DNA of 64,000 nt, taken from contig JADJSV010000002.1 of assembly GCA_016711505.1 (NCBI GenBank), positions 442,839 to 506,838 on the forward strand. Direction: 5' to 3'. A model generated the notes under the pieces. That model was not told where the DNA came from. It made no database searches and saw only the letters and a list, made by a program, of their open reading frames with translations. Below are positions 1-64,000 of the stretch, one piece after another; within the stretch, counting starts at the first letter, position 1; each line of letters begins with the position of its first letter. The DNA is from Bacteroidota bacterium. Lineage in GTDB: Bacteria; Bacteroidota; Bacteroidia; AKYH767-A; 2013-40CM-41-45. The translations under genes and the position numbers were made by a program.

Positions 1-52
1 CTTGATACATTCTAATTATTACTTAACAAAGCCACAGAAAAACCAGTCATAT

Positions 53-1122
53 ATGAAATCTGTAAATAAATTAAAGTTGGTCAGTCTCGCTCTTGCAATT
101 GTTGCAATGGCAGGGAGCACTGTAAAGGCCGGAAATCCGGACCGTATCGGTCAGGCCGGAGCAACTGAGCTATTGATCAACCCATGGGCAAGATCTTCCG
201 GTTGGGGTGGAGCAAACAGTGGGGCGGCAGAAGGACTTGAAGCTCAATTCCTGAATGTTGCCGGTATTGCACATACTAAAAAACGGAAGTTCTCTTCAGT
301 CATACAAACTATCTGCAAGGATCAGGCATAACATTAAATTCTTTTGGTATCGCTCAGAAAATGGGCGAAAGCGCTGTCCTTGGACTCAGCATTATGTCAA
401 TGGCATTTGGTGAAGTTGATATCACAACAGTCGATCTTCCTGAACCTAGTCTTGGAACTTACTCTCCGCAATATATCAATATTGGTATCTCGTATGCAAA
501 AACGTTTTCGAACTCTATCTATGGCGGACTAACACTTCGTATCATCGATGAGAGTATCTCTAACGTGAGTGCCGGAGGTATTGCAATTGATGCCGGTATT
601 CAGTATGTAACAGGAAACAACGAAGAGAAGAATAACATTCGTTTTGGAATCGCATTGAAAAATGTTGGAACACCACTTCAGTTTGGTGGTGACGGACTTT
701 CTACCCGTGTAGATGCACCGAATACCAACAATGTTTATCAGTTAACTGTTGAACAACGCACAGAGGGTTTTGAAATGCCGTCTTTGATCAATATTGGTCT
801 TGCTTATGATTTCATCATGGCTAAAGAACATGTACTTACTCTTGCCGGAAATTTTACTTCCAACTCATTCACAAACGATCAGTTTACAGGCGGACTTCAG
901 TATTCATTCAAAAAATTATTTTCACTTCGTGGTGGATTCACTTATGAAGACAATTTATTTGATGATGATTTGCGTACAACTGTGTATTCAGGGCCTTCTG
1001 CAGGATTAACAGTAGACGTTCCAATGGGATCAAGTGGTAAAAAGTTTGGAATTGATTATTCTTACCGTGCTACTCAACCTTGGGATGGCATCCATAGCTT
1101 TGGATTCCGCTTTATTTTGTAA
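53..1122 (+). pseudogene. porV: T9SS outer-membrane beta-barrel PorV/LptO family, split by a 1-nt frameshift (may be a sequencing artefact)
   Basis: ATG at 53 gives signal peptide MKSVNKLKLVSLALAIVAMAGS, followed by GNPDRIGQAGATELLINPWARSSGWGG, which is typical of PorV. Frame 2 stops at 331. Frame 1 reopens inside the A6 run 278-283 and reads ..AHTKK|TEVLFSHTNYLQGSGITLNSFGIAQKMGESAV.. on to the aromatic barrel end ..HSFGFRFIL. Confidence 0.7.
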
Positions 1123-1153
1123 AAAGAAATTTTAGTATATTTGTGCAAATAAA

Positions 1154-1184
1154 CAAGACTCCCTCACCGGAGTCTTGTTTTTTT
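1154..1184 (+). terminator. Rho-independent terminator after porV
   Basis: Stem CAAGACTCC (1154-1162) pairs with GGAGTCTTG (1169-1177) around a 6-nt loop, followed by T7 (1178-1184). Confidence 0.6.
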
Positions 1185-1220
1185 ACTTTAAATCAGAATA
1201 GAACAATAAAAAACGTTAGT

Positions 1221-1691
1221 ATGTCATTACAATATTTTACAGCTGAAGGATTAAAGAAATTACAGGACGAATTAAATCAGCTTAAGACAGTAGAACGTCC
1301 AAGTATCTCTAAACAAATTGCAGAAGCGCGCGATAAAGGTGATCTGTCTGAAAATGCCGAATACGATGCAGCCAAAGATGCTCAAGGCTTACTTGAATTG
1401 AAAATTTCGAAACTTGAAGAAGTAGTTTCTAATGCACGTATTTTAGATGAAAGCAAAGTAGATATTTCACGGGCTTTGGTCTTGTCAAAAGTAAAGATCC
1501 GCAATAAAGCAAATAACTCGGAGATGACTTATCTGCTTGTAGCAGAAAACGAAGCCGACCTTAAACTCGGAAAAATTTCAGTTACCTCTCCGATCGGAAA
1601 AGGATTGCTGGGAAAAAAAGTTGGCGAAGTCGCAGAGATCGCTGTACCATCAGGTAAGCTGGAGTTTGAGATAATCGATATTACCAGATAA
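1221..1691 (+). CDS. greA: Transcription elongation factor GreA
   Basis: Starts at ATG 1221 (MSLQYFTAEGLKKLQDELNQLKTVERP..). The coiled-coil N-domain carries DLSENAEYDAAKD and is followed by a C-terminal FKBP-like domain. The ORF-track start at 1143 is a spurious 5' extension through the porV terminator. Confidence 0.9.
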   Translation: MSLQYFTAEGLKKLQDELNQLKTVERPSISKQIAEARDKGDLSENAEYDAAKDAQGLLELKISKLEEVVSNARILDESKVDISRALVLSKVKIRNKANNSEMTYLLVAENEADLKLGKISVTSPIGKGLLGKKVGEVAEIAVPSGKLEFEIIDITR

Positions 1692-1693
1692 TT

Positions 1694-1780
1694 GATTTCG
1701 GATTTCGGATTGGTGTTGGCGCTTAGTTGTGTTCTGTATTCAAGGCTGTGATTTTAATCCGAAATTCGCATTCCGAAATT
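1694..1780. repeat. Inverted arrays of the heptamer word GATTTCG (3'-end hairpin)
   Basis: Left arm GATTTCGGATTTCGGATT (1694-1711). Right arm AATCCGAAATTCGCATTCCGAAATT (1756-1780), the imperfect reverse complement. Spacer about 44 nt. It lies directly after the greA stop. Confidence 0.5.
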
Positions 1781-1797
1781 TTTTAAATAGAAATCCA

Positions 1798-2193
1798 ATG
1801 GCATCAATATTCACTCGTATCATTAGTGGTGAAATTCCTTCCTACAAAATAGCGGAGGACGAAAACTATTTCGCTTTTCTTGATATTAGTCCTCTTGCAA
1901 AGGGGCATACTTTGGTAGTGCCGAAAAAAGAGACCGATTATATTTTTGATATTTCTGCTGAAGAACATGCAGGTCTATGGAAGTTTGCCCAAAAAGTTGC
2001 GAAGGCAATCGGAAAAGCTGTTCCATGCAAAAGAGTAGGAGTTGCAGTCATTGGCTTAGAAGTCCCTCATGCTCATATCCATCTTATTCCAATGAACAAA
2101 GTCAGCGATATGAATTTCGCAAGTCCGAAGCTTTCGTTTTCTGCGGAGGTGATGGAGGAGGTTGCAATCAGTATAAGATCAGCTATTATTTAG
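1798..2193 (+). CDS. HIT-family (histidine triad) nucleotide hydrolase
   Basis: MASIFTRIISGEIPSYKIAEDENYFAFLDISPLAKGHTLVVPKKE.. and the histidine triad HAHIHLIP. ATG 1798 is preferred over the track start at 1729. Confidence 0.85.
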   Translation: MASIFTRIISGEIPSYKIAEDENYFAFLDISPLAKGHTLVVPKKETDYIFDISAEEHAGLWKFAQKVAKAIGKAVPCKRVGVAVIGLEVPHAHIHLIPMNKVSDMNFASPKLSFSAEVMEEVAISIRSAII

Positions 2194-2264
2194 TTCAAAG
2201 TTCAAAGTTCAAAGTTAGCTTCGTAGGTGACTACGAAGCCAACTTTGAACTTTGAACTTTGAAC
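2193..2264. repeat. 72-nt palindrome built from (GTTCAAA)x3 arms; putative bidirectional terminator
   Basis: GTTCAAAGTTCAAAGTTCAAAGTT-AGCTTCGTAGGTGACTACGAAGC-CAACTTTGAACTTTGAACTTTGAAC. The HIT stop (TAG 2191-2193) and the ruvC stop (CTA 2264-2266) abut the stem ends. A second copy lies at 12157. Confidence 0.7.
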
Positions 2265-2860
2265 TACTTAGAAACTCTCCCCGGATTAGCCGAAACAAAC
2301 GCCTTCCAGCTCCCGCCTTTTTTAGCATTCCCTGCGGAGGCAGCTTTTCCCTGAAAATGGTGACATACGGCTGCGGCAAGTCCATCAGTGGCGTCAAGGT
2401 ATTTCGGAGTCTCTTCGTAGCTTAAAAGCGTCTGTAGCATGGCTGCGACCTGTTCTTTGGAGGAATTGCCATTGCCGGTGATGCTTTGCTTGATCTTCTT
2501 GGGCGAATACTCAAAAATCGGTATAGAACGGGACAGTCCGGCTGCCATTGCCACGCCCTGTGCCCGGCCTAACTTTAACATTGATTGCACATTCTTCCCG
2601 AAAAATGGAGCTTCAATGGCCAGCTCATCGGGGTGATATCCATCAATAAGAGTAATCGTTTTTTCAAAAATGGATCGTAGTTTTAAAAAATGGTCATCCA
2701 TTTTTTCCAGTGATATGATGCCAAGTGCTACAAGTTTTATCTGCGAACCTGTAACGCTGATAATTCCATAACCCATTATATTTGTTCCGGGATCTATACC
2801 TAAAATTATTTTTTCCTGCTTTGGCAATTTGATTGTGTACGAATAGTTTTTAGATGCCAA
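2264..2860 (-). CDS. ruvC: Crossover junction endodeoxyribonuclease RuvC
   Basis: ..[18 protein letters not shown].., ..[21 protein letters not shown].., ..[13 protein letters not shown]... The track start at 2860 is TTG. An internal TTG at 2827 ([14 protein letters not shown]) is an alternative start. Confidence 0.85.
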
Positions 2861-2900
2861 TTCTCAACAAATACTTTCCTTATACTTGTTGAATTCTTCT

Positions 2901-3887
2901 ATGGAACAAAGAAAGTCAAATATTTCCATTTACGGGTGGCGTGCATTCAAATTACTCATTGCAGTTATTGCATTCTGGTTTGTTTATAAAAAGATTTCTG
3001 AACAAAAGGATTCTGAAGCATATTTCCTGCAATTGAAAGAAGCATTAGGTCAGTCAAATACGATGATTTCTTTGATACTCGTATTGATCCTCATGTTCTT
3101 CAACTGGCTCACTGAAGCTTTAAAGTGGAAACTCATGATTGCCAGAATTGAAAAGATCTCTCTTTTCCGGTCGCTGGAAGCGGTGTGTTCGGGTTTAACG
3201 ATCAGTATTTTTACTCCTAACCGGATCGGAGAATATGCTGGCCGCGTTTTTCACCTGGAGAAAGCAAATAAAATTCAGGCAACACTTATTACTGTTGTCG
3301 AGAATGTAAGTCAGTTGATCGCAACATTGCTGATCGGTTCAATTGCTTCCATTTATTATTTTTCTGTATTTTCTGAACTGTCTTTCTCATTGAGTTTTCT
3401 TTTCATCACGATCCTGCTCACGGTTTCCTTTATTTCATTACTGGGATTTTTCAATATCCGATTTCTTGAGAATGTACTTTTAAGATTTCGCTTTTTGAAA
3501 AAGTGGCAATCTACATTTCATGTATTGTCTGAATACAGCATGAGCGAACTCCTGAAAGTTTTTAGTCTTGCTGTTCTGCGTTATTTTATTTTTGTCATGC
3601 AATTCTATATCCTCATCCGGATCTATGGCGGCGACACTGCATTCGTGCCTTCTGTAATAATGATTGCAATGACCTATCTTGTTATTACGATCGTGCCCAG
3701 TATTGCGTTGGTAGAATTTGGTATAAGAGGTGCAGCAGCATCTTATTTTTTTTCCGCGATCACTCTGGATATTTTGCCGGTACTGAATGCTGTGTTTTCA
3801 CTCTGGCTGATAAATCTTGCTATCCCTGCGCTTGCCGGTGCAATTTTTATGCTGAACTTTAGGATCGGAAAAACGCGATCGGAATGA
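2901..3887 (+). CDS. Polytopic membrane protein, flippase-like / lysyl-phosphatidylglycerol-synthase TM-region family
   Basis: About 8 predicted TM helices. Its stop overlaps the start of the downstream GT2 gene (ATGA at 3884-3887), suggesting translational coupling. The family assignment is by resemblance only. Confidence 0.55.
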   Translation: MEQRKSNISIYGWRAFKLLIAVIAFWFVYKKISEQKDSEAYFLQLKEALGQSNTMISLILVLILMFFNWLTEALKWKLMIARIEKISLFRSLEAVCSGLTISIFTPNRIGEYAGRVFHLEKANKIQATLITVVENVSQLIATLLIGSIASIYYFSVFSELSFSLSFLFITILLTVSFISLLGFFNIRFLENVLLRFRFLKKWQSTFHVLSEYSMSELLKVFSLAVLRYFIFVMQFYILIRIYGGDTAFVPSVIMIAMTYLVITIVPSIALVEFGIRGAAASYFFSAITLDILPVLNAVFSLWLINLAIPALAGAIFMLNFRIGKTRSE

Positions 3888-5003
3888 TTGTTTCTTTAGT
3901 CTTACTGGTAATTACAATAATTTATTCTGCCTTTATTTTCTGGTGTATGAAAGGCTGGAAAAAAAACGCCGGCCATGGTAAACGATCGAATATCAGTTTG
4001 CGAACGATTGATGTCATTATTGCAATCAGAAACGAAGAGCGTACTATTCTTCGTTTGCTCGAACAACTTTCTGTACAAAGTTATGTGAAAAGTAATTTTA
4101 AAATTGTTGTTGTAGATGATCATTCGACTGACAACAGTGTCGCAATTGTAAATAATTTTTTTAAGTCTCATTCTGATATCAACGGCATACTATTGAATGC
4201 AGAAGGCACAGGAAAAAAAGCTGCAATGGCTCAGGCGATCAGGCAATCGGAAGCAGAATTCATTCTCACCACTGATGGTGATTGTATAGTTGGAGAAAAC
4301 TGGATTCGTTCTATGTGCGAGCCGTTTTCTGATCCTGAAATTTCATTTGTAGCCGGACCTGTTTTATTGACAGGCGGCAGTGGACTGATTTCAATTCTGC
4401 AGCGGATGGAAATGATCGGTCTGACAGGAATTGCAGGAGCTTCAATTTTAAACCATCGTGCAATGATGTGCAATGGAGCAAATCTATGTTTTAGAAAAAG
4501 TGCGTACGATAAAGTACAGGGCTATACAGGTTCTGCATTTGCATCCGGTGATGATACGCAGTTGATGCGGAAATTTCATTCGGAGAATCCGAAGCAATTG
4601 ACTTTTGTAAAATCAGTTTCTGCAATAGTGAAAAGTCATTCAGAACAAAAGCATTGGTTCATTCTGGCAGCAACGTCGTCGGTGGGCAACGAAAATTCCG
4701 TTTACGCTTTCGTTCTTTACTGTTTTTATTGCTGTTGTTTCGTGGTTTGTTCATGCAGGTTTGTTAGCAGGATTGATAGCATCTTTTTTCTATCCGAAGC
4801 TAAAGTTGATTTTTATTTCAGCCATCCTCATTAAGATTAGTGTAGAATTATTTTTCCTGAAAAAAGTAGGAAGAGATCTTGGACAGAAAACATTTTCTCC
4901 ACTTATTATTTTGATCCAGCCGTATTATTGGTTGTATATTACTTTAGTTGGGCTTGCTGTTCCCTTTGCGACTTATAAGTGGAAAGGGCGGAGGGTGAGA
5001 TAG
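3884..5003 (+). pseudogene. Family-2 glycosyltransferase with C-terminal TM helices, interrupted by a 1-nt frameshift
   Basis: GT-A motifs VVVDDHSTDNS and TTDGDC occur in frame 2. The processive-GT2 motif FWQQRRRWATK and four TM helices occur only in frame 0 (..SFWQQRRRWATKIPFTLSFFTVFIAVVSWFVHAGLLAGLIASFF.. to 5003). The join is consistent with one extra A in the run at 4647-4650. Confidence 0.7.
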
Positions 5004-5046
5004 GATTCAAAGTATTTAAGGTACAATAAAATTCCAAATTCTTTCT

Positions 5047-5194
5047 CCCGCAGATCCCGCAGATGAAGGCGCAGATAAGGGCGCAGATAGTGTTCGTCGA
5101 AATTATACCAGGTCGTTTTTCTTGCAATAGCAGTGAATAATTGGAACACAAGATCTGCGATTTTATCTGCGCCTTCATCTGCGGGATCTGCGGG
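5047..5194. repeat. Inverted repeat of about 44 nt whose arms are tandem CGCAGAT-containing units
   Basis: Left arm: CCCGCAGATCCCGCAGATGAAGGCGCAGATAAGGGCGCAGATA (5047-5089). The right arm (5151-5194) has reverse complement CCCGCAGATCCCGCAGATGAAGGCGCAGATAAAATCGCAGATCT. The first 32 nt are identical and the spacer is about 61 nt. It lies between two convergent 3' ends. Confidence 0.65.
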
Positions 5195-5326
5195 AAAAAA
5201 CATACAGTATTTTAATTTCGCAAAGATCTTTATGTCCTTTCTTCGTATTCCGCAGAAAAAATTTTCTTCCAAATGGACCAAATGTTGAAACGAACTCAAA
5301 GGTTGCTGTAAATTGAATTGGAAGTA

Positions 5327-6823
5327 TTATTGAACTAACATTTTAATAACATCACTTTTGCTTTCATTATAAAGTTTTACAAAATACATCCCTTTTGGAT
5401 AATTTTCAAGATCAAGATCGTAGGGTAACATTAAATTTTGAATGCTGGCTGATATTTGTCCATTTATATTGAAAATATGCAAAGTAACTTTTTCTTTGGC
5501 GCTTCCATAAATTATACTTTTTCCGTTCGAAGGATTCGGAACAAGCGTATATGTTCTTTCGTTTATAGTTTCTTTTATTGATGTTGAACTACATTCATTG
5601 CTAAAGATACTTCCCTTTGAACCTGAATACATATAAGTAGAAAAAGGAGGGTATAAAAAATTATTACTTCCAGGAAAATTAATAATTGTAAAGACAGAGC
5701 TGACACTAGTATGGTGGATGCCAACTGAATCAGGATGGCTATTACAGATTGTGTTACAGGTAGAATCAATTTTAATTAACATTGTAGATAGATTTAATCC
5801 TGTGCCAATAGTACTACTCAATAGAAAAGTGTTGTTGGCACATTCAATCAGATCAGTATAATAATAGTTGGGCCAATTAACGCCAGTAAAAGTTGTACAA
5901 AATTGAACCTGCCTTGTTGAATCAAGTTTTAAAACTGAAATTGAATCCGAGATTAAAGTCATTACTAAAGAACCATCAGATAAAATATCGACATCTGATA
6001 TTTTATTATTCTGAAAGTAATTTCCATTGATAATGGTTCCATTAGTATCAATTTCAAGTAGAACTGAAGGGTCGCTCGATGCTGTTTCTGTTTTTATAAA
6101 TATTGATGATCCATGAAATCCTATTATTTTATCCAGGTTTTTGCTGGAAAATTCATTTTTCCAAAGTAAAGTTCCGTCAGCGTCGAGTTTAAGTAAATAT
6201 GGGCCTTGACTGACAGCATACAGATCACCATTTTGATCTTCTTGTATGTCTCCAACAATTGATGACATTAATTCTCTGTTCCAGATGATATTTCCATTCT
6301 GATCGAGCTTAATGACTTGGAGGAAATCACGGCCATTGGTTGAACTTATTATTTTATCCGCATACAATATAACGAAAGCTGAATCCCTAGTCTGAATTAT
6401 AGTTGCAAGATTTGCCGAGTATGAGCATCCATAATTTCGTTGTAATGTAATTGCTCCAGTGGAATCAAGTTTAATAAAAACGACTTCGCTTCCAGCATAT
6501 GATCCGATTAAAGCACATCCTCCGTCAAATGTTGGGGTCAGTATTTTTGCATTAACTACTGCAGAGCCGGTTTCAATTCCAAGCTGATCAATCTTTACAG
6601 AGAATAATGTATCATCATTCTGGTCGAATTTAATTGCAAACATTGAATATGGATAATTTACTCCAGTTTTTCCGTAGATAAAATAACTCCCATTATGACC
6701 TTTACTGGAACCAGTTAGAATGGTTTTGGCAGAATCAAAATTAAACGTCTTGATAAATGTTTGTTGTTGTCCACTAGAAAATAGTGCATTAAAAAGCAGG
6801 AAAATCAAAAAGATAGTTTTCAT
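5327..6823 (-). CDS. T9SS cargo protein with repetitive beta-propeller-like body
   Basis: Signal peptide MKTIFLIFLLFNALFSSGQ, followed by repeated ..D..G.. strand-rich segments. C-terminal sorting domain ..YTLVPNPSNGKSIIYG..VTLHIFNINGQ..GMYFVKLYNESKSDVIKMLVQ. Confidence 0.7.
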   Translation of the reverse strand: MKTIFLIFLLFNALFSSGQQQTFIKTFNFDSAKTILTGSSKGHNGSYFIYGKTGVNYPYSMFAIKFDQNDDTLFSVKIDQLGIETGSAVVNAKILTPTFDGGCALIGSYAGSEVVFIKLDSTGAITLQRNYGCSYSANLATIIQTRDSAFVILYADKIISSTNGRDFLQVIKLDQNGNIIWNRELMSSIVGDIQEDQNGDLYAVSQGPYLLKLDADGTLLWKNEFSSKNLDKIIGFHGSSIFIKTETASSDPSVLLEIDTNGTIINGNYFQNNKISDVDILSDGSLVMTLISDSISVLKLDSTRQVQFCTTFTGVNWPNYYYTDLIECANNTFLLSSTIGTGLNLSTMLIKIDSTCNTICNSHPDSVGIHHTSVSSVFTIINFPGSNNFLYPPFSTYMYSGSKGSIFSNECSSTSIKETINERTYTLVPNPSNGKSIIYGSAKEKVTLHIFNINGQISASIQNLMLPYDLDLENYPKGMYFVKLYNESKSDVIKMLVQ

Positions 6824-6971
6824 TTTTTTTATAGGTCTATATTGTAAAAAGCCATAAATCTCAGGAATTCAATTGAGAAATCCAGATGTAAATTAGCTTA
6901 AATTGTTGAAAACTCAAGCCGGAAAACCGATTTTAAAATGGCTATCTTTATCTCCCAATTTTAAATGAAAA

Positions 6972-9900
6972 ATGCCTTCTTTTAGCCATCTCCACGTCCA
7001 TACACAATTCTCTTTACTGGACGGTGCTGCCGATATTTCTGATCTGTACAAAAAAGCGGTAGCAGATAAAATGCCCGCTATTGCAATCACTGATCATGGA
7101 AACATGTTCGGTGCTTTTAAATTTGTTGCAGAAGCTTCGAAGTTTAATAAAGATGGAACTGTCATAAAACCAATCGTTGGTTGTGAATTTTATGTTGTAG
7201 AAGAACGGCACAAAAGGCAATTTACCAAAGAAGATAAAGACAAGCGTTTTCATCAGTTATTTCTTGCAAAGAATGCTGAGGGTTATAAGAACCTTGTAAA
7301 AATGTGTTCACTCGGATACATTGAAGGTTTGTATGGAAAATATCCGCGGATAGATAAAGAACTGGTACTTAAATATCACAAAGGCTTAATAGCAACAACG
7401 TGCTGTCTTGGCGCTTCTGTGCCGCAAACAATTTTGAAAAATGGGGAAGCTGCAGGTGAGAAAGAATTTAAATGGTGGCTTGATCTGTTTGGCGACGATT
7501 ATTACGTTGAATTACAACGACACGATATTCCTGAACAAAATAAAGTGAACGAAGTGCTTTTGCGCTTCGCAGAAAAATACAATGTGCATGTGATTGCTTC
7601 CAATGATTCGCATTACGTAGATCAGGAAGATTACAATGCACACGACATTTTACTTTGTATCAATACCGGTGAAAAGCAAAGCACAGAGAAGCTGAAAGAT
7701 TTTTCTGATGATGATGGTTTCAGCAAAGGAAAACGATTTGCATTTTACAATGATCAGTTCTATTTCAAGACGACTGATGAAATGGGAAAATTGTTTTCGG
7801 ACATTCCCCAGGCAATTGATAATACCAATCGCATAGTAGACAAGATCGATCCGCTAAAACTGAAGCAGGATATTCTTCTGCCGCATTTCAAAATACCGGA
7901 AGGCTTTACTACACAGGATGAATACTTAAAACATATAACTTATCTCGGAGCAAAAGAGCGATACAAAGACCTCACTCCGGAAATAGAAGAACGGATCAAC
8001 TTCGAATTGTTTACCATTCAGACAATGGGATTCGCCGGATATTTTATAATCGTTTCTGATTTCATTCAGGCAGGAAGAGATCTAGGTGTGTTGATCGGTC
8101 CGGGTCGTGGTTCAGCAGCAGGTTCAGCAGTTGCATATTGCATTGGGATTACAAACATCGATCCGATAAAGTACAATTTACTATTCGAGCGTTTCCTTAA
8201 TCCGGATCGTAAGAGCATGCCCGATATTGATACTGACTTCGATGATGTCGGTCGTCAGAAGGTGATAGATTACGTTGTAAACAAGTACGGAAAGAATCAG
8301 GTTGCGCAGATCATTACCTATGGTACGATGGCTGCGAAGATGAGTATCAAGGATGTTGCACGTGTTATGGATCTGCCATTAGCGGAGGCAAATACACTTG
8401 CCAAACTTGTACCTGAAAGACCGGGAATAGAATTGAATCGGGTTATCCTCGCACCAATTGATGGTGAGAAAAGTCTGAAGACAAAAGAAAATTTAAGCAG
8501 TGAAGAAATAGAGGATTGTAAGAAACTCAGAACGATCTATGCAGGAACGGATCTATCTGCAAAAGTTTTGAAGGAAGCAGTCATTCTTGAAGGCTCTGTC
8601 CGGAATACAGGAATTCATGCGGCAGGAATTATCATTGCTCCAATGGATCTTACTGATATTATCCCTGTGTCTACATCCAAGGAAACACAGTTACTCATCA
8701 CTCAGTACGATGGAAAAGTGATCGAAGATGCCGGAGTTATCAAGATGGACTTTCTTGGATTGAAAACTCTTACCATTATCCGTGATGCATTGATATTGAT
8801 CGAAGCAAATCACGGAGTAAAAATTGTAATAGATGAAATTCCTCTCGATGATCAGAAAACATTAGAATTATATCAGCGTGCAGAAACAAACGGAACATTC
8901 CAGTTTGAGTCGGCAGGTATGCAAAAATATTTACGTGAATTAAAAGCCGATAAATTTGAGGATCTCATTGCAATGAATGCATTGTATCGTCCGGGTCCGC
9001 TTGAATATATTCCGAATTTCATTGCGCGTAAGAATGGAAGAGAAGCTGTAAGCTATGATCTTCCCGAAATGGAAGAGTATCTGAAAGAAAGCTATGGTAT
9101 TACAGTATATCAGGAGCAGGTAATGTTGCTTTCGCAAAAACTTGCAGGATTTACAAAAGGTGATGCTGATACATTGCGAAAAGCAATGGGTAAAAAACAA
9201 CTCGACGTCCTGAATAAAATGAAGTCGAAGTTTGTTGAAGGATGTGAAAAAAATGGTCACGATAAGAAAGTTTGCGAAAAGATCTGGGTGGATTGGGAAG
9301 CGTTTGCATCTTATGCTTTCAATAAATCCCATTCAACTTGTTACGCTTTCGTTGCTTTTCAGACTGCATATTTAAAAGCACATTATCCGGCTGAGTACAT
9401 GGCCTCAGTCCTTACTCACAATTTAAGTAACATCGATAAGATCACATTCTTCATGGAAGAATGCAGACGTATGGGTGTTCCTGTACTGGGTCCGGATGTG
9501 AATGAAAGTATTTATAATTTCGGCGTAAATAAAAGCGGACAGATTCGTTTCGGATTAGGTGCGATCAAAGGAGTAGGCGAAGCAGCTGTTCAGTCTATCA
9601 TCGACGAAAGAGATGCAAATGGTCCTTACAAAAATATTTTCGACTTAGTTCGCAGAGTGAATTTGAGAGCGGCAAGCAGAAAAACATTTGAGAACCTTGC
9701 TTACGGTGGTGCATTTGATTCATTCACTGAAATGCATCGCGGACATTTCTTTGCAGAAGATAAAGATTACAATACATTCCTCGAAAGAATTCTCCGCTAT
9801 GGAAATAGTATTCAGGAGGCAAAAAATTCTTCACAGCACTCATTATTTGGAGAAAGCAGTGGAGTAGAAATGCCAGAACCGGTTATCCCTAATACAGAAG

Positions 9901-10553
9901 TATGGCCAAGTCTTGTCCGGTTGAAATTTGAAAAGGAAGTAATTGGATTTTATATTTCCGGACATCCGCTGGATCTTTACAAAATTGAAATGCGTAAACT
10001 TCAGAAGATAAAAGATCTGAAGGATGTAGAAAAGAATAAAGGAAAAGAATTGACCCTAGGCGCCATGATCACCAGTGTGAATCATCGCTTAAGTAAAAAC
10101 GGAAAGCCCTTTGGTAGTTTTACAATTGAAGATTATGAAGAAGGACATGAACTGGTTCTTTTTGGAGAAGATTATCTGAAGTTCAAAATGTGGCTGAATG
10201 TGGGCGAATTCCTCTTTATTAAAGGGAAGCTACAGGACCGGTATATGCAGCCCGGAAATACTGAATTTAAGATCAGTAATATTCAGCTTCTGGCAGACAT
10301 GCGCGAAAAGATCCTGAAAAATCTGACCGTTAAGGTTCCGATAAACCAGGTCAATAACGAATGGATAAATAGTATTGTGAACATCCTTAAAAACGATACT
10401 CAGCATAAAGAAGGCACTTGTACGCTTAAATTCAAGGTTTATGATCCGGCAGACCCAAGTCTGAATATCGACTTGCCGAGTAAAAAATATCGCATTAATC
10501 CTCAGAACGAACTGATCGATTCATTGGAAAAATTGGCAGAACTGGAATATTAG
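6972..10553 (+). CDS. dnaE: DNA polymerase III alpha subunit
   Basis: 1193 aa and intact. PHP domain [19 protein letters not shown].., ..[23 protein letters not shown].., ..PDIDTDF.., ..[24 protein letters not shown].., and a C-terminal OB-fold region. Confidence 0.95.
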   Translation: [1193 protein letters not shown]

Positions 10554-10694
10554 CGTCATCATTAGACTATATTGCAGTCCTGTCCGTTAGCAGTAATAGA
10601 TAGTCTGTCTAAGTGGCAGGGAATCACAAACGGCTTAGAATTTGCAAAGCCTGCTGTACAAAAGTAAATTTAAACAGTATAAAGAAAGTAAATT

Positions 10695-11015
10695 ATGGCA
10701 ATCGAAATCACAGATTCGAATTTTGAAGAAATGGTCTTAAAGTCTGATAAACCGGTACTGGTAGACTTCTGGGCAGAATGGTGTGGACCATGCAGAATGG
10801 TCGGCCCGATCGTAGAAGAATTAGCAAAAGAGTATGATGGAAAGGCAGTTATTGGAAAAGTAAATGTCGACAACAATCCGAATATCTCTATGAACTATGG
10901 AATCCGAAACATTCCGACGTTATTGATCTTTAAAAACGGAGAGATCGTAGACAAACAAGTTGGTGCAGTTCCAAAATCAATTTTAGCAAATAAACTGAAT
11001 GCTCAGTTAGTATAA
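10695..11015 (+). CDS. trxA: Thioredoxin
   Basis: 106 aa with active site WAEWCGPCR and ..IRNIPTLLIFKNGE... Confidence 0.9.
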   Translation: MAIEITDSNFEEMVLKSDKPVLVDFWAEWCGPCRMVGPIVEELAKEYDGKAVIGKVNVDNNPNISMNYGIRNIPTLLIFKNGEIVDKQVGAVPKSILANKLNAQLV

Positions 11016-11036
11016 ATAAAATTCAATCTTAAAAGC

Positions 11037-11066
11037 AAGCCGGGTCATGTGCCCGGCTTCTTTTTT
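11037..11066 (+). terminator. Rho-independent terminator after trxA
   Basis: AAGCCGGG (11037-11044) pairs with CCCGGCTT (11052-11059), followed by C then T6. Confidence 0.6.
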
Positions 11067-11076
11067 GTAAAAATTA

Positions 11077-11153
11077 AACACAAGGGCACTAAGTTCACAA
11101 TAAGAACACGGAATTCTTAGTGGTCTTGTTGTGAACTTAGTGCACTTTGTGTT
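11077..11153. repeat. Long imperfect hairpin (about 24-bp arms)
   Basis: AACACAAGGGCACTAAGTTCACAA (11077-11100) pairs with TTGTGAACTTAGTGCACTTTGTGTT (11129-11153). The intervening 28 nt is itself partly self-complementary. Confidence 0.5.
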
Positions 11154-11230
11154 AAAAAAGAATTACTTCTTCACAATTTAAACTAAGAAAAAAAGTTGTT
11201 AGAAATAACCCTGTTTAACTATATTTGAAT

Positions 11231-12148
11231 ATGCCCATCACCCAACACGAAATCCAGCAACTCGGTCACCTCGAACTACTCGCACGTCAGGTAGTAGAAG
11301 GTTTTATTACCGGTTTACATAAAAGTCCCTTTCATGGATTCTCAGTAGAGTTTGCTGAACATCGCATTTACAATAAAGGCGAATCTACAAAGCATATCGA
11401 CTGGCGATTATTTGGTCGCACCGATAAATTGTTTGTGAAGAGATATGAAGAGGAAACAAATTTGCGTTGTCAGCTGATCATCGACAATTCATCATCTATG
11501 CATTTTCCCGAAGACGGAAAGGTGCAGAGTAAAATAAATTTTTCCGTTCATGCAGCGGCAGCGATTGCTTATATGTTGAGAATGCAGCGTGATGCTGTCG
11601 GACTCAGTATTTTTTCTGATAAAATAGAGATCAATACACAGGCACGTTCAAGTTCTGTCCATCACAAAATGCTTTTTTCAGAAATGGAAAAACGTATTGC
11701 TGATACAAAGATCCAGACAGGTACTAAAACCATGGGTACTCAAGCCTTACACGAAATTGCAGAAACTATTCACAAGCGTTCTCTGGTAATCATTTTCAGT
11801 GACATGATGGATACTAACAACAATAAAGAAGAACTTTTCAGTGCATTGCAACATTTGAAACATAACAAACATGAAGTCGTTCTTTTCCATGTAACAGATA
11901 AAAAAACGGAAGAAGATTTTAAATTTGAAAACCGTCCATATCTTTTCGTTGATGTAGAAAGTGGTGAAGAAGTAAAAGTTCACTCCAACGAGATCCGCGA
12001 CACTTACATCAATTCAATGAAAGAATTCAAACACGATCTCAAACTCCGGTGCGCACAATATCGTATCGACTTCGTCGAAGCAGATATCAACGAAGGCTAT
12101 AGAAATGTTTTGTTGCCGTATTTGTTGAAGAGGGAGAAGATGGCTTGA
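11231..12148 (+). CDS. DUF58 (vWA-like) domain protein
   Basis: ..HKSPFHGFSVEFAEHRIYNKGESTKHIDWRLFGRTDKLFVKRYEEETN.. is the DUF58 signature region. ATG 11231 is preferred over TTG 11225. Confidence 0.75.
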   Translation: MPITQHEIQQLGHLELLARQVVEGFITGLHKSPFHGFSVEFAEHRIYNKGESTKHIDWRLFGRTDKLFVKRYEEETNLRCQLIIDNSSSMHFPEDGKVQSKINFSVHAAAAIAYMLRMQRDAVGLSIFSDKIEINTQARSSSVHHKMLFSEMEKRIADTKIQTGTKTMGTQALHEIAETIHKRSLVIIFSDMMDTNNNKEELFSALQHLKHNKHEVVLFHVTDKKTEEDFKFENRPYLFVDVESGEEVKVHSNEIRDTYINSMKEFKHDLKLRCAQYRIDFVEADINEGYRNVLLPYLLKREKMA

Positions 12149-12156
12149 TTCATTAA

Positions 12157-12256
12157 GTTCAAAGTTCAAGGTTCAAAGTTTAAAGTTGGCTTCGTAGGCA
12201 CCTACGAAGCCAACTTTGAACTTTGAACTTTGAACTTTGAACCTTGAACTTTGACC
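12157..12256. repeat. Second, longer copy of the GTTCAAA-array palindrome
   Basis: GTTCAAAGTTCAAGGTTCAAAGTTTAAAGTT-GGCTTCGTAGGCACCTACGAAGCC-AACTTTGAACTTTGAACTTTGAACTTTGAACCTTGAACTTTGACC. It has the same core as 2193-2264 with a changed loop, and it lies between convergent genes. Confidence 0.7.
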
Positions 12257-12262
12257 TCAGAC

Positions 12263-13303
12263 CTAATTATTCAAAAACAAAAACTCCCCCGGTATAATCC
12301 CCGTAGGTAAACTATTCAGCAATGTACCCGCCGGATCGTATCTGTAAATTCTCCCGGCTTGCTGGTAGTCGATAACATCAGAAACATATAACACACGACT
12401 TACTCTATCGAATGCCATTCCGTAGAAACTTTTTCCTGCAGCATCAACAAATGAAGAAGTTGGTAGAGACGAATCTGTAATCTGCATTTTATAAACATTT
12501 AAATTCAAAAAATATAGTTCATCGTTTGTTTCATTGATAATCAATCGTGTTGGAAAGTCGCCTGCAGGAAATGCCTGGGAAAATTCTATCATCTTTGTTG
12601 CAGGATCTATTCTGTGCAGACTGCCCGGAGCACTTGTCAAATAATCGCCACCGCAGAGAACCCAGAGCTTGTTGTTCATGTCCAGTTGCAGTGAATTTCC
12701 ACCCGGACCGATTAATATGCTGTCTTCCAGAATATCAGTTGTTGGTTCTATGATGTACAAGTATGAAGTTGAAAGATTGGTAACATAAACTTTTCCATTA
12801 TAAAGAAAAAGGTCTTCTGTTGAACCATTCAGCTGGATATTTCCTGTGATTAAATTCGATGAAAGATCAACAATTGAAATTCCGTTAGCATAAAGATCGG
12901 TAACATATGCTTTGCCGGGAGAAGCTTCTATCATAAAACGCGGAGAATTAAATCCCGTGATAGTAGCAGATTTTTTCATAGTAGTTGCTTCAACAACTTC
13001 GATTTTTGAAGAATTATTGACTACTATGTAGATCTTGTTATTTATTTTGGTCATGCTCTGACCTACATCTCCGAGATCTTCATCATTAGCAATTTTATAA
13101 ACATCCTGAATAGTTTCTGCTTCGGTCCCATTAGTATAGGAGATAGTCGCATTGCCATCGGTAAATGTTCCTTCATTACAAATGTAAATTCCGTTGACTT
13201 CGGCAGTGAAACTCGTTGTTGGAGTAGGTTCGTCGATCGTGTCTTTTTTGCAGGAGAATGATGCCAGTGATACAATAGCGAAAAGTGTAATTTTTAATTT
13301 CAT
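12263..13303 (-). CDS. Surface lipoprotein, YncE-like beta-propeller (DUF5074-like)
   Basis: Lipoprotein signal MKLKITLFAIVSLASFSC. ..NGIYICNEGTFTDGNATISY.. and repeated ..YVTD../..YVTN.. blades. It starts 8 nt downstream of the btuB-like receptor stop, so the two are probably one operon. Confidence 0.6.
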   Translation of the reverse strand: MKLKITLFAIVSLASFSCKKDTIDEPTPTTSFTAEVNGIYICNEGTFTDGNATISYTNGTEAETIQDVYKIANDEDLGDVGQSMTKINNKIYIVVNNSSKIEVVEATTMKKSATITGFNSPRFMIEASPGKAYVTDLYANGISIVDLSSNLITGNIQLNGSTEDLFLYNGKVYVTNLSTSYLYIIEPTTDILEDSILIGPGGNSLQLDMNNKLWVLCGGDYLTSAPGSLHRIDPATKMIEFSQAFPAGDFPTRLIINETNDELYFLNLNVYKMQITDSSLPTSSFVDAAGKSFYGMAFDRVSRVLYVSDVIDYQQAGRIYRYDPAGTLLNSLPTGIIPGEFLFLNN

Positions 13304-13310
13304 GATAGTG

Positions 13311-15221
13311 TTATTTTTTTTGTATGTATGTAATATTTATTCCGAAAGAATAATTTCTTAGTGGTTCCGGCCGGTTCAAAACTGATTGATAATCGGTATC
13401 AAAAAGATTGTCGACTCTGATAAACATTGAAAGTATTGTGTTTTGAATTTTCAGCTTTTGATCTAATTGTACTGAAGCTTTGTTATATGCATCTAAGTAA
13501 TGCAGATTGTCTGTAGATGAAAACCGGATGCCGGTATAGTTTTGGTTGAATGTGAAAACAGAGTTTTTATAACTAACAGATATGACTCCGCCAACTTTAT
13601 GTAATGGAACGTAGATCAATTGCTTTCCAACAGAAGCGTCAAAGGCCAGTTCAGAAGAAGTTGTTTCTGAAATTGTATATCCATAAAAAACACTGAAACG
13701 AAATCCGATTTTCCGGAATTTCTTTTTGAAAAGTAAATTGCTTTCTGTTCCGTACGAATGAACATTTTTTATGTTTGAGGGTGTCCAGAGAATACCATGT
13801 GGAGCCCATGCGATCCAATTGTTAACCTCTTTGTCAAATGCAGTCATCTGAATTGAAAATGCATTTGAATCGTTTGAATTTTTTACAACGAGTTGGCGGA
13901 TATTCAGATCAATAGTTCCTTCATAAGAATATCCGGTTTCAGGAAGTAAATTCAGGTTTCCACCCGGTTGCCAGAAAAGGTCATTGACTTGTGGATTTCG
14001 GTAAACTGTGCCATAGTTCCCAAGGATATTAATGTAATTCGTAATTTTATAGTTCACACCTGCAGAGAATACAACCGGTGGGTTTTGAAATTCATTGACT
14101 TCTTTTCGGGAAGAAAGTGAAACGCTGAGGTTTTTGTATTTTAAATTATATCCAAGAAATGCTGCCTTGCGAATTACATCTGCTTGCTTTTTAAATTCTG
14201 TCGCATTTGCATTTATCATTGTAAAATTCAGGCCTGCTTGAAAGCTATGGATGTTGTTTATAGAAAACGAATATTCCGGTTCAGAAATAAAAGTTTTGCA
14301 TAGCGAAACCGATGGTTCATTCAATGAAGAGTCGTTGTAGTATAATTCTTCATTAGAGTATGCGTTTCTGAAAACGAATTTTCCGTGCTTTGCAGACTTT
14401 GTAAAAATGAGATTATATCTGAAATTTTTGTCAGTCTGAACAGCCTCGGAAATCGATTCAGTTAAGACCGGAGCAATGTTTCTATCGGCAAACTGATACC
14501 AGAAATTAAAACTCAGATCAGTTCTTGAATTGAAAATATAACTGTTTTCTGCAATTATTCCTCTTCCTTTCGCTTCGGCATGAACTTGTTTTTTCAGTTG
14601 ATCGTTATGATGAAATGAAAATTCATTTTTCTCATCGGTAAAGAAAAGTTTTACAGATGAATTGAAATTCTTTATTGAAAATTTACTTTCGGCATAATTT
14701 GCAAAGCCTGATGCTGTGCTATACCTGCTTCCGATTTTAATAGAATTATTGTTTACGAAAATATTACTATTACCCAACTGGATCGTTCCGCTGATAGCAC
14801 CACTTCCCCAAAGTGATGAAGATCCGCCATATTGAATTGAAATATCATCAAACAAAAATGTGGGTAACAGATTAAAATCCATTACGCCATTCATAGGATT
14901 GGCGATAGAGAATCCTTTCCATAGCACTGCTGTATGGTATGCACTTCCACCTCTTAATGATACACTTGACAGTGCACCAGGACCATAATTTTTTACAAGA
15001 GCCGGGGAATAGTCAGTTAAATAATTACCAAGTGTCTGATCAATATGGATCATCTTAAGCAATGAATCCGGACGTTCTGTTTTTAATCCCGACTGCTGAA
15101 TGTCTGATCGTACTGCGCTGATAATTACAGCGCGTAATTGAAGAGCTGTTGTATCATCCTGTGCGAATAGCAGCAGAGGAGAGAAATAAAATAAAATTAA
15201 AATGACTTTTTTGATAAGCAT
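13311..15221 (-). CDS. btuB: TonB-dependent outer-membrane receptor, probable cobalamin transporter
   Basis: About 636 aa with signal peptide MLIKKVILILFYFSPLLLFAQ, a plug region and a long beta-barrel. ATG 15221 is preferred over the TTG at 15230. A cobalamin riboswitch sits in its 5' leader. Confidence 0.7.
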   Translation of the reverse strand: MLIKKVILILFYFSPLLLFAQDDTTALQLRAVIISAVRSDIQQSGLKTERPDSLLKMIHIDQTLGNYLTDYSPALVKNYGPGALSSVSLRGGSAYHTAVLWKGFSIANPMNGVMDFNLLPTFLFDDISIQYGGSSSLWGSGAISGTIQLGNSNIFVNNNSIKIGSRYSTASGFANYAESKFSIKNFNSSVKLFFTDEKNEFSFHHNDQLKKQVHAEAKGRGIIAENSYIFNSRTDLSFNFWYQFADRNIAPVLTESISEAVQTDKNFRYNLIFTKSAKHGKFVFRNAYSNEELYYNDSSLNEPSVSLCKTFISEPEYSFSINNIHSFQAGLNFTMINANATEFKKQADVIRKAAFLGYNLKYKNLSVSLSSRKEVNEFQNPPVVFSAGVNYKITNYINILGNYGTVYRNPQVNDLFWQPGGNLNLLPETGYSYEGTIDLNIRQLVVKNSNDSNAFSIQMTAFDKEVNNWIAWAPHGILWTPSNIKNVHSYGTESNLLFKKKFRKIGFRFSVFYGYTISETTSSELAFDASVGKQLIYVPLHKVGGVISVSYKNSVFTFNQNYTGIRFSSTDNLHYLDAYNKASVQLDQKLKIQNTILSMFIRVDNLFDTDYQSVLNRPEPLRNYSFGINITYIQKK

Positions 15222-15309
15222 TGATCCCAATGGGAATGAACAAAAACAATGCAGCAGCGACGCAGATAACAGTTATGGGCTGTATCAAACGACATGAGCT
15301 TCTTTTCGC

Positions 15310-15475
15310 GAAAGCATTGTCTATTACAAAGTGGCAGGTCTCCTGGCTTACTCTTCCGGCAACCTTCCCATATCTGAAATGATACAGTGGTATATAGCCG
15401 GTAATGTTTGAGTTTTACAGTTGCGCGTCAGCCCGTGATTTTCACACGGTTCCCTATTAATTCATTTCTTAATTG
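15310..15475 (-). promoter_or_regulatory. Cobalamin (B12) riboswitch
   Basis: The minus strand reads AATAGGGAACCGTGTGAAAATCACGGGCTGACGCGCAACTGTAAAAC...GGGAAGGTTGCCGGAAGAGTAAGCCAGGAGACCTGCCAC. The B12 box GCCAGGAGACCTGCC is at plus 15333-15347 and the conserved GGGAACC...GTGAAAATC...CGCAACTGTAA core at 15410-15458. The outer boundaries are approximate. Confidence 0.85.
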
Positions 15476-15676
15476 AAATGAAACCAATCTGTGTTCAAAG
15501 AACCGGGACAAATGTACAATTATCTTGGATAAATCCTAGTGTCATTATTTACCTCAAAAAATGGGGAATTATGATAATAATTTATCATTTTTGCTTTTGC
15601 GTAATGAATATGGAGTAAATGAAAATCTAACTCTGTATCATTTTATTAATTTATTGTTCCACAAAAAAAACACACT

Positions 15677-16108
15677 ATGTCATTCACATCAGAGTTCCGT
15701 GATTTCATTTCTAAAGGAAATGTAGTCGATCTTGCAGTCGGTGTTGTTATCGGAGGTGCCTTCGGTAAGATCATTGATTCATTAGTAAACGATATTTTAA
15801 TGCCACCATTAGGATTGATAATCGGCGGTGTTGATTTTAAAGATCTGAAAATTGCTATTCAGGCAGCTTCAGTTGATGCTGCGGGCAAAGTTATTCCGGC
15901 GGTTACTATCAATTACGGAATGTTTATTCAGGCTGCTATTACTTTTCTCCTTATTGCTCTTGCAGTATTCATGTTCGTTGTTAAGCCAATGAATGCTATG
16001 CGTAAACGTGCAGAGAAAAATGCTGCACCCGCTGCTCCTGCAGGACCGCCGCCACCAACGAAAGATCAGGCGTTGTTGACAGAGATACGGGATCTTTTGA
16101 AGAAGTAA
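15677..16108 (+). CDS. mscL: Large-conductance mechanosensitive channel
   Basis: [57 protein letters not shown].., a second TM helix and a charged C-terminus. Confidence 0.9.
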
Positions 16109-16145
16109 TTGTCGCTTCCTGAAAGGTTGTACTTTTAATTGATTA

Positions 16146-16213
16146 GGTCAAGGGTCAAAGGTCAAGGGTTAAACTGCGAAAGTAGTTTGACCTTTGACCC
16201 TTGACCCTTGACC
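16146..16213. repeat. Palindrome built from GGTCAAG/GGTCAAA heptamer arrays
   Basis: GGTCAAGGGTCAAAGGTCAAGGGTTAAACT-GCGAAAG-AGTTTGACCTTTGACCCTTGACCCTTGACC, directly 3' of mscL. Same architecture as the elements at 2193 and 12157 but with a different word. Confidence 0.65.
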
Positions 16214-16320
16214 ATTTTACACAATGTCTTACACTTTTACATTCACATGTAAGGTTTCTCTCTGTTTTAAAGCATCCCGACTTCGTAAAGTTGTTCTTTA
16301 GCTTCTGCAAACGCACGCAA

Positions 16321-17730
16321 ATGAGAACAACGCTACTTTTCTTAGCATTATTAGTTTCTAAGGTTTCTTTTAGTCAGGACATGCTTGGAGTGTCGAATGG
16401 AAATTATGCCGGTAACTCGGGAATGGCCATGAATCCGACAGCAATGTTGCTGATGCCTTATAAATGGGAACTTCAGATACTAAGTTTTAATTTATCAGTC
16501 GACAATAATTTTGTCGGTATGCCCAAACGGAAAATTTTAGGCGGAACGGAGTCGATGAATAATGAGCCGTATGGCGGATTGAATTTCTATACTAACAGTC
16601 GTGATAAAGCCGCCAATATGCACTTTGCTTTAGGATTGCCGGCAATAATTTTCCGTTTCAAAGACATGGCAATTGGTGCACATATGACGATCAGAAATGA
16701 TCTGAGTGTTCACAATGTTTCTTCTGATCTGGCAATTCTTGCATACAAGGGAATGGATTACAAATCAATTCAGGGAAGAAATATTGCAGTCGATGGAATG
16801 AGAATCGGTGATCTGACATTCATCGAAACTGCAGTTTCATTTGGTAAACAATTAAGTAAAAGTGAATCAAGAAAATGGCTGGCTGCAGGATCGTTAAAGT
16901 ATATCACAGCCTTTCAGGGTTCATATGCCGGAATTGATGATGCAAATCTGCGCGTAGAAAATGACACAACAATTTATATTACTAAAATTAAAGGTAGCAT
17001 CGATTATTCATACATAGAAGATCCGGCTGATCTTTTAAAATTCAGATGCACAGGAATTGGTTTTGATCTCGGCACTCAATATGTTTCAAATCCATTCACG
17101 CAAAAATATTCCAATGGTCGTCCGATCCCAATGAAGAAATACGATTACAGAGTAGGAGTATCGTTGATGGATCTGGGTTTTGTCCGGTTTGGAAGAAATG
17201 CACATGCAATGGATTTTAATACCGATGCTTTGAATTTCGATAATGTACCAAATACACAGATTAATGGAACTGCCGGTGTAGATTCGTTGATCTATGCCAC
17301 TGCAATGAATGGAACAGCAATCAAGAACAGTTTTGTTATGTCACTTCCTACCGGATTAAGCATTCAATTCGACAGGTGTCTGAAACCACGTTGGTATTTA
17401 AATATGACAGCGATTCAAAGAGTGCCAATGCCTATGGCAAGAGTTGATCGTCCTAATATGCTTGGTGCAACAATCCGTTATGAAACACCGTTTTTTGAAG
17501 TTGGATTTCCCTACAGCTTTTATGATTATTATCGTCACCGGTTAGGATTGGCAATGCGGTATCACATCTTTTATATCGGGACAGACAGAATGGGCACATT
17601 TATCAGTGATCGGTTTGCCGGAGATGATATAACAGGAGTCGATCTTTATTTTGGTTTTAAATTAACGAGTATAGATTTTAAGCGCAAGTCGAAGCCGCAT
17701 TCGCATGTTGGATGTGCAGCGTACTACTAA
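16321..17730 (+). CDS. Putative outer-membrane protein of unknown function (possibly DUF5723-like)
   Basis: ATG 16321 gives signal peptide MRTTLLFLALLVSKVSFSQ. The body is beta-strand-rich with an aromatic C-terminus (..CAAYY). The track start at 16201 runs through the palindrome and was rejected. The family name is uncertain. Confidence 0.45.
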   Translation: MRTTLLFLALLVSKVSFSQDMLGVSNGNYAGNSGMAMNPTAMLLMPYKWELQILSFNLSVDNNFVGMPKRKILGGTESMNNEPYGGLNFYTNSRDKAANMHFALGLPAIIFRFKDMAIGAHMTIRNDLSVHNVSSDLAILAYKGMDYKSIQGRNIAVDGMRIGDLTFIETAVSFGKQLSKSESRKWLAAGSLKYITAFQGSYAGIDDANLRVENDTTIYITKIKGSIDYSYIEDPADLLKFRCTGIGFDLGTQYVSNPFTQKYSNGRPIPMKKYDYRVGVSLMDLGFVRFGRNAHAMDFNTDALNFDNVPNTQINGTAGVDSLIYATAMNGTAIKNSFVMSLPTGLSIQFDRCLKPRWYLNMTAIQRVPMPMARVDRPNMLGATIRYETPFFEVGFPYSFYDYYRHRLGLAMRYHIFYIGTDRMGTFISDRFAGDDITGVDLYFGFKLTSIDFKRKSKPHSHVGCAAYY

Positions 17731-17846
17731 GATTTCCGCTAAATGTATAATTGCAAATCGAAGCCAAATTTCGCAATCTGCACTCAATAATATTTAAAAT
17801 ATTTTGGATTTGGGTATATTGCATAGTTCAATATATTCAGATTGTA

Positions 17847-18584
17847 CTAGTATTCATCTTTAAGTTCGCTTAATTCTAACGTCAATGGAAGTTTGTAAAA
17901 TTTGTCACCTAACAATTCAGTGATATGTGATTTTTTTGGATTTAACACAATCAGATTATTCTTTACTGTAACGTTGTCAACCAGCGAATAAATATCTTCG
18001 TATGAATTTAAATTTATACTTCCTTGTTTTTTTGCATTTGTCTTTTTGTCAAAGTACTTAATTAGAATACAGGAAGGTTTTAGGTTTGGTTTTATTTGAT
18101 AACTTAAGTCCACTTTATATGCTTTCGTATCTTTAGTTTTGAAATAAATCTCAATTTCCTGATTGTATTTTTCTATTAAGGTTTCAACCTCGATTATTTT
18201 TTTAGTCTTTATATTATCTGCCTGGAATAAAAAATACAAAACATTAAATGCAGCTTTAATCCATTTATCCTTATTAAATTCGCTTAATGAATTAAAGTCC
18301 GATGGTTGGATTCCGTAATGAACGGATTTTAATCGTATATCATATTCTGTTTTTTGTATTTCAATGGCATTGTCTGACAAAGTTGGAGACAAATAAAGGT
18401 AAAGGTGATCAAACACTCCTGAAATAAAATTTAATTCATTTAATTTCCGTGCAATCCTTTCTCCAATGTGTTTTGTATCGGGAGTATTTTTAAAGACGTT
18501 TCCGAGAGTGCCGTCGTACTGCCCGGTATAGTTTTCAGGTTTTTTTTCATAAAAGCGAATGTCGCGAATTATTCTATCTCCCAT
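17847..18584 (-). CDS. Hypothetical protein (no recognisable family)
   Basis: 245-aa ORF in a very AT-rich stretch. No signal peptide and no motifs I can name. Confidence 0.45.
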   Translation of the reverse strand: MGDRIIRDIRFYEKKPENYTGQYDGTLGNVFKNTPDTKHIGERIARKLNELNFISGVFDHLYLYLSPTLSDNAIEIQKTEYDIRLKSVHYGIQPSDFNSLSEFNKDKWIKAAFNVLYFLFQADNIKTKKIIEVETLIEKYNQEIEIYFKTKDTKAYKVDLSYQIKPNLKPSCILIKYFDKKTNAKKQGSINLNSYEDIYSLVDNVTVKNNLIVLNPKKSHITELLGDKFYKLPLTLELSELKDEY

Positions 18585-18614
18585 TTTTGTTTACTTCAAT
18601 TAATTCCCGTAAAA

Positions 18615-19076
18615 TTAATTTGTTGGTTGAAAACCTTCTCGCTCTGCAACTAAAACCATTTCATCAAATATCTTAAAGATATCTTGTCCATTCGATTTCA
18701 AAATAAAGTCTATACTCAATTGTTTGCGAAAACCATTTTTTGAATCAATTAGAAAGCCGAATGAGTCATATGTTTTTGAAAAATCCGTTATTTTCTTTAG
18801 ACCACCTTTCGCCTTCATAAATGGAATATCACAATCAATTGTTGCGTATGCTATCAAAGCATCACGGGGGTCTTCTTGAAAATAGAATCCCGTCTGATAG
18901 TTTTTATGCTTGCCAATAAATGTTTTACTTCTAACTTCATAATATCCTTTTAATTTTAAAGCCGTTAGAAGTAAGGAATTATTGACCTCGTTTAACAATC
19001 TGACTTGTTTTTTGCGACGAAAAAATATAAATAGAATAGCCAGGCTAATAAATCCAATTGCAAGTATATAGTCCAT
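18615..19076 (-). CDS. Hypothetical N-terminally membrane-anchored protein
   Basis: 153 aa with one N-terminal TM helix (YILAIGFISLAILFIFF). Co-directional with 17847-18584 and 30 nt upstream of it. Confidence 0.45.
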   Translation of the reverse strand: MDYILAIGFISLAILFIFFRRKKQVRLLNEVNNSLLLTALKLKGYYEVRSKTFIGKHKNYQTGFYFQEDPRDALIAYATIDCDIPFMKAKGGLKKITDFSKTYDSFGFLIDSKNGFRKQLSIDFILKSNGQDIFKIFDEMVLVAEREGFQPTN

Positions 19077-19190
19077 GATATTTTGTTTTCTTTAAAATGT
19101 TACAATGAATTAATTAAAATTTAGCTTGTATTTTACAATTATATTAATTTCATTCCATATATTCAACTTGCTGTGCTTTTATAAATTGTT

Positions 19191-20547
19191 TTAATTAGCA
19201 GACATTTCAAATAATTTACTTTCCAGATCTTTACTTTCTAATTCTGCGACTTTTGCAATTTGTCTGTCAATATTTAAAAACTGTAATGATAGCCAAGCTA
19301 TTGAAATAAATATTGCAAAGGCGAAAAGTGAAATTTGCCAGTTGAAATTTTCTCTGATAGGTCCAATTAAAGCTGCAAAAGTCATTTGTCCGAGGTTTGC
19401 AATTGTCATGAATAATGTAAATTGACTTGTTGATACTTTTTCCAACAACATTGCATTGCAATGGCAAGATGCCAATGCTGGCAAAAGTGTACAATATATT
19501 TTGAGTAATCATAAAAGCAAAAATAAAGTTTCTGCTAGGCCAATAAGATTTTGATAAGACCAGTGTCATTATTAAAAAGATCGAACTTAAAAAGTAAAAG
19601 TTCATCATACGTTTTTTGCCAAACTTGTCAATCAAAAGTCCGCCAATTAGCATTCCTACAATCCCTCCAACTAGTTTTGCAGATGCAAAATAATTTGAGT
19701 AGTCCACATTTGTCCAGCTTAATTCTTTTACAGTAAAAATAGGAAGTAGTGTGGAAACATATTTAAAGCCACCTTGGCTGATGAATAAAACTAAAGCGAT
19801 GATTAGTGAGTTTCGTAATCTAAATACGCTGAATAAAGATTTGAAAATGTGTCGCCAACTTTCTATTTGTAGATTTTTTGTTAAAGGTGATGCTTCGCCT
19901 GAAGTCCATGGTACAATTTTCTCACCCTGTCGTTCTCTTAAAAATAAGGGCACAAGCATAATAATGCCAATAGCAACAGCCATCATTAGTATCGCAATAG
20001 TAAAATTGTATTTGTTTAATAGCCAACTTCCGAGAGCCAATGAAAGAGACATTCCAATAATTTTTGAGCCCCACATCAAGCCATTTGCTTTTGCTTGTTG
20101 GTCGGCAGGAATAATATCTACTGCCATACCATCGGTAGCGACATCCTGGAATGCCCCGAAAAACGAAACAAAAAAACCGGCAATCATCAATTGGTCAATA
20201 TTGTTTAAAGGTTCAGGGATATAAGCCAAATAGATACAACTTACCAGTAAGCCTATTTGTCCTAAAAGTATCCAAGGTCTTTTTCTTCCCATGGGCAGAT
20301 AATTATATCGGTCCATTAGAGGTGCTACAATAAATTTAAAGCTCCATGGCAAAACTGTTACTACGGCAAAGCCTGCTATTTCTCCGGGTGATTTACCATT
20401 CATTACCATCCAGGCCGGTATGCCGAAAGAGAGCATTCCTTCAGGAACGCCTTGCGCACAATACAATACTATAGAAGTGATATAACGTAAAAAAGAATTA
20501 TCGGTAAGCGATGTTTTTCTTTTTGTTTTAATTGTCTGGTAATTCAT
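19191..20547 (-). pseudogene. ampG: AmpG-like MFS (muropeptide) permease with two close frameshifts near the C-terminus
   Basis: Multi-TM MFS body (..LYCAQGVPEGMLSFGIPAWM.., ..FQDVATDGMAVDI..). Three frames must be chained: ..YTFASIGI | LAIAMQCCWKK | VSTSQFTLFMTIANLGQMTFAALIGPI... Shift sites are at about 19462-19470 and the T5 run 19437-19441. Confidence 0.6.
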
Positions 20548-20795
20548 TGTAGGCTTGGTGTCTTGTGGGTGAAAATTGTAGATAGAGTGGATGATTTAAT
20601 ACAACAGATTTAATTTACTCTAATTACAAGTATATTACTTTAATCCATACTTTTAACTTGATTTGTTTAATATTAGAAATAAACTGAATTATCTTAGTTA
20701 GTTGAAAAAATATCAGGCAATTTATCTGTTTTCAGCTACACTCATGCTTGCTAGTTTCTTTAAAGTTGTATTTTTGAAAAATTATATCACTATCT

Positions 20796-23573
20796 ATGAA
20801 GCAAATTTTTACCATCATATTTTTCTCAATTTGTACTATTATAACTCAGGCTCAGAAATTTCCCGATGAAATTCAATTGAGCAGTGATGGAAGAATGCTG
20901 AAAACAGGACATCTTCCGAATACCGGCTTATACGATCAATCTGTAATTAATGAGATTCATTTGAATTTCCCTCAGAATGATTACTGGGATGATCTTGAAG
21001 ATAATTTTGATGACGGTATCGATCTTGCTGCGCAACTAATTTTTAATGGCGAAGCATTTGATAGTGTTGGTGTGAGATTCAAAGGAAGTTCATCGTACAA
21101 CAACATCGGAACCTCGCCGAAAAAATCGTTCAATATTTCAATGGATGCCTTTATTGAAGGACAGGAGTTGCTGGGTTATGGAACATTGAATCTGAATAAT
21201 TGTTATCATGATCCGTCCTTCCTGCGTGAGATCACCTATCAGAATCTGATAAAGGATCATGTAGTTACAACAAAAGGAAATTATGTTCACCTTTTTATTA
21301 ATGGGCAGGATTGGGGTCTGTATGCAAATGTACAGCAAGTAAACAAGGACCTTTATAAGGAGTGGTTCTATACAAACGATGGTGCAAGCTGGAGATGCAA
21401 GCGTCCGCCAGGTAGTCCTGCAAGTTCCGGCAGTGATGGTGATGGCACAGCTGCACTAAATAATCTTGGAACCGACAGTACAGATTATCAGCCGTATTAT
21501 TATTTGAAATTTTCGGATCAACCGGATCATTGGACAAAGTTGGTTCAGCTTTGTAATGTGCTGGATACTGTTTCACCGTCCAGAATGGCAAACATCCTAA
21601 GCGATTATCTGGATATTGATCGGGCACTCTGGTTTCTGGCAAGTGAAATTGCCTATTGCGATGACGATAGTTATGTGCTTAAAGGTAAAACTGACTACTA
21701 TATTTATTTTGAACCTGAATCCGGACGTATTGTTCCAATAGAAATGGATGGCAACGATGCATATGATGTAGACTTTACAACTTCATGGGGACCATTTTAT
21801 CATTCTACTGATGTTAACTATCCTCTCCTCGAAAGAATTTTATCTGTTCCTGAATTCCGTCAGCGGTATATTGCTCATTTAAAAACAATCATCAGCGAGG
21901 ATTTTAATCCTGCAACTACTTTCCCAAAACTTGATCAGTATTATGATATGATTGAAGATATCGTTTTGAATGATCCTATAAAAATTTATACTGATGCAGA
22001 ATTTGAAGACGAGATTGATGTGATAAAAGATTTTATTACCGACAGACGTACATATCTTTTGGGAAATTCTGAAATGAATGAAGTTGGTCCTGTAATTACA
22101 AATGTTATATACAAAACGGATGATACCTTATGGAAGATTCCTGTAAGTATGCAAGATGTAAATGTAAACGCAAGTGTAAGCAGAGCAGGCGGAGTTGATA
22201 TTGTATATCTGTACTATTCCGATCTGCTTACAGGGAAATTTTCCAAGATCACAATGCACGATGATGGTTTGCATGAAGATGAATTAGCAGGAGATCATGT
22301 CTACGGTGCAGAGATTCCCGGGAGAATAGCCGGCACAAGGGTTCGGTTTTATATAGAAGCTATTGCAGATAACTCTGATAAAACTGCCAGCTACAATCCC
22401 GTAGGCGCAGAACAGGATGTTTATACTTACTATGTTAATCCAAGCCGGAGTGCCGATAGTTCAGTTGTACTGAATGAGATCATGGCAAAGAATGAAACCA
22501 TAGTTACGGATAGTCTTGGTCACTATGAAGATTGGATCGAATTGTACAATCGGTCTAATTCACCTGTGGATCTCAGCGGTTATTATCTGACCGATGATAC
22601 ATTGAATATTCGAAAATGGGAAATGCCGGCGGGTACTATTATTCAGCCGGATAGTTTTTTAATTATCTGGACTGATGAAGATGGTGAAGAAGGATTGTAT
22701 CATGCAAATTTTCAGATGTCAGGAGATGGTGAGAGAATTACTTTGTTGAATTCAGTCCTTGAAATTGTTGATGTAGTAGAATTCGGAATTCAGCAAACTG
22801 ATCTGTCATTATCACGACTTCCAAATGGTATGGGGGATTTTGTAATACAAGCGCCAACTTTTTATGCCAATAATAATCCTGTTGTAGTAGCAGGTTTTGA
22901 GATGACAGATTCTGCAGGATGTGCGTCGCTTACAATTGCCTTTACTAATATGTCTGTTAATGCTAGTTCATACTTCTGGGATTTTGGTGATTCAATAAAT
23001 TCTGCTTTAATTTCTCCGACACATATTTTTAGTCAGGCCGGTACTTACATTGTAAAATTGGTTGCAACACAAGGAATGTTCATGGATTCAATTTATCGTA
23101 CAGTTGTTGTTCATCCTATACCAATACTTGATTTTGGTGTCGATACAATTCACAGTTCTGCAGCTGCCTATCAGCTTAATTCTCCCGGAATATTTCAGAC
23201 TTATTTCTGGGGTGCAGGCAACACTGATTCATCATTATTGGTTGATACTGAAAACAGTTATTGTTTACTTGTTACAGATTCTAATTCATGCCAGATGTTT
23301 GATTGCGTTTTTGTGGATTTATTTTTTGTTGGTATAGATGATGTTTCTTCTCAATCAGGGATTTCAATTTATCCGGATCCGGCCAATGAGTATATTAATA
23401 TTTCTACTTCGCAAAATGAGTCAGGGAATCTGACGATCTTTAATATTTTAGGTGAAATTGTCTATGAAAATTATATGGAAAAACGGATTCTGATTCATAC
23501 AGAAAATTGGGAAAATGGTATCTATTTTTTCAGAGCTGGAAGTAGAACAGGAAAATTCATGGTAAATCATTAA
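20796..23573 (+). CDS. CotH-family protein with lamin-tail (LTD) and PKD domains and a T9SS sorting tail
   Basis: Signal peptide; CotH-like ..VGVRFKGSSSY..KKSFNISMD..LNLNNCYHDPSFLREITYQNLI..YVHLFINGQDWGLYANVQQVNK... LTD ..LNEIMAKNETIVTDSLGHYEDWIELYNRSNSPVDLSGYYLTDD... PKD ..YFWDFGDSINS..HIFSQAGTYIVKLVAT... Tail ..ISIYPDPANEYINIS..GIYFFRAGSRTGKFMVNH. Confidence 0.8.
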   Translation: MKQIFTIIFFSICTIITQAQKFPDEIQLSSDGRMLKTGHLPNTGLYDQSVINEIHLNFPQNDYWDDLEDNFDDGIDLAAQLIFNGEAFDSVGVRFKGSSSYNNIGTSPKKSFNISMDAFIEGQELLGYGTLNLNNCYHDPSFLREITYQNLIKDHVVTTKGNYVHLFINGQDWGLYANVQQVNKDLYKEWFYTNDGASWRCKRPPGSPASSGSDGDGTAALNNLGTDSTDYQPYYYLKFSDQPDHWTKLVQLCNVLDTVSPSRMANILSDYLDIDRALWFLASEIAYCDDDSYVLKGKTDYYIYFEPESGRIVPIEMDGNDAYDVDFTTSWGPFYHSTDVNYPLLERILSVPEFRQRYIAHLKTIISEDFNPATTFPKLDQYYDMIEDIVLNDPIKIYTDAEFEDEIDVIKDFITDRRTYLLGNSEMNEVGPVITNVIYKTDDTLWKIPVSMQDVNVNASVSRAGGVDIVYLYYSDLLTGKFSKITMHDDGLHEDELAGDHVYGAEIPGRIAGTRVRFYIEAIADNSDKTASYNPVGAEQDVYTYYVNPSRSADSSVVLNEIMAKNETIVTDSLGHYEDWIELYNRSNSPVDLSGYYLTDDTLNIRKWEMPAGTIIQPDSFLIIWTDEDGEEGLYHANFQMSGDGERITLLNSVLEIVDVVEFGIQQTDLSLSRLPNGMGDFVIQAPTFYANNNPVVVAGFEMTDSAGCASLTIAFTNMSVNASSYFWDFGDSINSALISPTHIFSQAGTYIVKLVATQGMFMDSIYRTVVVHPIPILDFGVDTIHSSAAAYQLNSPGIFQTYFWGAGNTDSSLLVDTENSYCLLVTDSNSCQMFDCVFVDLFFVGIDDVSSQSGISIYPDPANEYINISTSQNESGNLTIFNILGEIVYENYMEKRILIHTENWENGIYFFRAGSRTGKFMVNH

Positions 23574-23662
23574 TGAATGGGTAATTAATTCCCATGGTTT
23601 TTGTTTGGAATTAGAAGATTTTTTTAACTTTGATAATAAGTTAACAATCAAATTCCACAAAC

Positions 23663-24430
23663 ATGAAACTGAAAAAATTACTCTTGATTATTCTTTTGAC
23701 TATCCCTCTTGTGCAGATGTCGAAAGGGCAAATAACCTATTGCGAACCATCTTTCAATCAAGGTTGCTTTGGATGGAACAATCAGGAAATTTCACTTGAC
23801 AGTATCCAGTGGACACTTGGTAGTACAGATTGTACAATTTCGGATTATACATCGATGTCAACTACATTAGTTAAAGGCATCGCAACACCGATGACTGTTT
23901 TGAACGGAGCCTGGTGTGGAGTAGGTGTATGGATCGATTATGATCTTAACGGCGACTTTGATTCAACAGAAAATCTGTATTATCAATATACTGCCGGAGA
24001 TCCGCAGACATACAGCTTTCTGATTATCGTTCCGAATACAGTTGCTGATGGGGCATATAGAATGCGTGTAATAGCAGGTTGGGGAACTGATTGCTATACG
24101 GTAAGTGCAAATGGATATGGTGCTTGCGGGTTATATGAGTATGGGAATTTCGATGACTTTACAGTTAATATAACTTCTAATGTCGGAATAACGGAAACTA
24201 AGTTGACTGATCTTAGCATATATCCAAATCCTGCGAGTTCGATGCTAAATCTGAATTCGAATTTAATAGGAGAATCATATTCGATTATAGATCCTTTAGG
24301 GAAAGTAGTTTCGAAGGGAACAATTAACTCATTGAATAGTTCAATTGATATTAACAATTTAACGAATGGGGTTTATTTGCTTTGGATAAATCAAAAGGTC
24401 AACAAGGCTTTCCGCATTTTGAAAAATTAA
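23663..24430 (+). CDS. T9SS cargo protein with GEVED-like domain
   Basis: Signal peptide MKLKKLLLIILLTIPLVQMSKGQ. ..GAYRMRVIAGWG..CGLYEYGNFDDFTVNI.. resembles the GEVED domain. Tail ..LSIYPNPASSMLNLNS..GVYLLWINQKVNKAFRILKN. Confidence 0.65.
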   Translation: MKLKKLLLIILLTIPLVQMSKGQITYCEPSFNQGCFGWNNQEISLDSIQWTLGSTDCTISDYTSMSTTLVKGIATPMTVLNGAWCGVGVWIDYDLNGDFDSTENLYYQYTAGDPQTYSFLIIVPNTVADGAYRMRVIAGWGTDCYTVSANGYGACGLYEYGNFDDFTVNITSNVGITETKLTDLSIYPNPASSMLNLNSNLIGESYSIIDPLGKVVSKGTINSLNSSIDINNLTNGVYLLWINQKVNKAFRILKN

Positions 24431-24452
24431 TACTTGGAATCCATGATAAAAA

Positions 24453-24477
24453 AGCACTCTTCCGGAGTGCTTTTTTT
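24453..24477 (+). terminator. Rho-independent terminator
   Basis: AGCACTC (24453-24459) pairs with GAGTGCT (24465-24471), followed by a T-run to 24477. Confidence 0.6.
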
Positions 24478-24536
24478 ATTTAAAGGTGGCATAGAAATTT
24501 AGGGGAAGTTTCTGCTAAACTCTGTTTAGTTTTTTT

Positions 24537-24929
24537 ATGAATAACCTAAACAGATACCCCGCTTTAGAAGAGCTATATGATAAATATGGTCGGACAGTTT
24601 ATGGAATCGTATTGAGGTTTAAAATTTCTATTCCTGAAGCGGAGGAGATCGTATGTGAGCTCTTCAGGAATTTAGACTTAAAAGAAATTGAACAATTGAA
24701 AAATATTTCAGTGCGACAATTTTTAATCTCACATACAATTGAATTTGTACGAAATAAAAAAGGCGAAGTTAAAATGGAAAGTGATCTTCACAATGTGACT
24801 TACATGAACGAAATTCTCTATAAGCAAAAGTCGCTTGAAGAATTATGCAATGATAACCAAAAGAGCAGAGCAGAACTTTTTAAAGCAGTAAGACGTGAAC
24901 TTCAAATGAGATCAGGCTTTATTAAATAA
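24537..24929 (+). CDS. Hypothetical small helical protein
   Basis: 130-aa ORF with an ATG start. No family recognised. Confidence 0.4.
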   Translation: MNNLNRYPALEELYDKYGRTVYGIVLRFKISIPEAEEIVCELFRNLDLKEIEQLKNISVRQFLISHTIEFVRNKKGEVKMESDLHNVTYMNEILYKQKSLEELCNDNQKSRAELFKAVRRELQMRSGFIK

Positions 24930-24976
24930 CGAAGATTATACGGTTTCGAAGATATTTAGTGTCTAACATTGGAAAT

Positions 24977-26896
24977 CTATTTCTCCACAAAATACATATC
25001 AATCTCGCCCTTACCCTTAGCCTGAATCTTTCCTCTATGCTGGAATTTAAATTTGTCTTTTACCATTTCATAGGTAGTACCTGAAATATTTACTTTGCCT
25101 ATTTCGCCGCTGCTTTCCATTCTGCTGGCAGTATTTACAGTATCACCCCAGATGTCATATGCAAATTTCTTTACTCCGACAATTCCTGCTACGACCGGTC
25201 CGGTATGAACTCCTATTCGGATCTCAAAAAATAATTGTCCTGCAGCAGCCTTCTTTGCTTTGTGAGCGTCCATAAATTCGCGTACTTCAATGGCAGCATT
25301 AACAACATCCACTGCGTGAGTTTGATTTGGTGTAGGTAATCCACCCGCTGCCATATATGCATCACCGATGGTTTTTATTTTCTCTACCCCATACTTTGTC
25401 ATGATGTGATCGAAAGCAGAAAAACATTCGTTGATCTCATTTACTAATTCTTTCGCGCTTAATTTTTCTGACAATTGAGTGAAGCCTTTAAAGTCAGTGA
25501 ACATTACAGAGATCAGATCAAAGCTCTGAGGTTGTGCTGTGCCGGTTAACTTTAACTCTTCTGCAGTTTCCTCAGGAAGAATGTTCAGGAGTAATTCGTC
25601 GCTTCGTTTTTTCTCTTTGCTGATCTTGTTTCGTTGACCAAAAAAGATGAATGCAAAACATCCGACTACTAAAAATCCTCCTACGAAACCATTCCGGATT
25701 AACTTCTGACGTTTGATTGTCTGATCCTGGATCACTTTATCTTTTGTAAGTAAATTGATCTGTGATTCCTTTTTTTCGAGATCAAAAGTGAACTGAAGTG
25801 TTCCTAGTTTTTTATCTGTATTAATATTATAGATGGTATCCTTAATTGATAACAACAGATTTTGATATTTGAAGGCATTTGAATAATCGTTTTTCTGCGA
25901 ATATGCCTGTGCTAAACCTTCATATGCATCTTTCACTTCCATATTTGCATTCAAAGATTTTCCGATATCGACTGCTTCAAGAAATCTTTTGATCGCAAGT
26001 CCAAGATCGCCTTTAGCAAGATATGCCTGAGCCAGTCCTACGAGTGATTGTGTTTTGTCAAGTTTCGTATCTAGTTTTTCGGAAATATTCAGTGCTTCTA
26101 AATGGGTCTCTATCGCTTTTGAATATTCTTTTTGTCTTACATAAACACGACCCTGATAATTTAGTGCATAAGGAAGATCTTCAGTGCCGGCATAAGCTTT
26201 TTGAGCCTCATTGAGATAAACCATTGCAGTAGAATCGTCATTTAGGCGATAGTACAGTTCCCCCAGATTAACAGCAGATGTTCCAATCATATATTTGTCG
26301 TCAATCAGCTTGCTTAATGTATAAGCTCTTTTAAAATTGTCGATTGCTTTCTTATATGTAGCAGATTTGTTCAGATAAATGGCACCTATGTTGGTAAGCG
26401 AAGTGACAATGCATAAGGTGTCATTTACATCTTCTGACATTTTCAATGATTGTAAATGCAACTCCAGTGATTTATCATCATCACCCTGATTGAAATAAAC
26501 TGCACCCTGCTTACTCAGCATATTTGCAACTCCAACTTTATCACCATTTGATTTATATACCTCCAGGGCTTTTTGCCAGGTATTGATTGCATCGATATAA
26601 TTTCCTTGCAGATAATATGCAATTCCCATATTTTTTAAAGCAAGAGCCAGACCCGGTTTGAAGTTTATTTTTTCAGCAAGTTCTTTAGAGGAATTTGCAA
26701 TTTTTACTGACGTATCCGGAGCAACGTTAAAATAACTTTTGCTCAGAGCATTTAATACAGTTACTCTGGTGGTATCGGGAAGTTTTGTTTTTAATAGTTC
26801 TTTTAAACTGTCAGAATCACTTGCAGGAATATTTGTATTGCTAAATAAAAAACTGATTAAAAAGAATAGAATAAACCAATGTTTTTTGTTTATCAT
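24977..26896 (-). CDS. TPR-repeat / single-TM / class III adenylate (guanylate) cyclase
   Basis: Signal/anchor, then about 8 TPR units (..GNYIDAINTWQKALEVYK.. and similar), a TM helix GFVGGFLVVGCFAFIFF, and a cyclase domain ..ISVMFTDFKGFTQLSE..KTIGDAYMAAGGLP..IRIGVHTGPVVAGIVG..YDIWGDTVNTASRMESSG... Confidence 0.85.
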   Translation of the reverse strand: MINKKHWFILFFLISFLFSNTNIPASDSDSLKELLKTKLPDTTRVTVLNALSKSYFNVAPDTSVKIANSSKELAEKINFKPGLALALKNMGIAYYLQGNYIDAINTWQKALEVYKSNGDKVGVANMLSKQGAVYFNQGDDDKSLELHLQSLKMSEDVNDTLCIVTSLTNIGAIYLNKSATYKKAIDNFKRAYTLSKLIDDKYMIGTSAVNLGELYYRLNDDSTAMVYLNEAQKAYAGTEDLPYALNYQGRVYVRQKEYSKAIETHLEALNISEKLDTKLDKTQSLVGLAQAYLAKGDLGLAIKRFLEAVDIGKSLNANMEVKDAYEGLAQAYSQKNDYSNAFKYQNLLLSIKDTIYNINTDKKLGTLQFTFDLEKKESQINLLTKDKVIQDQTIKRQKLIRNGFVGGFLVVGCFAFIFFGQRNKISKEKKRSDELLLNILPEETAEELKLTGTAQPQSFDLISVMFTDFKGFTQLSEKLSAKELVNEINECFSAFDHIMTKYGVEKIKTIGDAYMAAGGLPTPNQTHAVDVVNAAIEVREFMDAHKAKKAAAGQLFFEIRIGVHTGPVVAGIVGVKKFAYDIWGDTVNTASRMESSGEIGKVNISGTTYEMVKDKFKFQHRGKIQAKGKGEIDMYFVEK

Positions 26897-27041
26897 TTCT
26901 GTGCGTATTTGGGTGTGGTTTGTAAATCTAATAAAATACGTTCTTTCAAAAGTGATTTTCTGATTATTTTATAAAGAATTGCCCGTCAATAAAAATGTTG
27001 ATTTATTCAGATAGCGCAAATTGGATAAAAAAGGTAGGGTA

Positions 27042-27452
27042 TCAGTTGGAATCAGAGCTTATTTCTTCGTTAATTTTTCCAATCCATTTCCTGCTACCCC
27101 AAAAAACAACGCAGGAAGCAAGAAAACGTAAACCCCAATAAATTATCCCCTTAAATCCGGTATGAAGGACGTAATCAGTATAGCTATAGTAACAAAATAT
27201 AGAAGTGCATAGAAAGGAAAAACTAATTAGCATAATAATTACTGCCCAAAATTTTACCAACCTTGACAGAGAATAATGCTTGAAAATTATTGCATATAGA
27301 ATAATGAAAACAAGAATCAACATAACGGATTCAAGGTAAAATTCAATTGCAGATTGAGCAGTCGTTATTTTTTTTATCCACTCATATACAAATAGGAAAA
27401 TAATTGCAAGTAAGAAAGAGAGATACCACTTACTTGTAATAGTGCTTTTCAT
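27042..27452 (-). CDS. Small 4-TM membrane protein, unknown function
   Basis: 136 aa with four hydrophobic helices. Confidence 0.45.
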   Translation of the reverse strand: MKSTITSKWYLSFLLAIIFLFVYEWIKKITTAQSAIEFYLESVMLILVFIILYAIIFKHYSLSRLVKFWAVIIMLISFSFLCTSIFCYYSYTDYVLHTGFKGIIYWGLRFLASCVVFWGSRKWIGKINEEISSDSN

Positions 27453-27531
27453 TTTTTGGATCTTCAGAACTATGACAATTTGCTAAAAATTTTTGATAAT
27501 AAATTTAAAAGCCATAAATTAATCATACAAC

Positions 27532-27764
27532 ATCCCGGTATACTAAATAATCCATTTACTCCTGGGCCAAAAAGAGCCATCTGTTCAAAATAATTCTATA
27601 ATCCCAATCCCGGTAATCCTATAATCCAAAAAAATCCCGGTAAAAAAAATTATCAAACCATAGCTGAAATATCTTAATCCAGTACTCAATAATCCTAGTA
27701 TCCTAGTATCCTATAATCCTATAATCCTATAATCCTAATATCCTATAATCCATTAATCCTAATC
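27532..27764. repeat. Low-complexity tract of AATCC-containing words, including an 8-nt-period array and three ATCCCGGTA sites
   Basis: ATCCCGGTA occurs at 27532-27540, 27607-27615 and 27634-27642. At 27690-27764 the sequence reads AATCCTAGTATCCTAGTATCCTATAATCCTATAATCCTATAATCCTAATATCCTATAATCCATTAATCCTAATC. Confidence 0.65.
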
Positions 27765-27803
27765 AAAAAGGGGTGTCAAGCCTCTGCCTAACACCCCCTT
27801 TTT
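27765..27803 (-). terminator. Hairpin terminator just 3' of giant gene 1
   Basis: GGGGTGT (27770-27776) pairs with ACACCCC (27791-27797) and is flanked by A5 and T5, so a T-run follows the stem on either strand. Confidence 0.55.
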
Positions 27804-27820
27804 CATAATGCTCATTGATT

Positions 27821-30800
27821 CTATCTGACAACAATTCTTGTTGTCTTTGTTACCACCTCATCAGCCGATAATGTAACCATATAAACTCCTTTGGTCACTC
27901 CGGTAATATCAAATTCTCTCGTGTTCATTCCGGTTTCAGAAGTGAATACTTCATTTGAAATGATGTTCCCAATAAGATCAGTGATCCTGATCAGATATTT
28001 CGTTTCAGTTTCTGAATTGAACGTTACAAGAATTTTTCCTGAAGTTGGATTTGGATATACTACTATTTCAGAGTCGGTGATCTCAATTTCATCGGCAACA
28101 GTCCGACACGACAGGTTCACTGCAACATTCAATTGTCCCGGTTGTGAAGGTCCGCATAAGCTGTTAGCATTTGCACGAATTATTGAAGAAGGATTCAGCG
28201 ATGTATTGTAATTGACTACTGCGCTTGTTCCCGAAGGTGAAATTGATGCGCCACCTGTAACTGACCATGAATACGAAGTCGCACCTGAAACCGGTGCAAT
28301 GTTATAAGCAACGGATGAATTTGTTTTACAGACAGACGTAGGGCCGCTGATCACAGGAGCCGCAGGACGTGATGTAATTGTGAAACACCGCGCAGGTCCT
28401 GTTCCACAGGCACTGTTTGCAGAAACGCAGATCGTTGACGAATTGGATGTGAATGCAGGCGTAAATCTGACGTTAATAGACAATCCGTTTGGTGCAGTAG
28501 AAAGAATCGTAACACCTGCCGGAACTGTCCAGTTATAAGACGTTGCCGTTGGTACCGGAGCAATTGAATATGTAACCTCTGATAGTCCGCAAACGCCGCT
28601 TCCCGGTCCTGATATCGATCCAGGTTGAGCAGGAGTAGAGTTCACAGCGAATGAACGCGAATACGAACCACAACTGTTTGCATCAGTAATAGTAACCATT
28701 CCTGAAGTCCATGCCGGACCAAAGTTGATGGTCGCTGTTGTAGTAGATGCAGTCGTAACTGTAGATGCAACTGTTGCATCACCTGTAACTGACCATGTAT
28801 AAGATGTTGCACCAACAACAGTATTCATTGTATAGACTCCTGTTCCGCCTGCACAGACAAACGTCGGACCTGTAACCGGATTAGAGTGAGCAGGGATACC
28901 TGTGATTGTCATACCGCGGACAGCACTTGATCCTTTACAGTTCACACTGCGAACTTGAATTGAACCTTGTCCGAAGTTCGAAGGAATGCTGACTTGTATC
29001 GTATTTGTTCCTTGTCCATTTACAATAGATGCACCTGTACCTGTTATTGTCCAGTTGAAACTTGTTGCATTAGGTGCAGAAGTGGAATACGTATGTATTC
29101 CCGGACCACATGGTAGTACCGGACCTGCAATTACAGCAGGAACCGGAGGCGCCACTGTGTTCACAGGAATGTTCAGACAAGATGTTGCAGAAGTGCCGCA
29201 AACATTTACAGCAGCTACACAAATAAATCCGTTAGCATATGCAGGACCAAAAGCTACAGTGATACTGTTTGAAGTTGAAGACCCTGTTGCTCCTGTAGGA
29301 AGTGTCCAGATATACGAAGATGCTCCCGGAACCGGTGTCACCGAATAAACAATTCCTGATGTACTTCGGCATGCACCTGCCGGACCGGAAATGGATCCCG
29401 GAACAATGATCGAACCACCTGTTGTGTTAACAACAGCACTGGTTGAAGCAGTACATCCCTGGCTATCTGTAACTGTAACTGAATAATTTCCACCCGTTAG
29501 ATTATTTGCTGTTTGAGTTGTCTGTCCATTTGACCATAGATAACTATAGCTACCCGAACCACCGCTTGCATTTGCTGTGGCTGAGCCATCGCTTGATGAA
29601 CATGATGAAGGTGTAGTCGTTGTTAGTACTTCAACTTTTGTTGGTTGAGTCAGTGTAAGTGAAATTTCAGATGCACATCCATTGGCATCAATAACAGTGT
29701 AAGCCATCGTACCCGCAAACTGCGCGAAAGTACCTGTGCCGCTGTATGGTGATGTACCGCCACTTGCTGTCACATCAACTAATGTTGAACCTCCGAAACA
29801 TGATATAGAAGTACTGTTCGAAGCAGCCGCAATTAATTGCGACGGTTCGGTTACAGTGATCATTGTAGATGTAGAACATCCGTTTGCATCAGTGAGAGTA
29901 TAGTTATACATGCCTGCACCAACATTGAAATCTCCCGTTCCTGAATATGGTTCAACACCACCGGAACCGGAAACAGAAATGGTAGTTTCACCACCATAAC
30001 ATGCGATAGCTGTTGCGGAAGAGGATGCAACAAACTGTGCAGGTTCAGTTATTGTGAGAGTAACTTCAGAAGTACAACCTTTTGCATCTGTTACAACAAA
30101 AGTTTGTGTTCCAGCCGTTACAGTATGAGCGCCATCGCCGGAGTAAGGCGATGTTCCACCACTTGCCGTGATGGTAACTGTTGTTGTGCCGCCATAACAA
30201 TTGATATTTCCCTGTGAAGTTGATAGAGTTAATGATTCATCTACCGTCAACACTCCCGGTTCATATACGAGAATATAATTGGCAGGAGTATCAGCTTGTA
30301 CCAGATCACTCGGAACGATCTGATAAGTTCCACCTGCAAGATTACCACTGCCAACATTCACATTCATGTTGTCAAGAATAGTAAATACCGGTCCGCTTGC
30401 AATCACGTTACTGTCTGCATCTTCGTATTGGTAGATGGAGTTGGTGAACGTGTAAGCCGGTTGAACACCGTTGCAACCTGCAGTGGTATCGTTTGCTTTT
30501 ACAGTAAGTGTTTCAGGAACGATCGTAAGTGTTCCTAGTCCGTAAGAGATGTCGAAGTTTTCCGATAACAATACACCCGGAGCGATCACCCAGTTTCCTA
30601 CTGTGATACCGGTGATCATGTTCATGGAAGTATAACCAACAATCGAATCATTCGGATCTCCATACACATCGAGTGAATCGACGATCAGTACAGCGTATTC
30701 GTTTGATTCATCGTTGAAGGTATTGCTGTTCACGGCTTGCTTTCCATTTACGGCTTGCTTACCATTCACTGCTTGTTTACCATTCACTGCTGCTTTACCA

Positions 30801-33800
30801 TTCACGGCTTGCTTACCGTTCACGGCTGCTTTACCATTCACGGCTTGCTTGCCATTGTATAGTACAGCATTGGTTGAATCGATATGGTAATCGAAGATCG
30901 ATGCCGGATGTACCGGAATGTAATAGGTCGTGTCGTAAGAGATACTGTTCACTGCTTGTTTTCCATTGACAGCTTGTTTACCGTTGACAGCCGCTTTTCC
31001 GCTGACAAGGAAACTCATGTTCTGGAAATCGGCAGCACTCAGTCCGTTGACGGCTTGTTTACCATCGACCAGTACAATTGAAGTTGACATGGCAGACTGA
31101 TGTTCTTCCGATAATGAATCATGGAATAAAAGTTGTTCGGAAGGATCAATGTTAGAATCATCGTAAACATATGTGAACTGAATATCTTTTCCATTGATGG
31201 CATCACCATAAACCAATGTCATATCGTTTGGTGTGACCATGATCGGCATTCTTTCAATAGTAAGAACACCATCCACAAACTGATAGTTGAAGATTGCAGA
31301 AAGCGCGAGTGACTGCGGATTGGAAAGATCCGTCACCGCAGAGTGACCGCGTCTGAAATATAAACCGATATCGGAAGTGTTGGTTGCATTGGTAGAGTAG
31401 GTAACGTCTGTCAAGCCAAGCGTAGATAAAGTTTGTCCTGTGCTTGCCATTGGAACATCGTTGATCGTAACATCAAAAGAATAAGCAGGAATGACCTCGC
31501 CATATTTTTTGTTAACGCTGTTGATGGTCACTTTTACGTTCTGCGGAATCGTGCTGAGTAAATAAATAGAATCACTTACTCCACCATCCAGACCACTTGG
31601 AGCGATCGGTGGATTGTAAACCACCAGTGGCGGGTTACCTAAGAAATCAGGAAGTTCCACAGTAAGTTGATTGCCGACCACTGTAGCCGGAATTGTATCG
31701 TATTGGAAGATGACCGAAGCATCAGGAGCAATGTATTCACCATTGATGACAAGCGTGATCGGTTGTAATCCCGGTGTGAATGCAGAATCTGCTAAATGAT
31801 AATCATCGATGATCGGGAACGGATTAGCAAATGTCTGCAGCGCAGCATCGGCCTGAATGAATCCTGCTCCTGTTGCTGCATCATATCCTGCACCATCCAT
31901 GTTGATGGCAGTCGATTTCAAGAGTGCTTTCATTTGTGCACCGTTGAATGTTTCGCCTGCATAATATTTTTCTTTGGCTTCAATCAAAAGAGCAGCCACA
32001 CCCGCAGCATGCGGAGCAGCAGCAGAAGTACCGAAGAAGTTAGGGAAAAGATCGTTGTCAATATTCACGCCGCCGAAATTCACAGTTGTATTCACGCCAT
32101 TCGGAGCGCAGAAGTCAGGCTTCTGTCTGTCGATACCATCGATAAGCACTCCACCTCGTGAAGAGAAGGAAGCTACTGTCGGAGGATTCACACCATAAAC
32201 AGGGGTATTAGTATACAACACTGCACCGATCGACATAGCGCTTTCAGCATTTGCCTGTCCGATGACAGTTGCTGTTCCCTGATTGTATTCATTGATCACA
32301 CCTTCACCACGGAAGATGACATATTTGAAACGAACATTGCCAACACCACTCTTGCGGGTGATAATGATGTTTGCTCGCGAAGTAACCTTCACAACTAATG
32401 GAAGGATCTCACGTGGATCACCATCGATGTTGTTACGATTGACGCCAAACCGACGTGCACCGAACTGATCGACCAGGAAGATGTCAGGGTCATTCTGAGC
32501 ACCAACGATCTCACCGATAGAATAGAAATCATCATTCCATTGCAGAGCGATCGTATAAGTTCCTTTTGGAAGTGTTACGCTTTGATAGAAATCACCACCA
32601 CCGAAATCGTGTGCAGCACCGGCATAACCGGCAGGGGCTGCGATAGGAGTGAAATTGCCTTCGTAGGATTTTATTCCGAAGTTACCTGCCGAAGTAAAGT
32701 AGTTCACACCTGTAGCAGAAACATCTTCCACAGCTTGTGCAATGACACCATCGCGGAAGAATGGTTCAGTGATGTAGGTGATGTCATCGACAATTACTTT
32801 ACATCCTGAATCACGAAGTGATTTGATGCCATCAGCAAAGTTGCCGGCACTGATGAAACCGGAACGGAACATCAGTTCAGCATTTGGAGCAACATCATGA
32901 ATGATCTGCAGCATGGCACGACCTTCATCAGATCCTGTTCCATAAGGATATTCTTCAGAAACAATTACGTCTGTGTTGAAATTCGGATTAGCAGCACCCG
33001 GAAGATCACCATTCTGAACATCACGTTCAGCAGGAGTAGGGCTACCGAATTTAGTATTGTAACTATCAGAAAGTACACCCACTTTTACACCATCACCGGA
33101 AACTTTCCAGGCTTGTTTGGCTTTGTGTGACATCTGAGCTGAATCACCTTGCGATGTTGTCAAACCGGTTGATGCCAGCGCAAAATTTCCATTGATTGGA
33201 GTGTAGTATGGCCGGGCATAATTTATCAAAATTGGCAATGAATCGAGCTTCGGTAAATTTGCGATCGGATACATTCCTGTTATGATCAGAGTAGTGTCGC
33301 CATTATCGATCAAACTATTCATGCCATAAGCAGGAGTTTGCAATAAAGCAAGAAGTGTATTGTACTGACCTACGTTTGCAATTACCTCGATCAATACTTC
33401 GCCCTGGATTTCATCTATCTTAAAGATATTATTCGCAGCAGTAGTATCGACGAGAGAATCAGGATATGAATACAATTGAGTCAACTCAGATCCGATCAGA
33501 TTATCGATCGTGTCATTCGTTGGTGGTTCATAATATGGAATGATACAATTTGTAACGAATACTTTCAGTTCTGTTGTCGCTGTACATCCATTACCATCAG
33601 TAACAAAATAATTGTATGTTCCGGTAACAAGGTTCAGAGTATCGCTTCCTGTATAAGTGTAAGGCGCAACACCATTCAACGGAACAAGATTTACATCACC
33701 ACTTGTTGCTCCGTTTTCTGCACAAACAAATAACGTATCGCCTGCAGATGTTGTAAGTGATAAATTACATACGAAAGAACAGTTAGTACTGAACGATGCA

Positions 33801-36800
33801 CCTGCATCTTTTCCTGCGCTCCAGAAAGTATTCATGTCGTTCACATTGTCAACCTGAATACATGAAAGTGAAGGATTTCCTGTTGCATTGAATGAAATCA
33901 GGTTTGAATTGTTTCCATTCTGGATATTCAAACTTGAAAGGTTGTTTTGATTTACAAGTAAGTCCGATAAGCTTGGAGTAGAGGAAAGATCAAGTTCAGT
34001 TAAATTATTATTTTGACTTATGAACTGCGTGATACCCGGATTCTGACTCATATCGATTGAAGTCAAGCCCGGATTGTTTGAAATGTTTAATGTCGATAAC
34101 AGTGGATTGTTCGTTACATCTAAACTTGTCAATTGATTACCCAGTGCAATAACAACAGTTAAGTTTGCATTATTTGTTAAGTCAAGTGATGTAATGTTAT
34201 TGAATGGACATTCAAGCCAGAATAAATTTGTATTTGAGCTGATGTCGATTGTCGTAAGCTGGTTAATTCTACATACTAATTGTTGAAGTGCAGTATTCGA
34301 AGAAACGTCTAATGTTGTTAGTTGATTACTTCCAACATCAAGATAATTCAACTGTGTATTTGCAGAAACATCAATTGTTGTTAACTGGTTATTATAAACC
34401 TGTAAAACCGTTAATGATGTGAAAGCTTCAATTCCGGTCAGATCTGAAATTGACAGGCCGTTTACATCCATATTACCGTTGAAAGCTAATGCTTCCGAGC
34501 ATTCAATTTCTAAATTGCTGTTTGTGTTGATGCTTGCATTTGCAAGCAAAGCATTTTTGAAGTTGACGTCAGGGATATTCACATAGCATACACAATTTGT
34601 TCCTGTAACAACTCCACCCGGAGAGACCCAGTTTGATGTCGCACCTTCAAGGTCAAAGTTGTTCAGTATTGCATTGTTGCCATTGCCGCTTACATCAGTA
34701 TCATTTATAACACTTACGTTACTTTCATTAGCAAAGCCTTGATTAAAATGAAAGGCAGCAGCTAATCCGGGTTGAGCACCGATCTCACAGTTCATATTGT
34801 CAACGATCTGCGATTGAGATCTGCTAACATTCCAGATTCTGACTTCATCTAATGCACCATCCAGAAATTCATTACCAAATGATTTTCCGATCTGAAGATT
34901 ATTTGCAGTCGGAACATTTAAAGTGCCCGGAGTATCTTGTCCGCGTAACACACCATCGGTATATATCGAACGTGTTGTACCATCGTACGTGGCAGCAATG
35001 TGATGCCAGTTACCATCAAGTATATTTGGAATCATCACTATAAGATCATTCGCCCACCAGTAATTAACCAGTTGTGTTGGTCCGGCAAATCTGATCGCAT
35101 TAGATTCATTCTGTGTTCCGAAGTTTCCATATCCTATGAATCCTTCGTTGAAGTTAATTGTATTTGGTTTGATCCATGCTTCAAGAGTATAAGGGCTGTT
35201 GCCGGTTGGAAGATTGTCGACTGTGTTTAATGAAACAAAATCATTAACTCCATCAAAATCCAGAGCAGCTGCCGGTGTACAACCTGAGTGAGTATTAATA
35301 TCTGAATCATCACAATCATTATAGTCATTCACAAGGTTTCCAGGTGCAAAGCAAGGAGATGTAACAACTATAGAGTTATTAGGGTCTCCAAAGCCATCAC
35401 CATCCAGATCATAATACATTGTACCTGCATAACCACCATTCCAGTTAGAAACGTTGAAGTCTCCTGAAAGTGAAAAAGAGATCAGTTGACCAATGTTATT
35501 GGTCGAAGTAAAATCAGTAAGAATGTTGACTCCTGGATTCTCGGTGTTAGCTGTACCGTGATCGAAAGGATAATAATTTATTAAATTCGGTTCATAATAG
35601 ACATAAGCAGTCATTTTGGATCTGATCTCTGCTTGTGTTTTTGCTACATCCCAGATACGTACCTCGTCCATTTTTCCGGAGTACCACTCAAGATTGAAAT
35701 CAGGCCATCCGCCTAGTCGGCCAACATTAAATCCTGATGTTAAATCTCTGGAGTAAGTGTCAGTTATGGATTCGTCAACTCTTCCATTTACATAGATCTT
35801 ATAATTCATCCCTGCTCTTACCACTGCAACATGTGTCCATTGATTGAGCGAGATTGAAGTTGTTCCGGAAACTACTAAATAACCAGGAGCTCCGGCTTCT
35901 GCAAGTTCTAGCATAAGATTTCCGGAATCAAATTTAAGTCCGAACCAATTCCCCGCACCACCAGATTCACTCGTTCTGTTTGTGATAATATATCCGTTAG
36001 TTGTTGCATATGGGTGAATCCATGCTTCAATAGTGAAATCATTTGTTCCAAGATTGAAGTCCTGCATTTCTACATAGCTGGTAGCACCATCAAATGAAAG
36101 TGAATTATTTTCACTGATATTTCCATTACAGTTTTGATCTGTTCCGTCGCAAATTTCAAGAGCACCGGGACCTTCACTGTAACTATTAGGGCTGCAATCA
36201 TTACTGAAAAATGAACTTCCACAAGGCGTAGCCGGCAGTACTCCAAAACCATCGTTATCATAATCATAATAAGTTGTATGAAGATCATCGCAATCCAGAT
36301 TATTAACTACATATCCCGGAACAGGAGCAACATCAATGATCTGACTTGCATTGTCTCCAAATCCATCACCATCAACATCTGCATAGAAAGTTCCCGGTAA
36401 ATTACAATTTGTACCTGTAACAACACCGCCACTGGTGATCCAGTTTGAAGTGTTTCCGTCAAGTGTAAAATTGAAAAGACTTCCATTCCCGTTGAGTGCC
36501 GCATCTGCTAACTGATCAATCATTGGTGTTGTGTTATCACTTTCTCCTATACCTTGATTGAAATGATAATTGGCCAACAAGTCTGATTGCGGTGCAAGAA
36601 TTTCACAAGCATAATGATCTGTAATTTCCTGGGCCGTTAATGCTCTTGACCAGATACGAAGTTCATCCATAGATCCCGGGTAGAATCCTGAAGTTCCTAA
36701 TCTAGATCCGACATATATTGAACTGCCAAGTCCACCGCCTATTGCAGTAACTGATGCCACAAATGCACCATTTACATAGATAGATTGTAAATTAGTTTGG

Positions 36801-38305
36801 TCGTCATAGGTACAAGCAATATGATTCCATGTGCCAAGAACCAATGGACCTGTTGATACAGAAGTGTTATCTCTCAGCCAAAATTCAAGATTCTCAGTTG
36901 ATCCTTCTAAACTAGGATCGGAAATTGAAGCAGCACTTTCCCATACAAAAGCATTTTGACTTGCATCAGCTTTCACCCAAACTTCAATTGTGAAAGAGCT
37001 TGTGCTAATTGTTGGAATCGCTACATAATCATCTATACCATCAAAGTGCAATGCAGAACCCGGACCGCCGGAAGTTAAATCACTGCCATTACAATCCTCA
37101 TCGATAGAGTTGTTTGGAATCTCTGTTGCACCCGGATTGATTAGAGGGTCATTGTCATTACAGTCTGCACTGCTTTCAGTATAACCTGGAGGTATAGTAC
37201 AAACGCTACCTACAAGAATAGAATTATTCAGATCTCCATAAGTATCTTCATCACCATCTGCATAATATGTCAGAAGTGTAATGGGTGTACATGAAGTTCC
37301 TGAAACAACTCCGCCAACTTCAACCCAATTTGATTCTGTTCCTGAAAGTGAACTGTTTTGAATTACACCATTACGATTATTTCCGGAAGCATCGTTTACA
37401 ATGTCTACTGAAGGATTGTTTGATCCGGCAATTCCTTGGTTCAATGGGTAGTATGCTACCAGACCCGGAGCGTTTGTCGGGATCTCGCAATTCATATTAG
37501 CACTTATTTCGGTCTCGCACAATGCACGATTCCAGATTCTGACTTCGTCAAGAGTTCCGTCTAATGCATATCCTGAATTGTCATTTCCAAGGATAAGATC
37601 GAATATTGTATCATTGACTGTTCCTGTATATGGCACTGTTGCTTCAAGAGCCCCATTGACATACAACTTCATGTCGAAGCCATCATATGTACCTGCAACA
37701 TGGTACCATTCTCCGGGAGTAATAGTAGTAGTTGAATTCGCATCATGCCATCCCCAGCCGTTTACAAAGAATGTAAAATTTGTACCGCCGCCACTTAAGT
37801 TTAATCCGTATCCATCTGCAAAAGAAGACGGTTCGGTTTTCATGATGATACCTGCATAGTCGTCAGCAGTTCTCGGCTTAACCCAACATTCAATTGTCAA
37901 TTCAGTTGGGTCTAAAGCGTCATCATCAGGAACAATTACAAGATCATCAACACCATCTAAACTTAAGGCAGCACCCGGTATTGGAGTCGCAGCTTCCCCG
38001 ATCTGAAAATCAGAGAATGATGTAAGTTGTCCTGCTGTGATCGATAAACTTGTTCTGTTGAACACCTGGAAATCTATCCAGTCAGGTGCATCATATTTTT
38101 TTACAATAAAGTTATTGAAGTCTGCATTCAGATCAACATCTGCAGCATCCCAGTTGAATGTAACAACTAAGTCCTGAAAATTCAGTCCTGCATTGGTAAG
38201 ATTCCAGAAACGGTTTACTGCTTTATTCGGGTCAATTCCTGAAGAAGCAATTTCCGGATGCACACCAGGCTCTGTACGTGCTATAATTCCACCATCAGGG
38301 AACAA
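27821..38305 (-). CDS. Giant gene 1, intact C-terminal 3494-codon ORF fragment
   Basis: Uninterrupted 10.5-kb ORF. Contains LamG domains (..LDEVRIWNRAL..), D-x-D-G-D-G-F-G repeats, LRRs, S8 motifs (GVLSDSY, DEGRAMLQIIHD, GTSAAAPHAAGVAALL), SprB repeats (CYGG..ASGGTSPYSG), PKD-like repeats and the T9SS tail. The TTG start at 38305 is an artefact of the upstream frameshift. Confidence 0.85.
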   Translation of the reverse strand: MFPDGGIIARTEPGVHPEIASSGIDPNKAVNRFWNLTNAGLNFQDLVVTFNWDAADVDLNADFNNFIVKKYDAPDWIDFQVFNRTSLSITAGQLTSFSDFQIGEAATPIPGAALSLDGVDDLVIVPDDDALDPTELTIECWVKPRTADDYAGIIMKTEPSSFADGYGLNLSGGGTNFTFFVNGWGWHDANSTTTITPGEWYHVAGTYDGFDMKLYVNGALEATVPYTGTVNDTIFDLILGNDNSGYALDGTLDEVRIWNRALCETEISANMNCEIPTNAPGLVAYYPLNQGIAGSNNPSVDIVNDASGNNRNGVIQNSSLSGTESNWVEVGGVVSGTSCTPITLLTYYADGDEDTYGDLNNSILVGSVCTIPPGYTESSADCNDNDPLINPGATEIPNNSIDEDCNGSDLTSGGPGSALHFDGIDDYVAIPTISTSSFTIEVWVKADASQNAFVWESAASISDPSLEGSTENLEFWLRDNTSVSTGPLVLGTWNHIACTYDDQTNLQSIYVNGAFVASVTAIGGGLGSSIYVGSRLGTSGFYPGSMDELRIWSRALTAQEITDHYACEILAPQSDLLANYHFNQGIGESDNTTPMIDQLADAALNGNGSLFNFTLDGNTSNWITSGGVVTGTNCNLPGTFYADVDGDGFGDNASQIIDVAPVPGYVVNNLDCDDLHTTYYDYDNDGFGVLPATPCGSSFFSNDCSPNSYSEGPGALEICDGTDQNCNGNISENNSLSFDGATSYVEMQDFNLGTNDFTIEAWIHPYATTNGYIITNRTSESGGAGNWFGLKFDSGNLMLELAEAGAPGYLVVSGTTSISLNQWTHVAVVRAGMNYKIYVNGRVDESITDTYSRDLTSGFNVGRLGGWPDFNLEWYSGKMDEVRIWDVAKTQAEIRSKMTAYVYYEPNLINYYPFDHGTANTENPGVNILTDFTSTNNIGQLISFSLSGDFNVSNWNGGYAGTMYYDLDGDGFGDPNNSIVVTSPCFAPGNLVNDYNDCDDSDINTHSGCTPAAALDFDGVNDFVSLNTVDNLPTGNSPYTLEAWIKPNTINFNEGFIGYGNFGTQNESNAIRFAGPTQLVNYWWANDLIVMIPNILDGNWHHIAATYDGTTRSIYTDGVLRGQDTPGTLNVPTANNLQIGKSFGNEFLDGALDEVRIWNVSRSQSQIVDNMNCEIGAQPGLAAAFHFNQGFANESNVSVINDTDVSGNGNNAILNNFDLEGATSNWVSPGGVVTGTNCVCYVNIPDVNFKNALLANASINTNSNLEIECSEALAFNGNMDVNGLSISDLTGIEAFTSLTVLQVYNNQLTTIDVSANTQLNYLDVGSNQLTTLDVSSNTALQQLVCRINQLTTIDISSNTNLFWLECPFNNITSLDLTNNANLTVVIALGNQLTSLDVTNNPLLSTLNISNNPGLTSIDMSQNPGITQFISQNNNLTELDLSSTPSLSDLLVNQNNLSSLNIQNGNNSNLISFNATGNPSLSCIQVDNVNDMNTFWSAGKDAGASFSTNCSFVCNLSLTTSAGDTLFVCAENGATSGDVNLVPLNGVAPYTYTGSDTLNLVTGTYNYFVTDGNGCTATTELKVFVTNCIIPYYEPPTNDTIDNLIGSELTQLYSYPDSLVDTTAANNIFKIDEIQGEVLIEVIANVGQYNTLLALLQTPAYGMNSLIDNGDTTLIITGMYPIANLPKLDSLPILINYARPYYTPINGNFALASTGLTTSQGDSAQMSHKAKQAWKVSGDGVKVGVLSDSYNTKFGSPTPAERDVQNGDLPGAANPNFNTDVIVSEEYPYGTGSDEGRAMLQIIHDVAPNAELMFRSGFISAGNFADGIKSLRDSGCKVIVDDITYITEPFFRDGVIAQAVEDVSATGVNYFTSAGNFGIKSYEGNFTPIAAPAGYAGAAHDFGGGDFYQSVTLPKGTYTIALQWNDDFYSIGEIVGAQNDPDIFLVDQFGARRFGVNRNNIDGDPREILPLVVKVTSRANIIITRKSGVGNVRFKYVIFRGEGVINEYNQGTATVIGQANAESAMSIGAVLYTNTPVYGVNPPTVASFSSRGGVLIDGIDRQKPDFCAPNGVNTTVNFGGVNIDNDLFPNFFGTSAAAPHAAGVAALLIEAKEKYYAGETFNGAQMKALLKSTAINMDGAGYDAATGAGFIQADAALQTFANPFPIIDDYHLADSAFTPGLQPITLVINGEYIAPDASVIFQYDTIPATVVGNQLTVELPDFLGNPPLVVYNPPIAPSGLDGGVSDSIYLLSTIPQNVKVTINSVNKKYGEVIPAYSFDVTINDVPMASTGQTLSTLGLTDVTYSTNATNTSDIGLYFRRGHSAVTDLSNPQSLALSAIFNYQFVDGVLTIERMPIMVTPNDMTLVYGDAINGKDIQFTYVYDDSNIDPSEQLLFHDSLSEEHQSAMSTSIVLVDGKQAVNGLSAADFQNMSFLVSGKAAVNGKQAVNGKQAVNSISYDTTYYIPVHPASIFDYHIDSTNAVLYNGKQAVNGKAAVNGKQAVNGKAAVNGKQAVNGKQAVNGKQAVNSNTFNDESNEYAVLIVDSLDVYGDPNDSIVGYTSMNMITGITVGNWVIAPGVLLSENFDISYGLGTLTIVPETLTVKANDTTAGCNGVQPAYTFTNSIYQYEDADSNVIASGPVFTILDNMNVNVGSGNLAGGTYQIVPSDLVQADTPANYILVYEPGVLTVDESLTLSTSQGNINCYGGTTTVTITASGGTSPYSGDGAHTVTAGTQTFVVTDAKGCTSEVTLTITEPAQFVASSSATAIACYGGETTISVSGSGGVEPYSGTGDFNVGAGMYNYTLTDANGCSTSTMITVTEPSQLIAAASNSTSISCFGGSTLVDVTASGGTSPYSGTGTFAQFAGTMAYTVIDANGCASEISLTLTQPTKVEVLTTTTPSSCSSSDGSATANASGGSGSYSYLWSNGQTTQTANNLTGGNYSVTVTDSQGCTASTSAVVNTTGGSIIVPGSISGPAGACRSTSGIVYSVTPVPGASSYIWTLPTGATGSSTSNSITVAFGPAYANGFICVAAVNVCGTSATSCLNIPVNTVAPPVPAVIAGPVLPCGPGIHTYSTSAPNATSFNWTITGTGASIVNGQGTNTIQVSIPSNFGQGSIQVRSVNCKGSSAVRGMTITGIPAHSNPVTGPTFVCAGGTGVYTMNTVVGATSYTWSVTGDATVASTVTTASTTTATINFGPAWTSGMVTITDANSCGSYSRSFAVNSTPAQPGSISGPGSGVCGLSEVTYSIAPVPTATSYNWTVPAGVTILSTAPNGLSINVRFTPAFTSNSSTICVSANSACGTGPARCFTITSRPAAPVISGPTSVCKTNSSVAYNIAPVSGATSYSWSVTGGASISPSGTSAVVNYNTSLNPSSIIRANANSLCGPSQPGQLNVAVNLSCRTVADEIEITDSEIVVYPNPTSGKILVTFNSETETKYLIRITDLIGNIISNEVFTSETGMNTREFDITGVTKGVYMVTLSADEVVTKTTRIVVR
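30728..30856. repeat. Seven tandem 18-bp units encoding NGK(Q/A)AV inside giant gene 1
   Basis: The plus strand shows ..GTTCACGGCTTGCTTTCCATTTACGGCTTGCTTACCATTCACTGCTTGTTTACC.. with synonymous variation between units. The protein reads YNGKQAVNGKAAVNGKQAVNGKAAVNGKQAVNGKQAVNGKQAVNS. A second, shorter cluster lies at about 30945-31075. Confidence 0.85.
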
Positions 38306-38404
38306 TCACCTGTACATTTAAAGATACAGGTGCATATTGTGTTGCATCACCGATTGGATAATCTTTTACTCCTGTTGAAGTAAAGTCTCTTTGTAAATTT
38401 CCAA

Positions 38405-40234
38405 CTACGTAAGAAGTTGAAGATGCATTGTGATGGTAGCAGAAGCACCAATAATTACATTGCTGAGATTTGTGATCAGCTTACCATTATTAAAATTAAG
38501 GTCTTGATTAATTGTTTGTGTTCCCTGAATAACGACGTCAAATGGATTGAGAATAGTCAACTTTTCAATTGAGCCTTGACCGAAAATGGTTTGCTGAAGA
38601 CTTCCTGTCATAGAAAGATCTGTAAATTCAATTGATCCTCCATTAGTCAGATTCAAGCCACTGAATGTCATGTCGCCTCCTGTTAATGTCGCAAGTGGAT
38701 CTACAATCAATTCATTTGCATTGATAACAGTTTGAATATTGAAAGTTCCATTCTTAAAGACAAGCATTCCGCTGGCCATTGATAGGAATGATGAGCCCCC
38801 AAATGTAAGGGTGCCCGGAGTAGCAAAAGTAAATAACCCATTATTGTCAGGACAATAGAATGTTCCATTGAATGTATTATCCCAGCCGGTCGCAACATTT
38901 ACAATTCCAAAATTATTATTGAATGTACCGTCATTTGTAAATACAGATAGATTTAAAATAGTGTTTAGAGTTGACCCTGTAGCATTGAATGTGTGATTGA
39001 CAGTTCCTGTTGAAGTATTGTTCAGATTAAAGTTATTGATAGTTACCTGATCTATACCATCGTGAAACAAAAAGTTCACGATATTGTTATTGATCATTTC
39101 TCCTGCCATATTATATTCAATCAATGCGCAGCAAGAAACGTCAGAGTTTTCAATATTTATTACACCGTTATTTGTAACAGACAAAAATAAGTTTGCTCCA
39201 TTGGCAGTATTATTTCCTAAGTTTAAAGTTGCATCACTGTTAATTATCATCAAACCTTGACCGGTCAATGTGCCATTTTCAACTATAACAGTTCCGGAAA
39301 CATCAAGATCAGTACCTGGTCCGTCAGCAATCACAATTCCTGGTCCTGTTACATGTAATGTTGCACCGGTTTGAACAACGATTTGATCTGCGGTAATTCC
39401 ACCATCAACCGTAACCGTAAATCCACTTTGAAGAGTGATAGTATTGTCCCCATAATTCGGAGTACTTAAAGCAGGTTGCCAAGTACAGCCATCAAAATAT
39501 TCCCAGGTAGAAAGAGCGCCCCAATTGCCACTGGCAATTGAACGAAAATCACCTGTTGGAATACATGCTTCAAAGTTTTCTCCGATCTGAAATTCACTGA
39601 AGGATGTGATGTTAAAGGCAGTCAGAGATGTTTCTGTTATGTTACCTACTGTAGGAAGTGTCCAGGTTGGATCATTGTATTTTGCAACGATAAAATTGTT
39701 GAAGTTAGTGCTGCCATCAACTTCAGCAAGGTCCCATGAGAAATTAACATCACATGTATTAAAACTTAAACTGTGATTAGTTATGTTCCAGACACGGTTC
39801 ACACTTAACGCCTGGTCAATTCCTGAATTGAGAATGTCGGCATGGTCTCCTGCTGTTGTATGTGCATTAATAAATCCGTCACCACTACCGTCATTTGGAA
39901 GATCGAATGTCAGTGCGATAGGTGCGTAAGCATTTTCATCACCAATAGGTAATTGTACTGGACCCGGAGTTGCATATGCAAAATGGTGCCGTAGATTACC
40001 ATTGACATATGAATTCACAGATGGATCCATAATAACAGCACCAGGCCCAAGAATCAATGTGTTCGGACCGGTATTAATTAATCCAACACCCATATTCAAA
40101 GTATTTACAATGGTCTGATTTCCATCAAGTGTTACTCCGGATTCATTATAGATAGACATATTTGCAATACTTCCTGATCCAAGAATAGTCTGTTGTCCAA
40201 GTGATGTAAAAGAAAATCTTGCCAGTTGAATCAA
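38405..40234 (-). CDS. Giant gene 1 fragment (third W-rich / beta-helix module)
   Basis: ..GDFRSIASGNWGALSTWEYFDGCTWQPALSTP.. followed by N/G/T-rich beta-helix-like repeats. Colinear with the paralogue. Confidence 0.7.
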   Translation of the reverse strand: MIQLARFSFTSLGQQTILGSGSIANMSIYNESGVTLDGNQTIVNTLNMGVGLINTGPNTLILGPGAVIMDPSVNSYVNGNLRHHFAYATPGPVQLPIGDENAYAPIALTFDLPNDGSGDGFINAHTTAGDHADILNSGIDQALSVNRVWNITNHSLSFNTCDVNFSWDLAEVDGSTNFNNFIVAKYNDPTWTLPTVGNITETSLTAFNITSFSEFQIGENFEACIPTGDFRSIASGNWGALSTWEYFDGCTWQPALSTPNYGDNTITLQSGFTVTVDGGITADQIVVQTGATLHVTGPGIVIADGPGTDLDVSGTVIVENGTLTGQGLMIINSDATLNLGNNTANGANLFLSVTNNGVINIENSDVSCCALIEYNMAGEMINNNIVNFLFHDGIDQVTINNFNLNNTSTGTVNHTFNATGSTLNTILNLSVFTNDGTFNNNFGIVNVATGWDNTFNGTFYCPDNNGLFTFATPGTLTFGGSSFLSMASGMLVFKNGTFNIQTVINANELIVDPLATLTGGDMTFSGLNLTNGGSIEFTDLSMTGSLQQTIFGQGSIEKLTILNPFDVVIQGTQTINQDLNFNNGKLITNLSNVIIGASATITMHLQLLT

Positions 40235-40245
40235 TCCATTATTTT

Positions 40246-41304
40246 CTAATGTACTTCCGTAAAATTCAATTCTGCAAGTCCATTCAATTCTGCATCGGAA
40301 TAAATCCGATATGTACCTGAATGTGTGCCAAAAGAATTTCCTAGTCTGAGTTCTGAAGCTGATTGAAGTTCTACAACACCAAGATTGTTAAATTGCATTT
40401 CTTCATCATAGATCAATCCATCGATTCCAGTATCAATCCATATAGTACCGGAAGGCATGTTATTAAACTGGGAGTTGGAACTAATCGAACCCAGGAAACT
40501 TGTTGAAGCATTAAAATATAAGTTGTCGTAATTGTTGAAAAAAGTATTAGCTCCTCCGAAGGTAATGGTTGCATTTGAGTTCCAGGTTATCGGTGTGTAA
40601 TTATTAATAGTCAATCCGTCATTAAACGAATAACTTCCACTCGACATTTCTATAGTAGAACCTGGCAGGAAGTCAATAATTCCCGGTCCATAAATATCAC
40701 TACCTAAAAGAAAAGTACTTCCATCTTCGAATTGTGCATTTCCAAGTATATTAAAGGTAGCAGCTGAGAACTCAATTGTACCGGAACATTGTAAATCTAT
40801 TCCGGCTCCATCAGCAATGGTAAATTCCATTTCTGTTACCAATAAACTACTGCCTGGATTAATTATTAGTTGGTCAACTACAAGAGGCGAAGTATTTCCA
40901 GGTACCATATAATGGTCGGTAATTGTAATTTGTTCAGCATTTGATGCTACCGGATAATCAATAGCAGGTACCCAGGAATTTCCGTCAAATGTTTCCCAGT
41001 TGGAAATATCGTCCCACGCGCCATCACTCACAGTTCTATAGTCATTTACTGCATACGAAGCTACTTCTCCTACCTGATAGAATCTATCTGCAAAAGTAGT
41101 AACACCGGAAACATCAATTGAAGTTGGTTGTGGGTTAGAAGATGTTGCAATGCTCCAAATACTGGCATCACTGTAATAAGAACCTACTCCAAAATTTGAA
41201 GTAATTGCATCAAGATCAACATCAGTTGCATCCCAGTTTAATGTAAAATCAGCAGTAGAAAATATCTGATTCGCACTCTGATCAATTGACCAACAACGAT
41301 TCAC
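40246..41304 (-). CDS. Giant gene 1 fragment (second module)
   Basis: ..NDYRTVSDGAWDDISNWETFDGNSWVPAIDYP... Its end ..ELNFT joins GSTLENNGLIQLARFSF.. of the next fragment after a 1-nt correction at 40257-40258. Confidence 0.7.
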   Translation of the reverse strand: MNRCWSIDQSANQIFSTADFTLNWDATDVDLDAITSNFGVGSYYSDASIWSIATSSNPQPTSIDVSGVTTFADRFYQVGEVASYAVNDYRTVSDGAWDDISNWETFDGNSWVPAIDYPVASNAEQITITDHYMVPGNTSPLVVDQLIINPGSSLLVTEMEFTIADGAGIDLQCSGTIEFSAATFNILGNAQFEDGSTFLLGSDIYGPGIIDFLPGSTIEMSSGSYSFNDGLTINNYTPITWNSNATITFGGANTFFNNYDNLYFNASTSFLGSISSNSQFNNMPSGTIWIDTGIDGLIYDEEMQFNNLGVVELQSASELRLGNSFGTHSGTYRIYSDAELNGLAELNFTEVH

Positions 41305-41401
41305 ACTTAAATCACTTATAATACTTGATGTTCCAACTTGCGGATGATCATTTCCCAGGAATGGATACGGAATTCATCACCAAGAAGTAAACCATTTATA
41401 G

Positions 41402-41641
41402 TTAATGATACCGAGTGTAAACGTTGTCGTCACCAACAGGAAAATTTAATGTAGTTGTACCTGCAGGGAAACTTCTTTGGATAAAACCATTTACATAGCT
41501 ACTTGAAGAACCTGAAGAAATATTACCGGTTGATAAGATGCTTATTGTATGAGCAAATGTTCTGATCTTTCCTGTTGTCAATGTAAGAAGTCCGTTGAAA
41601 CTTTGAGACCCACCTAATGTAATTCCCACTCGGATTAGCAA
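41402..41641 (-). CDS. Giant gene 1 fragment (short bridging piece)
   Basis: ..ITLGGSQSFNGLLTLTTGKIRTF..SSSYVNGFIQRSFPAGTTTLNFPVGDDNVYT.. bridges 41523-42599 and 40246-41304. Confidence 0.6.
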   Translation of the reverse strand: MLIRVGITLGGSQSFNGLLTLTTGKIRTFAHTISILSTGNISSGSSSSYVNGFIQRSFPAGTTTLNFPVGDDNVYTRYH

Positions 41642-42599
41642 CAGTCATATTTAAAATTGATCCATTACCATTAATTGTTTGGTTAGAAGCACCGACAACT
41701 TGAAGATTGGTAGTATTTAATGTACCATTGTTTGTGAGTGTCGGACCGGAGAAAGAAATATTGTTTGCTGTCAACGTTGCACTATTATTCACAACTAAAG
41801 TACCGCCCACATTACAGTTTCCGGTTAATGATAAAGTTCCTGCGGATACTGTCATCGCTGATCCTGTATTCGTGTAAACGCTAACAAAGCTATCGAAAGT
41901 AGATGTGCTTGTAGTGGATTTAGTAATGCTTCCCCCTGTATTATTCCAGAATGTAAATGTCGCAGAAGGATCACCATTGAAATGTAGAAAAGAAGGAGCA
42001 GATAAATTGAATGCACCATTGTTTTGAAGTGTGATAGTACCACCATTATATGCAATATTGTTTGCTGTCCCCGGCCATGTCATTGTACCATTGTTGGTGA
42101 AAGTATGAGTACCTGAAAGAAACATACTACCTGTACCTGTCCAATTGAAATTTCCACCGATATTATTTGTCCAGTCACCATTGCCTGTAATTGTGCCTGA
42201 ATTAAAATTAAAGACTCCGCCACTGGTAATTGATACAGTTCCTCCTGAGCCATTGCTCAGTGTTGGCCCGCTTAAATTACATGTCCCTATGATCGTAAGT
42301 GAATTTCCTACACCCCCATTCAGAGTCAGAGAACCGGAACCGGATACTGTTAAAGTTCCGCCTGAATTAACCACTGTATTATCTGTAGTTACATTGGAAT
42401 TGATAGTAACTGTGTGAGTGCTTAGAATTGTAATTGTGCTATCTGAAAAAGATGGTGATGTAATAGCGCCTATCCATCCGCAAGCTGTGAGTGTTTGCCA
42501 TATCGCCGGATTACTCCAGGAACCTGAACCCGCTGTACGATAGGTATATGTTGCACCCATAGCATAAGAACGAACCCAGTTAGAAGTTGTCCCACTCAA
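41523..42599 (-). CDS. Giant gene 1 fragment (first module)
   Basis: ..GTTSNWVRSYAMGATYTYRTAGSGSWSNPAIWQTLTACGWIGAITSP.. parallels paralogue ..GTTSNWVNSIVFQPTNIYRTITSGNWSDPAIWETQYGSCWVPAVTAP... Confidence 0.7.
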   Translation of the reverse strand: MSGTTSNWVRSYAMGATYTYRTAGSGSWSNPAIWQTLTACGWIGAITSPSFSDSTITILSTHTVTINSNVTTDNTVVNSGGTLTVSGSGSLTLNGGVGNSLTIIGTCNLSGPTLSNGSGGTVSITSGGVFNFNSGTITGNGDWTNNIGGNFNWTGTGSMFLSGTHTFTNNGTMTWPGTANNIAYNGGTITLQNNGAFNLSAPSFLHFNGDPSATFTFWNNTGGSITKSTTSTSTFDSFVSVYTNTGSAMTVSAGTLSLTGNCNVGGTLVVNNSATLTANNISFSGPTLTNNGTLNTTNLQVVGASNQTINGNGSILNMTVANPSGNYIRWVSKFQRTSYIDNRKDQNICSYNKHLINR

Positions 42600-42637
42600 T
42601 GCAAATCCGTTTAACGTACCGTTGTAGGCGTTACTGC

Positions 42638-43198
42638 TCAGATCAAGAAGTGTTGTAAGACCCGGATTATTTTGATCTGCAATTCCTGATTGAATGGATA
42701 CATTACTACTAAGCCTGTTTGTGGAGTTATCTCACAATTCATGTTTCCTTGTATCTGAACTTGTGAACGTGATACATTCCATATCCGTAATTCATCTAAA
42801 GTTACTGCAGTATATCCTTGTAAAATATTATTCATCAATCCCGCACCGATTGAAGTCAAAGACATAGGTTGTGGACCAAGTCCGGTTGTACCTGTGCCAT
42901 CAGAAATTCCATCCAGATAAAAAGTAACGGCGTTTCCTGATTTTGTAACTGCAACATGATGCCAGTTACCATCATTAACGTTAGTATTGCCGGTGAGCTG
43001 ATGTAGTGATATACCATCACCAACAGCAAGTCGTAACTTTCCGGTGTTTAGTGCAAACTGCACATAATTGTTATTTATTGCTTCCCCATACAAAGATGGT
43101 TGCGTTTCCATCAGTTGTCTGAATCCAGGTTTCGATTGTAAAGGTTCCGGAATAAGGGACGACTGTGTTAGTAGAAACATAATCGTTTGTACCATCAA
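42638..43198 (-). CDS. Giant gene 1 fragment (N-terminal LamG domain, C-part)
   Basis: ..EAINNNYVQFALNTGKLRLAVGDG..NWHHVAVTKSGNAVTFYLDG..LDELRIWNVSRSQVQIQGNMNCEI... Confidence 0.7.
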   Translation of the reverse strand: MMVQTIMFLLTQSSLIPEPLQSKPGFRQLMETQPSLYGEAINNNYVQFALNTGKLRLAVGDGISLHQLTGNTNVNDGNWHHVAVTKSGNAVTFYLDGISDGTGTTGLGPQPMSLTSIGAGLMNNILQGYTAVTLDELRIWNVSRSQVQIQGNMNCEITPQTGLVVMYPFNQELQIKIIRVLQHFLI

Positions 43199-43310
43199 AA
43201 TGCAATGCGTTTGAACCTTGCGCTTTTAATTCTGATGCGAAAGAAAATGTTAAAATAAAAAGTGTGGACAATACAAAATTTGCCCAATTGAATGGTGTGG
43301 GGTTTTTCAT
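43071..43310 (-). CDS. Giant gene 1 fragment (signal peptide and start of LamG domain)
   Basis: MKNPTPFNWANFVLSTLFILTFSFASELKAQGSNALHFDGTNDYVSTNTVVPYSGTFTIETWIQ.. closely parallels the N-terminus of the 58242 gene. Confidence 0.75.
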   Translation of the reverse strand: MKNPTPFNWANFVLSTLFILTFSFASELKAQGSNALHFDGTNDYVSTNTVVPYSGTFTIETWIQTTDGNATIFVWGSNK

Positions 43311-43665
43311 GTGTGTTTCAGTGTGTATTGGTTTGCAAATTAAGAAATTGCTGAGTCATATTAAAATTTTATCGGTAAACTGACGAGTATTTTTTTTTCT
43401 ATTTTTTCATAGATAAAAATGCTCGAAAATGCAGCAAAATCAATAGATTTAAGACTTGACAGGAATTAATTCCAAAGATTAATGCATTAACCCGGTTAAT
43501 TTCTTCGAATTCCTGGTTATTTGCTTGGTAAAACGCGCAAAAATGAATGTTAATAATTAATTAATTTTGTTCTTAATTTCTGATTCGATGGCAGGATTTT
43601 TTAAATGTGGAAATTCTGTTTTTGTGAACGTCTGAATTTAGAATAAAAACAACTACTTTGTAAAA

Positions 43666-44644
43666 ATGAAAATCATCACCTTCTTTGTTTCACTTCTGCT
43701 TATTTTGAATTTCAGCTCTCTTCTTTTGAAAGCTGAAGAGATTTCAACGCCTGATACTGTCAATGTCGGATTATACATTACAAGTATTCATGACATAGAT
43801 TTCCGGCAGAAAGAATATTCCGTGAATCTGTGGCTATGGCTAAAATATAAGAACAGAGATTTTGATTTCATGAAAAATCTTGAAGTACCAATGGCAAAGT
43901 CTGTCGAAAAATCGTATGCAACTGTCGATACACTTGAAGATGGCCGGATCTATTTGCTGATGAAACTTCAATGTGTGATGAAAGGAACGTGGAAGATAAA
44001 TGATTTCCCATTCGACAGACAAAAATTACGATTTGCAATTGAGAATTCTATGTACGATTCTAAAGCATTGGTGTTTTCTGAAGATACTGTTGGGAAACAT
44101 TATGGTAAATATTTTTAATGGGATGGGAGAAAGACAGTTTCAATATTAAAACAGAAATGAAACGATATGAAACTGCTTTCGGTGACCCTAGAACTTGATA
44201 AACCGGAATCAGAGTACAGTAGTTATAAAGCTACAATTGTTGTCCATAGAAATTCATGGGAAATGTTTTTCAAGATATTTTTAGGAATGTATATCTCGTT
44301 TCTCATCTCCACGATATGCTTTTTGTCCACCTGACAATATGGAATCACGACTGGCTTTAAGTGTTGGTTCTTTGTTTGCTGTAATCGGTAACAAGTATAT
44401 AATTGATTCTTCACTTCCGGAATCCAATACGTTTACAATGGTCGATACACTGCATGGACTGACATTGCTTTATATTTTTCTTGTGATCGCATCTTCTGTT
44501 TATACGCTACGGCTTGTTCGTGCAGGATTTGAACACCGTTCTGAAAAACAAAACCGGTTGATGGGGTGGATGTTATTACTTTTTTATGTAGCGTTGAATA
44601 TATGGGTTATCCTGCAATCATATAATACGATTGCAACTGGATAA
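43666..44644 (+). pseudogene. Prokaryotic pentameric ligand-gated ion channel (Cys-loop receptor family) homologue, three frameshifts
   Basis: Signal peptide. Ligand-binding domain ..VNVGLYITSIHDIDFRQKEYSVNLWLWLKYKN.. with the loop motif ..INDFPFDRQKLRF... Then, in other frames, ..LMGWEKDSFNIKTEMKRYETAFGD.. and ..LELDKPESEYSSYKATIVVHRNSWEMFFKIFLGMYISFLISTICF.. (M1). Then ..PPDNMESRLALSVGSLFAVIGNKY.. (M2), M3 and M4. Shift sites: T5 44112-44116, C3 44186-44188, T5 44320-44324. Confidence 0.7.
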
Positions 44645-44692
44645 AAAATATGAGACAACTTATTTCCTGCATTGTTTAATTTATTATTGAAA

Positions 44693-45600
44693 ATGAAACA
44701 GATCGTATTTTTTATTTTATTGTCGTTTGCTTCCGTATCGAAGGCAAACATCCATTTACCATCCTTTTCCGGACTCAAATGCTTATTGGAATATTATAGT
44801 TGAAGTGTATTGTGCACCGATGAATAGCCATGTATTTGATCATCACTCTGTCGAAATCGGAGGTGATACACTTATCGGTGGAATTCAGTATCATACTTTT
44901 CAGGTACCATTCATTCAATCTGGAAGCAATGGCGTTTGTCCCTACTATCAGAGTGGATATAAAGGTGCGTTTCGTCAGGATACAACTTTAAGGAAAGTTT
45001 ATATTATATCTCCCGGTGATTCTCTGGAGCAAATATTATACGATTTTAGTCTTAATGTTGGTGATACTGTATCAGGATATCTGGTAAGAGATTTACCGAC
45101 AGTCGAAACGGTTATTAGTATTGATTCAATAATTATAGGAGGAAGTTACAGGAAGAGATGGCTGATTAATTCAATATATCCACTTTATATGACGGAAGGT
45201 GTAGGGTGGCATTACGGTTTAATTGTTCAATCACCAGGAATATTGCTAGACGCAACAAACATAAATATGACATGCTTTACACAAAATGGAATTGTTCTTT
45301 TTAATAATGGGTTTCCGGTGTGTGACCTGATTGATCAAGTTGAAAGAAATAATCAGGAACAAACAATTTTTGAGTTACCCAAATCCTGCAACATCAACGA
45401 CTAAGGTAAAATTGCCTTTATCTTTTGTCAATGGAAGATTTGAAGTTTATGATATTAATGGCAAATTAATTGAAGATTGCAGTGTTGGTGAGAACGTGGA
45501 TTTTGAATTTGATGTTACATCATTCCGGAAAGGAATTTATTTTATGAAATTTTATTCTGTTGAAGGGAAAAATACTTCGTTAAAATTAATTAAGGAGTAA
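44693..45600 (+). pseudogene. Small T9SS cargo protein, unknown function, two frameshifts
   Basis: ATG 44693 gives signal peptide MKQIVFFILLSFASVSKA. The frame changes at T4 44765-44768 (..ANIHLPSF|PDSNAYWNII..) and again at about 45340-45400, leading into the tail ..FLSYPNPATSTTKVKL..GIYFMKFYSVEGKNTSLKLIKE. Confidence 0.6.
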
Positions 45601-45855
45601 TTATAGAATCACATGTAATTGAATTTTTTCAGAATAGCAGTTAATTATACCTGATTTCTTACAGTTTACAATTATCAATTCTGCAATTGGGTTCTATTTA
45701 TTTATGAAATTGATTAAGAAAAATGGAAAATCATAGTTTTTACTGTACTGAAAGTTACTATTGATTACAGAAATGACTTTTAGTCAATCAAAAGTTGTTG
45801 AACTTTTGTTAGTGGAGTAGTATTAAATTGTGAATAAACACACTAAATCCACACA

Positions 45856-47225
45856 ATGAAAAAATTAATTACTCTTATTATTGTTTTTGCATTTTCGAAA
45901 ACAAATTTAAATGCACAACTTTTGAACGGTTCTTTTGAGAACTGGAGTACTGTGCAGTATAATGATCCTGCCGGATGGCATAATGGAAATGAGGAATCTG
46001 TTCCGACTATTGGTTCCGCATGTGTGACTGAAGTTGCAGGTGTAACCGGTTCAGCGATCAGACTTGAAACAATGGTAAATGAAAATGACACGGCTCAGGC
46101 TTTCTTTACTAATGGTGATCCTATGAGTGGTGAAGGCGGAGTACCATGTGCTTCTCAGCCCACTTCAATAACAGGAAATATACGTTACAACATTCCCGGA
46201 AACGATACTGCTCTTATTCTTATCATGTTCAAAAAGAATGGTGCCGTAGTCGGACAGAATGTTATACAGATAAAAGGAACCGGTATTCAGAATTCATTCG
46301 CACCATTTTCTTATCCTGTAACTTCTTCGGTTGCTCCTGATTCAGTTATTATCGCAGCAACATCAAGTAATTTATTAGGCAACGGTGGAGTAGAAGTAGG
46401 AAGTTTCATTGAGATCGATGACCTTGCCTTCGCAGGTGCTGCAGTTGCTATTCCTAATGGTGATTTTGAATCATGGTCGCTTCAACAGTTGATTTTGTTT
46501 CTGACTGGAATTCAAATGGAGATGTTCAGCGTACAATGGATAGCCAGGATGGTACATATGCTATTAAATTAACTACAGTTGATTATGGAAATGGTGACAT
46601 CGGTGCAGGTCAGGTATCAAATGGATACTATTCTCAGAACGGTCCTGTCGGTGGATTTCCTTATACTTTAACAAGTGATACACTTTGCGGATATTACAAA
46701 TACATTACTTCAGGTAGTGATTCAGCGGACATCAGCGTAACTGGCACCGTAAACAATTCTATCATCGGCGGCGGATTTCTTTCTTTTGGACCGGTATCGC
46801 AGTATACATACTTCGAAATTCCAATTTACTTTGGATCAGCACCTGATTCATTGCAGATAAATTTTTCATCGTCTCATTGGCCGTATTCAGGAAATTCTAT
46901 CGGCGGTACTTTGTACATAGATAATCTTGCATTGAGGTCACAACTTACTGCCGGTATTTCTAAGAATGAGAATAAAAATCCTTTCTCGGCCTATGTATTT
47001 CCAAATCCTTCAAGTCACCTTATCTCAATAAGAACAGAGCAAAATTTATATGGTACTTCTGTAGTATCGGTTTATGATGTCTCGGGTAGTCTTGTGAAAA
47101 GTGATATTATTTACAATTCAGGAAATACAATCGAACTTGACATTACAACTTTAAATCCCGGAAATTATTTCTTTAAAGTGATCTGTGGAAGTATTGTACT
47201 TCAGAGTTCATTTACGAAAAATTAA
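45856..47225 (+). pseudogene. T9SS cargo protein with two NG(S/D)FE(N/S)W-initiated beta-sandwich-like modules, one frameshift
   Basis: Signal peptide MKKLITLIIVFAFSKTNLNAQ. Module 1 begins LLNGSFENWSTVQYNDPAGW. Module 2 begins IPNGDFESW and continues as ASTVDFVSDWNSNGDV.. in another frame (GG 46475-46476). Tail ..AYVFPNPSSHLISIRTE..GNYFFKVICGSIVLQSSFTKN. Confidence 0.6.
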
Positions 47226-47254
47226 TTTCGGAATATTAATATAAAAAAAGGCCC

Positions 47255-47300
47255 TTAAGAAGTTGGGGTGTAGTCTGCAGACTACACCCCAACTTCTTAA
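47255..47300. terminator. Perfect 46-nt palindrome between convergent genes (bidirectional terminator candidate)
   Basis: TTAAGAAGTTGGGGTGTAGTCTGCAGACTACACCCCAACTTCTTAA. It is flanked by AAAAAAAGGCCC and a partly complementary GCCTTTC. Confidence 0.7.
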
Positions 47301-47326
47301 TGCCTTTCAATAAGTGATCTTGATTG

Positions 47327-47929
47327 TTAATTTTTCTCAATCACTACAGTCTGTGTTTTGACAATCGCTCCATCTCTTTCTAAAAGAAGAATGTAAACAC
47401 CGTTTGTGACATTTTCAATATTGATAGTATTTCTCATCAGACCTTCGCCTTTCAGATCTTTTTCTTCCAATATTAATTTGCCATACATGTCAATCAACCT
47501 GATGTTGAATTGTTCTCCACTCAGAGCGTCAAATTCAACATTGATATTTGATGCTGCAGGATTCGGATAAACACTGAAGATTCCTGCTTCTGTTTCATCC
47601 TCTTCACCCATTGTTCTGCAACCAAGATTTACGTTGATCGCTTTTGTTGAGAATGCAGAACTGCCGGAAGAATGGTTTGCTCTTACTGAAAGTGTAGCAG
47701 AATTTGATGTTGCAGATGTGAACCTGACTATTACAGTTCTTCCCGTTGTAGATCCCACAAAAGTTGCACCTCCTGTAATCGTCCATGAGTATGAAGTGGC
47801 TCCTGTTACAGAAGAAATACTATATGTAACATTCGTATTGGATTTGCAAACGGCCGAATTGCCGGAAATACTTCCCAGGTAGCCGGTGCCGGTGAAACGA
47901 CTAAGGAAGAAACAGGGCTCGAACCGCAT
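47327..47929 (-). CDS. Giant gene 2, C-terminal fragment (last PKD-like repeat and T9SS sorting domain)
   Basis: ..GSISGNSAVCKSNTNVTYSISSVTGATSYSWTITGG.. and the T9SS tail. The TTG-type start of this ORF is an artefact of the frameshift. Confidence 0.7.
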   Translation of the reverse strand: MRFEPCFFLSRFTGTGYLGSISGNSAVCKSNTNVTYSISSVTGATSYSWTITGGATFVGSTTGRTVIVRFTSATSNSATLSVRANHSSGSSAFSTKAINVNLGCRTMGEEDETEAGIFSVYPNPAASNINVEFDALSGEQFNIRLIDMYGKLILEEKDLKGEGLMRNTINIENVTNGVYILLLERDGAIVKTQTVVIEKN

Positions 47930-50900
47930 GTGCCATTCGCTCTGACTGTTATTGTACCTGTTGATGTAAAACTGTTCCCGTAATTTACTTTCACACTTGT
48001 ACCTGTCGAACTACCCGAGAAAGTTGCACCTGAAGGAAGCGTCCATGTATATGAAGTTGCATTCGGTACAGCACTGATTGAGTAGGTCTGACCGGTTTTC
48101 TTACACAAGTTAACAGTAGGCCCGTTGATCGCGCCTGGTGTTCCCGGGATGGATGATGAAATATTCAGTGTAGTAGTTGGTCCGTCACCACAAGCATTAC
48201 TTGCATAAACAGAAAGAGTCCCTGAATTAAATCCGGCCGGATAAGTAACATAAACTTTTGTAATTGCACTATCAACAGTCAGTGGATTTCCGGTTAAACC
48301 AAATCCATCCGAAATTACTGCTCCTGCCGGTGCTTCCCATGTATATGATGTTGCATTCAGGAATTTAAAGATCTGATAAGTTTTTGTTGTTCCCGGACAA
48401 ACTGAATTTGTTTGAGCTGAAGTGAATATAGGTGGAATTATTAATACTCCTAATGAATATGTTATTCTGAATCCGCTGCTTCCCATGCAATTTGTTGCTC
48501 TTACGGAGATCAATCCGGCGATGAATCCTGAAGGATAACTGATGCTAACCGTATTTGTTCCTTGTCCGGATAGTATGATAGCCTGTGTTCCGCCACCGAT
48601 ACTTAATACTGACCAGATATAACTTGTTGCATTTCCTACCGGAGCCACAGAATAAGTACTTACCTGTGGTCCGCAGATATTCTGTGTTCCTGTGATCGGT
48701 CCCGGTGTTCTAGGTGCAGAGGTAAATTGTGAAAGAGTTACTGTACTTGCAAAACTTGCTCCACATGAATTAACTGCTTGTACCGTTAACACACCTCCGG
48801 TATATGTACTTCCAAAACTTAAAGTTATCGATGTTGAAGTCGATGAACCTGTCGCACCTGCAGGAACTGTCCAGAGATAAGAGGTAGCTCCGGCAACCAG
48901 GGCGATACTGAAGACAACGCCAGTTTGATTTTTACATGCACCGGACGGTCCTGTAATAGAAGTTGGCTCACTAGGTACAGAAGATGTATTTGTTATCAAT
49001 GCAGAAGCATTACCTGTACAACCATTGTTATCAGTAATTGCTACCGAATAATTTCCTTCAGGTTGAGATGTTATTGATGAAGTGGTTTGTCCACCCGGTG
49101 ACCATAAATAAGTAAAAGGTGCAGCCCCGTTTATTACTGTTGCTGTTGCTGTACCATTGCTTAGATTACAAGTCGTATTAACTGTGCTTATTGAAGAAGA
49201 GATAGGAGCAGGCTCAACAAGGTTGATTGATGCACTTGTCGAACATCCATTAGCATCACTCACTGTATAGTTGTAGTTTCCGGCAGTTACATTGGTGAAT
49301 GTTCCTGTTCCGGTGTATGGAGACGTTCCTCCGATCGCTGTTACAGTAACTGATGTTGTTCCTCCATAACATGCTATTGATCCATTTGCAGTTGCTGATA
49401 ATGCTGATGGAGCCATGACTATTCCTGTTGCAACTGTTGAACATCCGTTTGCATCTGTTACAGTGAAACTATAAGCACCGGCATTAACTGTGAACGTACC
49501 GGTTCCTGTATAAGGTCCCGTTCCGCCTGTTGCGGTAACCGTAACTTCAGATGTACCGCCGTTACATGAAATTGGTGTAGCAGTTGCAGATGCAACAAGC
49601 ATCATCGGTTCTGTAATTGTAATTGATGTATTTCCTGAACATCCATTTGCATCTGTTACTGTTGTATTGAATGAACCTGCCATAACAGTAAATGTTCCTG
49701 TACCTGAATAAGGTGGTGTTCCACCGGTTGCAGAAATAGTTATCTGTGTGTAGTCACCATAACATAATACTGGTGTCGCACTTGCTGTAGGTTCTACTTC
49801 TGTTGGCTCAGTCAATGTTATTGTTGTAGTCGCTGTACAGCCATTCGCATCAGTAATATTGTACGTATACGTTCCGGCACCTTCATTAAATGTTCCTGTT
49901 CCTGTATAAGGAGCAGTTCCACCTGTAGCCGTAACAGTAATATCTGCATGATCTTTATTACACAAAATTATTCCTGCAGTAGAATTTGCAGTCAGTTCAT
50001 TTCCTACCGTCAATACTCCCGGTTCATATACGAGAATATAATTGGCAGGAGTATCAGCTTGTACCAGATCACTCGGAACGATCTGATAAGTTCCACCTGC
50101 AAGATTGCCACTGCCAACATTCACATTCATGTTGTCAAGAATTGTGAAGGTCGGACCGCTTGCAATCACGTTACTGTCTGCATCTTCGTATTGGTAGATG
50201 GAGTTGGTGAACGTGTAAGCCGGTTGAATACCGTTACAACCTGCTGTATTATCGTTTGCTTTTACTGTGAGTGTTTCCGGAAGAATCGTTAAGTTACCAA
50301 GACCATAAGAGATATCGAAATTCTCAGACATCAATACACCCGGCGCAATGAGCCATGTTCCCACTGTATACCCGGAGATCATGTTCATCGAAGTAAATCC
50401 AGCGATAGTTACTGAATCATTCGGATCATCATATACATCGAGTGAATCCACGATAAGTACGGCATTCTCATTCGACTCTTCGTTGAATGTGTTGCTATTC
50501 ACAGCTTGTTTGCCATTAACGGCTTGCTTCCCATTCACAGCTTGCTTTCCATTCACGGCAGCTTTTCCATTGACAGCTTGTTTTCCATTCACGGCAGCTT
50601 TGCCATTGACTGCTTGCTTGCCATTGTAAAGAACAGCATTGGAAGAATCTACATGATAGTCGAAGATAGAAGCCGGGTTGACCGGAATATAATACGTCGT
50701 GTCGTAGACAATGCTGTTAACCGCTTGTTTGCCATTGACTGCTTGCTTGCCATTGACGGCTGCTTTTCCACTGACCATGAAACTCATGTTCAGGAAATCA
50801 GCAGGAGTAAGTGTTACACCATTTACCGCCTGCTTTCCGTCGATTAGTACCACTGAACTGGACATTGTTGATTGATGCTCTGTTGACAATGAATCAAGGA

Positions 50901-53900
50901 AAACCAGTTGATCGGAAGGATCAATGTTGGCTGTGTTATAATCATAATCAAATTGAATTTCCTTACCGTTGATCGCTTCACCATAAACCAATGTCATGTC
51001 GTTCGGCGTCACTGTGATCGGCATTCTTTCGATCGTGAGTACTCCGTCGATGAATTGATAGTTGAACAATTCTGACAAGGTCAATGAGAGAGGATTACTC
51101 AGATCAGTAACAGCAGAGTGACCTCTTCTGAAATACTGACCAATGTCAGATAGATTAGTAGCGTTTGATGAGAAAGTAATATCAGTCAGACCAAGCGTAG
51201 CAAGAGTCTGTCCTGTACTTGCTAAAGGCACATCATTGATCGTAACATCAAAAGAATAAGCAGGAATAACCTCGCCATATTTCTTGTTAACGCTGTTGAT
51301 CGTAACTTTTACATTCTGCGGAATAGTGCTAAGTAGGTAGATTGAATCACTCGCTCCACCATCCAGACCACTTGGAGCGATCGGCGGATTGTAAACCACC
51401 AGTGGAGGATTACCTAAAAATTCAGGCAAGTCGACTGTGATCTGATTTCCAATTACAGTAGCAGGAAGAGTATCGTACTGGAAGATGACCGAAGCATCAG
51501 GAGCAATGTATTCACCATTGATGACAAGCGTGATCGGTTGTAATCCCGGTGTGAATGCAGAATCTGCTAAATGATAATCATCGATGATCGGGAACGGATT
51601 AGCAAATGTCTGCAAGGCAGCATCGGCCTGAATAAATCCTGCTCCTGTTGCTGCATCATATCCTGCACCATCCATGTTGATGGCAGTCGATTTCAAGAGT
51701 GCTTTCATTTGTGCACCGTTGAATGTTTCGCCTGCATAATATTTTTCTTTGGCTTCAATCAAAAGAGCAGCCACACCCGCAGCATGCGGAGCAGCAGCAG
51801 AAGTACCGAAGAAGTTAGGGAAAAGATCGTTGTCGATATTCTCACCACCGAAATTCACAGTTGTATTCCCACCGTTCGGAGCACAGAAGTCAGGCTTCTG
51901 TCTGTCGATACCATCGATAAGCACTCCACCTCTTGAAGAGAAGGAAGCTACTGTCGGAGGATTCACACCGTAGACAGGAGTGTTTTTGTACAACACTGCA
52001 CCGATCGACATAGCGCTTTCAGCATTTGCCTGTCCGATGACAGTACCGGTTCCCTGATTGTATTCATTGATCACACCTTCGCCACGGAAGATGACATATT
52101 TGAAACGAACATTACCAACACCACTCTTGCGGGTGATAATGATGTTTGCCTGCGAAGTAGCCTTCACAACAAATGGAAGGATCTCAAGTGGGTCACCATC
52201 GATGTTGTTACGATTGAAACCAAACAGACGTGCACCGAACTGATCGACAAGGAAGATGTCAAGGTCATTCTGAGCACCAACGATCTCACCGATAGAATAG
52301 AAATCATCATTCCATTGCAGAGCGATCGTATAAGTTCCTTTTGGAAGTGTTATGCTTTGATAGAAATCACCGCCACCGAAATCGTGTGCAGCACCGGCAT
52401 AACCGGCAGGAGCAACCATAGGAGTGAAGACGCCTTCATAAGATTTAATTCCGAAGTTACCTGCCGAAGTAAAGTAGTTCACACCGGAAGCAGAAACATC
52501 TTCCACAGCTTGTGCAATGACACCATCGCGGAAGAATGGTTCAGTGATATAAGTGATGTCATCGACAATTACTTTACATCCTGAATCACGAAGTGATTTG
52601 ATACCATCAGCAAAATTGCCGGCACTGATGAATCCTGAACGGAACATCAGTTCAGCATTCGGAGCCACATCGTGAACAATCTGCAGCATGGCACGACCTT
52701 CATCAGTTCCTGTTCCATAAGGATATTCTTCAGAAACAATTACGTCTGTGTTGAAATTCGGGTTAGCAGCTCCGGGAAGGTCGCCATTCTGAACATCACG
52801 TTCAGCAGGAGTAGGACTTCCGAATTTTGTATTGTAACTATCAGAAAGCACACCCACTTTTACACCATCACCGGAAACTTTCCAGGCTTGTTTGGCTTTG
52901 TGTGACATCTGAGCTGAATCACCTTGCGATGTAGTTAATCCTGTTGTAGCAAAGGCACTGCTAATAGGTGAATAGTAAGGTCGAACATAATTGATAAGTA
53001 TCGGTAATGAATCCAGTTTCGGCAAATTCGCTATCGGGAACATGCCGGTAATGATCAGAGTTGTATCACCATTGTCAATAATGCTGTTCATGCCATAAGC
53101 AGGAGTTTGCAATAAAGCAAGAAGTGTATTGTACTGACCGATGTTTGAAATTACCTCGATCAAAACTTCACCTTGATTATCGTCAATGAGGAAGATATTG
53201 TTTGTTGCAGTAGTGTCTACTAATGAATCCGGATAAGAATAGAGCTGAGTCAACTCTGCACCGATCAGATTGTCGATCGTGTCATTCGTAGGTGGCTCGT
53301 AATATGGAATGATACAATTAGTAACAAATACTTTCAATTCAAAGGAAGCAGTACAGCCCACAGCATCAGTTACATTATAAAAATAAGAACCTGTAACGAG
53401 ATTCGTTGTGTCATCACCTGAATAAGTATATGGTGCAGTACCATTGAGAGGTACAAGGTTTACGCTTCCACTTGTTAATCCGCTTTCTGCACAAACAAAT
53501 AAGGTATCGCCTGCGGAAGTGGTCAATTCTAAATTACATGCGAAACCTTCATCTACCAATCCATCGCAATCGTCATCGACACCGTTTAATACTTCAATTG
53601 CATCCGGATTAATATCTATATGGTTGTCATCACAATCTAAATCATTTGATCCATTACCACATGCTACTGCAGGTCCTGCTCCATATCCATCACCATCCAA
53701 AGCGTCATACATGAATTGATAGTCATTGCAATCATTGTTGTCAGTAACAAATCCGCTTGGCGGTGTATTTGAACAGCTTTGAGTTGAATTATAAAAATTA
53801 CCAAATCCATCACCATCAACATCTGCATAGTACGTATATGTTACATTTTGTGTTGTGTCATTATCATTACAATCAGTATTCGTAGTAACACTTCCGCAAG

Positions 53901-56900
53901 CAATCAAAATGCCTGAGCCAATTCCATCATTGTCAAGATCTGCATAGGTTAATAATGAATCATTGCAATCTGTAGAGTCTGAATTATAACCCCCGGGAAC
54001 GAATGAACATGAGTATTTAACATTGTTGGGATTTCCGAAACCGTCACCATCAGCATCTCTGTAATAAGCAACTCCCGGAATTACAGTAACGTCTTGCGTG
54101 CAAGTTGTAGAGTTATTAAATGCATCTGTTGCTGTCCAGGTAACTGTTGTTACACCAATTGGCAAACAAGTTGGAGCGTCATTAGTAAGAGTAACGTTTG
54201 AACATAAACTTGAAACAGTAGGGAAGGTAGGGCCAACTACAATTACACCGATAGCCATTGATGCTTCGTTTTCAAAATTTCTGTTTGGCTGGCAGAAATA
54301 ATCAAGTGTTCCTTGCTGACTTAAATAATATATTCCCGGAATAGTAGGAGCTGTAAATGTGATTGAAGAATAAGAAGCAGAATAACCACTATAAATATTT
54401 GCCTCGCACTGGATAGTCTGACTTGTTCCTCCGATTCCAATGTATGATTGAACAACACAGCCGGGACAATATCCGGTTTGAGAATCAAAGAACACAGAAA
54501 CATCATATCCAAGTGTTACTGTTGAACCACCGGTAACAACGGCGGAATTTCCGCCACCATTAATTGAAACGTTGTTGTATGAAATTCCTCTGTCTGCGTA
54601 ATCAACAGGTACACCTGTGATTACAGTTGCAGGGTAGAATTCTACGTTACAAGCTCCTGAAGCATCATTCTGACAAACAGTGAATGGTACAGGGCAAGTT
54701 GTAAATACAGGTGCTGAATTTTGAACAGTAACTACTGCTTCCGCGCATGCGCCCGGTGCAACACATCCTTCTTCTGCTCTTACATAATAATAAGTGGTTG
54801 CTGTTGGAGCAACAGTTATAGAACTTCCAACACTTAAATATGTACCGCCGCAACTACCTTCATACCACTGCCAGTCTGCAAAATCATTTAGGTCTCCTGA
54901 GTCAATACTTAATGTGATACTGTCGCCGGGACAATTGCTTGTCTGATTTATTACTACAGGGACATCAGCAGGTATACAACTAGAAATACCAATCTGGATA
55001 GCACCTAAACTTGTTCCTGTATAGTGCAATGTTGCTGTTGTTGCAGAACTCGCTAAGACATCAACAATTTCCCAAGCCTGACCGGTCCACATTCTTGCAA
55101 TCAGATTCGAAGGGTTAGCTGCTTGATCGATTTCAGTAGCGCCCCATTGTACATCAAGGTAATATTGATTGGTGGCTGCACCGGAAGAAGAAATTGTCCA
55201 TGTACGGTTAACAGATTTATTTGGATCAATTCCCGAAGATCCAATCAATGAATGATCAGCACCATCAGTTCTTACTATTATTCCACCCGGACTAGTGATA
55301 AAGGCGGAAAGCGTAACCGGTAAATATGAAGTTGTATCACCAATTGGATAAGTTAAACCAAGTGATGATTGATAATAAATTTCAAGATTACCATCAACAT
55401 AAGTAGTAGCAGTTCCGTTATAAATAGAAGCGCCATTCGCAATTACAATTTTTCCCGATCCTTGGGCACGGACAATTCCATAATTAAATGAAAGTTGATC
55501 GGTAATTGTTTGTGTTCCTGTAATCGTAACCAAGGAAGGGCTAAAACTGAAAGGTATAAATGTTGAGATTATTCCATTCCCGTTAATTGTAACAGAGCCG
55601 GTTCCCGTGATAAACTGAGAAGTGTTTAATGATCCATTATTGATCAAAGTACTTCCGCTATAGAAAAAACTTGCACTACCATTTACTTCTGCACCTGAAT
55701 TCACATCAAGTGTAGCAGCATTACTCCATGAGATACTACCTTCAATAGTCAGATCCGGACCTGTTCCATTGTTGATCACAAGTGTTCCGCTGTTTACAGT
55801 AAGTGTTCCTCCTGACTCTACAGTTGTCTGATCAATTGTAGTGCTACCATTTATATTCACGTTGTTTCCATTCCGGATCGTAATAACATTAGATGAAGCA
55901 GATGGTGCTGATACAGCAGGAATCCAGCTACATCCGTTATATTCTTCCCACGTTAAAGGATTACCCCAGTCGCCGGAAGTTACAGATCTGTAATCACCTG
56001 TTGGATCACATGGTTCGCCTATCTGAAATTCACCTAAAGCAATTTGACCACCATTCGACTGAATTGAATTTGATGACCGCGATAAAATTGATTGTGTAAA
56101 CCATGACCCATTACTGTAAAGGCTGACATTGTAGTTGTTATAATTTACACCTGCATCTTCATCTGCTGCATTCCAGTTGAGAGTGGATTGATAAGATGTA
56201 AAAGAAGTTCCATTGTTTGTCACTGACCAGGTTCTGTTTACAGTCTTTGCAGGATTCATTCCTGCAGTGCTTATATTCACATCATCACCTGCAACAGTTC
56301 TGGCAATAATAGAACCCGGACCGGAGATCGCAGGAAAACTTAATTGCATTTTAGCTTTTGAAGTTGCATCACCAATTTCAAAAGTTGCTACTCTGCTTAT
56401 TAGACCAGAACCTATTATATATTCAATAATTCCATTCACCCAGCAATTTGCTGTTGAAGTCTGAGTGATGCCATCGCTAAGTATAACTCTTCCGGCGCAA
56501 GTTAGAATACCATTCGTCCAGCTAACAGAAGTTTTGAGAAGTGGACTGTCAGTAAGAGTGAATCCGCTTGCATTGTTAAATGTAACGTTTGAAAAACTTC
56601 CGTTTCCTGCAATGGTTTGCAATGCAGTTCCACTAAAACTGATTGCACTCATTGAAACTTCGCCGTTATTCGTAAATGTACTTCCGGTAAAATTCATATT
56701 GCCGGTTCCATTTAGTCTACCTTGAGATGTTACATTATAAATTCCGGAATGAACTCCAACTGACGAATTCAAAGTGAAAATCCCTGCATTCACGTTAAAC
56801 GTTCCGTAATTGTTAAGTCTGTTTGGACTTGTCAGTGAAGTCGTATCAACATCATTTTTGTTTACAATTCCACCCACCATATTATTGAAAGCAGGTGCAA

Positions 56901-58242
56901 CGACACCACCTACAACAGCAAAGTCAGCTCCTGAATTAATATTGAAAGTTCCGTAATTGTTGAATTGAACACTTGCTCCGAAAGCAAGACTTCCTGTAAC
57001 ACTACTTGTTAAATTACATGTTCCGTAGTTATTAATTGTTCTTCCGTCATTGATGATTTTTGTTCCAACACCGCCTAATACAAATGTTCCACCCGGTTTA
57101 ATAGTTGTAGTTCCGGTTCCCCGCATATTTCCATTCGTCCATGTTAACGTTGCGCCGGTATTGATTTCAATTTCGCCATCACCTTCAATAAAACTTCCTG
57201 AGAATGTCATTGTGCCCATTACAAACAGATCTGTAGATGGATGATTCATCACTTGAAGTGTACCACTTGAAACAATCAATGATCCGCCTGCATCCACCTG
57301 TGTCTGATCAATGGTTACAACTGAATTCACGGTTACAGTATGACCGTTTCTGATACTTATACTAGAATCAGTAGATGTTGGTGCAGTGACTGCCGGTACC
57401 CAACAAGAGCCGTATTGAGTTTCCCATATTGCCGGGTCGCTCCAGTTTCCTGAAGTAATTGTCCGATAAATATTTGTTGGCTGAAATACAATAGAATTTA
57501 CCCAATTGGATGTGGTGCCATTTAAAGCAAAACCTCCCAGAACACCATTACGTGAATTGCCACTATAATCAGTTAATACAGTGGTTGAAGGATTTGATCC
57601 GTTTGGAATTCCATGATTAAAATGATAAAGAGCTGCAAGGCCTGTTTGTGCATTCAGTTCACAATCCTTGTTATTCATTATTTCAGATTGTGTCCTTGCA
57701 ATGTTCCAAATTCTGACTTCATCAATCGTTTCAATCGAGTAACCTTGAAGACTTCCGTTGATTATACCAGCTCCAATTGCTGAACCGGAAATTGTGGAAG
57801 ATGGATTTCTTGTACTTGTGCCGCTTCCATCAGGAATACCATCAACATAAAATGTTACTGATGTGCCCGATTTAACAACAGCAATGTGATGCCATGTGTT
57901 ATTACTTATAATGGTATTACCATCAAGTTGATCGACACCGCCGCTGCCTCCGACAGAAAGGCGGAGTGTTCCAAGATTTAAACCCAGATAAGCATGTCCA
58001 TTTAAAACAGTACTTTCCCAGATAAATAACTTGGCATTCGGGTCACTTGTTTTTATCCAACCTTCGATTGTAAATGTACCCGTATAAGGAACAGAAGGTG
58101 TGATGTCAACATAGTCGTCGTTGCCATCAAAGTTCAGAGCATTCGCTGTCTGGGCGAATAATTTATCCGTTGTGCCGAATAAATTAATAGAAATTAAGGC
58201 CATAACTAAGATGGCCCGCTTGAGTGGTGTGGGTGTTTTCAT
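47806..58242 (-). CDS. Giant gene 2, intact 3478-codon ORF
   Basis: Signal MKTPTPLKRAILVMALISINLFGTTDKLFAQ, LamG, two W-rich/beta-helix modules, HYR-like segment (..VTTVTWTATDAFNNSTTCTQDVTV..), DADGDGFGN/DCDDN..DDDCDG metal-binding-type repeats, S8 peptidase (GTSAAAPHAAGVAALL), MBG-like domains, NGKQAV arrays, SprB x5 and PKD-like repeats. Confidence 0.85.
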   Translation of the reverse strand: MKTPTPLKRAILVMALISINLFGTTDKLFAQTANALNFDGNDDYVDITPSVPYTGTFTIEGWIKTSDPNAKLFIWESTVLNGHAYLGLNLGTLRLSVGGSGGVDQLDGNTIISNNTWHHIAVVKSGTSVTFYVDGIPDGSGTSTRNPSSTISGSAIGAGIINGSLQGYSIETIDEVRIWNIARTQSEIMNNKDCELNAQTGLAALYHFNHGIPNGSNPSTTVLTDYSGNSRNGVLGGFALNGTTSNWVNSIVFQPTNIYRTITSGNWSDPAIWETQYGSCWVPAVTAPTSTDSSISIRNGHTVTVNSVVTIDQTQVDAGGSLIVSSGTLQVMNHPSTDLFVMGTMTFSGSFIEGDGEIEINTGATLTWTNGNMRGTGTTTIKPGGTFVLGGVGTKIINDGRTINNYGTCNLTSSVTGSLAFGASVQFNNYGTFNINSGADFAVVGGVVAPAFNNMVGGIVNKNDVDTTSLTSPNRLNNYGTFNVNAGIFTLNSSVGVHSGIYNVTSQGRLNGTGNMNFTGSTFTNNGEVSMSAISFSGTALQTIAGNGSFSNVTFNNASGFTLTDSPLLKTSVSWTNGILTCAGRVILSDGITQTSTANCWVNGIIEYIIGSGLISRVATFEIGDATSKAKMQLSFPAISGPGSIIARTVAGDDVNISTAGMNPAKTVNRTWSVTNNGTSFTSYQSTLNWNAADEDAGVNYNNYNVSLYSNGSWFTQSILSRSSNSIQSNGGQIALGEFQIGEPCDPTGDYRSVTSGDWGNPLTWEEYNGCSWIPAVSAPSASSNVITIRNGNNVNINGSTTIDQTTVESGGTLTVNSGTLVINNGTGPDLTIEGSISWSNAATLDVNSGAEVNGSASFFYSGSTLINNGSLNTSQFITGTGSVTINGNGIISTFIPFSFSPSLVTITGTQTITDQLSFNYGIVRAQGSGKIVIANGASIYNGTATTYVDGNLEIYYQSSLGLTYPIGDTTSYLPVTLSAFITSPGGIIVRTDGADHSLIGSSGIDPNKSVNRTWTISSSGAATNQYYLDVQWGATEIDQAANPSNLIARMWTGQAWEIVDVLASSATTATLHYTGTSLGAIQIGISSCIPADVPVVINQTSNCPGDSITLSIDSGDLNDFADWQWYEGSCGGTYLSVGSSITVAPTATTYYYVRAEEGCVAPGACAEAVVTVQNSAPVFTTCPVPFTVCQNDASGACNVEFYPATVITGVPVDYADRGISYNNVSINGGGNSAVVTGGSTVTLGYDVSVFFDSQTGYCPGCVVQSYIGIGGTSQTIQCEANIYSGYSASYSSITFTAPTIPGIYYLSQQGTLDYFCQPNRNFENEASMAIGVIVVGPTFPTVSSLCSNVTLTNDAPTCLPIGVTTVTWTATDAFNNSTTCTQDVTVIPGVAYYRDADGDGFGNPNNVKYSCSFVPGGYNSDSTDCNDSLLTYADLDNDGIGSGILIACGSVTTNTDCNDNDTTQNVTYTYYADVDGDGFGNFYNSTQSCSNTPPSGFVTDNNDCNDYQFMYDALDGDGYGAGPAVACGNGSNDLDCDDNHIDINPDAIEVLNGVDDDCDGLVDEGFACNLELTTSAGDTLFVCAESGLTSGSVNLVPLNGTAPYTYSGDDTTNLVTGSYFYNVTDAVGCTASFELKVFVTNCIIPYYEPPTNDTIDNLIGAELTQLYSYPDSLVDTTATNNIFLIDDNQGEVLIEVISNIGQYNTLLALLQTPAYGMNSIIDNGDTTLIITGMFPIANLPKLDSLPILINYVRPYYSPISSAFATTGLTTSQGDSAQMSHKAKQAWKVSGDGVKVGVLSDSYNTKFGSPTPAERDVQNGDLPGAANPNFNTDVIVSEEYPYGTGTDEGRAMLQIVHDVAPNAELMFRSGFISAGNFADGIKSLRDSGCKVIVDDITYITEPFFRDGVIAQAVEDVSASGVNYFTSAGNFGIKSYEGVFTPMVAPAGYAGAAHDFGGGDFYQSITLPKGTYTIALQWNDDFYSIGEIVGAQNDLDIFLVDQFGARLFGFNRNNIDGDPLEILPFVVKATSQANIIITRKSGVGNVRFKYVIFRGEGVINEYNQGTGTVIGQANAESAMSIGAVLYKNTPVYGVNPPTVASFSSRGGVLIDGIDRQKPDFCAPNGGNTTVNFGGENIDNDLFPNFFGTSAAAPHAAGVAALLIEAKEKYYAGETFNGAQMKALLKSTAINMDGAGYDAATGAGFIQADAALQTFANPFPIIDDYHLADSAFTPGLQPITLVINGEYIAPDASVIFQYDTLPATVIGNQITVDLPEFLGNPPLVVYNPPIAPSGLDGGASDSIYLLSTIPQNVKVTINSVNKKYGEVIPAYSFDVTINDVPLASTGQTLATLGLTDITFSSNATNLSDIGQYFRRGHSAVTDLSNPLSLTLSELFNYQFIDGVLTIERMPITVTPNDMTLVYGEAINGKEIQFDYDYNTANIDPSDQLVFLDSLSTEHQSTMSSSVVLIDGKQAVNGVTLTPADFLNMSFMVSGKAAVNGKQAVNGKQAVNSIVYDTTYYIPVNPASIFDYHVDSSNAVLYNGKQAVNGKAAVNGKQAVNGKAAVNGKQAVNGKQAVNGKQAVNSNTFNEESNENAVLIVDSLDVYDDPNDSVTIAGFTSMNMISGYTVGTWLIAPGVLMSENFDISYGLGNLTILPETLTVKANDNTAGCNGIQPAYTFTNSIYQYEDADSNVIASGPTFTILDNMNVNVGSGNLAGGTYQIVPSDLVQADTPANYILVYEPGVLTVGNELTANSTAGIILCNKDHADITVTATGGTAPYTGTGTFNEGAGTYTYNITDANGCTATTTITLTEPTEVEPTASATPVLCYGDYTQITISATGGTPPYSGTGTFTVMAGSFNTTVTDANGCSGNTSITITEPMMLVASATATPISCNGGTSEVTVTATGGTGPYTGTGTFTVNAGAYSFTVTDANGCSTVATGIVMAPSALSATANGSIACYGGTTSVTVTAIGGTSPYTGTGTFTNVTAGNYNYTVSDANGCSTSASINLVEPAPISSSISTVNTTCNLSNGTATATVINGAAPFTYLWSPGGQTTSSITSQPEGNYSVAITDNNGCTGNASALITNTSSVPSEPTSITGPSGACKNQTGVVFSIALVAGATSYLWTVPAGATGSSTSTSITLSFGSTYTGGVLTVQAVNSCGASFASTVTLSQFTSAPRTPGPITGTQNICGPQVSTYSVAPVGNATSYIWSVLSIGGGTQAIILSGQGTNTVSISYPSGFIAGLISVRATNCMGSSGFRITYSLGVLIIPPIFTSAQTNSVCPGTTKTYQIFKFLNATSYTWEAPAGAVISDGFGLTGNPLTVDSAITKVYVTYPAGFNSGTLSVYASNACGDGPTTTLNISSSIPGTPGAINGPTVNLCKKTGQTYSISAVPNATSYTWTLPSGATFSGSSTGTSVKVNYGNSFTSTGTITVRANGTCGSSPVSSLVVSPAPATWEVFPAIRPFANPIRMLHIVFLL
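50497..50625. repeat. Seven tandem 18-bp units encoding NGK(Q/A)AV inside giant gene 2
   Basis: Same length and position as 30728-30856 in gene 1. The protein reads YNGKQAVNGKAAVNGKQAVNGKAAVNGKQAVNGKQAVNGKQAVNS. A second cluster lies at about 50710-50840. Confidence 0.85.
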
Positions 58243-58531
58243 GTGTAAATTGTTGTGCTTGTGAAAATTAACAATTTTCTCAAATCTGGCAAAACTGGTT
58301 TGAAAAAAGTTGATAAATTTTCGTCACTTGAAATGATGCATTTTTATTGGGTTTTTAGTGTAAAAACACAACTTTTCAAGATCTATAATATGAGTTAATT
58401 AAAAGTGTTGAAAATTTATTCTGCGAAATGGCGTCAGACGGAGTGTCAATATGACAAATTACATGGGTAAATGATGTAGGTCATTGGATTTAAATAGTGA
58501 TTATATGGATAGAATTAAGCCGCCACACACC

Positions 58532-59573
58532 TACATTTCTGATTCAAAGTAGATCTTGTAAAATTTCCGGCCATCCTTCTCAACACCCCTTTCAATCATG
58601 TCTTTATTGCCATGAATATAGATGTGAAAATTCTTGTCGAGCTTCAAAACACTTTTGAAAACTTTCGATTGCTTTTTAACCGCCGGTTTAGAAATTTCAA
58701 ACTGATCTTCGATCTCCAGATCATTGTCCTCTCTGTAACTGGTGTCATAACTTCTGAATGATTTGATGATCTCCGGCTCCTGAAAAACTTTTTTCTCGAA
58801 ATCTTTTTATCGAAGGAATCATTTTCTTTAAAATATTCGACGGAGCGGTTTAACAGATCGATCTGATCCGACTTGCTCACTTCGAAATCTTCTGAAAGTT
58901 GTTTGACGACAAAGTTTTTTGCAATGCCTAAAAATTCTTTCGTCATATGGAAATCATTGTTCACAGGTTTTACTTTCAGAAAATCATCTTTCCAGTATTG
59001 TGCTTCAAGTGATTTATTCAGATTGTCGACGATTGCAATTTTAAATCCTGTTGTCTCGTCTGTATTAAAGATCAGACAACCTTTATCAAGTTTATTTGTA
59101 TTGATGCCTTCTTCACTTGAAACATTGAAGATCTTGTTTTTCTGCTTGACCTTCAAAAATCTGTCTTTTGATTCTGATTTAAAAAGTCCAATGGCATCAA
59201 ATGATTCATCATCCAGAACGAGATCAGTAAAATAAGCTACATAAAATTCACCACTCTTTATTTTCGGATGCTCCGAACATTCATACAAATGCTTGGCAAT
59301 ATTTTTTCCTTGTCCGAAAAAATTACGCTTCTCTTTAAAGATCTTCGTGCAAAAACTGAAAAGTTCGTTCAGCTCAAGATCCGATTCATGATAAAATTCA
59401 AACAGTTCTTCGCCTTTAATTGATGACAAAAAATATTTCAACAAAGCCTCAATCGTAGCATCATCCGGTTGTTCCATAACAGATTCGGAAAACTCAATTC
59501 CTTCTTCGAGGGATTTATTTCCGACGTAGTGTACGGCGAGTTGGCGGATTTGGGTGTTGAGAGAATGAATCAT
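58532..59573 (-). pseudogene. Nucleoid-associated protein (NdpA/YejK-like, NA37 family), one frameshift
   Basis: MIHSLNTQIRQLAVHYVGNKSLEEGIEFSE... After ..ENDSFDKK the family-typical C-terminus is only in another frame: DFEKKVFQEPEIIKSFRSYDTSYREDNDLEIEDQFEISKPAVKKQSKVFKSVLKLDKNFHIYIHGNKDMIERGVEKDGRKFYKIYFESEM, ending at stop 58532-58534. Shift at T5 58804-58808. Confidence 0.65.
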
Positions 59574-59615
59574 ATAAAGTCATATTGATGGAGGCAAATA
59601 TAGACTTTATTAAAC

Positions 59616-60077
59616 TCAATTATTTCTGGCGTTTTGCTTTATCCAGTTAAAGATCATTTCGATCTGGCAAGGATCCAGATTTCCAGTAGGAGGCATTGGC
59701 TGGGTAGTTGATTTCATTTGTATATAAAGGATGCTGAATTTAGGATTAATCGTGTCTATATATCCTTTGCCTGGTTTCATCAGTTCTGTATAAGCTTCAA
59801 GAGGTTCCAGATTTAAGCCACCTTCGGGACTTGTGCCTGAATGGCAACCTGATGTATTGCAATAATTATTGAACAAGGGAATGATGTCATTATTGAATGA
59901 TATGGAATCATTTGACTGATCATTACATGGGGACAAATTCAGGTTGTCATATGTACATGAATTGAGTATAAGAAGAAAAAAAACAATCAAGCAAGTTGAG
60001 AAAGTAATAAAATTGATTTCAGCCCCGATCCGTTTTGGCCGGGAAAATAAGATGAATTTATTTTGTTTGTTTCTCAT
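59616..60077 (-). CDS. Lipoprotein with cytochrome-c-like (PSCyt1-like) domain carrying a C-x4-CH motif
   Basis: Lipobox ..FFLLILNSC. ..FNNYCNTSGCHSGTSPEGGLNLEPLEAY.. resembles the Planctomycete-type cytochrome c domain (C..CH....GGL.L) but has four residues between the cysteines. Confidence 0.5.
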   Translation of the reverse strand: MRNKQNKFILFSRPKRIGAEINFITFSTCLIVFFLLILNSCTYDNLNLSPCNDQSNDSISFNNDIIPLFNNYCNTSGCHSGTSPEGGLNLEPLEAYTELMKPGKGYIDTINPKFSILYIQMKSTTQPMPPTGNLDPCQIEMIFNWIKQNARNN

Positions 60078-60088
60078 TTAAATGGAAT

Positions 60089-60122
60089 AAAAAACTACCT
60101 GCTGCAATTTAGCAGCAGGTAG
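60089..60122 (-). terminator. Rho-independent terminator after the BNR-repeat gene
   Basis: CTACCTGCTGC (60095-60105) pairs with GCAGCAGGTAG (60112-60122). A6 at 60089-60094 gives a T-run after the stem on the minus strand. Confidence 0.65.
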
Positions 60123-60139
60123 TAGAATCAAAACATTTT

Positions 60140-62281
60140 TTATTGAATGATTATTTTTTGAGTTTGTACGCCATTGTTTGTAGTAATTCTCATGAAATAG
60201 ACACCTTCCGCTACATTTAATTCAATCTCATTTTTTGAAATTTTATTAAACTGCTTGATGATCCTGCCTGCTTCGTCAAAAATATTTATCTCAAGAATAT
60301 TTTCGTTTTCATTCTTGAATTCTAGTTTGATTTTGCCGGCACTTGGATTTGGAGCTATCTGAATTGTGGCATAATTCTTATCCGGTCCATAAAGTCCTAC
60401 AGGAATCACAGGCAATTCTGAAAGCCCCTGTGAATACAAAGAATTGTTTGGAGTCGAAGTGAATATTCGTGTAGTAACAAATGAAAGTTTATTCAGATCA
60501 GCATAGCTGGGTACATTAAATTGTGTTCCGGCCTCTTCCCATGTCACTCCATTATCTGAACTTGCAACAACAGAACCTCTGATACTTGCAAAAACATATC
60601 CTGCATAAAATCCCATACTCTGAATTCTGGTTACATCAAGACCCATCAATGCAATGAATGAATTTGAAATAGAAGAAGTAGCCGACCAGTTGATCGTCGT
60701 AGCATCAGAAACGAACACACCATTACCATCAGTTCCGGCGAAAACTTTATTTTGATCATTTAAAGAAACGGATGTTACATTTAAATTGCTCAAACCATTG
60801 TTGAATTGTGTCCAGACACCGCTTGATTCATTTCTGGTATAAATACCATCACCATATGTTCCTAATAAAATGATGCCCTGATAGAAGATCATAGAAGTTG
60901 GAACAACTCCACTTGGTAGTCCTGCCTGTACACTTACCCAACCTGTCATCATATCTGAACGATAAATTTCATTTGATGAATCAATAATGTAAATGTAATC
61001 TGAACTTGCAATTATTTTTTTAATGCTAAGATTTGATAAACTCATATTCATCGTCATCCATGTTGAACCTGTGTCATGACTCATAAATACTCCGTCGTTT
61101 TCTGTTGCTGCAACCAGTGTGTTTCCGAAAAATGTAACGTCGTTTACATGCAGACTATCGGTCAGGCCTGTATTTGCAGTTCTGTAACTTGTAGCAAGAT
61201 TATTACTTACAAAAACGCCTCTTTCAGTTGCTGCTACAATCAAAACAGTGTCTTTTGCTGCGAGAGAATAAGTGACAAGGTTGTTGAATCCGGTTGCAAC
61301 TTTTGTCCAATTGACTAATGAATCCGGAGTTTTGAACAAGCCTTCATTATTTGTTCCAACTACAAGCCTGTTCTGATTCGGATAAGGTACTATAGCTGTA
61401 ATATCCTGCGTCGTTAGTCCTGTACTTTCGCTTGTCCAAGTGATACTTCCCGTCGTAGAACTAAAAACACCTTGATTAGTTGCCAAGAACCATTTTGATC
61501 CATTATTGGAAATGGACCTGATCTGGATACCTGAGGGCAATCCTGTTTGTGATGCAACATAACTCGGAACTCCAGTTGTACTTGCAGACGCTAGTAAAAA
61601 CAGACCACCTGTATTGTTGATTAGTATTTCGTCAGTCAATGTATTGTATGAAATCGCTGTAGCATCAATGTGTTCTGTGTTAGCATCATTGAATTCATCC
61701 CATGTTAGAGCATTGTCATCCGATGACCATAACCCACCGTCGCATACTTGTATTATTCTTGAACCTGCATTTGCAAAACCTTTTACATCGAAATGATGAA
61801 GGTTTGTATTAACTGCTGTCCATGTCAAACCTTTGTCACTTGATTTGTATACACCATCACCCATTGTACCTGCAAGAATAGTTATCGAATCAATGGAGCA
61901 CAATGAGATTACTGAAATGGTATCTAATCCTGCATTCACCTTTTCCCAGTATCTATCATTCCCGACAAAACCAGTGAAACGGTAAACACCGCTATCACTT
62001 GCAGCAAACAAATAGCTGCCTGTATGAGTTAGTGCATTGATCTTTCCACTCTTTAAGCCCACTGGGCGAGGAGTCCATGCTGCCAATAATGTATTGGCAC
62101 TTTGATAAACACCACCCGTAAGTGTTCCGACGTAAACGACAGTGTCATTTACAATAGCGCAATTCACTGTGCCGCCGAATGGGCCCTTTGATCCGAAGTG
62201 TGCTATTGAATTAGTTGCTGAAAAAATAATTGCGGTGGCGGTGATCAGAAATATTTTTATTTTGGATATTTTATTTTTCAT
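60140..62281 (-). CDS. BNR/Asp-box repeat beta-propeller protein with T9SS sorting tail
   Basis: Signal peptide. Asp-box-like motifs SSDKGLTWT, SSDDNALTWD, SHDTGSTWM, SSDNGVTWE. Tail ..IQIAPNPSAGKIKLEFKNE..GVYFMRITTNNGVQTQKIIIQ. Confidence 0.75.
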   Translation of the reverse strand: MKNKISKIKIFLITATAIIFSATNSIAHFGSKGPFGGTVNCAIVNDTVVYVGTLTGGVYQSANTLLAAWTPRPVGLKSGKINALTHTGSYLFAASDSGVYRFTGFVGNDRYWEKVNAGLDTISVISLCSIDSITILAGTMGDGVYKSSDKGLTWTAVNTNLHHFDVKGFANAGSRIIQVCDGGLWSSDDNALTWDEFNDANTEHIDATAISYNTLTDEILINNTGGLFLLASASTTGVPSYVASQTGLPSGIQIRSISNNGSKWFLATNQGVFSSTTGSITWTSESTGLTTQDITAIVPYPNQNRLVVGTNNEGLFKTPDSLVNWTKVATGFNNLVTYSLAAKDTVLIVAATERGVFVSNNLATSYRTANTGLTDSLHVNDVTFFGNTLVAATENDGVFMSHDTGSTWMTMNMSLSNLSIKKIIASSDYIYIIDSSNEIYRSDMMTGWVSVQAGLPSGVVPTSMIFYQGIILLGTYGDGIYTRNESSGVWTQFNNGLSNLNVTSVSLNDQNKVFAGTDGNGVFVSDATTINWSATSSISNSFIALMGLDVTRIQSMGFYAGYVFASIRGSVVASSDNGVTWEEAGTQFNVPSYADLNKLSFVTTRIFTSTPNNSLYSQGLSELPVIPVGLYGPDKNYATIQIAPNPSAGKIKLEFKNENENILEINIFDEAGRIIKQFNKISKNEIELNVAEGVYFMRITTNNGVQTQKIIIQ

Positions 62282-62346
62282 TTTTGAGTTTTAATTAAAA
62301 TTATTTTTTGTTCGACCAGATGAAGTCATTTATAAATTGGAAAAAT

Positions 62347-62715
62347 TTAACACGAAGGTGGCGGACGAAAAATGGAATTATTAAAGTCAATCGAAAACGT
62401 CCTGAGATATAGTGTTTCGATCTCATTGATCTCGACTAAGTAAAGTGTGTGTTTTTTGTGTATATCTGATGTGAAGGCCCATTCGATCTGGCTTTTCAGG
62501 TCCATGTTCTTTTCGGATTCTTTTTTTTCTTCTTTCTCAAATTGTTTTTTTAGGTAACAGTTTCCATGACATTTCAATTCCGGTTTATTTTTGTTTTCGC
62601 ATAAGTTTGTGGCGATATAATCGTTCTTCAGAAGAAATGAGGATATGATCACCAGATTCATCTGTGATTGGATAGTGAAAACAATTAAGAGAAAAATTCC
62701 AATGATCTTTTTCAA
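62347..62715 (-). CDS. Small Cys-rich membrane-anchored protein, unknown function
   Basis: 122 aa with a TTG start and an N-terminal hydrophobic segment. Cys cluster NLCENKNKPELKCHGNCYLKKQ, a Lys/Glu-rich linker and C-terminal ..FRPPPSC. Confidence 0.45.
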   Translation of the reverse strand: MKKIIGIFLLIVFTIQSQMNLVIISSFLLKNDYIATNLCENKNKPELKCHGNCYLKKQFEKEEKKESEKNMDLKSQIEWAFTSDIHKKHTLYLVEINEIETLYLRTFSIDFNNSIFRPPPSC

Positions 62716-62735
62716 GACTTTGACTGTAAGAGGGA

Positions 62736-63530
62736 TTACTCCGGTTTGAACATGTTTGGTATATTACTTACTAATCTGACAGCTATCGTTGAACTATTGT
62801 CTGCCGGTGTTGCAATAATAAGATTGCCGACATCATTAAGCTGAACACCTGAAAATAGTTCAGTGTAATCAGCAACCATGTGTGCAACAGCTGCCTGATC
62901 TTTAAGTATACTTACATTTATACCGGGAATTGTAACCTGAGCCAAATTTGCATTTGTTCCTATCTTGTAACTAAATGGCACTTGTGCTTCTGTCAGGCTT
63001 GATGATGTATCAATTGTTCCCTGGAAATTAAAGAAAACATAACCTTCAGGTTGCGCAGCTGGACCATACCACATGTCTGACCTGTTGAGTATAATAGAAT
63101 CCGGTGAGGAGGTTGGTTGCATTGCATTTGTAGCAGCATCAAGACCAATTTTAAATTTAACTGTTGTGTAGTTACCGACAGGAACATCGCCAATAGTATA
63201 GAGTACATTTTCAAAAGTCTTCAGGATTTTTTTACCGGAAAAACTATACACTGTACCATCTAATTTTACAAGTTGAATGTCGGTAATGTATAAATTTGCT
63301 TTGGTAATAGTAATTTCTCTTCCATTATCATCCGGATTGGAAAGGTTTGGGAGTTCTCCAATGTCAGTTGCATCAATATAATTGTGAAGGTGCAATAACA
63401 TTGTTCCTGTTTCGGTTATTACTATTGGCTCATCTGTTGCTTCCTTTTTCTTGCAAGAAGAAAGTGTCAAACTAAATGCTGCTATAAATAAAATTGCTAA
63501 TCGAGTAAAGAATTTGTTTTTTGATTTCAT
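62736..63530 (-). CDS. MbnP-like lipoprotein (putative metal-binding)
   Basis: Lipobox ..FSLTLSSC. ..ITKANLYITDIQLVKLDGTVY.., ..IGDVPVGNYTTVKFKIGLDAATN.. and ..DMWYGPAAQPEGYVFFNFQGT.. fit my recollection of MbnP-family conserved blocks. No HMM check was done. Confidence 0.5.
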   Translation of the reverse strand: MKSKNKFFTRLAILFIAAFSLTLSSCKKKEATDEPIVITETGTMLLHLHNYIDATDIGELPNLSNPDDNGREITITKANLYITDIQLVKLDGTVYSFSGKKILKTFENVLYTIGDVPVGNYTTVKFKIGLDAATNAMQPTSSPDSIILNRSDMWYGPAAQPEGYVFFNFQGTIDTSSSLTEAQVPFSYKIGTNANLAQVTIPGINVSILKDQAAVAHMVADYTELFSGVQLNDVGNLIIATPADNSSTIAVRLVSNIPNMFKPE

Positions 63531-63553
63531 TGTTGAATATTTTTTTAAAGAAA

Positions 63554-64000
63554 CTAGTTAAACGATTTTGTAATCGTAGCAAACAAAGAATAAGCTGTCG
63601 ACATCTGGATCCCATTCACATTCTGATAAACGGGAATCCCAAATTCAATTCCGAATTTAGTATCATGCAGAAAGCCTTTGTTCAGGTAGTAGTTGAATCC
63701 TGCATACGTGTTTCCTTTTATGCCTCCATGGTTAACAGGATTTGCATCCGGTTCTGCTAAAATTGAGATCATAGGATCTTTTCCGGAAATAACATCGCCA
63801 TTAAATAGTTCTCCACGCAATGAAGCACTGAACGATGAACTGAATGAGTAAGCCGACCAGATATTAAAAGTCAGATCGCTGCCTTGTCTGTAACCATTAT
63901 CATTTTCAAATGGCCGTATATTCAATAAAGCCTGTGTGCTCCAGGAAAGTTTTCCTGTTCGTTTGTAATAGGTGAGACCGGGCATCAGGTCAAAAGAACC
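63554..64000 (-). CDS. Outer-membrane beta-barrel (MetA-pathway/transporter-like), 5' end outside the window
   Basis: The frame stays open to position 64000 (..GSFDLMPGLTYYKRTGK..). Alternating beta-strand pattern with an aromatic C-terminus (..LFATITKSFN). Confidence 0.5.
   Translation of the reverse strand, partial: GSFDLMPGLTYYKRTGKLSWSTQALLNIRPFENDNGYRQGSDLTFNIWSAYSFSSSFSASLRGELFNGDVISGKDPMISILAEPDANPVNHGGIKGNTYAGFNYYLNKGFLHDTKFGIEFGIPVYQNVNGIQMSTAYSLFATITKSFN

Follow-up and report, generated by a model that had tools for sequence, protein, structure and literature searches.

RemA of Flavobacterium johnsoniae, a lectin-type adhesin, is an example of the giant type A CTD cargo that Bacteroidota secrete through the T9SS. 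In such proteins a Sec signal peptide precedes many binding domains in series, and a PF18962/TIGR04183 domain stands at the C-terminus. Cargo with a type A CTD employs PorV, and T9SS cargo reaches the size of adhesins of several hundred kDa (PMC10202324). The gliding-motility adhesin SprB of the same species, a surface protein of several hundred kDa with SprB repeats (PF13573), instead carries a CTD of type B and is dependent on SprF (PMC10202324). Mirolase of Tannerella forsythia (PDB 8ehe) is a stand-alone protease that is also T9SS cargo.

Here we analysed a 64-kb window of Bacteroidota DNA, of which 27821-43310 (minus strand) is one gene for a T9SS cargo of 5,164 residues, split most likely by local consensus errors (probability roughly 0.78). 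The first-pass annotation of this locus was correct but describes something ordinary, a giant T9SS cargo gene of known type. The product shares with such cargo the array of binding domains and the sorting domain, and it has a putative Sec signal peptide. It is much larger than RemA-like proteins and, as known from sequence alone, also contains a protease domain of family S8, an LRR block and three modules of ~500 aa that are uncharacterised.

One gene behind seven open reading frames

The seven abutting or overlapping minus-strand ORFs that had been read as one gene were all found by an ORF check of the window, within 27821-43310 and at the coordinates given for them. The frame path along this interval is 2>1>2>1>2>0>1>2>1, that is, eight frame changes. 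They are listed here with the conspecific assembly L005 and the assemblies L001 and L004 as references, where available.

J1, 43081..43087, minus strand: 2-bp deletion versus L001/L005, GGAAGTGCA to GGAAGCA; frame 2>1
J2, 42685..42686, minus strand: 1-bp deletion, GGG to GG; frame 1>2
J3, 41622..41624, minus strand: putative 1-bp insertion, GG to GGG; frame 2>1
J4, 41412..41414, minus strand: putative 1-bp deletion, CC to C; frame 1>2; repaired YT|PVSL
J5, 41354..41364, minus strand: putative loss of 1 bp, with its best position in the G-run 41354-41356; frame 2>0; repaired FRIHSW|GNDHPQ
J6, 40257..40258, minus strand: putative 1-bp deletion, GGG to GG; frame 0>1
J7, 38428..38429, minus strand: 1-bp deletion versus L001/L004, AAA to AA; frame 1>2
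J8, 38298..38300, minus strand: 1-bp insertion versus L001/L004, CC to CCC; frame 2>1

The seven ORFs are fragments of a single ancestral gene of ~15.5 kb and ~5,160 codons, because a single Laminin_G_3 domain is split by J1 (profile positions 1-38 in ORF1, 41-151 in ORF2), repair opens the frame, and homologues are uninterrupted at the junction equivalents. Applying the eight single-base edits of the first-pass annotation gave an open frame of 5,163 codons, and orthologue-guided repair of the eight indels (±1 or 2 nt) gave 5,164. The homologue P0001 (2,967 aa), the orthologue P0122 of L005 (4,375 aa, running off its contig end) and the orthologous frame of the related MAG L002 (>5,122 codons) show no breaks across all junction equivalents. 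L001 is intact at J1, J2, J7 and J8. Exact look-ups of the window proteins returned no match.

The junction peptides quoted earlier read through and align to the uninterrupted P0001 and L002, but J1 and J5 had been slightly misplaced. J1 had been taken for an extra G in a G4 run (VW|EAINN). The window reads GGAAGCAATA where L001 and L005 read GGAAGTGCAATA, and this comparison gives VWGSAINN as the true peptide. The former position of J5, 41363-41364 (RI|PFLGN), was ~10 nt off, the better site being downstream; with the lost G at 41354-41356, the repaired product reads FRIHSWGNDHPQ versus FRVRSWGTDHPQ in the orthologues.

Domain architecture and predicted function

Pfam and NCBIfam matches bore out the domain order proposed for the ~5160-aa product: Laminin_G_3 at the N-terminus and four more, Cu-binding_MopE, LRR_4, Peptidase_S8, MBG_2, SprB, five PKD_6 and Por_Secre_tail.

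27821..43310, minus strand: whole gene, 5,164 aa when repaired, with a putative signal peptide at one end and the type A T9SS C-terminal domain at the other
43218..43310, minus strand: putative Sec-type signal peptide, MKNPTPFNWANFVLSTLFILTFSFASELKAQ
42669..43214, minus strand: LamG domain 1, split by J1 (Pfam)
37991..42554, minus strand: three all-beta modules of ~500 aa (42554-41062, 41052-39575, 39559-37991)
34601..37975, minus strand: four LamG domains alternating with MopE-type repeats (DxDGDGF) rich in Cys (Pfam)
33791..34594, minus strand: leucine-rich-repeat block (LRR_4, 37.9 bits, cutoff 27)
31772..33163, minus strand: subtilase (S8) domain; Ser motif GTSAAAP begins at 32032
30230..31603, minus strand: MBG_2 domains (Pfam), with hexapeptides (NGKQAV)n arrayed in tandem
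28121..30229, minus strand: SprB repeats, then five PKD_6 (Pfam)
27824..28060, minus strand: type A T9SS C-terminal sorting domain (PF18962 and TIGR04183)

The signal peptide was recognised by inspection of the sequence: the N-terminus begins with MK, followed by the hydrophobic core FVLSTLFILTFSFA and then LKA|Q, and the orthologues use the same start. Only the repaired gene puts it in frame with the CTD. At the other end, both models of the sorting domain scored above their cutoffs (PF18962, 44.1 bits, cutoff 27; TIGR04183, 39.1 bits, cutoff 23), and when the last 559 aa were scanned with NCBIfam, the type A CTD model alone matched. The 64-kb window contains no core T9SS gene. The host very likely possesses a T9SS, since six other window ORFs also carry Por_Secre_tail.

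Like SprB, the product has SprB repeats (36.4 bits, cutoff 28), several-hundred-kDa size and predicted T9SS secretion to the surface. SprB orthology was rejected because the CTD is of type A, with no match to a type B model, and no sprF-like gene is adjacent; the downstream ORF 27042-27452 gave no Pfam match.

Each of the three ~500-aa modules has a W-rich motif at its N-terminus, an FN3-like sandwich at its C-terminus and, between them, a long beta-rich stretch. They had been labelled beta-helix. The AF2 model was all-beta (pLDDT 74), which is weakly supportive of that label, but structure comparison of the model found no significant PDB match.

The subtilase match (PF00082, 64 bits, cutoff 21.8, profile positions 157-288) surfaced in a sub-sequence scan and was missed when the whole 3,494-aa ORF was scanned. 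The Ser motif aligns to solved subtilases, with mirolase as best match. However, the alignment with mirolase covers only the C-terminal part that contains the Ser. In the present domain the oxyanion Asn and the Ser are separated by an insertion of ~150 aa, and the domain sits inside a protein of 5,164 aa. Candidates for the Asp (VLSDS), the His (IIHDVAP) and the oxyanion Asn (SAGN) vary little or not at all among 16 family members; the triad Asp and His were tentatively assigned, from invariant alignment columns.

From its domain content, the protein likely functions as a surface binding protein and protease. The Sec signal peptide would direct it to the periplasm and the type A CTD would then take it onto the surface of the cell by way of the T9SS. 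There it may act as a multivalent binding protein (five lectin-like LamG domains, three all-beta modules with FN3-like ends, LRR block, MBG, SprB and PKD repeats) that also bears a subtilisin-type protease. The union of lectin-like, LRR and protease parts had been called unusual, yet Bacteroidota commonly have this architecture. For the S8 segment, 1,350 homologues were found at E<=1e-20, mostly from this phylum, and many of them are pieces of large proteins in which MBG_2, PKD_6, HYR, LamG or Por_Secre_tail also occur.

A strain-variable cassette

Within the three-module block lies a strain-variable cassette (~42490-38150). Its protein identity between strains is 49-65%, whereas the flanks are ~99% identical, and homologue searches found no sequence near-identical to the window's allele. 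J3 lies inside the cassette and so lacks a near-identical reference; J3-J6 all fall in this cassette allele, and their intact state was deduced only from homologues of 49-65% identity. The three-module block is genuinely hypervariable, with a highly divergent allele between near-identical strains. This point is much safer than the mutation-cluster reading taken up below, and it stands whatever the origin of the indels.

A patch of small indels across five genes

The breaks had been treated as a property of one gene. Comparison with relatives showed that four neighbouring genes are likewise broken, in a single patch.

38299..47878: 9.6-kb patch with 16 frame-breaking indels in five consecutive genes
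Target gene, minus strand: eight of the 16 frame-breaking indels (J1-J8)
Gene A, 43654-44644, plus strand: four indels (44331, 44324, 44190, 44116)
Gene B, 44709-45600, plus strand: two indels (45372, 44744)
Gene C, 45847-47225, plus strand: one indel (46479)
Paralogue: one indel (47878)

Besides the 16 coding events, seven intergenic ones were found (indels of 1-3 nt), and the density of indels in the patch is 1.7 per kb. All frame-breaking lesions measure 1-2 nt, most are ±1 nt at short homopolymers, and deletions outnumber insertions by 12 to 4. Neither a larger deletion nor an IS element was present among the patch lesions. The flanking open frames 27821-38298 (10.5 kb) and 47879-58242 (10.4 kb) contained no frame-breaking indels, and the Pfam domains of the remaining window genes are complete.

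Twelve of the indels could be checked against a reference, and five of these are not plain run-length changes. The indels at 47878 and 46479 each have an adjoining substitution, those at 45372 and 44190 add one base away from any run, and two different bases are lost at J1. In near-identical stretches indels rival substitutions (four gap columns and one mismatch in 44366-44067, for example). Over the patch coding sequence as a whole the indel:substitution ratio is ~1:9, which alone would be compatible with neutral decay.

All five patch genes are intact in L005, which is unbroken at every testable site. Relative to L005 (cassette edge excluded), they carry 48 synonymous, 20 non-synonymous and no nonsense substitutions, and their repaired frames contain no stops. 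L004 is broken elsewhere: a 5.3-kb part of the paralogue holds ~37 indels, and there are five in the part of the target gene that is open in the window. The breaks are therefore assembly-specific within the species.

Origin of the breaks

The indels are most likely technical, arising in sequencing or assembly. The 16 small indels would represent a stretch of poor consensus that breaks five adjacent genes, a pattern to be expected if long-read sequence was insufficiently polished or if coverage was low across a strain-specific segment. Homopolymer indels are a known residual error of nanopore assemblies that lack adequate short-read polishing; in nanopore metagenomes they are 1-2 nt long, mostly at short homopolymers, and break ORFs irrespective of gene borders (PMC9262707). 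The indels described here share these features, but they occur in a single 9.6-kb patch and are not scattered along the contig. Several results argue for a technical origin: the indels ignore gene borders and leave the flanking long frames clean; conspecific L005 is intact and L004 is differently broken; indels rival substitutions in near-identical stretches; and five of the twelve checkable indels go beyond plain run-length changes. The breaks in four neighbours likewise suggest locally poor consensus rather than a broken giant gene.

Real decay is improbable by comparison. It would require that a 9.6-kb segment, which takes in three small genes along with the giant gene's 5' third and the paralogue's 3' end, lost its function and is decaying by small indels in this strain. 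The target gene as assembled does carry eight frame-disrupting lesions, the excess of deletions is that of natural decay, the segment holds a divergent cassette allele that points to an unusual history of the locus, and in L001 an inserted element with a tyrosine recombinase disrupts the gene, so that loss in nature is possible. True slippage mutations, too, favour homopolymers and deletions. However, had the gene long been dead, eight indels in its first 5 kb would predict ~17 in its last 10.5 kb, where there are none, and the lesions end abruptly within two genes. The first-pass annotation had named a decayed pseudogene as the outcome that would overturn its reading. We looked for signs of relaxed selection and found 71% synonymous substitutions and no nonsense mutation, which also favours a technical origin. 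The uniformly small lesions, and a second conspecific assembly with a different but equally dense set of breaks, are further difficulties for decay. Even if the indels were real, it is very doubtful that the 3,494-codon ORF 27821-38305 is expressed alone as a shorter protein. Its frame is long and ends in a T9SS tail, but it has no signal peptide, and the tail is useless unless the protein is exported by Sec; its start is listed as a TTG that falls within module 3, and that module is continuous in the orthologues.

Slightly less doubtful, though still very improbable, is a cluster of real mutations left as the scar of the error-prone recombination or repair that installed the divergent cassette, a localised frameshift hypermutation. 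The patch edge at 38299 is close to the downstream boundary of the cassette (~38150), and the majority of changes are -1 events in short runs of G or A. If true, error-prone repair synthesis would have left a bacterial mutation shower at a surface-protein allele that was exchanged horizontally. Yet the patch extends 5 kb past the cassette on one side only, five genes would have been inactivated at once and the event nevertheless retained, and to our knowledge no break-associated mutagenesis approaches 1.7 indels per kb. Functional frame changes, be they programmed ribosomal frameshifts or phase-variable on/off tracts of an adhesin, are effectively refuted. Surface proteins are often phase-variable and several of the shifts lie in short homopolymers, but the eight shifts go both ways and every one of them would have to be decoded, tracts of 2-4 nt are far below contingency-tract length, slippery heptamers are absent, unrelated neighbour genes and intergenic DNA are affected alike, and the orthologues are unshifted at these sites.

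The paralogue at 47327-58242

The paralogue, formerly used as an intact yardstick, is itself frameshifted. The deletion at 47878 (1 bp) puts its last PKD_6 and Por_Secre_tail into a separate ORF (47327-47929). An alignment of the two products upheld the proposed colinearity at the N-terminus (~50% identity) and over the C-terminal ~1,900 residues (69%), but not in between; the paralogue has one LamG domain against five in the target gene.

Reassembly of the giant gene

The first-pass annotation had proposed that seven minus-strand ORFs at 27821-43310 are pieces of one giant T9SS cargo gene, and all seven were found where it had placed them. A three-frame read of the junctions revealed eight frame changes (J1 to J8, path 2>1>2>1>2>0>1>2>1), and every junction peptide that it had quoted reads through as claimed. 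The indels lie at 43081 (J1), 42686 (J2), ~41622 (J3), ~41413 (J4), ~41355 (J5), 40257 (J6), 38429 (J7) and 38300 (J8). With its eight single-base edits applied, the frame stays open for 5,163 codons; orthologue-guided repair gave 5,164 codons, likewise stop-free.

The repaired N-terminal 1,777 residues matched an uninterrupted protein of 2,967 aa (P0001) with 51% identity over 100% of the query. Also in the 90% cluster of P0001 are P0121 (3,210 aa) and P0122, which reaches 4,375 aa before its contig ends. In a related but more distant MAG, Bacteroidota LOS_Bin005 (L002), a single frame stays open for more than 5,122 codons and is colinear with the repaired product; identity is 50% N-terminally and 75-81% over the remainder. 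Three further contigs (L001, L004, L005) come from the same species as the window, with 95-99.5% DNA identity to it on either side of a divergent central section (L005 was compared at the protein level only past its position 10950). Exact look-ups of two window proteins, the first fragment (79 aa) and the cyclase (639 aa), retrieved no match.

All eight junctions lie in segments that align gap-free to P0001 and L002. In addition, J1 splits one Laminin_G_3 domain, the first ORF covering profile positions 1-38 and the second 41-151 (Pfam), which chance could not produce. The fragments are one gene and the earlier reassembly is sound. Its single-base junctions needed some revision: the sites read through, but J1 is a 2-bp deletion rather than an extra G in a G4 run (corrected peptide VWGSAINN, read from GGAAGTGCA in L001 and L005), and J5 had to be shifted. 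Its best placement is the G-run 41354-41356, giving FRIHSWGNDHPQ versus FRVRSWGTDHPQ in the alignment to P0001 and L002. At five of the eight indel sites, a G-run is followed by an A-run.

Domain content and protein class

Whole-ORF and sub-sequence Pfam scans bore out the domain order described before. The former detected four Laminin_G_3 domains, Cu-binding_MopE, SprB, five PKD_6 and Por_Secre_tail. Run on the whole 3,494-aa ORF, Pfam missed Peptidase_S8 and MBG_2 and left LRR_4 below cutoff; sub-sequence scans recovered all three.

Domains recovered by sub-sequence Pfam scans
Peptidase_S8: 64 bits versus a cutoff of 21.8
LRR_4: 37.9 bits versus a cutoff of 27
MBG_2: 38.3 bits versus a cutoff of 25

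In the S8 domain, the Ser motif GTSAAAP can be aligned with subtilases of solved structure, and its best match is the T9SS protease mirolase (8ehe). The putative Asp, His and oxyanion Asn positions are invariant or nearly so among 16 family members.

The three N-terminal modules of ~500 aa matched no Pfam or NCBIfam family. Their profile matches only titin FN3 domains, via its C-terminal ~55 positions. These modules had been described as beta-helices. An AF2 model is indeed all-beta (pLDDT 74), but its comparison with the PDB returned nothing significant, the weak top matches being beta-helix tailspikes and autotransporter passengers. For this predicted fold, the beta-helix label is a guess.

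Proteins secreted by the T9SS span sizes from small to several hundred kDa, the latter including adhesins such as SprB (PMC10202324). Cargo with a type A C-terminal domain (CTD), such as RemA, depends on PorV; SprB carries a CTD of type B and is dependent on SprF (PMC10202324). The giant protein and SprB both carry SprB repeats. However, the CTD of the former is type A (TIGR04183), the type B model found no match in the C-terminal scan, and the gene lacks a sprF-like neighbour. Thus, it encodes a T9SS cargo protein that is not an SprB orthologue.

The combination of lectin-like, LRR and protease functions, previously regarded as unusual, turned out to be common in the phylum. At E<=1e-20, 1,350 homologues of the S8 segment were retrieved, for the most part Bacteroidota proteins annotated 'S8 family serine peptidase'. 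Many of them are incomplete parts of large proteins in which the same fragment carries MBG_2, PKD_6, HYR, LamG or Por_Secre_tail, so the mixture of lectin-like, repeat and protease domains is widespread in Bacteroidota. The gene encodes another T9SS surface protein of very large size that combines binding domains with a subtilase, a new representative of a well-known class that is already abundant in Bacteroidota.

Four more ORFs of the window carry Por_Secre_tail (5327-6823, 20796-23573, 23663-24430 and 60140-62281). Among them are one for a CotH-kinase/lamin-tail/PKD protein and one for a GEVED-domain protein, and T9SS cargo is densely represented in the window.

A patch of indels in five genes

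The breaks are not specific to the giant gene, as four neighbouring genes are damaged too. With the intact conspecific L005 as reference for window 48003-42397, we found frame-breaking indels in all genes of this stretch.

Genes of the patch and their frame-breaking indels
47327-58242, minus strand: paralogue of the giant gene; 47878 (-1), severing the last PKD_6 and the T9SS tail
45847-47225, plus strand: gene C, T9SS-tail protein, 456 aa in L005; 46479 (-1)
44709-45600, plus strand: gene B, T9SS-tail protein, 302 aa; 45372 (+1), 44744 (-2)
43654-44644, plus strand: gene A, 326 aa in relatives, weak Neur_chan_LBD match; 44331, 44324 and 44116 (-1 each), 44190 (+1)
27821-43310, minus strand: giant gene; J1 and J2 within the L005-compared stretch

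Including J3 to J8, the patch (38299-47878) holds 16 frame-breaking indels in five genes, and seven further indel events fall in its intergenic DNA. The adjoining frames, 27821-38298 (10.5 kb) and 47879-58242 (10.4 kb), contain no frame-breaking indels and are open and colinear with orthologues. All other window genes with Pfam matches have full-length domains, and open-frame overlaps together with Pfam revealed no split genes outside the patch and no split domain among the small overlapping ORFs elsewhere in the window. Based on the 32.9 kb in which intactness is judgeable, the chance of 16 independent events all landing in one given 9.6-kb interval is ~(9.58/32.9)^16, or ~3e-9.

The paralogue had been used as an intact yardstick, a role that its own 1-bp deletion at 47878 rules out, since the last PKD_6 and Por_Secre_tail are lost; after repair it would measure ~3,640 aa. 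The claimed colinearity holds for the N-terminus (about 50% identity) and the C-terminal ~1,900 aa (69% identity), but the paralogue has one LamG domain versus five, and the LRR block lies outside the alignment.

Near the giant gene, the intergenic/promoter segments 43311-43653 and 45601-45846 are far more diverged from the conspecifics than the adjacent coding DNA; 43766-43467 differs from the conspecific assemblies by 42 mismatches over its 300 nt.

Assembly error or decay

The fragmentation of the giant gene is most likely a technical, local assembly defect that also hit its four neighbours (probability about 0.8). The alternative, a real pseudogene tract, is improbable. Once a gene has been inactivated at its 5' end, its entire length is free to evolve neutrally. 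With eight indels in the giant gene's first 5 kb, decay predicts ~17 in the last 10.5 kb, where none was observed. This lesion-free 10.5 kb, together with patch edges that lie inside the two giant genes, favours error. Selection also looks intact: with the edge of the module-encoding cassette excluded, the patch genes differ from L005 by 48 synonymous and 20 non-synonymous substitutions (22:5 in gene A, 9:1 in gene C), and no substitution creates a stop. Both the synonymous excess and the absence of nonsense argue against decay. A 1:1 ratio of indels to substitutions is true only of near-identical sub-stretches. The coding value over the whole patch is ~1:9, which is compatible with neutral DNA, and the case for error is therefore based on distribution and selection instead.

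Comparison of assemblies points the same way. In L005 all five patch genes are intact. In L004, ~37 indels lie in a 5.3-kb part of the paralogue that is open in the window, five more fall in a part of the giant gene that is likewise open there, and the TPR-cyclase gene is split. The damage is thus assembly-specific, as expected from error rather than from a pseudogene tract. Within L004 1-5980 and 19582-29633, the paralogue lies in ~12 pieces and the giant gene in 6, with break positions all unlike those of the window. The IPN61_ locus tags and JADKBE accession of L004 resemble the ones used in a large activated-sludge MAG set from long reads, to which it may belong; if so, this would explain its state.

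All patch lesions measure 1-2 nt and the majority are homopolymer-length changes. True slippage prefers homopolymers as well, but the indels at 47878 and 46479 each have an adjoining substitution, a combination produced by noisy-read consensus and not by simple slippage. The form of the lesions thus fits noisy reads. Homopolymer indels are a documented leftover error in nanopore assemblies without effective short-read polishing (PMC9262707). Low effective coverage may have caused so local a patch: because the cassette allele differs from that in the three other assemblies, only reads of this strain could have polished it.

Gene calls in 38.3-47.9 kb of this assembly should not be trusted. Taken at face value, the patch would yield five genes labelled as fragments or pseudogenes, and two giant T9SS proteins would go unnoticed or be given a wrong size.

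A strain-variable module cassette

The most interesting feature of the locus is the cassette that encodes the ~500-aa modules (~42490-38150), whose divergence is a real sequence difference and not error. Between the window and the other conspecific assemblies its DNA is 66-70% identical or unalignable, and it spans ~4 kb versus 5.6 kb. Three modules are present in the window, against four in L001, L004 and L005. Corresponding modules share 49-65% protein identity, as against 98.8-99.3% in the flanks. Modules of L002, a different species, are 89-93% identical to those of P0001. Since L002 modules are thus ~90% identical to the four-module type, the window allele is the outlier.

Homologue and metagenome searches found no near-identical copy of this allele. 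With a 609-aa cassette fragment, the metagenome scan yielded only a 30%-identity relative and no near-identical sequence covering J3 to J6; the genome scan yielded L002 (58%) and L003 (30%). The window allele is probably a recombination import or an old maintained polymorphism.

That exposed portions of surface proteins undergo allelic replacement is well known. The replacement of an N-terminal module block by a very divergent allele between near-identical strains is the only point of wider interest here, and it is the pattern expected of a surface structure under diversifying pressure (phage, predators, substrate range). The useful outputs of the analysis are the corrected gene model, the warning on 38.3-47.9 kb and this hypervariable module cassette.

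Two further variants concern the giant genes. In L001 (10248-11945), the giant gene ends after the third LamG/MopE unit, at the equivalent of window 36110, and is followed by several ~150-nt repeats in tandem and then by an ORF similar to a tyrosine recombinase/integrase; this interruption looks like a mobile-element insertion. Both giant genes contain tandem 18-nt repeats within their MBG region (30729-30856, 30954-30991, 50492-50626 and 50723-50765); these encode (NGKQAV)n hexapeptide arrays and are likely sites of length variation.

Follow-up and report, generated by a model that had tools for sequence, protein, structure and literature searches.

Probable gene conversion over parts of a mosaic core shared by two tandem giant genes of a Bacteroidota bacterium

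How do two giant genes come to share a long, sharp-edged block of high similarity when the sequences on either side of it have diverged? The question is raised by a 64,000-nt stretch of DNA from an uncultured Bacteroidota bacterium (GCA_016711505.1, contig JADJSV010000002.1, positions 442,839-506,838, forward; hereafter the window). Two giant open reading frames (ORFs), A and B, carry copies of one core as direct repeats 19.8 kb apart. We refer to these copies as winA and winB, and to sequences from relatives as L001-L015.

27821-38305, minus strand: giant ORF A, 3494 aa
47806-58242, minus strand: giant ORF B, 3478 aa
47327-47929, minus strand: 3' end of gene B in another frame, with a PKD-like repeat and Por_Secre_tail
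30242-33775, minus strand: shared core, copy A (aa 1511-2688 of A, 1178 aa)
50005-53544, minus strand: shared core, copy B (aa 1567-2746 of B)

ORF A encodes, in order, four Laminin_G_3 domains, MopE motifs, an internalin-like LRR region, the shared core, SprB/PKD_6 repeats and a T9SS C-terminal sorting domain (TIGR04183 / PF18962, E = 5e-9). No signal peptide is present within ORF A, which corresponds to the 3' two-thirds of a gene that forms a single 5349-codon ORF in a sister genome. ORF B begins with a signal peptide (its N-terminus was judged signal-peptide-like by eye) and continues through Laminin_G_3, HYR, a MopE motif and the shared core to SprB/PKD_6 repeats. Its sorting domain lies out of frame, inside ORF 47327-47929, which is split from ORF B by a net -1 indel relative to the orthologue L002 at ~47875-47882. 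A speculative and rather unlikely possibility is that copy A, with no signal peptide, serves in the window species as a silent donor cassette for an expressed copy B.

The repeat described in the original prediction is real: a single blastn HSP joins 30241-33776 to 50004-53545 over 3550 columns (85.8% nt identity, E = 0), and the encoded proteins are 90.5% identical. The 136-nt run of identity reported between 31704-31839 and 51479-51614 is exact, and a longer one of 200 nt links 31860-32059 to 51635-51834. The shift in offset from 19763 to 19775 is likewise seen and is due to small in-frame indels. Sliding-window identity, one of the checks that the prediction had proposed, drops sharply beyond the block, to ~25% aa and ~40% nt towards the N-terminus and to 30-60% aa towards the C-terminus, in line with the claim that only domain-level similarity remains there. 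Pfam also bears out the differing flank modules, with LRR (A) versus MopE/HYR (B) upstream and SprB/PKD_6 repeats downstream of the block. However, calling the 3.5-kb core "near-identical" was too strong, because the block is a four-part mosaic, about half of which has saturated synonymous divergence. Segmentation by maximum chi-square (breakpoint scores 59, 139 and 41) divided it into stretches of 612 nt (76.3% identity), 1463 nt (95.1%), 1213 nt (78.1%) and 240 nt (95.8%), as follows.

33158-33775, minus strand: segment S1 of copy A (partner 52933-53544; 76% nt, 85% aa, dS 1.45)
31695-33157, minus strand: segment S2 of copy A (partner 51470-52932; 95.1% nt, dS 0.17)
30482-31694, minus strand: segment S3 of copy A (partner 50245-51469; 78% nt, 86.5% aa, dS 1.65)
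30242-30481, minus strand: segment S4 of copy A (partner 50005-50244; 95.8% nt, dS 0.16)
33164-33188, minus strand: 5' breakpoint of S2 (alignment column 611/612, at which the tract of the sister genome also starts)
30706-31006, minus strand: 18-nt tandem repeats encoding VNGK(Q/A)A hexapeptides, inside S3 (partner 50475-50793)

S1 and S3 together account for 1.8 kb of the 3.5 kb, with dS of 1.45-1.65 and silent sites at saturation (pS 0.6-0.9). Within S3, the VNGK(Q/A)A repeats of A and B are nearly identical as protein and saturated at silent sites. The protein likeness in S1 and S3 is the work of purifying selection and not of conversion. S2 covers the subtilase-fold domain; its products are 96.3% identical, so the S8-region proteins do differ at only scattered residues, as had been noted. 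S2 retains 71 A/B differences at the nucleotide level, of which only ~3 fall in the sub-tract 31704-32059, probably the youngest conversion event. S4 stops exactly at the last homologous codon (..EPGVLTV). The clustering of A/B differences is far from random: in a GENECONV-like permutation, a type of test the prediction had also suggested, the best fragment scored 346 against a permuted maximum of 81, and 0 of 5000 permutations reached 346 (p<=2e-4). What was recently copied between A and B is only parts of the block, ~1.7 kb in all.

A sharp-edged block of high similarity within otherwise dissimilar genes is also what would be left if the 3.5-kb core, or the whole gene, had recently been duplicated and the flanks had later diverged or been replaced, a history that the original prediction had allowed. 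The dS of 1.45-1.65 across half of the block speaks against it, and so does the distribution of the pair among relatives. At least two other species-level genomes have both paralogues in this order, each with its own flank type: the B-then-A tandem is fully collinear in the sister-species MAG LOS_Bin005 (window 24000-58161 is collinear with contig JBMQEM010000071), and MAG Bjer_18-Q3 holds both orthologues in that order on one contig. Two copies lie together on contig JADJFC010000016 as well. Flank identity defines two orthologue sets, winA~L001~L004 and winB~L002~L006; the unique flanks of A and B are 25-44% identical in amino acid sequence between paralogues and 74-89% between orthologues. 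Between winA and L001, dS is ~0.5 in S2-S4. Given this value and the collinear tandem pair in relatives, the duplication was not recent, and we give that account next to no weight.

Trees of the individual segments disagree with one another. In neighbor-joining trees with bootstrap, built on short segments from four or five related genomes, S1 groups winA with L001 (100%) and the B orthologues together (47%), and winA never joins winB (0%); S1 paralogues therefore do not cluster, and orthologues do. S2 instead pairs winA with winB (100%) and L001 with L002 (100%), and S4 again pairs winA with winB (94%). Paralogue dS in S2 and S4 (0.16-0.17) is one third of the orthologue value of ~0.49, and orthologue dS ranges over 0.47-0.62. 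The predicted gene conversion therefore stands for S2 (1.46 kb) and S4 (0.24 kb), with their low dS and by-genome clustering, but not for the whole 3.5 kb. Differences in S2 were symmetric relative to outgroups (30 vs 33) and gave no direction of transfer.

Could dS in S2 and S4 have been lowered without any exchange of DNA, by selection or a low mutation rate arising from codon bias, an embedded RNA or an overlapping gene? GC3 is indeed higher in the core (0.38-0.42) than in the flanks (0.24-0.29). This elevation is found in the core of converting pairs and not in unconverted or single-copy relatives, a compatible hint of conversion. Orthologues are as far apart in S2 and S4 as in S3 (dS 0.47-0.52), which shows that silent sites there can change freely, and the by-genome clustering of S2/S4 paralogues is not accounted for. 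No Rfam match and no long opposite-strand ORF was found. An explanation without exchange is accordingly very improbable.

S3, unconverted in the window genome, has a different history: winA, L001 and L002 group together (100%), and winB forms a deep, separate lineage outside every A and B copy of the four closest species. This placement, together with the inter-lineage mosaicism of L011, would suit a mosaic built mainly by imports from other strains, other species or a third paralogue, such as a foreign S3 in B. Yet a surviving ancestral B-type S3 fits the tree equally well, the window has no third copy, and the genomes yielded only two loci each. The by-genome clustering of S2 and S4, seen independently in two genomes, requires exchange within the genome in any case. 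We consider imports an improbable main source of the mosaic, while the divergent S3 of B could itself derive from a third paralogue or another lineage instead of being the surviving ancestral type.

The sister genome carries a tract of its own. L001 and L002 are 100% identical over 2.96 kb spanning S2-S4, a tract that also takes in the MBG repeats. Their identity runs from alignment column 612 through the end of the core, and S2 in the window begins at column 618. This 5' breakpoint is marked by a 6-nt indel (AAATTT at 33183-33188, missing in B), after which come the last mismatches; the site falls in a linker modelled at low confidence, core aa 194-206, that joins the propeptide-like domain to the subtilase domain. 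At the other end, the window pair and the sister pair both lose all similarity past ..GTGTTGACGGT(A/G). The outer edges of the block are those of a conserved protein module and not a product of conversion. Conversion recurred with shared breakpoints, and these could owe something to the shared ancestry of an older event.

The original prediction reasonably raised mis-assembly as a hazard of so long a repeat, and we considered whether the mosaic might be an assembly or polishing artefact, with reads of the two copies merged or the assembler switching paths. The window and all of the compared sequences are metagenome assemblies. The contigs of L003 and L005 end inside the gene, that of L003 within the shared core. 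L011 is an A-type/B-type mosaic: it has A-type flanks, an S2 that over ~1.2 kb is 100% identical to winB, and S3 and S4 segments like those of the co-occurring species L015. It also differs from the window by many 1-nt indels. The complete identity in the sister genome could also reflect, in part, collapse of near-identical repeats by the assembler. However, path switching exchanges segments and leaves the pairwise divergence of A and B unchanged, and therefore cannot produce the contrast between 95% and 77%. The 71 differences left in S2 show that it was not collapsed, and with a normal orthologue dS (0.49) it is no artefact of conservation or merging across samples. The same mosaic logic also appears in independent assemblies from different studies. 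An artefact is therefore unlikely, if somewhat less so than a recent duplication.

We consider it probable, with good confidence, that A and B are an ancient tandem paralogue pair subject to recurrent gene conversion confined by the limits of homology. On this account, the pair would be old tandem paralogues encoding giant cell-surface proteins, with purifying selection holding the whole module near 90% amino acid identity as silent sites saturated in S1 and S3. Episodic non-reciprocal homologous recombination between the direct repeats, presumably RecA-dependent and possibly by gap repair, would then have replaced sub-tracts once the two sister species had separated: S2 and S4 here, S2-S4 in the sister. 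On the 3' side, tracts would end where the shared module abruptly ends; on the 5' side, they would halt at the indel, in a disordered linker between domains that borders the diverged S1, and the indel itself may act as a barrier. The highly similar anchors S2 and S4 may have let the divergent S3 be replaced wholesale in the sister genome.

The exchanged segments belong to a module of wide distribution. More than 1,555 Bacteroidota homologues span most of the core, and most of the 120 top-ranking ones, out of more than 1,500, contain it over 88-100% of its length. Most core homologues have a T9SS sorting domain, and they are annotated at source as S8 family serine peptidase or MBG domain-containing protein. 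The 1178-aa module thus recurs widely across the phylum as one evolutionary unit. An AF2 model of the core (pLDDT 79.9) contains a small beta domain, a propeptide-like domain, a subtilase-fold domain with an inserted beta-sandwich, another beta-sandwich and MBG repeats. Foldseek matched this model to CspB/CspC, fervidolysin, ScpA and subtilisins, all with probability 1.00, and the core domain is accordingly predicted to have the subtilase alpha/beta fold.

The predicted S8 identity and the idea that conversion homogenises a catalytic core each hold in part. With the block as sole query, Pfam Peptidase_S8 picks up just the C-terminal half, which bears the Ser (E = 1.6e-16), and a scan of the whole proteins yields no match. 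The Ser motif G-T-S-x-A-x-P-H is present as GTSAAAPH, with G582, T583, S584, P588 and H589 invariant, as are A363, G364 and N365 of the oxyanion-Asn stretch (55 sequences). No catalytic His (H-G-T, subtilisin His64) was found at its canonical position; the helix at core aa 284-295 begins with Glu in an invariant D-E-G-R-A-M, a mapping that relies on motif order and predicted secondary structure and not on 3D superposition. Alignment by hhalign places subtilisin Asp32 (D-[ST]-G) on invariant Ser236, and the neighbouring Asp237 is conserved in 70-90% of members. S2 does cover the subtilase-fold domain, but by these mappings the Asp and His positions hold invariant Ser and Glu. The conserved His293 or the invariant His389 might replace the catalytic His. 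We tentatively speculate that the family has either a new Ser/Glu-type catalysis on an S8 scaffold or a conserved pseudoprotease function as a receptor, like CspC. If so, it would be a large, uncharacterised Bacteroidota T9SS family with Glu (DEGRAM) and Ser at the His64 and Asp32 positions and the Ser221 and Asn155 equivalents retained.

Structurally, the model of the core comes closest to the germination subtilases of the Csp group in Clostridia: CspB and two pseudoproteases, CspC and CspA (Foldseek E-values of 1.8e-16 to 3.5e-15 over 530-630 aligned columns, with only 13-15% sequence identity). These share with the core the subtilase fold, a retained prodomain and an inserted beta domain, and some Csp members likewise have no catalytic residues. 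They differ in organism, secretion route and domain context, and the Bacteroidota family, unlike Csp, retains the Ser motif and has the invariant DEGRAM. The locus also draws attention to a large subtilase-fold family, so far unstudied, whose active-site residues are non-canonical.

For the study of conversion itself, the locus offers a clean, internally controlled natural example of how bacterial tracts take shape: two sister genomes have independent tracts with a common linker-indel breakpoint and a common end at the homology limit, and a diverged middle segment was bridged in one genome and kept in the other. It also carries practical warnings. Protein identity of the module alone is no sign of recent exchange, trees based on the module will mix orthologues with paralogues, and metagenome assemblies of these Bacteroidota are especially prone to broken or chimeric contigs at the core.

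The locus is a new instance of a known process, clear but ordinary bacterial gene conversion. In Salmonella and E. coli, non-reciprocal transfer keeps tufA and tufB more similar to one another than either is to its orthologues, in tracts bounded by homology (PMC5485169), and rRNA (rrn) operons evolve in concert through intrachromosomal gene conversion (PMC8022953). The window resembles both in non-reciprocal transfer between two chromosomal copies with tracts limited by homology. Those genes are homogenised over their full length, however, whereas here the exchange is confined to a portion of one module within two multidomain genes of 10 kb each, leaving mosaic copies with two converted and two saturated segments and unrelated flanks. 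Within the same phylum, rgpA, rgpB, kgp and hagA of Porphyromonas gingivalis form a comparable set of T9SS-secreted modular protease/adhesin paralogues, and identical repeats among hagA, rgpA and kgp break assemblies (PMC5266723). The gingipains, in contrast, are C25 cysteine proteases of a host-associated pathogen, encoded by dispersed genes that share mainly adhesin domains; here, a subtilase-fold/MBG module is common to tandem genes of an environmental bacterium. In Neisseria, pilE/pilS and opa undergo RecA-type conversion among surface-protein paralogues, giving chimeric alleles. Conversion between babA and babB of Helicobacter pylori, also surface-protein paralogues, does the same (PMC4552749). 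In those systems, an expressed locus is diversified from silent or variant donors, whereas in the window the detectable effect is that a conserved module is homogenised, and the variable binding modules lie outside the tract.

The window carries two giant surface-protein genes in tandem, both on the minus strand:

27821-38305, minus strand: giant ORF A, 3494 aa
47806-58242, minus strand: giant ORF B, 3478 aa

Window positions 30241-33776 and 50004-53545 align in one blastn HSP of 3550 columns with 85.8% identity. Upstream of this block, a global codon alignment of A and B gives about 25% aa identity (40% nt); downstream of it, where both genes encode SprB/PKD_6 repeats, the figure is 30-60% aa. 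The 136-nt identical run named in the original prediction is an exact match, and a 200-nt identical run is also present (31860-32059, equal to 51635-51834). The HSP, the low similarity of the flanks and the exact runs together establish that the block is real and far beyond chance, but the label "near-identical 3.5 kb" was too generous. We searched the block for Rfam families and for credible opposite-strand ORFs and found neither; it encodes nothing else.

Nei-Gojobori estimates in sliding windows, combined with maximum chi-square segmentation, split the shared 1178-aa core into four consecutive segments.

Segments of the core (copy A coordinates), with A/B nucleotide identity, amino acid identity and dS
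33775-33158: S1, nt 76.3%, aa 85%, dS 1.45
33157-31695: S2, nt 95.1%, aa 96%, dS 0.17
31694-30482: S3, nt 78.1%, aa 86.5%, dS 1.65
30481-30242: S4, nt 95.8%, aa 97.5%, dS 0.16

The S1 and S3 proteins are alike despite saturated silent sites, and in some 40-codon windows, among them the VNGK(Q/A)A repeat region, dN is 0.02 at pS = 0.7-0.8; the similarity of these segments is therefore attributable to purifying selection and not to recent exchange. The VNGK(Q/A)A hexapeptide runs lie between MBG domains and are encoded by 18-nt tandem repeats (30706-31006 and 50475-50793, minus strand), with equal repeat number, nearly identical protein and saturated silent sites in the two copies. S2 and S4 contain 71 and 10 A/B differences, respectively. 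Those in S2 are unevenly spread, with about three within 31704-32059, a pattern suggesting that a younger conversion event may be nested in an older one.

The individual segments of the core give conflicting neighbor-joining topologies (200 bootstraps). We included the A and B orthologues (L001 and L002) from the sister-species MAG LOS_Bin005 (contig JBMQEM010000071). In S1, window copy A groups with L001 (100%) and paralogues never group; in S2, the two window copies group with each other, as do the two LOS copies (100% each). The S3 tree unites window copy A with both LOS copies (100%) and leaves window copy B as a deep branch, and in S4 the window copies again pair (94%). Of the checks named in the original prediction, the sliding-window comparison resolved the core into segments, and a GENECONV-style permutation test (1797 polymorphic sites, 5000 permutations) gave a top fragment between the window copies, at alignment columns 619-2074, scoring 346 against a permutation maximum of 81. 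The proposal of gene conversion is thus supported for S2 and S4, with dS of 0.16-0.17 and clustering by genome, and not for S1 and S3, where dS is 1.45-1.65. Nucleotide-level constraint on S2 is ruled out because orthologue dS is normal there. A comparison aimed at the direction of conversion in S2 found the differences symmetric with respect to outgroups, favouring neither direction. Separately, the A and B orthologues of the MAG Bjer_18-Q3 (L004 and L006) show a short fragment of excess similarity in the hexapeptide region (columns 2908-3126, permutation p<=2e-4), which may represent an older or smaller conversion, or constraint on the repeat.

The original prediction also allowed for a recent duplication, which is excluded by the age of the pair. 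When species-representative genomes were scanned, two MAGs, LOS_Bin005 and Bjer_18-Q3, proved to have two cores on a single contig, and the unique flanks define orthologous series, with window A matching L001 and L004, and window B matching L002 and L006/L005. The LOS contig is collinear, gene for gene, with window 24000-58161, and dS between window and LOS orthologues is ~0.5 across S2 to S4. An ancient tandem pair undergoing recurrent gene conversion is our main explanation, and one that we regard as probable. In a Ferruginibacter MAG (L007, 2834-16780), one 4649-aa gene places A-like LRR and B-like HYR/MopE regions directly upstream of a single core; this architecture may be an ancestral form or a fusion.

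In LOS_Bin005, a 2.96-kb tract without a single difference between the copies runs from alignment column 612 through the final core codon, and upstream of it the copies are 78% identical; the 100% figure is an upper bound, because near-identical repeats can be merged by de Bruijn assemblers. In the window, S2 starts at column 618, and in both genomes the onset falls just past an indel of 6 nt and the final mismatches, within a low-confidence linker of the AlphaFold model (core aa 194-206) that separates the propeptide-like and subtilase domains. The tract also ends at one and the same codon in both genomes (..EPGVLTV), beyond which A-type and B-type sequences are unrelated and each type is conserved between species. 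The shared end fits conversion running to the limit of homology, as was measured in the tuf genes of Salmonella (PMC5485169). The LOS tract includes S3, a segment only 78% identical in the window, which suggests that similar anchors on either side (S2 and S4) could allow a divergent stretch between them to be copied as well. GC3 is 0.38 in the window cores (30242-33775 and 50005-53544) versus 0.24-0.29 in the unique flanks, and 0.44 versus 0.25-0.30 in the sister pair, which has the freshest tract; the core-flank difference is <=0.085 in single-copy or unconverted relatives (<=0.06 in L005, L007, L009 and L010). GC-biased gene conversion may have left this raised GC3 in the core (compare PMC4450053).

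More than 1,555 proteins match the 1178-aa core at E<=1e-10, with 88-100% query coverage in most of the best 120. Since these homologues cover most of the core, the limits of the 3.5-kb block coincide with those of a conserved evolutionary unit and are not, as originally proposed, conversion edges. The homologues are typically 1,400-2,000 aa long with a T9SS sorting domain, and are named "S8 family serine peptidase" or "MBG domain-containing protein" at source. The core model (pLDDT 79.9) comprises a small beta domain, a propeptide-like alpha/beta domain, a subtilase domain with an inserted beta-sandwich, a further beta-sandwich and MBG repeats; its top PDB matches are CspC, CspA, CspB, fervidolysin and ScpA.

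31796-33238, minus strand: subtilase-fold domain of copy A, core aa 207-650

In about 120 of the best hits among the >1,500 homologues, GTSAAAPH (the Ser motif) and AGN show no variation. Glu, within an invariant DEGRAM, takes the probable His64 position, and the probable Asp32 position holds an invariant Ser, after which comes an Asp that is partly conserved. When the family was compared with subtilisin BPN' by hhalign, global mode misaligned the N-terminal half, and local mode served for no more than the Ser half and the strand of Asp32; the His64 assignment follows from motif order and predicted secondary structure. The domain may have a non-canonical active site or be a conserved pseudoprotease; given the Glu and Ser substitutions, "catalytic core" is only a putative designation.

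An exact-match query with the adjacent adenylate cyclase returned no record. Scanning metagenome contigs with the core recovered no copies from the window's species, only three loci matching at 80-86% identity. A B-specific query likewise found no B locus of this species (best match 69%, with MopE-repeat proteins dominating). A candidate reached via the cluster of P0001, L015, was set aside because it is a B locus of another species. One JGI contig, L011, matches window copy A at 99-100% upstream of the core and at 96.9% over the full 13 kb, and over ~1.2 kb of S2 its perfect (100%) match is to window copy B, not A. This could reflect a B-to-A conversion polymorphic between strains, and a chimeric assembly is equally possible. 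We down-weighted L011 as proof of the former because L015, from a co-occurring species in a sibling sample, is the closest match to its S3 and S4. Conversion or chimera, L011 illustrates the mis-assembly hazard that had been flagged, and contigs L003 and L005 break off inside the gene, in the case of L003 within the shared core.

Frame breaks cluster at 38.3-47.9 kb (nine or more), with none or one in the adjoining 10-kb ORFs. ORF A lacks a signal peptide; its sister-genome orthologue is a single 5349-aa ORF with one, and the L015 counterpart is a 5180-aa gene. The first ~1,640 codons of gene A are spread over frames -3, -1, -3, -2 and -1 of window 38306-43310 (minus strand):

42638-43198, minus strand: ORF of the split gene A 5' part
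41523-42599, minus strand: ORF of the split gene A 5' part
40246-41304, minus strand: ORF of the split gene A 5' part
38405-40234, minus strand: ORF of the split gene A 5' part

Two net shifts, near 41.4 and 40.3 kb, recur in the independent contig L011. A pseudogene, a split gene or systematic error could each account for the region. Three small plus-strand genes between A and B (43666-47225) are each broken into two ORFs; in LOS (456, 302 and 326 aa) and L015 (456 and 346 aa called) they are intact. In gene B, a net -1 indel relative to L002 (47875-47882) puts the last PKD-like repeat and T9SS sorting domain out of frame (ORF 47327-47929, minus strand), through either sequencing error or a recent inactivating frameshift. 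Elsewhere in the window, ORF 13311-15230 is preceded by a cobalamin riboswitch (RF00174, 15316-15503, minus strand, 104.9 bits). A palindromic element, in which AGTTCAAAG repeats flank a GC-rich hairpin, occurs in two 74-nt copies with 92% identity (2192-2265 and 12163-12236), each situated between convergent or adjacent genes; the element looks like a REP-like or terminator-like repeat.

The A/B locus is of interest chiefly for what it shows, as a natural experiment, about tract boundaries, and for the caution it calls for in phylogeny and assembly. The process is known, and this locus is a new, unusually well-resolved example. Its mechanism matches the classical concerted evolution of the bacterial tuf and rrn duplicates, and, within Bacteroidota, it resembles the near-identical segments shared by gingipain and hagA genes (PMC5266723).
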